NCBI GenBank assembly: GCA_041694815.1
Contig: JBGFSC010000052.1
Span: 1 to 29,575 of the forward strand
From: Elusimicrobiota bacterium
GTDB taxonomy: Bacteria > Elusimicrobiota > Elusimicrobia > UBA1565 > JACRDR01
Direction: 5' to 3'
Length of the DNA stretch: 29,575 bases
Shown: positions 1-29,575 of the stretch, in pieces
Position numbering within the stretch: position 1 is the stretch's first letter
Layout of the letters: every line of letters starts with the position of its first letter
Program-made: the position numbers and the translations under genes
The notes under the pieces: generated by a model
The model's input: only the letters and a program-made list of their open reading frames with translations
Told to the model about the DNA's origin: nothing
Database searches by the model: none

Positions 1-3000
1 TGCTCGAATCGGTGGCGGTAATACCGGTGAGACCGGCGCCGTTTCCAAAGAACGCTGAGGCCGTAATAGAGGAAGGCGTCGTGATGTATCCACCAGCGCC
101 GGTCATCGTGATGGCTCCGCCAGTAAAGCTGGCCGAGCCGGCGCTGATGCCGTAGGTAACACCGAGCCCCCCGGCAGCGGTAACGGAAGGCGAGGCGGAG
201 AAGGTCTTAACACCCGAGAAGGTCTGTGCGTTGTTGAGCAGGGCCACATTGGCCGAAAGGGCCGTATCGCTGATATTCGTGATCAGAGAGCCGTTGAGCG
301 CAGGGTAATAACCCAGCGCGTCGAGCCGCACCAATTGATTGGCGCCGTTGAAGGCATTGCCCTGCAGCGTGACCGAGGAGGATTTGAGAGTTAAGGCGCT
401 CGCGTTCCCATCGCCCGAGAATTGCTCCGTGTTGGAATTGACCACCGAAATGCCGCTGGCCGTGCCGGTGGCCAAGGGAACGAAGCTCGAGCCGTTCAAA
501 CTGATCTTGAGCGCACCGTCGCCCGTGCTGTCGAAATAAATTCGTCCCACGGCAGCGGGCGGCGCGGCCGACAGGGCGCTTAAGGTCAGGCTTCCGGCGC
601 TGATCCCATAGGTGGCGGAAAGGCCTAAGGCGGCCGTGATGCTCGGAGCCGCCGAGAAGGTCTTAACCCCGCTGATGGTCTGGTTGGAAACGGTATCGAC
701 CATGTTGGCCGGAGCAGGGATATTGGTCAGCCCCGCGCCGCTGCCCGAGAAGAAGGGAGCATAGACGCCACCGGCCGCGACGTTGATGCCTGAGGAGGTC
801 CGCAAGCTGTACTGCGTATCACCAGTGGCGACGAAGGTTCCGCTGGAGGCGGTCAAACCGGAGCTAAAGGACGCCGAGCCGGCGCTGATGCCATAAGTTA
901 CCGCCAGGCCCGCGGCGGAGCTTAAGGTCTTAGCGCCGCTGATCGTCTGGTTCGACAAGGTGTCGACCATGTTGGCGGGGGCCGGAATATTGCTGAGTCC
1001 CGCGCCGCTTCCCGAGAAGAACGGGGCGTAGACCCCTCCGGCCAGCACTTGGATGCCAGAGGAGGCCTGTAAGCTGTATTGCGTGTTGCCCGTGGCCATG
1101 AGGGTCGCGCTGGAGGCGGTAAGGCCGGACGCAAAGGACGCCGAGCCCGCTACGATGCCGTAGCTGACCGTGAGGCTGGAACCCGTGATCGTCAGGGGGC
1201 CGGACATCGTGTCGCCGGCCTTCAAAACGTAGTTCGTGCCGGCCTGATACGCGCTCGTCTGTATGGTATTGTCCGGGAAGCGGATGAAGCCTCCGCTCGT
1301 CAACGAGAGCGGTCCCCCCCCGGCGATCTGAACACCCGAGGAGAGCCTTAGGGCGTAGGTAGCGTCGCCCGGCGTCGACGTGAACGTGCTCTTAAGGGCG
1401 GTGGAGCCGAACTGCGCGTCGCCGGCGATGTCGAGGAAGGTGCTAGGCGCGAGCGTTCCGACTCCGAGCGAGGCGGTGAATAATCCGGAATTCGCGAAAA
1501 AGGACCCGAACCGTGCGTTCGAGCGTCCCAGATTGACCGTGCCGTCGGCCACCGTGCTCGCGGTGCCGGCGCCGGAGCCGGCGTTAATCGGTATGATGTC
1601 CCCCGCGTCCGGGAAGCCTAGGCCAGCGTCGCCTTCCTGCCCCACCTGGGTCGCCACTCCTCCGTCGATCCCCATGCGGGCGATGCGCCCCAAGGCATTC
1701 AAGCGCAAGAAACCCGCGGAGCTTCCATGATCGACATAAAGGCCGGGATTTCCACCCGTGAGGATATGCAGCGGCGCGGAGGGGGCCGTCGTCCCGATGC
1801 CGACGTTGCCGGCCTTAACTACGAAGGAAGCGACGGCGACGGAGAAAGCGCCATCGACGAAGGTCACGCTCGAGGTGAAGGTCTTGACCCCGCTGATCGT
1901 CTGCGCGGCATTGAGCAGATCGACGTTCGACAGATTGGCGTCGGGCACCTTGCCGGCGCCGTCGAGTTTCAACAGTTGATTCGCGCCGTTGAACGCATTC
2001 CCCTGGAGGGTGACGGAGGAGGAAAGAAGAGTCAGGGGTGTGGCATTGCCGTCGCCCGAAAACTGCGCGCCATCGCGGTTGACCACCGAGATGCCGACCG
2101 AGGTGCCCGTCGCGATGGGTACGAAGCCGACGCCGTCGAGGCTGATTTTTAATGCCTTAGACCCCGTCGTGTCGAAATAGAGCATTCCTTGGCTGACCGA
2201 GCTAGGGGCCGATCCCAACCCGGTAAACACCAACGTGGAGGCGGTGATGCCGTAACTTACCCCGAGGCCCCCGGCCGCCGTGATGCTGGGGGCGGCGGTG
2301 AAAGTTTTAACCCCCGTGATGTTCTCGGCCCCGGCCAAATGGACGACGGTGCTATCGGCGGCCTTGGCCGCCAGATCGGCGCTCAGGCTGGTGACGGCCG
2401 ATTGGGGGATGCCCGTAAGTCCGCTTCCGGAGCCGAAAAACGCCGAAGCGTTGACCGAAGAGGCGGAGGTCACAAAGCCGCCAGCGCCCTGAAGCACAAC
2501 GGGTCCGGAGGTGAAGGTGGCTGAGCCGGCCTGGATGCCGTAGCTCACCGTGACGCTCGAGCCGGAAACGGTCAGGGAGCCGGTCATCGTATCGCCGGCC
2601 TTGGCGACCTTGCTTGAGTCGGTGGCGGTGATGCCGGTGATGCCGGCGCCGTTGCCGAAGAAGGCCGAGGCGGTGATGGAAGAGGGGGTCGTGATGTAGC
2701 CGCCGGGGCCGGTCATCGTGATCGCCCCGCCGGTAAAGCTGGCCGATCCGGCGGAAACTCCGTAGCTGACGCCGAGCCCACCGGCGGCGGTAACGGAAGG
2801 CGAGGCGGAGAAGGTCTTAATGCCAGAGAAGGTTTGTGCGTTGTTGAGTAGAGCGACATTAGCCGAAAGACGAGCGTCGCCCAAGCTGCCCTGGCTGATA
2901 TCGCCGGCGTCGAGACTGGTCAGGCCCGAACCATCGCCAAAGAAGGCGGAGGCGGTCATGGAGGCCTGGCCGACGACGTTGCCGGAGGCGCCGGTAAGGT

Positions 3001-5317
3001 TGATGGCGGCATTGCTCATACTTAAAGTGCCGGTCATGGTGTCGCCGGTCTTGGCGACCTTGCTTGAGTCGGTGGCGGTGATGCCGGTGATGCCGGCGCC
3101 GTTGCCGAAGAAGGCCGAGGCGGTGATGGAAGAGGGGGTCGTGATGTAGCCGCCGGGGCCGGTCATCGTGATCGCCCCGCCGGTAAAGCTGGCCGATCCG
3201 GCGCTGATTTCATAACTAACGGCAAGGCCCGTGGCGGCCGTTATGTTGGGTGAGGCGCTAAAGGTCTTAGCACCGGTGATCGTTTCAGCCCCTGCCAGAT
3301 GCACCACCGAGGCATCGGCCGCTTTGCCGGAGAGATCGCTACTCAGGTTGGTGACGGCCGACTGCGGGATGCCGGTCAGGCCCGAGCCAGAGCCGAAGAA
3401 GGCGTGGGCCGTAACCGAGGATCCGGGCACCGAGACGAAGGCATTGGCGCCCGAGACGGTGATCGAGCCGGCTGATACGCCGTAGCTCACGGCGAGCCCG
3501 GCGGCGGAGCTTAAGGTCTTAGCGCCGGTGATCGTTTCGGCTCCGGCCAGGTGAACAACGCTGGAATCAGCCGCTTTCGCCGCAAGGTCCGTGGTAAGGC
3601 CGGTCACCGCCGATTGCGGTATGCCCGTCAACCCGCTGCCCGAGCCGAAAAAGGCCGAGGCGGTGAATGAGGCCTGGCCGATCACATGGGCCGAGGCTCC
3701 GGTAAGATTCAGGGTGCCGCTCATCGTGTCGCCGGTTTTGGCGACCTTGCCGGGATCCGTGGCCGTAATGCCGCTGAGTCCGGCCCCGTTTCCAAAGAAC
3801 GCGGACGCCGTAATAGAGGAAGGAGTGGTGATGTAGCCATTGGGGCCGGTGAGCGTTACCGCTCCGCCGGTAAAGCTGGCCGAGCCGGCGCTGATCCCGT
3901 AAGAGACGGAGAGTCCCCCCGCCGCCGTGACGGAGGGCGACGCCGAGAAGGTTTTGACCCCGGAGAATATCTGGCTGTTATTAAGTAGCGCCACATTGGC
4001 GGAGAGGGCCGTATCGCTGATATTTGTGATCAGAGAGCCGTTGAGCGCGGGATAGTAGCCCAGCGCGTCGAGCCGAACCAATTGATTGGCGCCGTTGAAG
4101 GCGTTGCCCTGCAAGGTGACCGAGGAAGAGCGCAATGTTAGCGCGGTTGCGTTGCCATCGCCGGTAAATTGCAAGGGTTCGGAATTCACGGAAGAAATGC
4201 CGCCGGCCGCCGATCCGGTGGAGATCGGGACGAAGGAGCCCGAGTTGAGGCGGATCATTAAGGCGCCCAGCCCGCCGGCCCCGCCCGTGTCATAGTAGAG
4301 CCGAGCGGTGGCGGCCGCAGGCGGGGCGGAGAGAGGGGCGAGGGTCAGAAATCCGGAGGCCGAAATCGTGGAAGCGGTGGCCTGCCCGATTTGCAGGTCT
4401 CCGGTCATGGTATCGCCGGCCTTGAGCACGCGTCCCGCAAGGTCCGTGCCCAGGCCGGTGACGGCGCTTTGCGGAATGCCGGTCAAATTCGCGCCGCTTA
4501 AGGCCGGCAGGGCGCCGGTGCCGGTCAATTGGACCAGCTTGTTAGCAGTGTTGAATTCGTTGCCCTGCAGGGTGACCGAGGAGGACTTAAGCGTCAATGC
4601 GTTGCCCGAGGTGCCGTCGCCGCTAAATTGCCCGGCGTTCGAGGTGACCGAGGATAAGCCCCCGCCCCCGCCGGCCCCGCCCGTCGAGATCGACACGAAG
4701 GAGACCCCGTCCAAGCTGATCTTGAGCGCCCCCAATCCGTTGGTGTCGAAATACAGCATGCCGGGAGTGACGAAGCTCGGCGGGGCGGAGAGTCCGGAGA
4801 AGGCCAAGGTCGATAGGCTTACGCCGTAGGGCAATTGGAGAACCCCGGTGGTGGTGAAGGTCGCGACTCGCGCGCCGTAGCCCAGTTTCTCCGCCGAGAT
4901 CGAATGGAAGGCGTAGCTCGCGGCTCCCAATTGCTCGCGGGGGGTCAGCGTCTCGGGAGCGGGATTGATGAAGTTCGGATCGCTGGAAACACGCAATTCG
5001 AGGAATGTCGGCCCCGCCTGGAAGACGGAGGCGGGAATCCCGCCTACGGTGATCGAGCCGATCTGCGCTGTGTAGATGCCGTTGACTACGTTTAAGGCAT
5101 TGGCCCCGCTCCAGGTCTCGCTGAAAAGCAGCGTGCCGCCGGTCGGCGCGTTATAGATGTTGAACTGGAAGGAAAAGACGCCCGTCAGCGGATTGCCCGA
5201 GGGGTCGGCCAGCTTGCCCTGATGGTTGATCATCTGGGCGATCGCGGCGTAGGATGGGCGCAGCGGGGCGGCCAGGGCCAGCGCGGCAAGCAGGGCGGCG
5301 CGAAGGTTAGCTCGCAT
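1..5317 (-). CDS. Giant secreted phage-tail-fibre-like (trimeric adhesin-type) repeat protein, 3'-truncated by the window edge (>=1772 aa)
   Basis: Manual translation from ATG at 5317 gives MRANLRAALLAALALAAPLRPSYA|AIAQMINHQGKLADPSGNPLTGVFSFQFNIYNAPTGGTLLFSETW...NGIYTAQIGS...FLELRV...ETLTPREQLGAASYAFHSISAEKLG. The same frame reads ...LTGITATDSS at nt 31-2. The ORF track reports no stop-terminated ORF in this frame, consistent with a frame that stays open to the edge. It has a signal peptide and fibre motifs (K(A/T)GDTM(T/S)G x5, GNVGIGTTAP, IRFPDNTIQTSA) and is G/S/T/A-rich. Confidence 0.93.
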   Translation of the reverse strand, partial: MRANLRAALLAALALAAPLRPSYAAIAQMINHQGKLADPSGNPLTGVFSFQFNIYNAPTGGTLLFSETWSGANALNVVNGIYTAQIGSITVGGIPASVFQAGPTFLELRVSSDPNFINPAPETLTPREQLGAASYAFHSISAEKLGYGARVATFTTTGVLQLPYGVSLSTLAFSGLSAPPSFVTPGMLYFDTNGLGALKISLDGVSFVSISTGGAGGGGGLSSVTSNAGQFSGDGTSGNALTLKSSSVTLQGNEFNTANKLVQLTGTGALPALSGANLTGIPQSAVTGLGTDLAGRVLKAGDTMTGDLQIGQATASTISASGFLTLAPLSAPPAAATARLYYDTGGAGGLGALMIRLNSGSFVPISTGSAAGGISSVNSEPLQFTGDGNATALTLRSSSVTLQGNAFNGANQLVRLDALGYYPALNGSLITNISDTALSANVALLNNSQIFSGVKTFSASPSVTAAGGLSVSYGISAGSASFTGGAVTLTGPNGYITTPSSITASAFFGNGAGLSGITATDPGKVAKTGDTMSGTLNLTGASAHVIGQASFTASAFFGSGSGLTGIPQSAVTGLTTDLAAKAADSSVVHLAGAETITGAKTLSSAAGLAVSYGVSAGSITVSGANAFVSVPGSSVTAHAFFGSGSGLTGIPQSAVTNLSSDLSGKAADASVVHLAGAETITGAKTFSASPNITAATGLAVSYEISAGSASFTGGAITMTGPGGYITTPSSITASAFFGNGAGITGITATDSSKVAKTGDTMTGTLSMSNAAINLTGASGNVVGQASMTASAFFGDGSGLTSLDAGDISQGSLGDARLSANVALLNNAQTFSGIKTFSASPSVTAAGGLGVSYGVSAGSASFTGGAITMTGPGGYITTPSSITASAFFGNGAGITGITATDSSKVAKAGDTMTGSLTVSGSSVTVSYGIQAGSATFTSGPVVLQGAGGFVTSASSVNASAFFGSGSGLTGIPQSAVTSLSADLAAKAADSTVVHLAGAENITGVKTFTAAPSITAAGGLGVSYGITASTLVFTGLGSAPSSVSQGMLYFDTTGSKALKISLDGVGFVPIATGTSVGISVVNRDGAQFSGDGNATPLTLLSSSVTLQGNAFNGANQLLKLDGAGKVPDANLSNVDLLNAAQTISGVKTFTSSVTFVDGAFSVAVASFVVKAGNVGIGTTAPSAPLHILTGGNPGLYVDHGSSAGFLRLNALGRIARMGIDGGVATQVGQEGDAGLGFPDAGDIIPINAGSGAGTASTVADGTVNLGRSNARFGSFFANSGLFTASLGVGTLAPSTFLDIAGDAQFGSTALKSTFTSTPGDATYALRLSSGVQIAGGGPLSLTSGGFIRFPDNTIQTSAYQAGTNYVLKAGDTMSGPLTITGSSLTVSYGIVAGSASFASGLTASSATLMATGNTQYSLQASSGIQVLAGGVYAPFFSGSGAGLSNIPAPANMVDTLSNQTISGAKTLSSAAGLAVTYGISAGSASFSSGLTASSGTFVATGDTQYSLRTSSGINVAAGGVYAPFFSGSGAGLTNIPAPANMVDTVSNQTISGVKTFSAAPSITAALGLSATYGISAGSLTLSALSAAPPAAVGRIYFDSTGDGALKISLNGSSFVPLATGTASGISVVNSNTEQFSGDGNASALTLKSSSVTLQGNAFNGANQLVRLDALGYYPALNGSLITNISDTALSANVALLNNAQTFSGVKTFSASPSVTAAGGLGVTYGISAGSASFTGGAITMTGAGGYITTPSSITASAFFGNGAGLTGITATDSS
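2600..3203. repeat. Exact 154-bp intragenic direct repeat (2600-2753 = 3050-3203, offset 450)
   Basis: Base-by-base comparison: cttggcgaccttgcttgagtc...ggccgatccggcg is identical in both copies. Confidence 0.93.
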
Positions 5318-5696
5318 GCTCCCTCTTGCTCAAGAGGCCTCGGATGCGCCCCAGCAATTCCTCGGCGATGATCGGCTTCGTCAAATAAAGGTTCACGCCA
5401 CTTTCCCTGAGTCCCTGGATCTGCTCCTTATTTCCCGAATTGACGGTCAGCAAGATCAGGATCATGCGCTTAAAACGCGGGTCCTGGCGCAACTGCCGGG
5501 CGAACTCGACGCCGCTCATGCCGGGCAGGTTCCAATCGAGAAGGGCCACGTCGGGAATCCGGGAGTCGAGCAATCGGCGCGCCTCCTCGGCGCTGGTGGC
5601 CGATAAGATTTTGTAGCCCGCCGGCTGCAATATGCGCGCGATGATGCGCTGGTAATCGGAACTATCGTCGAGCACGAGAACCGATGGCTTATGCAT
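5307..5696 (-). CDS. Single-domain response regulator (REC)
   Basis: LVLDD, LLDWNLPGMSG, LLT and LTKP motifs. Overlaps the fibre start by 11 nt and the kinase stop by 8 nt. Confidence 0.93.
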   Translation of the reverse strand: MHKPSVLVLDDSSDYQRIIARILQPAGYKILSATSAEEARRLLDSRIPDVALLDWNLPGMSGVEFARQLRQDPRFKRMILILLTVNSGNKEQIQGLRESGVNLYLTKPIIAEELLGRIRGLLSKREHAS

Positions 5697-6735
5697 GTTC
5701 CTTTATAGGGAGAGTGAAATGGAATCGGCTACCGCGATGGGGGGCGCTTTCGGCCCAGATCCGTCCGCCATGAGCCTCGACGATGGCCTTGGCGATGTAA
5801 AGGCCGAGCCCAGAGCCATCCTCCCCGTGAAGACCTTTCCTAAGCCGCACGAATTTCTTGAACAGCCGCTCGATCTCACCATTCCCCAGGCCCACCCCGG
5901 TGTCGCTGACGGTGCAAAGGAGCTGAGAGCTTTGCGGATCGGGACCCATCGTTATCCTCACCTGGCCGCCCTCGGGAGTGAATTTGATCGCGTTCGAGAT
6001 TAGGTTGTGGAGCACGCGCCGGATCAGGGCGGCGTCGCCGCTGGCATGGCCGCGTCCCTGGGCGACCAGGCTCAGCTCGACGCGCGACTTCTCGGCCAAG
6101 GGCCGATAGAAGGCGATGAGCTCCCGGACGATGGCCGCTAGGTCTACGGGAAGCATTTGGGGATGCAGGGCGCCCGATTGAAGGCGCGCGGCCTGCAGCA
6201 TGTCCGAGATCGTCTCTTGGAGCTGACGGGCGTTGATCTTGAGGCGCTTGGCATCCTCGTTCCATCGGGCGACATCGCGCGGCCCCGCGCCGGCGCTTTC
6301 ATGAACCATCAGGTCCAGATAGGATTCCAGCGCCGAAAGCGGCGATTTGAGCTCATGCGCGAGCAGCGCCATCGCGTCCGAATGCTGACGCGCGGCGGCG
6401 CGCTGCCTGCGGACCCCGTAGGCCACCCCGAGTATCGCGAGGGCCGCGGCCGTCCATGCCCATGGATTCCAACGGGGTTTTGCCGGGGCGGGAGCGGCCG
6501 GCGGGGCGGCGCGCCGAGTCTCGCGAGCCTTCGCCTTCGTCGGCGGGGGCAGCGGCTTGGCTGGCACGCGGAAGCTCGTGGAGTAGCGGCGAGGGGGCGG
6601 CGCGATGGCTATGAACTGGGTCTCCGCCGTCGCGTACAACGTAGTGCTCTTATATTTAGGGCTTTGGGAATCCGTCGCGAATAAGGAGGAATGCGGAAAA
6701 ACGAGAACGGTCGCCAGCAAGGCCAGCGCTCGCAT
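5689..6735 (-). CDS. Membrane-bound sensor histidine kinase (HisKA + HATPase_c) with a Pro/Ala-rich extracytoplasmic segment
   Basis: H-box AHELKSP, N-box NLISNAIKF, G1 DTGVG, G2 GSGLGL. N-terminal signal-like segment and TM WAWTAAALAILGVAYGV. Confidence 0.93.
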   Translation of the reverse strand: MRALALLATVLVFPHSSLFATDSQSPKYKSTTLYATAETQFIAIAPPPRRYSTSFRVPAKPLPPPTKAKARETRRAAPPAAPAPAKPRWNPWAWTAAALAILGVAYGVRRQRAAARQHSDAMALLAHELKSPLSALESYLDLMVHESAGAGPRDVARWNEDAKRLKINARQLQETISDMLQAARLQSGALHPQMLPVDLAAIVRELIAFYRPLAEKSRVELSLVAQGRGHASGDAALIRRVLHNLISNAIKFTPEGGQVRITMGPDPQSSQLLCTVSDTGVGLGNGEIERLFKKFVRLRKGLHGEDGSGLGLYIAKAIVEAHGGRIWAESAPHRGSRFHFTLPIKEHA

Positions 6736-6746
6736 AAAGATGTTTG

Positions 6747-6775
6747 AGTATAGAGCGCGGACGGTGAGTTGTCAA
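6747..6775 (-). promoter_or_regulatory. sigma70-type promoter for the kinase-RR-fibre operon
   Basis: Minus strand TTGACA (6775-6770), 17-nt spacer, TATACT (6752-6747). ATG follows 11 nt later with no SD. Confidence 0.8.
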
Positions 6776-6838
6776 TATCTGCTAAATTTCTGCTAAATTT
6801 TATCTGGGATAAAAGGACGGTCAGCTTGGGAATAGGTA

Positions 6839-6871
6839 TTTACGCGCTCGAGGCGCGTAAAAGCCGCCGTT
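6839..6871. repeat. REP-like hairpin element (possible terminator) directly after a stop codon
   Basis: tttacgcgc-tcgag-gcgcgtaaa forms a 9-bp stem, followed by agccgccgtt. Related copies lie at 24899-24928 and 25006-25035. Confidence 0.7.
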
Positions 6872-7609
6872 TTAGTCATTCCACCTATACCCCAACCCCG
6901 CGATCGCCTCCAGCCTTTTTCCCAGCGGCCCCAAGTGCCGCCTTAGCCGCATGACGTGCTGGACCAAGGTCCTGGAGTTCCCCTTGAGCTTTCTCGGCTT
7001 CCATCCTTTCTTGAAGAAGTCCTCCCAGTGCACGACCCGGTTCGGGTGGCGCAGCAAGAAAGCCAGCACCTCGAATTCCTTACTCGTCAGGCGGCGCTCC
7101 TCGTAATCGATGCCGGTCTGCACATGGCATCGCCTCGAGCGCAGGTCCAGCAGGACCTGGCCGTCACGGCTGCGCAGCAGGTGTCGGGACCAGGATTGGG
7201 GCCGGGCGAATTGCTGCGCCGTCGACAGGGCCGCCTCCAGCCGGGCCGCCAATAGCTCCGGATCGAAGGGCTTGAGCAGGTAATCGTCCGCGCCCGAGCG
7301 GAGGACCGAAAGGGTCGCCGCCGCGTCGGCCCGAGTGAGAAAGAGTAGCGGCGCGCTTCTGGCGCGCGGGTGGCGCCGGATTTGCCGGACCAGCCCCTTG
7401 ATCTGATGCTTCCTAAACCCGTCGAGATCGACTACGAACAGGTCGGGTTTTTGCCTGTTGCAAGCCGCCCCGAGCAGGGCGGTAGACCGAATGTGGATCG
7501 GGTGGTAGTCCTGGCGGGTGAGGGCTTTCCGGCTGGACTCTAGGGGTTTGGGGTCGGATCCGAGCCAAAAAATGAGCGCCCGCGGCTCAGGGGTTGGATT
7601 TTTCGTCAT
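6872..7609 (-). CDS. OmpR/PhoB-family response regulator (REC + winged helix) with an atypical acidic pocket
   Basis: VVDLDG, FLT, GADDYLLKPF, LTSKEFEVLAFL, RTLVQHVMRLRRHL, GLGYRW. ATG at 7609 is preferred over TTG at 7612. Confidence 0.9.
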   Translation of the reverse strand: MTKNPTPEPRALIFWLGSDPKPLESSRKALTRQDYHPIHIRSTALLGAACNRQKPDLFVVDLDGFRKHQIKGLVRQIRRHPRARSAPLLFLTRADAAATLSVLRSGADDYLLKPFDPELLAARLEAALSTAQQFARPQSWSRHLLRSRDGQVLLDLRSRRCHVQTGIDYEERRLTSKEFEVLAFLLRHPNRVVHWEDFFKKGWKPRKLKGNSRTLVQHVMRLRRHLGPLGKRLEAIAGLGYRWND

Positions 7610-7725
7610 CAAAAGTTACCACAAAATGAAGGACTTTTTGGGGCATATCGAGTATTTTCAAATTTGTGCAGCGCCCTCGTGCCCATTTAACAAAAAATTC
7701 GCAGAGATGGGTAAGTCTACGCTAT

Positions 7726-10700
7726 ATGGTGAAGACGCGAGGGCTGCTTGCTCCGCTGCTTTGCGCGATCCTCGCCCTCCCCCCCGCCTCGCACTCGATT
7801 GAATCGAACAGCACGAGCTACAAAAACGCCCGTTCGGTGCAGGACGTTTCCGGCGGACGCAAGGCCTCCGCCTCTTTTTCAATCATCTCGGCCACCGGCG
7901 AGAGCGGGGTGGCGACCGCCCATGCCAGCCCCAACTTCAGCCTGCGCGCCGGGCATATGACCATCGACCTCTACCCCGGCATGATCAACGGTTTCGTGGC
8001 CACGCCGGGCGCGGCCCCCGGGACGATCAACCTGCAATGGATCGCTCCCGGCAACGACGCCTACGCCGACAACACCACCAGCAAGGAGTACGTGATCAAG
8101 ATGAGTTCGGTGGCCGCCAATTCGCCCGCCCTGTCCTGGGGCAAATTCATCGGCGCCGCTAGCGTGACTCCAGCGCCCCCGGCGCCGGCGGTCGAGGGCA
8201 CCTTGCAATCGATGACCGTGACCGGGCTCCAGGAGGGCATCGTCTATTACTTCGCCATCGCGGCCCAGGAATCCGACAGCCTCTTCGGCCCCCTCTCGGC
8301 CCAGGCCAGCGCCCAGGCCACCGGCACCAATGGCTGCGCCGTGGTGCGCAATGTCTGCCAGTCCGGCTGCCCGTATAACACGATCCAGGCCGGCGTCAAC
8401 GCCATCCCGAATCCCCTCATCGGTTACTCCTGCGTCATCGTGCGGGACTCGGCGGCCTACAACGAGAAGGTCGTGATCCAGAACTTCGTCAACAACGGCT
8501 CCAGCCTCACCGTGATGTTGGACCCGGCGTTGAGCGCGCACCCGGCGCTAGTCCCCCCGCCCGGCTCCGAGGCCGGTTTCGCCGTGGCGAACACGAACGT
8601 CAACATCCTCAACATCGATGTCCGGCCGAACGCCGCGCTCGGCTATGGAATCAAGGCCTCCTCCTCCAGCGTGATGATTTCGGGTGTCGTCATCGAAGGC
8701 GGGACTCATGTATCGGCGGCGGCCGTGGCCTTGTCCAGCGCGAGCCTGATCTCGGCCTCCAGCTTCACCGCGCTTTCGGCGCGCGGCGTCGATTTAAGCG
8801 GCGCGCAGAACAGCTCGCTGCGCGGGTCCTTCGTCCAGTCCCCCGCGGCCGTCTATGCCTGGGGCGGCTTGAACCTGTCGATTTCCTCCAACACCATCGC
8901 GCCGCTCATCAGCGGCACCCAGAACAGCTACGGGTTGTTCTTGGCGCATAACTCCGGCTCCGCGCTGCAACACAACAGCGTCTATTTCCGCTCTCCGGCC
9001 TCGGCGGGGGCCAATACGGCGTACGCGCTCTACGTGCAAAACGGCAGCGGCATCTTGATCGACCATAATCGGTTCAGCAACCCGGCGGTCGTGACCGGCG
9101 GCCATTATACCGGCGTCCGCATGGAGGCGAGCGCCGGATCGCAATTTAAGTTCAACGACGTCTACGGCGCCGGGACGGCTTTAGGCCGCGCCGTTCTGCT
9201 TGAGCTCGCCGGCGGCTCGAGCGCTTCCCAGATCAAAAACAATATCTTCGTGAGCTCCTTCGTCGTTTCCGTCGCGTCGGCGAGCTTGTCCGTCTCCGCG
9301 GATAGCCTCTCGGGAACGATCTCGGATTACAACAATATTTTCGCCGCCAACGGCGCGCATACCGAGATCTGGGGTTCGCAGAGCTGCACCTTTCCCGCCG
9401 GGCTCCAGGTGGTCACCTGCGCGGGCCAGGATTCCAACACCTTCGCCTTCGACCCGCTCTGGCATCGCATAGCTGCCGGCGCCGAGGATTTCCACCCCCA
9501 TTCCTCCGCCGGCCGTTACGATGCCGGTCTGGGGATCTTCGTCGCGGACGCCGACACGTCGTATACGATCGACGTCGCCGACCCCAGCGAATCCTTCGCG
9601 AAGGAGCCGTCCCCCAACGGCTCCCAGGCCAATCTGGGCTCCTACGGAAACACGGCCGAGGCCTCCAAGAGCACCCTGTATAAGATCGTGCGCCAGCCGC
9701 CCTATCGGCCTTTCGGCATCGACCTCGCCTCCGTGCTCGTGGGCACGGCGACGATCTCCTGGATGCCCGTGCGCTCCTTCCAAAACGGCTCCTCGTTCTT
9801 GAGCTCCGCGACCGCCAACGGCCTGGAGTTGACCGCTTATCGCGTCTATCGGGCGACGACGATGTTCAACGCCTCCTGGACGCTCATGGCGGTGCTCTCG
9901 ACAACGACATTCAGCTGGACGGATCTCGCCTCGGCGTCCTCGTACTACTATTGCCTGCAATCGGAGAACCCCTTCGGTCGCTCGAAGTATTCGATGATAC
10001 GCGCCCAGTCGGATAAGGCGGCGTATGTGCTCGCTCCGGACGGCTGGAGCCATCTGCATATCCCCGCGGGAGTGGCGGCGGTGCTTAAGGGCGACGGCGT
10101 CGACTCCACTACCGCCTACGATGTCGACGCCTCCACGCAGCCAGGCGACGCGGTCAAGAAGATCGTCAAGTCGGTCGATTTCCGCGCCATCAAGGGCGGC
10201 ATGCAGCCGACCCAACTTAAGCTTTCGGGGCTCGCGAGCCTCAACCTCCGCTATGACGTGCAGTCCGGCGGCGTGATCCCCGCCGCGGCACCGGTGACGA
10301 CGCCGGACCAGATGAGCGTCTACTGGAACAACTCCAACCGCTGGATGCAGCTCTACGGCAAGGTGGACACGAGCCGGCAGACCATGACGCTCAATACCGT
10401 CTATCTCGGCTCCTACCAGTTGCGGGCCGTCGAGCGCGTGCAGGCCTTCAGCTTCGATACGGCTGGCATCTCGAACCGCCTGATCACCCCCAACGGAGAC
10501 GGCAAGAACGATGCCGTCGTCTTCACCTTTGACAACCCGCGCGATTCCTCGGTGACCGGCAAGATACTCGACTTAAAGGGCGCGCGCGTGGCGGACATGA
10601 GCGCGGGCCCGGTGAGCAACAGCTTGATGTGGGACGGGCGTTCGCAGGGCAACGTCGTCGCTTCCGGCGTCTATATTTACCAGCTCGAGGCGGAGGGCAA

Positions 10701-10734
10701 GATTCTTAACGGCACGGTGGCGGTGATCAAATGA
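7726..10734 (+). CDS. Secreted multidomain protein: small N-terminal Gly/Ser motif, FN3-like domain, parallel beta-helix, C-terminal gliding-motility/T9SS type-B-like sorting domain
   Basis: ATG 7726 gives signal peptide MVKTRGLLAPLLCAILALPPASHS. FN3-like INLQWIAPG...VTGLQEGIVYYFAI. Beta-helix lead-in YNTIQAGVNA and closing motif DFHPHS...IDVADP...EPSPNG..ANLGSYG. C-terminus ITPNGDGKND...WDGR...SGVYIYQL...GTVAVIK. Confidence 0.88.
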   Translation: MVKTRGLLAPLLCAILALPPASHSIESNSTSYKNARSVQDVSGGRKASASFSIISATGESGVATAHASPNFSLRAGHMTIDLYPGMINGFVATPGAAPGTINLQWIAPGNDAYADNTTSKEYVIKMSSVAANSPALSWGKFIGAASVTPAPPAPAVEGTLQSMTVTGLQEGIVYYFAIAAQESDSLFGPLSAQASAQATGTNGCAVVRNVCQSGCPYNTIQAGVNAIPNPLIGYSCVIVRDSAAYNEKVVIQNFVNNGSSLTVMLDPALSAHPALVPPPGSEAGFAVANTNVNILNIDVRPNAALGYGIKASSSSVMISGVVIEGGTHVSAAAVALSSASLISASSFTALSARGVDLSGAQNSSLRGSFVQSPAAVYAWGGLNLSISSNTIAPLISGTQNSYGLFLAHNSGSALQHNSVYFRSPASAGANTAYALYVQNGSGILIDHNRFSNPAVVTGGHYTGVRMEASAGSQFKFNDVYGAGTALGRAVLLELAGGSSASQIKNNIFVSSFVVSVASASLSVSADSLSGTISDYNNIFAANGAHTEIWGSQSCTFPAGLQVVTCAGQDSNTFAFDPLWHRIAAGAEDFHPHSSAGRYDAGLGIFVADADTSYTIDVADPSESFAKEPSPNGSQANLGSYGNTAEASKSTLYKIVRQPPYRPFGIDLASVLVGTATISWMPVRSFQNGSSFLSSATANGLELTAYRVYRATTMFNASWTLMAVLSTTTFSWTDLASASSYYYCLQSENPFGRSKYSMIRAQSDKAAYVLAPDGWSHLHIPAGVAAVLKGDGVDSTTAYDVDASTQPGDAVKKIVKSVDFRAIKGGMQPTQLKLSGLASLNLRYDVQSGGVIPAAAPVTTPDQMSVYWNNSNRWMQLYGKVDTSRQTMTLNTVYLGSYQLRAVERVQAFSFDTAGISNRLITPNGDGKNDAVVFTFDNPRDSSVTGKILDLKGARVADMSAGPVSNSLMWDGRSQGNVVASGVYIYQLEAEGKILNGTVAVIK

Positions 10735-12683
10735 AGCGCCTGCTCTGGATCGCCGTCCTGCTCGGTTCCGTCGGAGCGCTCGAGGCCGCCTTCGAGGATC
10801 AGGGCGCCGGCGCGCGGGCTCCCGGGATGGGCAACGCCTTCACGGCGGTGGCCGACGATGCCTACGCCATCTACTACAACCCGGCGGGCTTAACGCAGCT
10901 CGACCGCCCCCAACTCTCCATCGCCTACTCTAAGTTGTTCCTGGGCCTCTCCGACAACTCGGATATCAGCCTCTCGCAACTCACCTGGGCCTCTCCCCTC
11001 AACAACGGCAAATGGGGCTCCATGGGGTCGGCCTACCAGCGCTTCAACGTGGGCGGGCTCTACAACGAGCAGGTGATTTACCTTTCCTACGGCCGGGCCG
11101 TTTGGCAGCGCCCCGAGCAGAAGCTGTCCTTGGGCCTCAACGCGAAATATCTCAACCATGCATTCACGCAGTTATCGGAGGCGTTTAACGCCTGCGACGG
11201 GCTCAATTGCGGGCAGGGCCCGGACCCCGTGCTCTCGGGGGCCAACAGCAAGGGTGCCATCGACGCCGATATAGGCCTAATGTACCAGAGGGGCCGCTAC
11301 ATCATCGCCGGCTCGGTGCTGCACGTGCTGCGGCCCAACGTGGCCTTCGGTTCGCAGCAGGACCGGCTGCCCATGAATTACCGCCTCGCGGTGGGCTACC
11401 GCGCCCTGTGGATGAACATCACCTCCGAATTGCGGATGGACCGTTCCCCTTCCGGCTCGATGGACAAGGATATACTCCTGGCCGGCGAGCGCTTCTTCCC
11501 CACCCTGGAGTACGGGCAATTCGGCCTGCGGGGCGGACTGGGCTTCGGCACGCGCGAGTACCGCCAGCTCTCCTTGGGAGGCTCGTATCGGATCAACAAG
11601 ATACAGTTCGACTACGCCTTCCTGATGCCCCTCGGGATGTTCAACGCCACCGCCGGAACGCATCGCATGGCGCTGGGCTTCCTTTTCGGCGGGCGCACCC
11701 CGGAGGAGGAGCTCTCGGCCAATCTCTTGGAGCAGATGAAGAGGGTGCGTGAGGCCGGCAAGGGCATCGACGTCTATGAGCTCGAGAAGCAGGTGCGCCC
11801 TCGCGACTTAGACGAGCCAGATCTCGAGCCCGTGCGCAAGGAGATCGAGGCGGGCTTCTACCGCAAGGCGCAGCTGCTGCTGCAGGATATGGTGCGCACG
11901 CGGCCGGACGATCGGGGGCTGGCGAGACTTTTGACGCGCATCAACACCGTCGTTTCCTTCTACCATGAGTACCCCGATCCCCAGGAGGTCTGGGAGAAGG
12001 CGCTGGCCAAGGGCGTTTTGTCCTTCATGCAGGGCCGCGACAGCCGCGCGATGCTGCAGACCTCCTACGCGTTCAGCCTGAGGCCCAGCGACATGAAGCT
12101 CGACCGCTATCTCGCCAAACTCGAGGAGGCCACCCAGGTTCGCGCCCTTAGGCTGCAGTCGGATTCCTCGCGCAACATGATCGAGGAGCTCTTCTACCGC
12201 TCCGAGACGGCCTTCAACCGCAGGGACTACGCGCGCGTGCTCGACCTGACCAACGACATCCTGGCGCTGGAGCCCGATAACGCGACGGCCTTGGAGCGCA
12301 GCGGCTCCATTTACTACCTGCTCAAGCAATACGACAAGGCGCTCTCCGCCTGGAAGCAGGCCTTGGCGGTGGAGCAGAATCCGGTCGAGATCGCCTCGCT
12401 GCAGAACCATATCGTCGAGGTGGAAAAGAAGATGCAAGCCGCGGCCTCCCTGCCGGGCGGCATACCGCAGCCGCAGGCCGCGGCGGCGGAGCCGGCCCTG
12501 CCGCGCCCAGACGCCCGCGTCATCGAGGGGCTCTATCAGAAGGGCGTGGAGCATTTCGCCCGGGGAGAGCATTTACAAGCCGCCTCCGCATTTATGAAAA
12601 TCCTCCAAATGGACCCCGGCAACAGCCAGGCCAAGAAGGCGCTCGAGAGAATCAAGCTGAATTTCCCGGTGAGCAACCCGTGA
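10731..12683 (+). CDS. PorV/PorP-like (FadL-superfamily) outer-membrane beta-barrel fused to C-terminal TPR repeats
   Basis: Signal peptide, then AFEDQGAGARAPGMGNAFTAVADDAYAIYYNPAGL (PorV/FadL-type plug motif). Amphipathic strands end at FDYAF...HRMALGFLF. TPR-like helices (LALEPDNATALERSGSIYY; ILQMDPGNSQAKKAL). ATGA overlap with the upstream gene. Confidence 0.85.
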   Translation: MKRLLWIAVLLGSVGALEAAFEDQGAGARAPGMGNAFTAVADDAYAIYYNPAGLTQLDRPQLSIAYSKLFLGLSDNSDISLSQLTWASPLNNGKWGSMGSAYQRFNVGGLYNEQVIYLSYGRAVWQRPEQKLSLGLNAKYLNHAFTQLSEAFNACDGLNCGQGPDPVLSGANSKGAIDADIGLMYQRGRYIIAGSVLHVLRPNVAFGSQQDRLPMNYRLAVGYRALWMNITSELRMDRSPSGSMDKDILLAGERFFPTLEYGQFGLRGGLGFGTREYRQLSLGGSYRINKIQFDYAFLMPLGMFNATAGTHRMALGFLFGGRTPEEELSANLLEQMKRVREAGKGIDVYELEKQVRPRDLDEPDLEPVRKEIEAGFYRKAQLLLQDMVRTRPDDRGLARLLTRINTVVSFYHEYPDPQEVWEKALAKGVLSFMQGRDSRAMLQTSYAFSLRPSDMKLDRYLAKLEEATQVRALRLQSDSSRNMIEELFYRSETAFNRRDYARVLDLTNDILALEPDNATALERSGSIYYLLKQYDKALSAWKQALAVEQNPVEIASLQNHIVEVEKKMQAAASLPGGIPQPQAAAAEPALPRPDARVIEGLYQKGVEHFARGEHLQAASAFMKILQMDPGNSQAKKALERIKLNFPVSNP

Positions 12684-13990
12684 GCATCCGCGTAAAGTTG
12701 ACGCTGGTGCTGACCCTCTGCGTCACCGTCACTACCGCGTTGAGCAGCCTCTGGTTCCTCCAATTGCAAAAGCGGAATATCCGGGCCATGGAAGGGGAGA
12801 AGACCCGGATGCTCGCGGAAAACGCCGTGCGCATGGGATCGGAATCGCTGTTGGCCAAGGACTCCCTGATGCTGCTCGACTATTTGAGCTTCCTCAAGCG
12901 GGTTTATCCGGAGGTCCAGCACGCCCGCGTGCACGCCAACGGCAAATGGATGGACGTGGGGCCGGCCCAGCAGGAAGACCCCGAACGCTACGAGTTGCTC
13001 GAGCGGAAGGTGGCCGAGCCGCTTAGCGTCCAGTTATGGCTTAAGAAGGCGATGCTGCAGAAGCGGCTCGAGGACGCGGAACGCGCGGCGCGCCGGCAGG
13101 TGCTGTTTTTCGCGGCCCTGCTTTCGGTCGCCGGCTTCTTTTTCGCCGTGCTCCTGGGAGGGTCGCTGACCCGCCGCATCACCGAGATCCAAAAGGCCAT
13201 GAAGACGGTGGGGGAGGGGCGCTGGACGGGAGAGATACGGCGGCTCGGCAACGACGAGATCGGCGCCCTGGCCCGCGGGTTCAACGAGATGCAGAAGAAG
13301 CTCATGGAGCTCGACGAGATGAAGAAAACATTCGTGGCCTCGGTGACTCATGAGCTGCGCTCCCCCCTTGGAGCCATCAGTACGCACGTGCGCCGCATCC
13401 TGTCGGGCCCGGCGGAGCTCTCTGGCGAGGTGCGCGGCAGCCTCGAGCGCATCCAGGAAAATACCTCCCGCCTCGACCTGTTCGTCAGCAATCTCCTGGA
13501 GATGTCCAAGATCGAAAAGGGAAAGCTTCAGTTCGACCCCGTGGCGGCCAACCCGGGCGAGGTGGCGGAGAACACCGCGATCTTCTACAAGCCGCGCGCC
13601 TCCGAGCTCGGTCTGCAGCTGCAATGGGAAATCGGCAAGGACCTGCCGATTTTGAGGATGGACCCCAATCTTATCGGCCAGGTCCTGGCGAACCTGATCT
13701 CGAACGCGTTGAAGTTCACGCGGCCGCCGGGGCAGGTCCGCCTGTCCGTGCAACAGCGCAAGGACCAGGTGGTTTTTTCCGTGCAGGATTCCGGGATCGG
13801 CCTATCCGCCGAGGACCTCAAACGCCTTTTCGTCCCGTTCGAGCGCATCGCCAACCCCGTCAAGGCCTCCGGCACCGGCCTGGGACTGGCCATCTCGAAG
13901 GCCATTATTGACATGCATCACGGCGAAATCGGCGCCGAATCGGCGCTCGGCAAAGGCAGCCGATTCTACTTCTCGCTGCCGGTGCGGTAA
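12680..13990 (+). CDS. HAMP-domain sensor histidine kinase
   Basis: Two TM segments, HAMP (DEIGALARGFNEM), THELRSP, NLISNALKF, DSGIG, GTGLGL. GTGA overlap with the barrel-TPR gene. Confidence 0.95.
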   Translation: MSIRVKLTLVLTLCVTVTTALSSLWFLQLQKRNIRAMEGEKTRMLAENAVRMGSESLLAKDSLMLLDYLSFLKRVYPEVQHARVHANGKWMDVGPAQQEDPERYELLERKVAEPLSVQLWLKKAMLQKRLEDAERAARRQVLFFAALLSVAGFFFAVLLGGSLTRRITEIQKAMKTVGEGRWTGEIRRLGNDEIGALARGFNEMQKKLMELDEMKKTFVASVTHELRSPLGAISTHVRRILSGPAELSGEVRGSLERIQENTSRLDLFVSNLLEMSKIEKGKLQFDPVAANPGEVAENTAIFYKPRASELGLQLQWEIGKDLPILRMDPNLIGQVLANLISNALKFTRPPGQVRLSVQQRKDQVVFSVQDSGIGLSAEDLKRLFVPFERIANPVKASGTGLGLAISKAIIDMHHGEIGAESALGKGSRFYFSLPVR

Positions 13991-14037
13991 TAGCCGCTCT
14001 AAGATCGACGTGTTCGGCCATATAATTAGGAAGGGGG

Positions 14038-14439
14038 CTATTCCTTCGGAACCGCTTCCAGCAGTTTGGTGACCTTCGCCTTCAAACGCACGATGTCCAC
14101 GGGCTTGGTGATGTAATCAGTCGCGCCCGCCGCCAGGCTCTTTTCGACGTCTCCGAGCTTGTCCATGCTGGTGCACATGAGTATCTGCAGGTTCTTGTTC
14201 TTAGGATTGGCCCGCATCGCCCGGGCGGCGTCGATTCCAGACATTTGGGGCATGTTGACGTCCATGATCACCAGGTCGAAATTCTGTTTATTGGCCATAT
14301 CGGCGGCCATCTGACCGTTGTCGGCCTCCAGGAGCTCATGGTCTTCGGAAGCGACGACCTCGCGGACGAGCATCCGATTCGGCATTTCATCGTCGACGAT
14401 CAGTATCCGCTTTTTCTTTTTCTTTTCGCCAAAGAACAT
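14038..14439 (-). CDS. Single-domain response regulator (REC)
   Basis: ILIVDD, IMDVNMPQMSG, MCT, ITKP. ATG 14439 has a GGGAG SD-like sequence upstream; the track start 14457 lies too close to the predicted -10. Confidence 0.92.
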   Translation of the reverse strand: MFFGEKKKKKRILIVDDEMPNRMLVREVVASEDHELLEADNGQMAADMANKQNFDLVIMDVNMPQMSGIDAARAMRANPKNKNLQILMCTSMDKLGDVEKSLAAGATDYITKPVDIVRLKAKVTKLLEAVPKE

Positions 14440-14460
14440 GACGCTCCCGCGGGCCATCGA

Positions 14461-14489
14461 ATTTTGGCCCTTTTGCCATTTCCTGTCAA
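14461..14489 (-). promoter_or_regulatory. sigma70-type promoter for the 14439 response regulator
   Basis: Minus strand TTGACA (14489-14484), 17 nt, CAAAAT (14466-14461). Confidence 0.6.
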
Positions 14490-14505
14490 GGGCACTCTTT
14501 AATTT

Positions 14506-14546
14506 CTCGCGCGAATCTCGAACTTCGTCGCGCGAAGCGCGACGAA
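14506..14546. repeat. GAA-loop hairpin repeat, copy 1
   Basis: ttcgtcgcgc-GAA-gcgcgacgaa (14524-14546), preceded by ctcgcgcgaatctcgaac. A second copy lies at 24963-25004. Confidence 0.8.
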
Positions 14547-14605
14547 ACCCGGCGCCGACACCATGATCGGCGCCAAGGCCGTTGTTAAGCCGGAGGGGAT
14601 GCCAC

Positions 14606-14634
14606 TTGCCGGCCGTTCATTTCGCGTTTATACT
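14606..14634 (+). promoter_or_regulatory. sigma70-type promoter for hybrid kinase 1
   Basis: TTGCCG (14606-14611), 17 nt, TATACT (14629-14634). Supports the ATG at 14653. Confidence 0.65.
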
Positions 14635-14652
14635 AGGGTCGATTCAAAGGGC

Positions 14653-15771
14653 ATGACCGAAATTTTGCTGATAGAAGACGAGTCCGTATTCCGCCTCCTC
14701 TGCGTCGATGCGCTTAAGGCCGAGGGATTTGTCGTCCACGAATGCTCAACCATCGCCGAAGCCCGCGCGCAGCTGGAACGCAGTAGGCCGGACCTCGTGC
14801 TCTTCGACATATCCCTCCCGGACGGCAACGCCGTTGACCTGGTCCGCTGCATCCAAGGATCGAATCCAATGCAGATTCCCTTCATCTTTTTTACCGGCAG
14901 CCAAGATGACGTGAAAATGCGGCTCGAATGTTTTCGGCTCGGGGCCTCCGACTACATTAAAAAACCCTTCGCCGTCGAGGAGCTCATCGCTCGGATTCGC
15001 ATTCATTTGGAGATCCAGCGCACCAAGGGCCAGCCCACCGAGATCGAGGGACGGCTCCGGCGGCGCGAAGCGATGCATCGGAACATGACCGACCGCATTG
15101 TTCATGATTTAAGGGCGCCGATCGCCTCGATCAAGGGCATGCTGGAATTGATCAGTCGGCAGGAGTGTCTTAGCGAGGCGGAGTTCGAATATTTCAACCA
15201 TATCGGGTCCATGGCGGATTTCATGCTTTTAATGCTGACGGACCTCTTGGACATAGGCCGCGCGCAGAGCGTGGGTCTTCACGTGACGCCGACAAAGGTC
15301 GATCTCTCCCAATTGGAAGTTTCGGTGCGGAAGTTTTTTTTGGGCTCCGGGGCGATTCGCGGGATCAAGCTCGAGTTGAGCATAAGCACCGAATTCTGTT
15401 TCATCGAGACCGATCAAAACCTGCTCTTCCGGATATTGGCCAACCTCCTCTCGAACGCGATTAAGGTTTCGATGCCTGGCCAATCCGTCATACTGGAATC
15501 GGGGCGCGGCGAGGGCGGGCGGGTTCGTTTTTGTGTCTTGGACCGCGGGCCCGGCGTCCCCGAATCTGAGAAGGAACGGATTTTCGAGAAGTTTATTACC
15601 GCCCGTAAAACCGGAGACCGGTGGGAAAGCGGGACCGGAATCGGCCTCAGTTTTTGTCGACTGGCGGCCGAGTCGCTTCGTGGAAAAGTATGGGTGGAGG
15701 ATCGTCCCGGAGGCGGCAGTCGCTTTATTTTGGAATTCCCGGCTGCCATTCTCGATTCCCAACGCCTCTAG
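14653..15771 (+). CDS. Cytoplasmic hybrid REC-HisKA-HATPase kinase, paralog 1
   Basis: ILLIEDE, LFDISLPDG, YIKKPF, VHDLRAP, NLLSNAIK, DRGPG, GTGIGL. No TM segment. Confidence 0.93.
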   Translation: MTEILLIEDESVFRLLCVDALKAEGFVVHECSTIAEARAQLERSRPDLVLFDISLPDGNAVDLVRCIQGSNPMQIPFIFFTGSQDDVKMRLECFRLGASDYIKKPFAVEELIARIRIHLEIQRTKGQPTEIEGRLRRREAMHRNMTDRIVHDLRAPIASIKGMLELISRQECLSEAEFEYFNHIGSMADFMLLMLTDLLDIGRAQSVGLHVTPTKVDLSQLEVSVRKFFLGSGAIRGIKLELSISTEFCFIETDQNLLFRILANLLSNAIKVSMPGQSVILESGRGEGGRVRFCVLDRGPGVPESEKERIFEKFITARKTGDRWESGTGIGLSFCRLAAESLRGKVWVEDRPGGGSRFILEFPAAILDSQRL

Positions 15772-15819
15772 AAGCCTGTCCGATCATCGACCGGCGGACA
15801 ACATATCCAGCGTTGGTAC

Positions 15820-15848
15820 TTGTGAACTCGTAATTTTATCTTTATACT
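15820..15848 (+). promoter_or_regulatory. Possible sigma70 promoter for hybrid kinase 2
   Basis: TTGTGA (15820-15825), 17 nt, TATACT (15843-15848) in an AT-rich gap. Confidence 0.55.
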
Positions 15849-15875
15849 GGTGCCATTACGGCCCATAGCGACGCG

Positions 15876-17006
15876 TTGGACATACTGCTCATCGAGGACG
15901 ACGCGCCCTTCCGCCTGCTGTGCTCGGAGGCGCTGAAGGCGGAGGGCTTTTCCGTCCGCGAGTGCTCGAGCTTGGCCCAGGCCCGCGCGCAGCTCGAGCA
16001 GGAAAAGCCCGGCTTCGTTCTCCTGGACATTTCCCTGCCGGACGGTAATTCCCTCGAGCTCATCCGCCAGATGAAGGGCGCTAGCCCGATCGAGATTCCT
16101 TTGATCTTCTTCACCGGCAAGGACGATCAAGCCACCCGGCTGGAATGCTTCCGGCTCGGGGCCTCGGATTACATGAAAAAGCCCTTCGTGATGGAGGAGC
16201 TCATCGCCCGCATCCGCGTCCATCTGGAAATCAAGCGTTCCCGCGAGCACGCCATCAAGCTCGGAGACGAAATGAAGGAGGCCATGAAGCGCCGGGAAAA
16301 GATGCATCAGAATATGGCCGAGCTCGTCGTTCACGATCTCAAGGCGCCGATCGCCTCGATCAAGGGCATGCTGGACCTCATCGGCCGCCAGCAGCTCGTC
16401 GACGAAAAGGAATCCGAACGCTTCAATCAGATCGGCGGCATGGCCGATTTCATGCTGCTGATGCTCACCGACCTCTTGGATATCGGGCGCGCCCAGCGGG
16501 TGGGGTTGACGCTTAATCCCGTGAAGGTCGACCTGTCGCAAATGGCGTTCTCGTTGAGGAAATTTTTCGCCGGCCATTGCGAGGTTAACGGGATCAGGCT
16601 CGAATTCCGCTTGGCGGAGGGATTTAATTTCATCGAAACGGACCAGAACCTGCTTTTCCGCATCCTGGCGAACCTGCTCTCGAACGCCATCCGGGTTTCC
16701 AAGCCGGGGCAATCCGTCGAGGTGGAGTCGGCCGTCGGGCAAGGACAGCGGGTGCGATTTTCGGTCTTAGACCGCGGTCCCGGGGTCCCGGACGATCAAA
16801 AACAGAGGATATTCGAGAAATTCGTGACCACGAGCGTTCCGGCCAGCCGGGAGGAGGGAGGTACCGGCATCGGGCTCAGTTTCTGCCGCTTGGCGGCCGA
16901 GTCTTTGCGCGGAAAGGTATGGGTGGAGGATCGGCCGGGGGGCGGGAGCCGTTTTAGCTTGGAATTTCCAGCAGCAATACTTGACAGCGAAAAACTCGGC
17001 TGTTAA
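15876..17006 (+). CDS. Cytoplasmic hybrid REC-HisKA-HATPase kinase, paralog 2
   Basis: Same motif set (LLDISLPDG, VHDLKAP, NLLSNAIR, GTGIGL). TTG start. Confidence 0.93.
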   Translation: MDILLIEDDAPFRLLCSEALKAEGFSVRECSSLAQARAQLEQEKPGFVLLDISLPDGNSLELIRQMKGASPIEIPLIFFTGKDDQATRLECFRLGASDYMKKPFVMEELIARIRVHLEIKRSREHAIKLGDEMKEAMKRREKMHQNMAELVVHDLKAPIASIKGMLDLIGRQQLVDEKESERFNQIGGMADFMLLMLTDLLDIGRAQRVGLTLNPVKVDLSQMAFSLRKFFAGHCEVNGIRLEFRLAEGFNFIETDQNLLFRILANLLSNAIRVSKPGQSVEVESAVGQGQRVRFSVLDRGPGVPDDQKQRIFEKFVTTSVPASREEGGTGIGLSFCRLAAESLRGKVWVEDRPGGGSRFSLEFPAAILDSEKLGC

Positions 17007-17009
17007 ACT
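16981..17009 (+). promoter_or_regulatory. Internal sigma70 promoter for the RR-pilB-pilC-pilin operon
   Basis: TTGACA (16981-16986), 17 nt, TGtTAAACT (extended -10, hexamer 17004-17009). Predicted +1 falls at about 17016, the GTG start. Confidence 0.75.
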
Positions 17010-17015
17010 CCCTGC

Positions 17016-17393
17016 GTGGTTAGTAGGAAGGCGGTTGTCTGCGACGATGACCGGGTAATGGTTGACTTGGTTTCCCTCCTGCTGACCAAGCACGGTTTTT
17101 CGGTGTTTCAGGCCCATAACGGGCAAGAGGCCCTCGATTTAGTGTTGGCGGAAAAGCCTAAATTCCTGGTGCTCGACCTGGACATGCCGGTTAAGACCGG
17201 CTGGGGGCTTCTGGCCGATTTGCAGGGCAGGCGCCCGGAGGGCCTCTACATCCTGATCTTATCCAATCACGAAAATCCCGAGATGCACCAGCGGCTTAAG
17301 GAATTGGGCGCCAACCACGTCATTACCAAGCCCTTCGATCCAGCCCATTTCATCGAAGGCGTCTCGGATCTCTGCCAGCGGGGCGTGCTATGA
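17016..17393 (+). CDS. Single-domain response regulator (REC)
   Basis: VVCDDD, VLDLDMP, ILS, ITKPF. ATGA overlap with the ATPase gene. Confidence 0.92.
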   Translation: MVSRKAVVCDDDRVMVDLVSLLLTKHGFSVFQAHNGQEALDLVLAEKPKFLVLDLDMPVKTGWGLLADLQGRRPEGLYILILSNHENPEMHQRLKELGANHVITKPFDPAHFIEGVSDLCQRGVL

Positions 17394-19081
17394 CGAAGGC
17401 CAAGGACGACAAGCAATTCGATTTCCGCAAGGCTACCATCGGCGAATCGCTGGTCTACATCGGCGTCATCAACGAGGAACAGCTCAAGGCCTCCCTCAAG
17501 AAATGCGATCCGGACCAGCATAACCTGACGGACGTGCTCATTTCCTCGGGATATACCACCGAGGAAAAGATACTCAAGGCGATCAGCATCCGCTTGCACG
17601 TGCCGTACCTGCTCAATTTCGACGGCATCCTCGACCCCGGCGTCGCCAAGCTGATCCCGGAAGCTCTCGCGCGCAAGCACCTGATCGTGCCCATCAACCG
17701 CTCCGACGACGTGCTGACGATCGGCATGGCAAACCCTTTGGACGTCCCGGCCGTCGACGAGCTCATCAGCGTCACCGGCCTGCAGATCAAGCCGGTCGCC
17801 ACCACGCTCAATAATCTCTTCGCGACCATCCAGAAGGTATACGCCTCCGTTGCGAAAGAGGAGAAGCCAGCGGGCAAGGCCCCCGCGAAAAACGGGGCCG
17901 GCGTGCAGGCGGAGGAGAGCTCGGTCATCGAGGACGTCAATTCGCTGCTCTATGAGAGCATCGCCCGGAGGGCCAGCGACATACACCTGGAGCCCACGCC
18001 GGACAAGCTACGCGTTCGCTATCGGGTCGACGGCGTCCTCTACGCCGGCAAGACCTTCCCCAAGGAGCTCGAGGCGGCCGTCGTCGCGCGCATCAAGCTC
18101 CTGGCCAAGCTCGACATTACCGAGACCCGCCTGAGCCAGGACGGGCACCTGCGCTTCGATTACGGCAAGCGTTCGATCGACGTGCGCGTCTCGACCATGC
18201 TGACCGTGCACGGCGAGAAGGTGGTGCTGCGCTTGCTCGACACCAGCCAGGCCCTGCGCACGATCGAGGAGCTCGACATCTCCCCCGAGAACCAGAAGGG
18301 CTATCTTGCCGCCATCTCCAAGCCCAACGGGATCGTCTTGGTGACCGGCCCGACGGGCAGCGGGAAGACGACGACCCTCTACGCGACCCTGGCCAGGCTT
18401 AACGAGGTCTCGCGCAATATCGTCACCCTGGAAAACCCGGTCGAGTACCGCATCGACGGCTTAAACCAAGTGGAGACCCATGACAAGATCGGCCTGACCT
18501 TCGCTTCCGGCCTGCGGACGATACTGCGCCAGGACCCCAACATCATCCTTGTCGGCGAGATTCGCGACATCGAGACGGCCGAGACCGCGATGCAGGCGGC
18601 GGTGACCGGCCACCTGGTGTTTAGTACCCTGCACACCAACGACGCGGTGTCCGCGATCCATCGGCTGCTCGACATGGACGTCGAGCCGTTCCTTTTGGCC
18701 GCCGCCCTTCGCGGGATCCTGGCCCAGCGCCTGCTGCGCCGGCTCTGCGATCATTGCAAGCGACCGCAGCAGCCGGGCGATCTCGAGGTGGAGGCCCTGG
18801 GCGCCCCCGTGGACAAGAACGCCGCCTATTACGTGCCTGTCGGTTGCGACCGCTGCGGGCAGACCGGCTATTTCGGGCGCATCGGCATCCACGAGTGGCT
18901 CAACATCGACGCGCAGATCCGCCGGCATATCATGAGTAAGTCCTCGCACGACGAGGCCTTGGCGGCCGCCAAGGCGGGTGGGATGGTCAGCCTCTATGAC
19001 GACGCGATGGCCAAGGCGAAGGCGGGGTTGAGCTCCTTGGCGGAGGTCATCCGCGTCACCCGCCAAGAGCGGTCCGGCTGA
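17390..19081 (+). CDS. pilB: GspE/PilB-family secretion/pilus assembly ATPase
   Basis: ASDIHLEP, Walker A GPTGSGKTT, Walker B ILVGEIRD, His box GHLVFSTLHTND, Zn motif CDHC...CDRC, MshEN-like N-terminus. Confidence 0.95.
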   Translation: MTKAKDDKQFDFRKATIGESLVYIGVINEEQLKASLKKCDPDQHNLTDVLISSGYTTEEKILKAISIRLHVPYLLNFDGILDPGVAKLIPEALARKHLIVPINRSDDVLTIGMANPLDVPAVDELISVTGLQIKPVATTLNNLFATIQKVYASVAKEEKPAGKAPAKNGAGVQAEESSVIEDVNSLLYESIARRASDIHLEPTPDKLRVRYRVDGVLYAGKTFPKELEAAVVARIKLLAKLDITETRLSQDGHLRFDYGKRSIDVRVSTMLTVHGEKVVLRLLDTSQALRTIEELDISPENQKGYLAAISKPNGIVLVTGPTGSGKTTTLYATLARLNEVSRNIVTLENPVEYRIDGLNQVETHDKIGLTFASGLRTILRQDPNIILVGEIRDIETAETAMQAAVTGHLVFSTLHTNDAVSAIHRLLDMDVEPFLLAAALRGILAQRLLRRLCDHCKRPQQPGDLEVEALGAPVDKNAAYYVPVGCDRCGQTGYFGRIGIHEWLNIDAQIRRHIMSKSSHDEALAAAKAGGMVSLYDDAMAKAKAGLSSLAEVIRVTRQERSG

Positions 19082-20322
19082 TGCCCCGCTATTCGTACAA
19101 GGCCGTCGACGCGAGAGGCAAGGTCGCCACCGGAGTCTCCACCGCCGAGAGCCTCGAGGCCTTGACGAGGGTCCTGGGCCAGCAGGGCCTTTTCCTGATG
19201 GAGGGCCGCGAGGACAAGAGCCCCGCGCCCGCGGCCGCCCCCGTCCCTTCCGCCCGCCCCCTGCCCAACAGCGCCAAGCTGGCCAAGGCGGTCAAGGTCG
19301 AGGAGCTCGCCGCCTTCACGCAACAGTTCTCGATGTCGATTAAGGGTGCTCTGCCGTTGCTCGAGACCGTCCAGACCTTAGCACAGCAGCAGACCAACCC
19401 GACGTTACAAGCCGTGCTCTACGCCGTCAGCGACGATATCCAGCACGGGCAGCCGATTTCCCAGGCCATGGCGCGCTTCCCGACGGTATTTGACGGGGTC
19501 TACTGCAGCATGGTTTCCGTCGGCGAGGCGACTGGAAAGCTCGTCGACGTGCTGCAGAGATTGGTGAACTATCTCGAGTTCCAGCGCCAGCTCAGGTCCA
19601 GGCTGCGTTCGGCGCTGCTCTATCCCGCCGTCGTCATCATCACGGCCCTGGCCGTCTGCGTGTTTCTCATCATGTTCGTCATCCCCACCTTCGCCGAGAT
19701 CTTCGCCCAATTCAATATCGAGCTGCCGCTGCCCACCAAGGTCCTGCTGGCGGTCAGCCGCAACGCCTGCGACTACTGGTTCTTTTATTTTCTGGCTATT
19801 TTTCTCACCTTTAATTTCGGCAAGGGATGGCTCACCGACAGGCGCAACCGCCACATCGTCGACCCCCTGATCCTGCGCATCCCCGTGGTGGGCGTATTGG
19901 CCCGCAACGTCGCGTTGACGCGCATCCTGAGGACGCTCTCGGCCCTGGTGACCGCCGGCACGCCCATACTCAAGGCGCTGGAGCTCACGCGCGCGGTCGC
20001 GGGTAACGCCGTGTTCGAGGAGCTCATCGACGACGTGGCCCGCAACGTCAGCCAGGGCAAGGGGATCTCGCCGGCCCTCGCGAGGCACCCCCATTTCCCG
20101 CGCATCGTCGCCAATATGATCGGCAATTCCGAGAAGACCGGCCAGGTGGCCGAGGTGCTCGAGAACGCCGCGAACTTCTACGACGCGATGACGGAGAATT
20201 CGATCAAGGACCTTTTCTCCGTCATCGAGCCCGTCTTCATCGTGGTGCTGGGCGCCATGGTCTCGGGCATCGCCCTCTGCGTGCTGCTGCCGATGTTCAA
20301 CCTGGGCCAAGGGTTGGAGTGA
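19081..20322 (+). CDS. pilC: GspF/PilC-family inner-membrane platform protein
   Basis: MPRYSYKAVD start, GEATGKL, ALLYP + TM, ELPLPTK, EKTGQV, IEP + terminal TM ending LLPMF. Confidence 0.95.
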   Translation: MPRYSYKAVDARGKVATGVSTAESLEALTRVLGQQGLFLMEGREDKSPAPAAAPVPSARPLPNSAKLAKAVKVEELAAFTQQFSMSIKGALPLLETVQTLAQQQTNPTLQAVLYAVSDDIQHGQPISQAMARFPTVFDGVYCSMVSVGEATGKLVDVLQRLVNYLEFQRQLRSRLRSALLYPAVVIITALAVCVFLIMFVIPTFAEIFAQFNIELPLPTKVLLAVSRNACDYWFFYFLAIFLTFNFGKGWLTDRRNRHIVDPLILRIPVVGVLARNVALTRILRTLSALVTAGTPILKALELTRAVAGNAVFEELIDDVARNVSQGKGISPALARHPHFPRIVANMIGNSEKTGQVAEVLENAANFYDAMTENSIKDLFSVIEPVFIVVLGAMVSGIALCVLLPMFNLGQGLE

Positions 20323-20861
20323 GCGCCGGCGATCAAACCCATCGACGCCACTCGCGCCGCGACATTAGCGGCTTTATTTTAGTCGAGGTGTCGATGGCCT
20401 ACGTCGTGCTCGCGCTGGCCCTCGTGGCCCTGCTTCCCATATTCATCCTCTCGATACGCGCTAACTTGAACAGCCGCCATCTCTTGACGGCCGTCCATCT
20501 GTCGCAGGCCCTCGTGGAGGAGATCCGCCTGCGGCGTTGGGACCAGGCGACCCCCCCCTCGCGCGCGGCGATCCAGCAGGGCAGCCCCATCGGTATCGAC
20601 GCCGGGGAGAATATCGCCGACAAAAGGACATTCAACGACATCGATGATTTCAATGGTTGGAACGAGGCGCCTCCCCTAGGTCCCCTGATGCAGCCGCTAT
20701 CGGCCGATTTCGCGGCCTACAGCCGCTCGGTCACGGTCCAGTACGTGACCTTAAGCCTCGCGCCCACCTCCGGCCCCACGGACCATAAGATGGTTACGGT
20801 CTGCACCAGCCATCCCAAGTTCAAGCCCGTTTGCCAACAGGCGATCCTGACCAATCATTGA
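20319..20861 (+). CDS. Minor (pseudo)pilin, PilV/GspI-like
   Basis: Class III signal G|FILVEVSMAYVVLALALVALL with E5; C-terminal Cys pair. Confidence 0.8.
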   Translation: MSAGDQTHRRHSRRDISGFILVEVSMAYVVLALALVALLPIFILSIRANLNSRHLLTAVHLSQALVEEIRLRRWDQATPPSRAAIQQGSPIGIDAGENIADKRTFNDIDDFNGWNEAPPLGPLMQPLSADFAAYSRSVTVQYVTLSLAPTSGPTDHKMVTVCTSHPKFKPVCQQAILTNH

Positions 20862-20864
20862 CCT

Positions 20865-21392
20865 ATGAATCCGGCCGCCCGCAACCGATCCCGTGGAGTG
20901 ACGCTGGCCGAGGTGATGATCGCGGTGGCCGTCGCCGGTAGCCTGGCCCTCGTCATCGCGGCCTTGTTTAGGGCGGGACTCACGAGCTATCAATTCAGCA
21001 TCCGCCAGACCTTCTTCCTTTCAGGCATCCGCAAGGCGCTAAGCGGAGAGGGATCGCAGCAGGGCTTGAATTGGGCCGGCATGAGCGCCCAGGCGGCCGG
21101 TAACTTAAATCCCAACGATATTCAATTCCTCTTCTCGAGCGTTCCGGCCGTGGACTATTACGTCTCGAGCAACACCTTGTACCGGCGGCAGTTGTCGAGC
21201 GCCTATCCCCTGGCGCCGAATATCAATTCCCTCTCCTTTGACTACTATCAGCTAGACGGCTCTGGCTTGATCGTGGCCTCCACGGCGCCCGAGTCCGCGC
21301 TGCTCGTCACCGTCGCTGCGTCGATGCGGGGATCGGTCCTGGAGAAGAACTACTCCTTGTTCTCGGCGGCCCAGCTGCGCAACCATCAATGA
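20865..21392 (+). CDS. Minor (pseudo)pilin, PilW/GspJ-like
   Basis: RG|VTLAEVMIAVAVAGSLALVI with E5; ends AQLRN. Confidence 0.82.
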   Translation: MNPAARNRSRGVTLAEVMIAVAVAGSLALVIAALFRAGLTSYQFSIRQTFFLSGIRKALSGEGSQQGLNWAGMSAQAAGNLNPNDIQFLFSSVPAVDYYVSSNTLYRRQLSSAYPLAPNINSLSFDYYQLDGSGLIVASTAPESALLVTVAASMRGSVLEKNYSLFSAAQLRNHQ

Positions 21393-22519
21393 GGCTTGGC
21401 AACTCGCGCGGTTCGGGCATCGTCATGTGCCTCGTCTCCGTCGTCGTTCTCTCGGCCCTTTCCATCACCTCCTATCGCCTGACCCAGGCCGCCGTGAAGG
21501 AGAGCCTCTACCAGCGCCGCGGCATGGAGGCGCAGGCCATCGCCGAGGCAGGGATGGAAGACGCGCTTTATCAGCTCTACCTCAATTCGGGCTGGCGCAC
21601 GGGCTTCTCGCAGAAGCCTTTCTTCGGCGGGTACTACACGGTGACGCTTTCCACCGACAACCCACCGTGGATTACCTCGAAGGGCTATTCCGCCGCCATC
21701 GCCCGTTTCGGGCGCGCCTCGCGTACCATCCGGCTCCAGAGCCGTATTAATTTCGGAAGCGGATCGAGCTGGGGAGAATTCGCGCAGAGCGTATATTCGG
21801 TCGCGGGCACCGTCGACGCCTACGATTCGGCGATCAACCCGCAGCCCTCCTCGTTCTCCAATGGGGCCAATGTCTGGTCCAATGGCGAGGTCCGCACCAG
21901 TGGTCGCGGGATTCGGATTTTTGGAAATGTCAGTTATCGCACGGGCGCCGCCCCCGACCCCCAGAATATCTCCGGCGCGATCTTCCAATCGACGTACTCC
22001 ATCTCGCTGCCCGTTCGCGACGGCTCGGCCTACATCACCAATAACGACAACGCCACGGGTCTGACCCCGTCGTCGGTCTATAACGCGGCGACCAAGAATG
22101 TCGATATCCGGCGCGGCCGCAGCGCCACGATACGGACGGGCAATTATTATTTCAACAACGTCGACGTGAAAGGCACGCTCAATATCGACGCCTCCTCGGG
22201 GCCCGTCGTCATCTATCTCGCCGGTGACTGGATCCGCGCGAACGGAGACGTGATCAATCCCACCTATCTCCCTTCTAATTTCGCCATTTACGGCCAAGCC
22301 GCCACCCTACTGGATTTCTCATCGCCGACGGCCCTATACGCGGTGGTCGAGGCCCCCTTGGCGAATGTCAACATCAACCAGATTTTTTACGGGCGCGTCA
22401 TCGGCAACAACGTGGACGTCGCCAACCGGGCGGCCGTGCATCATGACCTGCAATTCGGAGGCGGGCTGCAGGCCACCCATGTCGACTGGCAGCCCGGCAG
22501 CTGGTCGGTGGGGTATTAA
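21389..22519 (+). CDS. PilX/GspK-like minor pilin with a large C-terminal beta-rich domain
   Basis: RG|SGIVMCLVSVVVLSAL (no E5) and AQAIAEAGMEDA (PilX N-terminal motif). The C-terminal half is rich in N/G/S/V/I and looks like a beta-solenoid. Confidence 0.8.
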   Translation: MRLGNSRGSGIVMCLVSVVVLSALSITSYRLTQAAVKESLYQRRGMEAQAIAEAGMEDALYQLYLNSGWRTGFSQKPFFGGYYTVTLSTDNPPWITSKGYSAAIARFGRASRTIRLQSRINFGSGSSWGEFAQSVYSVAGTVDAYDSAINPQPSSFSNGANVWSNGEVRTSGRGIRIFGNVSYRTGAAPDPQNISGAIFQSTYSISLPVRDGSAYITNNDNATGLTPSSVYNAATKNVDIRRGRSATIRTGNYYFNNVDVKGTLNIDASSGPVVIYLAGDWIRANGDVINPTYLPSNFAIYGQAATLLDFSSPTALYAVVEAPLANVNINQIFYGRVIGNNVDVANRAAVHHDLQFGGGLQATHVDWQPGSWSVGY

Positions 22520-22520
22520 C

Positions 22521-22549
22521 TTGTTTGGCCATGCCTTTATTGCTACACT
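22521..22549 (+). promoter_or_regulatory. Possible sigma70 promoter for hybrid kinase 3
   Basis: TTGTTT (22521-22526), 17 nt, TGcTACACT (hexamer 22544-22549). Confidence 0.55.
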
Positions 22550-22572
22550 TTTACCGTCTATTAGTGCGACAA

Positions 22573-23718
22573 ATGGATGACAAGAAAGAGTCCGGGCTGC
22601 GGATTCTGATCGTCGAGGACGATCTTCCCCTCCAGATCCTCTGCTCGGAGGCCCTGCGCTCGGAAGGATTCTCCACCGAGACCTGCGGCTCGGTGGCCAC
22701 GGGCGTGGCCGCGTTCAACAAGAACCGGCCGCATCTGCTGCTGCTCGACATCAATTTGCCCGACGGCACCGGCTTGGACGTGGCCAAGAAGACCGGGGTG
22801 GCCCAGAACCGGGACGTTCCCTTCATGTTCATGACCGCCCGGGGCGATTCCGACACCCGGCTCACCTGTTTCCGTCTCGGCGCGTCGGACTACATCCAAA
22901 AGCCGATCGTCATCGAGGAGTTGATCGCGCGGGTACGGGTCCACCTGGAGATACAGAAGTCGAGGGAGCATGTCTCCAAGATCAGCTACGAGGCCGAGGT
23001 CCGCGAGCGCGCCCGCCAGGACATGATGGACATGATCGTGCACGATCTCAAGGCGCCGTTGTCCTCGATCAAGGGCACCCTGGAGCTGCTGCGCCTGCAG
23101 GGCTTGGTCACGGACAAGAATTGCGAGCGTTTCAATAATATCGGAAACACCGCCAATTTCATGCTGCTCATGCTCAACGACCTGCTCGATATCGGCCACG
23201 CGCAGGCGGTGGGGTTGAGCGTTTCTCCCTCGAGCATAGAGCTTTCGGCGTTGACCGAAAAATTAAAATCGTTTTTTTCTGGATACTGCGAGACCTTGGG
23301 GATCAAGCTGGAGTTCCAGATCTCGCCCATGCTGGCTTCGATCGAGACCGATCAAAATCTAATCTTCCGGGTTTTGGCCAATTTGATCTCCAATGCCACC
23401 CACTTCTCCGAGCGCGGACAATCCGTGCTCGTCGCCGCCGAAAGGCAGAAAAACGGCCAGGTGCGCCTTTCCGTTCTGGACCGCGGCCCGGGCGTTCCGG
23501 ACGCCGAGAAGGAGAAGATTTTCGAGAAGTTCGTCACGAAAGGAAAGACGGCAACGGGGATGGAGGCCGAGAGCGGCACGGGTATCGGCCTGACTTTCTG
23601 CCGGTTGGCGGCCGAGGCGATGAAGGGCAGGGTCTGGGTCGAGGATCGTCCCGGCGGCGGAAGCGTGTTCCATTTCGAATTTCCCGAGAAGAGCCGGGCC
23701 GCGGCTGGCGTCAGCTGA
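22573..23718 (+). CDS. Cytoplasmic hybrid REC-HisKA-HATPase kinase, paralog 3
   Basis: ILIVEDD, LLDINLPDG, YIQKP, VHDLKAP, NLISNA, GTGIGL. ATG 22573 is preferred to the track's TTG at 22525. Confidence 0.93.
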   Translation: MDDKKESGLRILIVEDDLPLQILCSEALRSEGFSTETCGSVATGVAAFNKNRPHLLLLDINLPDGTGLDVAKKTGVAQNRDVPFMFMTARGDSDTRLTCFRLGASDYIQKPIVIEELIARVRVHLEIQKSREHVSKISYEAEVRERARQDMMDMIVHDLKAPLSSIKGTLELLRLQGLVTDKNCERFNNIGNTANFMLLMLNDLLDIGHAQAVGLSVSPSSIELSALTEKLKSFFSGYCETLGIKLEFQISPMLASIETDQNLIFRVLANLISNATHFSERGQSVLVAAERQKNGQVRLSVLDRGPGVPDAEKEKIFEKFVTKGKTATGMEAESGTGIGLTFCRLAAEAMKGRVWVEDRPGGGSVFHFEFPEKSRAAAGVS

Positions 23719-23739
23719 CGCCAGCTGACGTTTTAGGCA

Positions 23740-23768
23740 TTGACAATTGTCAGTTTAGGTGGTATTAG
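23740..23768 (+). promoter_or_regulatory. sigma70 promoter with a palindrome over the -35
   Basis: TTGACA (23740-23745), 17 nt, TGgTATTAG (hexamer 23763-23768). TGACAATTGTCA palindrome at 23741-23752. Confidence 0.6.
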
Positions 23769-23774
23769 CATGGC

Positions 23775-24893
23775 ATGCCTTCGGACCGCGGCAGCATCCT
23801 GCTGATCAGTTCTGACGATCCCTTCTACAGCACGCTGCAGCGTTTCCTCGAAGTTCTGGGTTTCGACGTGCTTCTTGCCAAGAATGCGGAAGACGGCCTG
23901 CCCGCGGCCAGGGTCGCCCAGCCGCAGTTGATCATCTTGGACCTTCATTTGGGTGAGGGCGACGAGGGCAAGCAACTGCTCAACGAGCTAAAACAGGACG
24001 ATTCCACTCGAGTTATCCCCGTCATTGCCGTTGCCGACAGTTCCGATGGGGAGCAGGAGGCCTGGGCTCGCTGCGCCGGCGCCAATCTGTTCTTGGTCAA
24101 ATCGTACCTGCTGGAGCAGGAGATACGGCCGTTGATACTCCAAATCAATTCCCTATTGGTTTTGACCCAGCGCTCCGAGGAGCGCCGTTTGGGCCTGGTA
24201 TTCACGGTGCTGGTCATCGACGACGAGGAGGAGATGGCCGAGCGACTGCGGATACTATTCAAGGACCAGCCCTATCGCTTCCTTTGGGCCCCCAGCGGGC
24301 AAAAGGGCCTTCGGATGGCCGGCGAGGAGCTGCCGGACCTGATCCTTTTGGACCTGAATATGCCGGGCATGTCCGGCGACGAGGTATGCCGGAGGTTGCG
24401 GGCGCAGGAGGAGTGGTTTCCCGTCCCGATCGCGATGCTGACCGGCGACGCCAGGGCGCAAAAGGAGGCGCATTGCCTAGACCTGGGCGCCGATGATTAT
24501 TTGCTCAAGACCGATCCGCCGACCCGGCTGATGGCCCGCATCCGCTCGCTGATCCGCCGGCGCCTCGGCGCGGATCACCGCTCCCGCATAGAGATCGGGC
24601 GCGTTTCGCTCGATATCTTGAAGGGCCGGCTGATGCTCATCGGGCAGGAGCCCATCGCCCTGTCGAAGGCGGAGACATCCCTGTGCACCTATTTGATGAG
24701 CGCCGCTGGGAAATCCCTGTCCCGCCAGGCCCTCTACAAGAAGCTCTCGAATATCTGGTCGGATCCAGGCGCCAAAGGGCTGGAAAGCTCCGTCGACGCG
24801 ATCAAGAGCAAGCTGGGTGCTTCGGGCGATCTCATCGAGACGAGTGACGGAAACTACCGTTTCAACATCGAATACGCCAAGGATGGGCGTTAA
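23775..24893 (+). CDS. Tandem-receiver response regulator (REC-REC-winged helix)
   Basis: REC1 (ILDLHLG, degenerate). REC2 (VIDDE, LLDLNMPGMSG, MLT, GADDYLLK). C-terminal OmpR-like LSKAETSLCTYLM...IKSKLG...GNYRF. Confidence 0.88.
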   Translation: MPSDRGSILLISSDDPFYSTLQRFLEVLGFDVLLAKNAEDGLPAARVAQPQLIILDLHLGEGDEGKQLLNELKQDDSTRVIPVIAVADSSDGEQEAWARCAGANLFLVKSYLLEQEIRPLILQINSLLVLTQRSEERRLGLVFTVLVIDDEEEMAERLRILFKDQPYRFLWAPSGQKGLRMAGEELPDLILLDLNMPGMSGDEVCRRLRAQEEWFPVPIAMLTGDARAQKEAHCLDLGADDYLLKTDPPTRLMARIRSLIRRRLGADHRSRIEIGRVSLDILKGRLMLIGQEPIALSKAETSLCTYLMSAAGKSLSRQALYKKLSNIWSDPGAKGLESSVDAIKSKLGASGDLIETSDGNYRFNIEYAKDGR

Positions 24894-25037
24894 TTAAAAA
24901 CGACAGTTTTTACGCGCTTTGAGCGCGTTGCTTGGCACGTTACGCGTGCCAAGCTCGGAATACTCGCGAGAAACCTCGAACTCGTCGCGCGAAGCGCGAC
25001 GAGTCACGCGCCCGAGGCGCGTAAAAGCTGCCGTTAG
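24894..25037. repeat. Composite palindromic element between convergent genes (four hairpins, inverted end copies)
   Basis: acgcgct-ttg-agcgcgt; gcttggcacg-ttacg-cgtgccaagc (24930-24954); actcgtcgcgc-GAA-gcgcgacgagt (24980-25004); acgcgcc-cga-ggcgcgt (25006-25022). Confidence 0.8.
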
Positions 25038-25457
25038 TTAATAAGTGCTCCAAACCCCGCCTTTCGTATCCGTATGGGAACAATTGACCCATACCGAGCC
25101 GAAATCGGCCGCGGAGGGGCTATTGGTGTAACCCCAGCCTCCCGCGTCGGTAAGGGAATTCGTCTCGTCTGAAGAGCCTTGATGCAGCGGCAGGCGGGTT
25201 TTGGGCAGGGAGCTCATAAATTTCCCGTTGACGGTCAACGAGGCCAGAGTCGTGGGGAATATCCCCTCCATGTCGGCGTAGTAGATCGTCACGGCGCTGC
25301 GGATGGCCCCGAGATTGCCCTTGGTGGCGCCGTCGTTGGCCTTCGTGAGGACCTGGCCGTAGCGCGGTATCGCGATCACGGCGAGCAGGCCGATGACGGT
25401 GACTACGATCATCAACTCCAGCAGGGTGAATCCGGCCAGGGAGATCGATTTTCGCAT
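25038..25457 (-). CDS. Major type IV pilin / GspG-like pseudopilin
   Basis: G|FTLLELMIVVTVIGLLAVIAIPRY, then ATKGNLGAIRSAVTIYYADMEG. ATG at 25457 (track start is TTG at 25466). Confidence 0.92.
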   Translation of the reverse strand: MRKSISLAGFTLLELMIVVTVIGLLAVIAIPRYGQVLTKANDGATKGNLGAIRSAVTIYYADMEGIFPTTLASLTVNGKFMSSLPKTRLPLHQGSSDETNSLTDAGGWGYTNSPSAADFGSVWVNCSHTDTKGGVWSTY

Positions 25458-25462
25458 GGGAC

Positions 25463-25975
25463 TCAAGCCTCCGGTTCGGCTTTAGCGAGCTGGTTGATGA
25501 GCAGCCCCACGGTCCAGATGCTGGCGGCGTAGGTGAAGGTTTCGCAATAGGTCGCCCAGGCGTGGCTGCCCCTGAGGAATTGGATGCAGAACAGCACGAC
25601 GGTAAACAGCGCGGCCGTGCCGGTCGTCGTCTTGCGGTCCTCGAAGGTCGCGACGGAGGAGATGGAAAGAAGCAGCAGCATCCATACCGGCTTCCAGAAG
25701 GGCCAGAGCAGGTATACCAAGGGGATATTGAATAAGTAATTGAAGGCGATGCGGAAGTTGCGCAGAGTCGTGAAGTTGACCCCGGGGCGCGCCATCAGCC
25801 GGATCATCGCGTAATTGGTGACGCTCGTCATGCCGATGAGCGCGATGGCGACGATAGTGGCCCTATTGAAGCCTACCGCGACCGCTCCCATGAGAACCAG
25901 GAGAAGGGCGAACGGAGTCAGGTACCGGGTTACGGATTGGGCATAGGTCCTAGGCTGCGTTATCTTGATTTTCAT
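25463..25975 (-). CDS. Small polytopic membrane protein of unknown function
   Basis: 170 aa with about 5-6 hydrophobic segments; abuts the pilin gene. Confidence 0.8.
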   Translation of the reverse strand: MKIKITQPRTYAQSVTRYLTPFALLLVLMGAVAVGFNRATIVAIALIGMTSVTNYAMIRLMARPGVNFTTLRNFRIAFNYLFNIPLVYLLWPFWKPVWMLLLLSISSVATFEDRKTTTGTAALFTVVLFCIQFLRGSHAWATYCETFTYAASIWTVGLLINQLAKAEPEA

Positions 25976-26220
25976 GCCGCCATCCTATCACAATTTTGTC
26001 ATATGTGCATACAGGGTTTCGGTCGCGCCCGCGGCTCTCGGAGTTTCTTCCTCGCACCGACAGTAGCGTCCAGAGAGCGGCCAGCAGCAAAAGGCCTAGG
26101 CGAGAAAATACCCGGCGGAATTAGGGAAAGGGGCCGGGACGGGTAGGTCAGCCCATCGACCAAAGGCAAGCGGCCGACAGCAGGGTTATGAAAAAATGAA
26201 TTCGGCTTTTGTATCGGCCC

Positions 26221-26640
26221 TTAAGATTTGATTTGGTAGATGTAATCCCCCTTCCGGCAGCGGTCGTTGACCTTGATCCCGACGCCGTCGCCCGCGTTGG
26301 CCTGCTGCACGCTCTGATGCCCGATCTGCATGGATTCGACGAGCTCGATGAGATCGGTGGTATGCCCGCGCACGTGTATCTTGTCCCCGACGGCCAGGGG
26401 TTTCTGCAGGGTCAAGGCGATGACGCCGATATGCGCGTAGTAATCATCGACGACGCCCAGCGGCGTTTCCCCTTCTAGCGGCTGCCTCCAGGGCAGCGGC
26501 GCGGGGGCGGCCCGTCGGGCGGGCGCCTTCTTCGCCCGGGCCTTGACCTTCTTTTTGGCGACTGCCTTCTTGGTTTTCCGGACGGGCTTCTTGCGGGTGA
26601 CGGCCTTCTTCTTTTTGATCGGCTTCTTTTTCTTGGCCAT
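26221..26640 (-). CDS. Translation-factor-like beta-barrel protein (EF-Tu domain II / U32 C-terminal-like) with a Lys/Ala-rich N-terminal tail
   Basis: GVVDDYYAHIGV...LAVGDKIHVRGHTTD...VESMQI...AGDGVGIKV...RKGDYIY. AGGAGG SD upstream. Confidence 0.8.
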   Translation of the reverse strand: MAKKKKPIKKKKAVTRKKPVRKTKKAVAKKKVKARAKKAPARRAAPAPLPWRQPLEGETPLGVVDDYYAHIGVIALTLQKPLAVGDKIHVRGHTTDLIELVESMQIGHQSVQQANAGDGVGIKVNDRCRKGDYIYQIKS

Positions 26641-26701
26641 GCGTCCTCCTCAACTCATGCAGGCATGCAGGATAGTAAAAAAATTTACATGTGTGCTATT
26701 A

Positions 26702-26783
26702 CGGTGCCAGGCATCCACTTTCTACACTTTCTCAACTTTCTCAAGAATTTCAACAAAGTGAAGAAAGTGCATGCCTGGCACCG
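26702..26783. repeat. 29-bp imperfect inverted repeat (27/29) with a 24-nt spacer, ending at the poxB RBS
   Basis: cggtgccaggcatccactttctacacttt (26702-26730) pairs with aaagtgaagaaagtgcatgcctggcaccg (26755-26783). Confidence 0.88.
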
Positions 26784-26791
26784 GAGGAAAT

Positions 26792-28552
26792 ATGAAAACA
26801 ACCGCCGCGGACATGTTGCTAGATACGATTTACCGCTGGGGCGTGCGCGTCGTCTTCGGCCTGCCCGGCGACGGCATCAACGGGATCATGGAGTCCCTGC
26901 GCAAGCGGCAGGACAAGATACGCTTCGTGCAGGTGCGTCATGAGGAAGCGGCCGCCTTCATGGCCTGCGGCTACGCCAAGTTCAGCTGCGGGCTGGGCGC
27001 CTGCCTAGCCACTTCGGGGCCCGGGGGCATCCACCTGCTCAACGGGCTCTACGACGCTAAGATGGACGGCCATCCCGTGCTGGCGATCACGGGAATGCAG
27101 TTCCACGACCTCCTCGAGACCCATACCCAGCAGGATGTCGAGCTAGACAAGCTGTTCATGGACGTCGCCGTCTACAACGCGCGCGTCATGGGCCCCTCGC
27201 ACGTCGAAAACGTCGCCGAGCTCGCCTGCCGGACGGCGCTGGCCCGGCGGGGCGTGGCGCATATCACCTTCCCCGTCGACATCCAAAACATGCCCGTCAG
27301 CGAGCGCAACGGTTTACGCTCGAAGAGAAACGTCCCGCACCACGTTTCCGCGGCCCGGGGGAGAAGGGCTCCGCTGCCGGAGGAGGAGGACCTGCGCCGG
27401 GCGGCGGATATCCTCAATCGAGGCGAGAGGGTAGCGATCCTCGCCGGCCAGGGGGCGCTGGGCGCCTCCCCGGAGCTCGAGCGCGCGGCCGAGCTCTTGG
27501 GGGCTCCCGTGGTCAAGGCGCTTTTGGGCCGAGCCGTGCTGCCCGACGACAGTCCGTATACGACCGGGGGTGCCGGCCTGCTGGGCACGCGCCCGTCCCA
27601 GGAGGCCCTGGAGGACTGCGATACCCTGCTTTTGGTCGGCACCTCGTTTCCCTACATCGAATTCTACCCCAAGCCGGGGCAGGCGCGCGCCGTGCAGATC
27701 GACCTCGACCCGGTGCGCATCGGGCTGCGCTTCCCGGTGGAACTGGGACTGGTCGGAGACAGCCGGGCCACCCTGCAGGCCCTACTACCCTTGCTGGAGC
27801 GCAAGGCGGATCGCTCCTTTCTCGAGAAGGCGCAGCGGGGGATGCGGGAATGGTGGAAACTGATGGAGGAGTACGGCACGCTCAAGCAGAAGCCGATGAA
27901 GCCCCAGGTCGTGGCCTGGGAGCTGGGCAAGCGCTTATCGGCAGAGGCCATCGTGGCCTGCGATTCCGGAACGGTAGCCACCTGGTGGGCGCGGCACATC
28001 CCGGTGCGCCAAGGCCAGATGCATAGCGTTTCGGGCAATCTCGCGAGCATGGCCTGCGGGCTGCCGTACGCCATCGCCGCGCAGCTGGCCTTCCCGAAGC
28101 GGCAAGTCGTCGCCTTTGTCGGCGATGGGGCGTTCTCGATGCTCATGGCGGAATTCGCGACCTGCGTGAAGTACAAGCTGCCCGTGAAGGTTTTCGTGAT
28201 AAAAAACAACACCTTGGGGCAGATCCAATGGGAGCAGATGGTCTTCCTCGGCAATCCGGAATACGGCTGCGAGCTGCAGCCGATCGATTTCACGGCGATA
28301 GCTCAGGCCTGCGGGGGCTCCGGCTTGCGCATCGAGGATCCCAACCGATGCGGCGAGCTCATCGAGAAGGCGCTCTCTACCCCTGGGCCCGTGCTCGTGG
28401 AGGCTGTGGTCGATCCCTTCGAGCCCCCCATCCCTCCCAAGGTCAGCTTCGAGCAGGCCAAGCATTTCGCGCAATCGCTGATCCGCGGCACTCCCAACCG
28501 CGAGAAAATCGCGCTTACGGTGCTGCGCGACAAGGTGCGGGAAATTATTTAG
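26792..28552 (+). CDS. poxB: Pyruvate oxidase/dehydrogenase (PoxB/YdaP-like TPP- and FAD-dependent enzyme)
   Basis: FGLPGDGIN, RHEEAAAFMA, SGPGGIHLLNGLYDAK, SGNLASMACGLP, TPP motif GDGAFSM...KNN. GGAGG at 26783-26787 precedes ATG 26792. Confidence 0.92.
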   Translation: MKTTAADMLLDTIYRWGVRVVFGLPGDGINGIMESLRKRQDKIRFVQVRHEEAAAFMACGYAKFSCGLGACLATSGPGGIHLLNGLYDAKMDGHPVLAITGMQFHDLLETHTQQDVELDKLFMDVAVYNARVMGPSHVENVAELACRTALARRGVAHITFPVDIQNMPVSERNGLRSKRNVPHHVSAARGRRAPLPEEEDLRRAADILNRGERVAILAGQGALGASPELERAAELLGAPVVKALLGRAVLPDDSPYTTGGAGLLGTRPSQEALEDCDTLLLVGTSFPYIEFYPKPGQARAVQIDLDPVRIGLRFPVELGLVGDSRATLQALLPLLERKADRSFLEKAQRGMREWWKLMEEYGTLKQKPMKPQVVAWELGKRLSAEAIVACDSGTVATWWARHIPVRQGQMHSVSGNLASMACGLPYAIAAQLAFPKRQVVAFVGDGAFSMLMAEFATCVKYKLPVKVFVIKNNTLGQIQWEQMVFLGNPEYGCELQPIDFTAIAQACGGSGLRIEDPNRCGELIEKALSTPGPVLVEAVVDPFEPPIPPKVSFEQAKHFAQSLIRGTPNREKIALTVLRDKVREII

Positions 28553-29375
28553 AGGCGCCGCTGACGAGGTACTGCGCCACCGGCAGCGGTTCGCCCGGGA
28601 GGCGTTCCTTTAGCCATTGAAGGGCAGCCGGGCCCTTGGCCTTCTCCTTTTTGTCGGACTCCAGATGCAATTGCCGCGATCTTTCGGCGGCGATTTTGAA
28701 AGCCTCTTTTTCACTGATGGGGCCGTCCTCGCGGCGTGCCAGCAGGGCCTTGAAGAACGGGCGGATGAAGAACTGGCAGCGGACCTTATGGTAGCCATCG
28801 ACGGCCGATATCGCTATAACTTTCTTGTTTTTATTCGAGGTCATGGCCTCGGCGAATTTCCCCGAATAGCATTGATCCCCGATATACAGATAGCTCCCGG
28901 CTTGATTGTCCAGGAGCCCCTTCGCCAATTCCTCGGGCGATATCGATCCGTCCTTGAGCTCGAGCCGGGTCCCGAGAACGTCCTGGCTTCCATGGCCGGT
29001 CGTATAAATGACCAGACTATCCTCGGGCCCCAGATTGTTTTTTAACCATGCGAAAAGTTTCCGGAGATTTTCGACGCGAGGCTCGTATTTTTTGGGCTCG
29101 CGGTCATTGTAGCGTTCCGTAAGAATAATCATGCGGTCGAGAGCGATGCCGTAGCGCCGCTTCATCACGAACGCGGCCAGGTAGGCGTTTCCGATATGGA
29201 TCGGAGGGTAGATCGAACTGTCGTCGCCGTTGATGATGATCCCGTAAGTATTCCCTCCGCGCTGCTCAAGCGGCTGGGCCACCGGAACCGGAACTTGGAC
29301 TTCGTCGCGGGCGTCGAGAAGGCCGCCGTACGCCGCGGCCCCCAAGAACAATGCAGTGATCCAAGAAATCGGCAC
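28545..29375 (-). CDS. Clan CD cysteine peptidase (C13 legumain/caspase-like), probably exported; start uncertain (open frame extends to 29483)
   Basis: His motif IYTTGHG and Cys motif IGDQCYSGKF. GTG 29375 gives signal-like MPISWITALFLGAAAYG and lies 7 nt from a TACACT -10. Confidence 0.75.
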   Translation of the reverse strand: MPISWITALFLGAAAYGGLLDARDEVQVPVPVAQPLEQRGGNTYGIIINGDDSSIYPPIHIGNAYLAAFVMKRRYGIALDRMIILTERYNDREPKKYEPRVENLRKLFAWLKNNLGPEDSLVIYTTGHGSQDVLGTRLELKDGSISPEELAKGLLDNQAGSYLYIGDQCYSGKFAEAMTSNKNKKVIAISAVDGYHKVRCQFFIRPFFKALLARREDGPISEKEAFKIAAERSRQLHLESDKKEKAKGPAALQWLKERLPGEPLPVAQYLVSGASK

Positions 29376-29575
29376 GATGACAGTGTACGTCCCCTGCCGA
29401 GCCTGGCCCAGGGCCTTTTGGGGCCTGCGGCTCTGGGTCCATGGGCCTAGAGGGCCAGAACTCGTCGGGCACATCGTTACCACCTACCGAAAGAACGAGA
29501 AATCTGTTGGATGTCGTTTAAAGAATTAAAAAGAATGAGGCGCAAGCACTCCCTGACAGAACGCGAATTCGTGAC

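Follow-up and report, generated by a model that had tools for sequence, protein, structure and literature searches.

A candidate fibre-display locus on a T9SS-like pathway in a probable member of the Elusimicrobiota

Gene content and order of the locus

The question raised by this locus is what brings together a giant fibre gene, a CTD-bearing protein, an outer-membrane barrel and two histidine kinases. Positions 1-13,990 of the window, which is the whole analysed stretch of 29,575 nucleotides, had been read in the initial annotation as a candidate fibre-display and sensing system in two divergent gene sets with overlapping stop and start codons, and all seven genes were found as described (Table 1). 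The kinase and receiver genes of the leftward set overlap by 8 nt (5689-5696), the receiver and fibre genes by 11 nt (5307-5317), and the rightward run has two stop/start overlaps of 4 nt each. The OmpR regulator is indeed present between both runs, with the refinement that it reads leftward. In this window the fibre and the adaptor are carried by divergent operons and, since the gene order recurs in relatives, the arrangement is more than chance. No Rfam match was obtained, and one weak tandem repeat was observed.

Table 1. Features of the locus, with positions in the window.
Feature	Positions	Strand	Evidence and remarks
Giant fibre	2..5317	-	Signal peptide; Gly/Ser/Ala/Thr-rich; 1772 aa seen, 3' end cut by contig end; built as a mosaic of short modules that recur
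N-terminal domain of the fibre, an Ig-like beta-sandwich and predicted base for adaptor binding	4838..5251	-	AlphaFold2 pLDDT 86; Bdello_MAT_N matches; modelled interface
Stand-alone receiver domain, overlapping the fibre start	5307..5696	-	PF00072
Histidine kinase, short Pro/Ala-rich N-terminal extracytoplasmic part	5689..6735	-	HisKA+HATPase
Sigma-70-like promoter site preceding the kinase, receiver and fibre genes	6747..6775	-	Consensus match only
OmpR-family regulator	6872..7612	-	PF00072+PF00486
Adaptor-bearing cargo (CTD protein)	7666..10734	+	Signal peptide (likely start ATG 7726), adaptor, FN3, beta-helix, FN3-like part, CHU_C-like CTD
Adaptor motif of three beta-repeats, each ending in Gly, at the mature N-terminus; predicted clip of three fibre protomers	7792..7989	+	Alignment, complex model
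PorP/PorV-superfamily outer-membrane barrel with helical TPR tail, candidate dedicated carrier	10731..12683	+	PorP_SprF, TPRs
HAMP histidine kinase; the family defined by its periplasmic domain occurs after barrel-TPR genes	12680..13990	+	HAMP+HisKA+HATPase

The sigma-70-like site between the OmpR gene and the leftward kinase, known from its consensus match only, agreed with 11/12 of the consensus, and the promoter scan gave 2 sites versus 0.3 in shuffles. Orthologues of the OmpR regulator occupy the same place in two relatives, G004 (51% identity) and G032 (44%). In G004 the leftward kinase has an orthologue of 48% identity in the corresponding position, no orthologue was seen in the G032 stretch, and the receiver is 64% identical in G032, where it precedes a fibre, and 53% in G004, where there is no fibre. 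The periplasmic domain of the HAMP kinase had 23 matches, 22 of them directly after a barrel gene. The initial annotation had proposed that the coupled kinases report assembly or contact; what was observed is the gene coupling, and the kinases may have such a sensing role.

The fibre and its pairing with the adaptor motif

The fibre contains 15% G, 14% S, 14% A and 11% T, lacks Cys and has motifs repeated 4-6 times. It matches BppL_N, a Chlorovirus glycoprotein repeat and PHROG tail/virion families, and its cut end had no exact overlap with the fibre ends on contigs C7 and C41. Its signal peptide, conserved N-domain, mosaic phage-like shaft and several paralogues per genome are shared with the mosaic adhesive trimer (MAT) fibres of Bdellovibrio. 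However, Bdello_MAT_N (NF053851) was matched by 53 of the 59 fibre-family members always below the cut-off (27-34 bits versus 60), and the matches extended over no more than the first half of the model (positions 10-78 of 162); judged by its sequence, this fibre is a relative of the MAT fibres and not a member. Folding of the N-domain as three copies, a number chosen by the analyst, gave a pLDDT of 85. Foldseek returned no close structure at E 0.001, the best fold match (Z 7.3, rmsd 3.4, 85 residues aligned) pointed to generic sandwiches, and matches to phage proteins were weak. Word-index protein searches with this domain recovered one protein each, a method too insensitive to argue for rarity.

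At the mature N-terminus of the CTD protein, which also holds a beta-helix, FN3 and a CHU_C match of 27.8 bits (cut-off 27), lies a Gly/Ser three-repeat motif of about 60 residues, the adaptor. It has 498 library representatives, and stand-alone proteins of 80-130 aa are many among the matches. A CTD was present in 25 of 30 complete adaptor ORFs and in none of 53 complete fibre ORFs. The C-terminal tags of 150 adaptor representatives were CTD (28), LPLIxR-type (16), IFxDGFE-type (11), dockerin-like (8) and other or cut (87); the four named types look like lineage-specific surface tags and are read here as sorting signals. Beside the fibre of contig C15, a 3522-aa CTD protein has an adaptor-like start by eye only, which the adaptor profile did not match.

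The adaptor also resembles weakly the N-terminal 80 positions of the CPR_pilus_PamT profile (22 of 34 members; E 0.002-0.02 for the window motif), although the match spans only positions ~7-87 of 241 at 14-46 bits versus a cut-off of 240, and the CPR Pam pilus has neither CTD, barrel nor outer membrane. Next to pam operons there is a conserved tail fibre-like gene, reported to co-localise with the operon of the tip pilin PamT; the same paper assigns no role to this gene and treats PamT as a donor-strand acceptor (PMC13278184).

The initial annotation had proposed that this N-terminal motif captures the fibre N-domain, and both its linkage survey and its structure-prediction check argued in favour. 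A model of the fibre N-domain trimer with one adaptor scored 0.79, whereas the best of three controls reached 0.04; among solved complexes 116 of 157 attain the mark used for this score, and among mismatched pairs 2 of 215 do so, rates which are only roughly applicable to a 3+1 job with its own alignments. The runs agreed in at least 92% of contacts, with partner pLDDT of at least 72, and the adaptor dropped to pLDDT 30 with an unrelated partner. In the model all three protomers contact the adaptor through residues 8-17 and 100-113 of each, giving about 300 contacts. A search for similar structures which the prediction could have remembered found none.

Among 40 relatives, a fibre N-domain was located less than 10 kb from 32 of 47 adaptor matches, and within 10 kb of 16 of the 29 matches left out of profile building; these relatives are not independent of each other, and the first loci were selected by fibre. 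In five control genomes the corresponding count was 7/7, compared with 12/112 for barrels. The order adaptor-CTD, barrel-TPR, HAMP kinase and fibre formed a single operon at 14 loci in 12 relatives of three families. Five of the six relatives without fibre N-domain also lacked the adaptor, and 7 of the 12 without adaptor match still had fibres. In other phyla the fibre N-domain was found at 54 of 77 adaptor-motif loci, 53 of them on the same strand and 42 with a gap below 300 bp, against a chance rate of about 3.5% per 16 kb (56 matches in 25.5 Mb). This adjacency extends to unrelated phyla without barrels or SprA match.

Short contigs or contig ends account for most of the 15 adaptor matches with no fibre within 10 kb. 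In G004 the arrangement of the window is present, yet no fibre gene adjoins it and none was found in the genome (88% complete); G014 had no fibre in the 15 kb examined, and in G036 the fibre lay 22 kb from the adaptor. Many fibre loci have no nearby adaptor (for example L044, L050, L054, L055, L058 and L072); either divergent adaptors were missed there or other anchors exist.

The barrel carrier and the SprA homologue

The barrel had been called PorV-like with TPRs. The TPRs were confirmed and PorP_SprF matched at 53.6 bits (cut-off 22.3), while PorV_fam remained below its cut-off (68 versus 90); the barrel thus belongs to the PorP/PorV superfamily and PorV proper was rejected. Its residues 7-93 match PorV (6h3i_F, E 3e-5), and the TPR tail is conserved in the cassette family. 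Folding of the barrel without alignment gave pLDDT 40 and this model was set aside. The genome contains 23 PorV_fam matches at 22 loci and 21 CTD-bearing ORFs, and a CTD gene adjoins 18 of the 22 barrel loci; pairing of cargo and barrel is the rule in this genome.

As the initial annotation had noted, no core T9SS gene was present in the window: sprA and porK-N families were absent among 23 ORFs scanned with Pfam and 13 with NCBIfam. The whole-genome search it had proposed divided. A SprA homologue is present as an ORF of 1829 aa (C19:8829-14318), which matched TIGR04189 in three ordered stretches below cut-off. Its single sequence had no match in the PDB, but a profile from 21 relatives reached Flavobacterium johnsoniae SprA (6h3i_A, E 1.6e-37) in three colinear stretches. 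SprA_N clusters were found in the atlas, and 114 of 121 genomes of the phylum have the homologue. On the motor side, GldL and GldN gave no match in this genome and GldM none in 121 phylum genomes with two models, with no control genome above cut-off either. For GldK the matches were all partial and of FGE type (11 in number, none above 82 bits versus 350), also with no control above cut-off; FGE-domain genes near sprA were rejected as GldK, their matches being partial and not conserved beside sprA. Likewise, no Peptidase_C25 match for the PorU sortase was obtained in this genome or in control genomes. GldK, GldL, GldM and GldN are likely absent, judging from these profile searches, and the lack of a match to the Gld motor, which supplies the energy step known for SprA, counts against the pathway proposed below. 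A canonical T9SS was rejected because of the missing motor match and the wrong phylum, and the locus does not stand alone but would be one of the client cassettes served by a SprA-like pathway across the genome.

The host is probably an elusimicrobiotan outside the Bacteroidota/FCB, in agreement with the annotation's view that it was not a Bacteroidota: five of the ten top adaptor proteins whose names were looked up belonged to Elusimicrobia/Elusimicrobiota and none to another phylum. T9SS genes are described as confined to FCB phyla (PMC11285876), and in this the host differs. Its SprA homologue is also shorter (about 1700-1900 aa versus 2403). The type B systems of Bacteroidota (PorE-PorP-PG1035; SprF-SprB) likewise have a CHU_C-like CTD cargo beside its own PorP/PorV-superfamily barrel (PMC9143113, PMC12635249). 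The periplasmic TPR partner is PorE there and fused to the barrel here, where the barrel is in addition coupled to a kinase and the cargo is predicted to carry a passenger without CTD.

Proposed mechanism and alternative explanations

We consider, with a probability of about 0.68, that the locus encodes a two-part fibre-display device on a T9SS-like, type B-style pathway. The signal peptides suggest that Sec takes both the fibre and the cargo across the inner membrane. Three fibre chains would trimerise and, in the model, the single three-repeat adaptor at the cargo tip would bind the three N-domains through pairing of beta-strands, each repeat with one protomer. By homology and type B precedent, the cargo CTD may direct it through the SprA-like translocon to its own adjacent barrel, to which it would stay bound. 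Since the fibre lacks a CTD, it would be exported as passenger or captured after separate export, its variable tip pointing outward as a putative adhesin. The TPR tail of the barrel may contact the co-encoded HAMP kinase and report loading of, or pull on, the fibre. The adaptor-fibre pair would be a general module, the same adaptor being fused to other C-terminal tags in other lineages.

Linkage and complex model fit equally well an adaptor that acts transiently at the fibre base, as a chaperone of folding or trimerisation or as a signal for piggy-back export, the fibre ending free or otherwise anchored. The small stand-alone adaptors and the adaptor-less fibre loci would agree with this, but adaptors are also fused to apparent lineage-specific surface tags (28 CTD of 150) and to a predicted tip pilin, and the modelled interface is large, so that we regard this explanation as unlikely. 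Surface and signalling genes do cluster in variable islands, as the barrels near fibres illustrate, and a low-complexity, Gly/Ser-rich beta-strand motif could produce an artefactual score. However, chance clustering of this kind is very improbable, being already largely refuted by the fixed four-gene order, the linkage counts and the adjacency across phyla without barrels or SprA match, and the control scores speak against an artefact. None of the three outcomes that the initial annotation had set against itself (linkage not conserved in relatives, no confident interface, a Bacteroidota member with canonical T9SS) was found.

Cassettes also exist in which the barrel-TPR-kinase core has no fibre and is followed instead by a FliF-FliG fusion (YscJ_FliF_C+FliG_M+FliG_C). 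The order barrel, same kinase family, fusion was seen in the closest paralogue (C41), in G004, G036 and G032 and in 7 of 8 further stretches; 13 of 17 fusions lay within 6 kb of a barrel and MotA/MotB genes were near. These parts recall a flagellar MS/C-ring with stator, but they form one fused chain linked to carrier barrels, and FlhA (PF00771) had no match in this genome (97.8% complete) whereas four controls were above cut-off. The occurrence of motAB/fliG without flagella has been noted as enigmatic (10.1101/2022.07.08.499144). The core could then be a surface-contact or motility machine comprising cargo, barrel-TPR, kinase, FliF-FliG ring and MotAB, with the fibre as exchangeable tip and the window as a motor-less signalling duplicate. 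Against this, no FliF-FliG or Mot gene is present in the window, and in 14 fibre operons it is the fibre that follows the kinase and not the fusion. Two families without FliG (0/37 and 0/34) keep the SprA homologue (36/37 and 28/34), which indicates that export does not need FliG, and FliF-FliG/MotAB was rejected as a required export motor. We hold the motility machine to be slightly less probable still than the transient adaptor, and it is a reading that adds to the display device more than it excludes it.

A broader proposal is offered tentatively, the odds being somewhat against it. The adaptor would serve across phyla as a clip for trimeric fibres of MAT-like type and would plug into each lineage's own anchor: CTD and barrel here, other tags in Planctomycetota, Verrucomicrobiota and Chloroflexota, and the pilus tip in CPR. 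In Elusimicrobiota it would ride on a motor-less SprA-carrier pathway, with barrel-TPR tails connected both to kinases and to a FliF-FliG/MotAB rotor that works without a flagellum; this would be a counterpart, made from different parts, of the gliding machinery. If so, the translocon-carrier core would predate the gliding motor and be separable from it.

SprA, carrier barrels and CTD cargo are here placed in a phylum said to lack T9SS genes (PMC11285876), apparently without motor, which bears on the proposal that the T9SS arose as part of gliding machinery (PMC12635249). In the literature covered, mostly outside subscription journals, no description was found of type IX, SprA or FliG/MotA in Elusimicrobia, of SprA without motor, of a FliF-FliG fusion with PorV or of fibre adaptors. 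Taken by itself, the export half represents a variant form of the type B T9SS, and the greater novelty lies with the adaptor-fibre module. For a fibre domain whose surface anchor in Bdellovibrio is described as unidentified (PMC10769870), this module supplies a named partner that can be tested, and it suggests a role for the tail fibre-like gene next to pam operons of CPR (PMC13278184); with a peptide of 60 residues and a domain of 120, the pair is testable in Escherichia coli. Such adaptor-fibre pairs are found in many bacterial groups and would account for the attachment of fibres of this kind.

Gene content of the window and the features compared

Re-reading of the window sequence bore out the seven genes, their strands and the stop/start overlaps reported in the initial annotation. 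The fibre gene, whose mosaic shaft is rich in Gly, Ser, Ala and Thr, is truncated by the contig end. Two fibre C-terminal pieces lie at the ends of contigs C7 and C41 of the same genome (G000), and either may be the rest of the Ser/Thr-rich window fibre; no exact overlap with these ends was found. Within about 2 kb after each comes a membrane/TPR gene in which Pfam identified TPRs only and which we take to resemble protein O-glycosyltransferases. The CHU_C-like CTD of the cargo was only slightly above the Pfam cut-off, and the barrel, with TPRs at its end, passed the PorP_SprF cut-off and missed those of PorV_fam and TIGR03519.

Features of the window, of other G000 contigs (C) and of compared loci (L)
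Feature	Position	Strand	Description
Fibre	window, from 5317, reading leftward	-	1772 aa seen; signal peptide, 120-residue N-domain, mosaic shaft
Cargo	window, likely start 7726	+	adaptor, FN3, beta-helix, CHU_C-like CTD
Genes after the cassette	window 14038-25466		receiver, three near-paralogous receiver-kinase hybrids, PilB/GspE ATPase, PilC/GspF, several pilin-like genes
Fibre C-terminal pieces	C7:18086-21384; C41:34045-34970		at contig ends
Tandem fibre genes	L047, L059, L070, L074, L075, L080		three different genes ahead of one adaptor gene
CTD-less adaptor proteins	L010, L053, L076, L084, L288:2271-6231, L290, L293		terminal domain of ~160 aa
Records titled Bifidobacteriaceae	L141, L154, L158, L172, L199		adaptor and fibres
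SprA homologue	C19:8829-14318; L260-L279		1829 aa in G000
FGE-sulfatase-like domains	C19:1563-4973 and other contigs		11 matches in G000, three just upstream of the SprA homologue
Tandem CTD-like ORF	C8:75192-78500		eight CTD-like domains, OmpA/MotB-like match; MotA-like neighbour
CTD-only genes	C54:92605-93039; L287-L290, L292, L293		about 130-150 aa, directly before barrels
CTD giant protein	C38:58886-100225		13,779 aa; then barrel-TPR, FliF-FliG fusion, MotA/MotB
FliF-ring + FliG_M + FliG_C fusions	C41:19244-20836; C38:102228-104180; C15:13180-14919; C7:3-815; C34 end; L008, L285-L294		several per genome, after barrel-TPR/kinase genes, near MotA/MotB

Linkage and modelled complex of adaptor and fibre

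Profiles were built from 20 adaptors and 59 fibre N-domains, taken mostly from loci selected for their fibre. Among 40 relatives from the order they matched 28 and 34 genomes, respectively; the adaptor was also absent from five of the six fibre-less genomes, and fibres were present in seven of the 12 without an adaptor match. A fibre N-domain was located within 10 kb of 32 of the 47 adaptors of these relatives (48 matches outside G000, one duplicate merged) and of 16 of the 29 outside the training set. The fibre matches counted were those on adaptor-bearing contigs plus all in five control genomes, eight others falling outside the count. In the control genomes, 12 of 112 barrels (117 matches minus five split pieces) were near a fibre N-domain versus all seven adaptors, and the linkage proposed from the window held in relatives.

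Two layouts recurred. The order adaptor-CTD, barrel-TPR, HAMP kinase and fibre was found at 14 loci of 12 genomes in three families, counting L061, whose adaptor is just beyond the fetched stretch. At 15 loci, an adaptor protein came after one, two or three fibre genes. Twelve of the 15 unlinked adaptors were on short contigs or near contig ends, the real exceptions being those of genomes G004, G014 and G036. G004 has the divergent layout of the window without the fibre (regulator 51%, kinase 48% and receiver 53% identical), and a 3.4-kb contig of genome G032 carries the regulator, the receiver and the closest fibre N-domain (50%), the kinase being absent. A CTD was present in none of 53 complete fibre ORFs versus 25 of 30 complete adaptor ORFs.

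The tandem triple fibre genes suggest either heterotrimers read by the three repeats of the adaptor or alternative tips. The terminal domain of the CTD-less adaptors is common to tandem genes of 210-310 aa ahead of CTD-barrel-kinase-FliFG cassettes; these genes and the adaptor possibly form a donor-strand pilus in which the adaptor occupies the tip, like PamT, the tip pilin of the CPR Pam pilus.

The adaptor profile matched 498 library representatives, many of them proteins of 80-130 aa with other tails. Scanning for the core pattern of this subtype gave at least 123 stretches, 79 with flanks, of which 77 were left after dropping two overlapping duplicates. Among the matches listed, a fibre N-domain was present at 54 of these 77 loci (same strand in 53, ORF gap below 300 bp at 42) and at 32 of the 38 of at least 12 kb, and the record titles were mostly Planctomycetota and Verrucomicrobiota, with some Chloroflexota and Acidobacteriota. 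The chance expectation, from 56 fibre matches in 25.5 Mb of five such genomes, was about 3.5% per 16-kb window. The Bifidobacteriaceae labels are perhaps wrong, since the adaptor tail of L199 resembles those of Verrucomicrobiota records.

The initial annotation had the cargo motif capturing the fibre N-domain, and structure prediction agreed with this. Three copies of the N-domain, a predicted beta-sandwich (pLDDT 86), and one adaptor gave a confident interface with a score of 0.79 (runs 0.79, 0.80 and 0.79), the best of three controls reaching 0.04. The score mark, which 116 of 157 solved complexes and two of 215 mismatched pairs attained, is only roughly valid for a 3+1 job with its own alignments. 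Runs shared at least 92% of contacts, with partner pLDDT of at least 72; adaptor pLDDT dropped to 30 with an unrelated partner. Every protomer would make contact through its residues 8-17 and 100-113, which include the family-invariant Gly12 and Pro104 and the near-invariant Leu14 and Arg105; on the adaptor side, the modelled interface takes in residues 5-61. Recall of a like complex is an unlikely source of the score, though it keeps a small chance, since fold and structure searches found no close solved structure for the N-domain and the adaptor profile had no match in the PDB. The model supports binding of the fibre N-domains by the adaptor, to which we assign a probability of about 0.8.

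Proposed export route, kinases and rotor genes

In G000 (97.8% complete), PorV_fam gave 23 matches at 22 loci and 21 ORFs bear a CTD; in our reading a CTD gene adjoins 18 of the 22 barrel loci, with a fibre gene in between at one. The initial annotation had seen no core T9SS gene in the window, and the whole-genome search placed an SprA homologue outside it, on C19. Three stretches of this ORF matched the SprA model in the same order, and a profile built from it together with 20 relatives matched F. johnsoniae SprA (E 1.6e-37). Of 121 genomes in the phylum, 114 have a match to one region of this ORF; the matching ORFs are mostly 1700-1900 aa long. PorV_fam was also absent from four of the seven genomes without the homologue, present in three, and present in all eight SprA-bearing genomes searched alongside. 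The homologue is retained in many genomes of 1.0-1.5 Mb; by our sequence reading, it is divergent to lptF/lptG-like genes at 17 of 21 loci and followed by a ComF-like gene at 15.

In searches with no positive control genome, two GldM models had no match in the 121 genomes, GldL, GldN and the PorU peptidase had none in G000, and GldK had only partial FGE-type matches there. Five of the ten top adaptor proteins looked up were named Elusimicrobia/Elusimicrobiota and none another phylum, which places the host indirectly. T9SS genes are described in accessible text of PMC11285876 as absent outside FCB phyla. The export half is a type B T9SS variant, located in a phylum where it was not expected and apparently lacking the motor. 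The SprA-like profile had no match in four of five adaptor-fibre genomes from elsewhere (Planctomycetota, Verrucomicrobiota, Chloroflexota and Acidobacteriota), so the pair is independent of the T9SS-like route; the Gemmatimonadetes genome G163, of locus L187, matched at E 1e-49.

By its periplasmic part, the HAMP kinase belongs to a family with 23 matches in the sequences examined. Twenty-two were directly after a barrel (20 flagged, two more by locus reading), in a sample biased outside G000; the other comes after an isolated TPR gene that points away from the CTD-fibre-barrel run of C15. Only three of 43 G000 kinase ORFs are directly after a barrel, all of this family. The barrel-kinase gene coupling is real. 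That the kinase senses the carrier barrel has slightly below even odds, and sensing is the weakest part of the system reading. The receiver, hybrid-kinase and pilus-type genes after the cassette are a possible output of its signalling.

A FliF-FliG fusion follows kinases of this family in C41 (the closest paralogue), G004, G036, G032 and seven of eight further stretches, often with MotA/MotB nearby, and 13 of 17 fusions were within 6 kb of a barrel. FliG_C was found in 44 of the 121 genomes, and FlhA had no match in G000 while control genomes were positive. Since two families retain the SprA homologue without FliG, the rotor is not needed for export. In its layout, the C38 run resembles an adhesin mounted on a motor. 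That free-living Elusimicrobiota carry motAB and fliG but no flagella has been noted as unexplained (10.1101/2022.07.08.499144).

Relation to known systems and proposed arrangement

Type B T9SS cargo is described as remaining on its PorP-like barrel, itself bound to a periplasmic TPR protein (PMC9143113), and PorE has TPRs (PMC12204202). The window pair would work similarly. In those searches the Gld motor gave no matches, and the host, as indirectly placed, is outside FCB; on these two grounds we do not class it as a T9SS. The T9SS is inferred to have arisen with gliding machinery (PMC12635249); in the text available of PMC7031533 and PMC8542988, type IX occurs in the reference lists only. 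The fibre is related to, but falls outside, the Bdellovibrio MAT family, whose N-domain presumably binds a surface element yet to be identified (PMC10769870). Against the PamT model, the adaptor (22 of 34 members) aligns with about the first 80 positions. A pilus-tip location has been predicted for PamT, and a tail fibre-like gene, given no role in the accessible text, consistently adjoins pam operons; the word trimer is absent from the main text (PMC13278184). Neither the adaptor-fibre pair nor, for Elusimicrobiota, this pathway was found described in the literature searched, which covered few subscription journals.

Sequence comparison supplies the genes, domains, linkage, SprA homology and CTD-less fibres of the proposed arrangement. 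The cargo would pass through the SprA homologue and is probably displayed by its CTD and barrel. Its adaptor, as modelled, would capture the fibre base 3:1, the fibre being exported as a passenger; the fibre may serve adhesion and the kinase sensing. The window system is real and conserved, and its predicted adaptor-fibre clip, undescribed in the searchable literature, is well supported by cross-phylum linkage and the controlled model, and is cheap to test.
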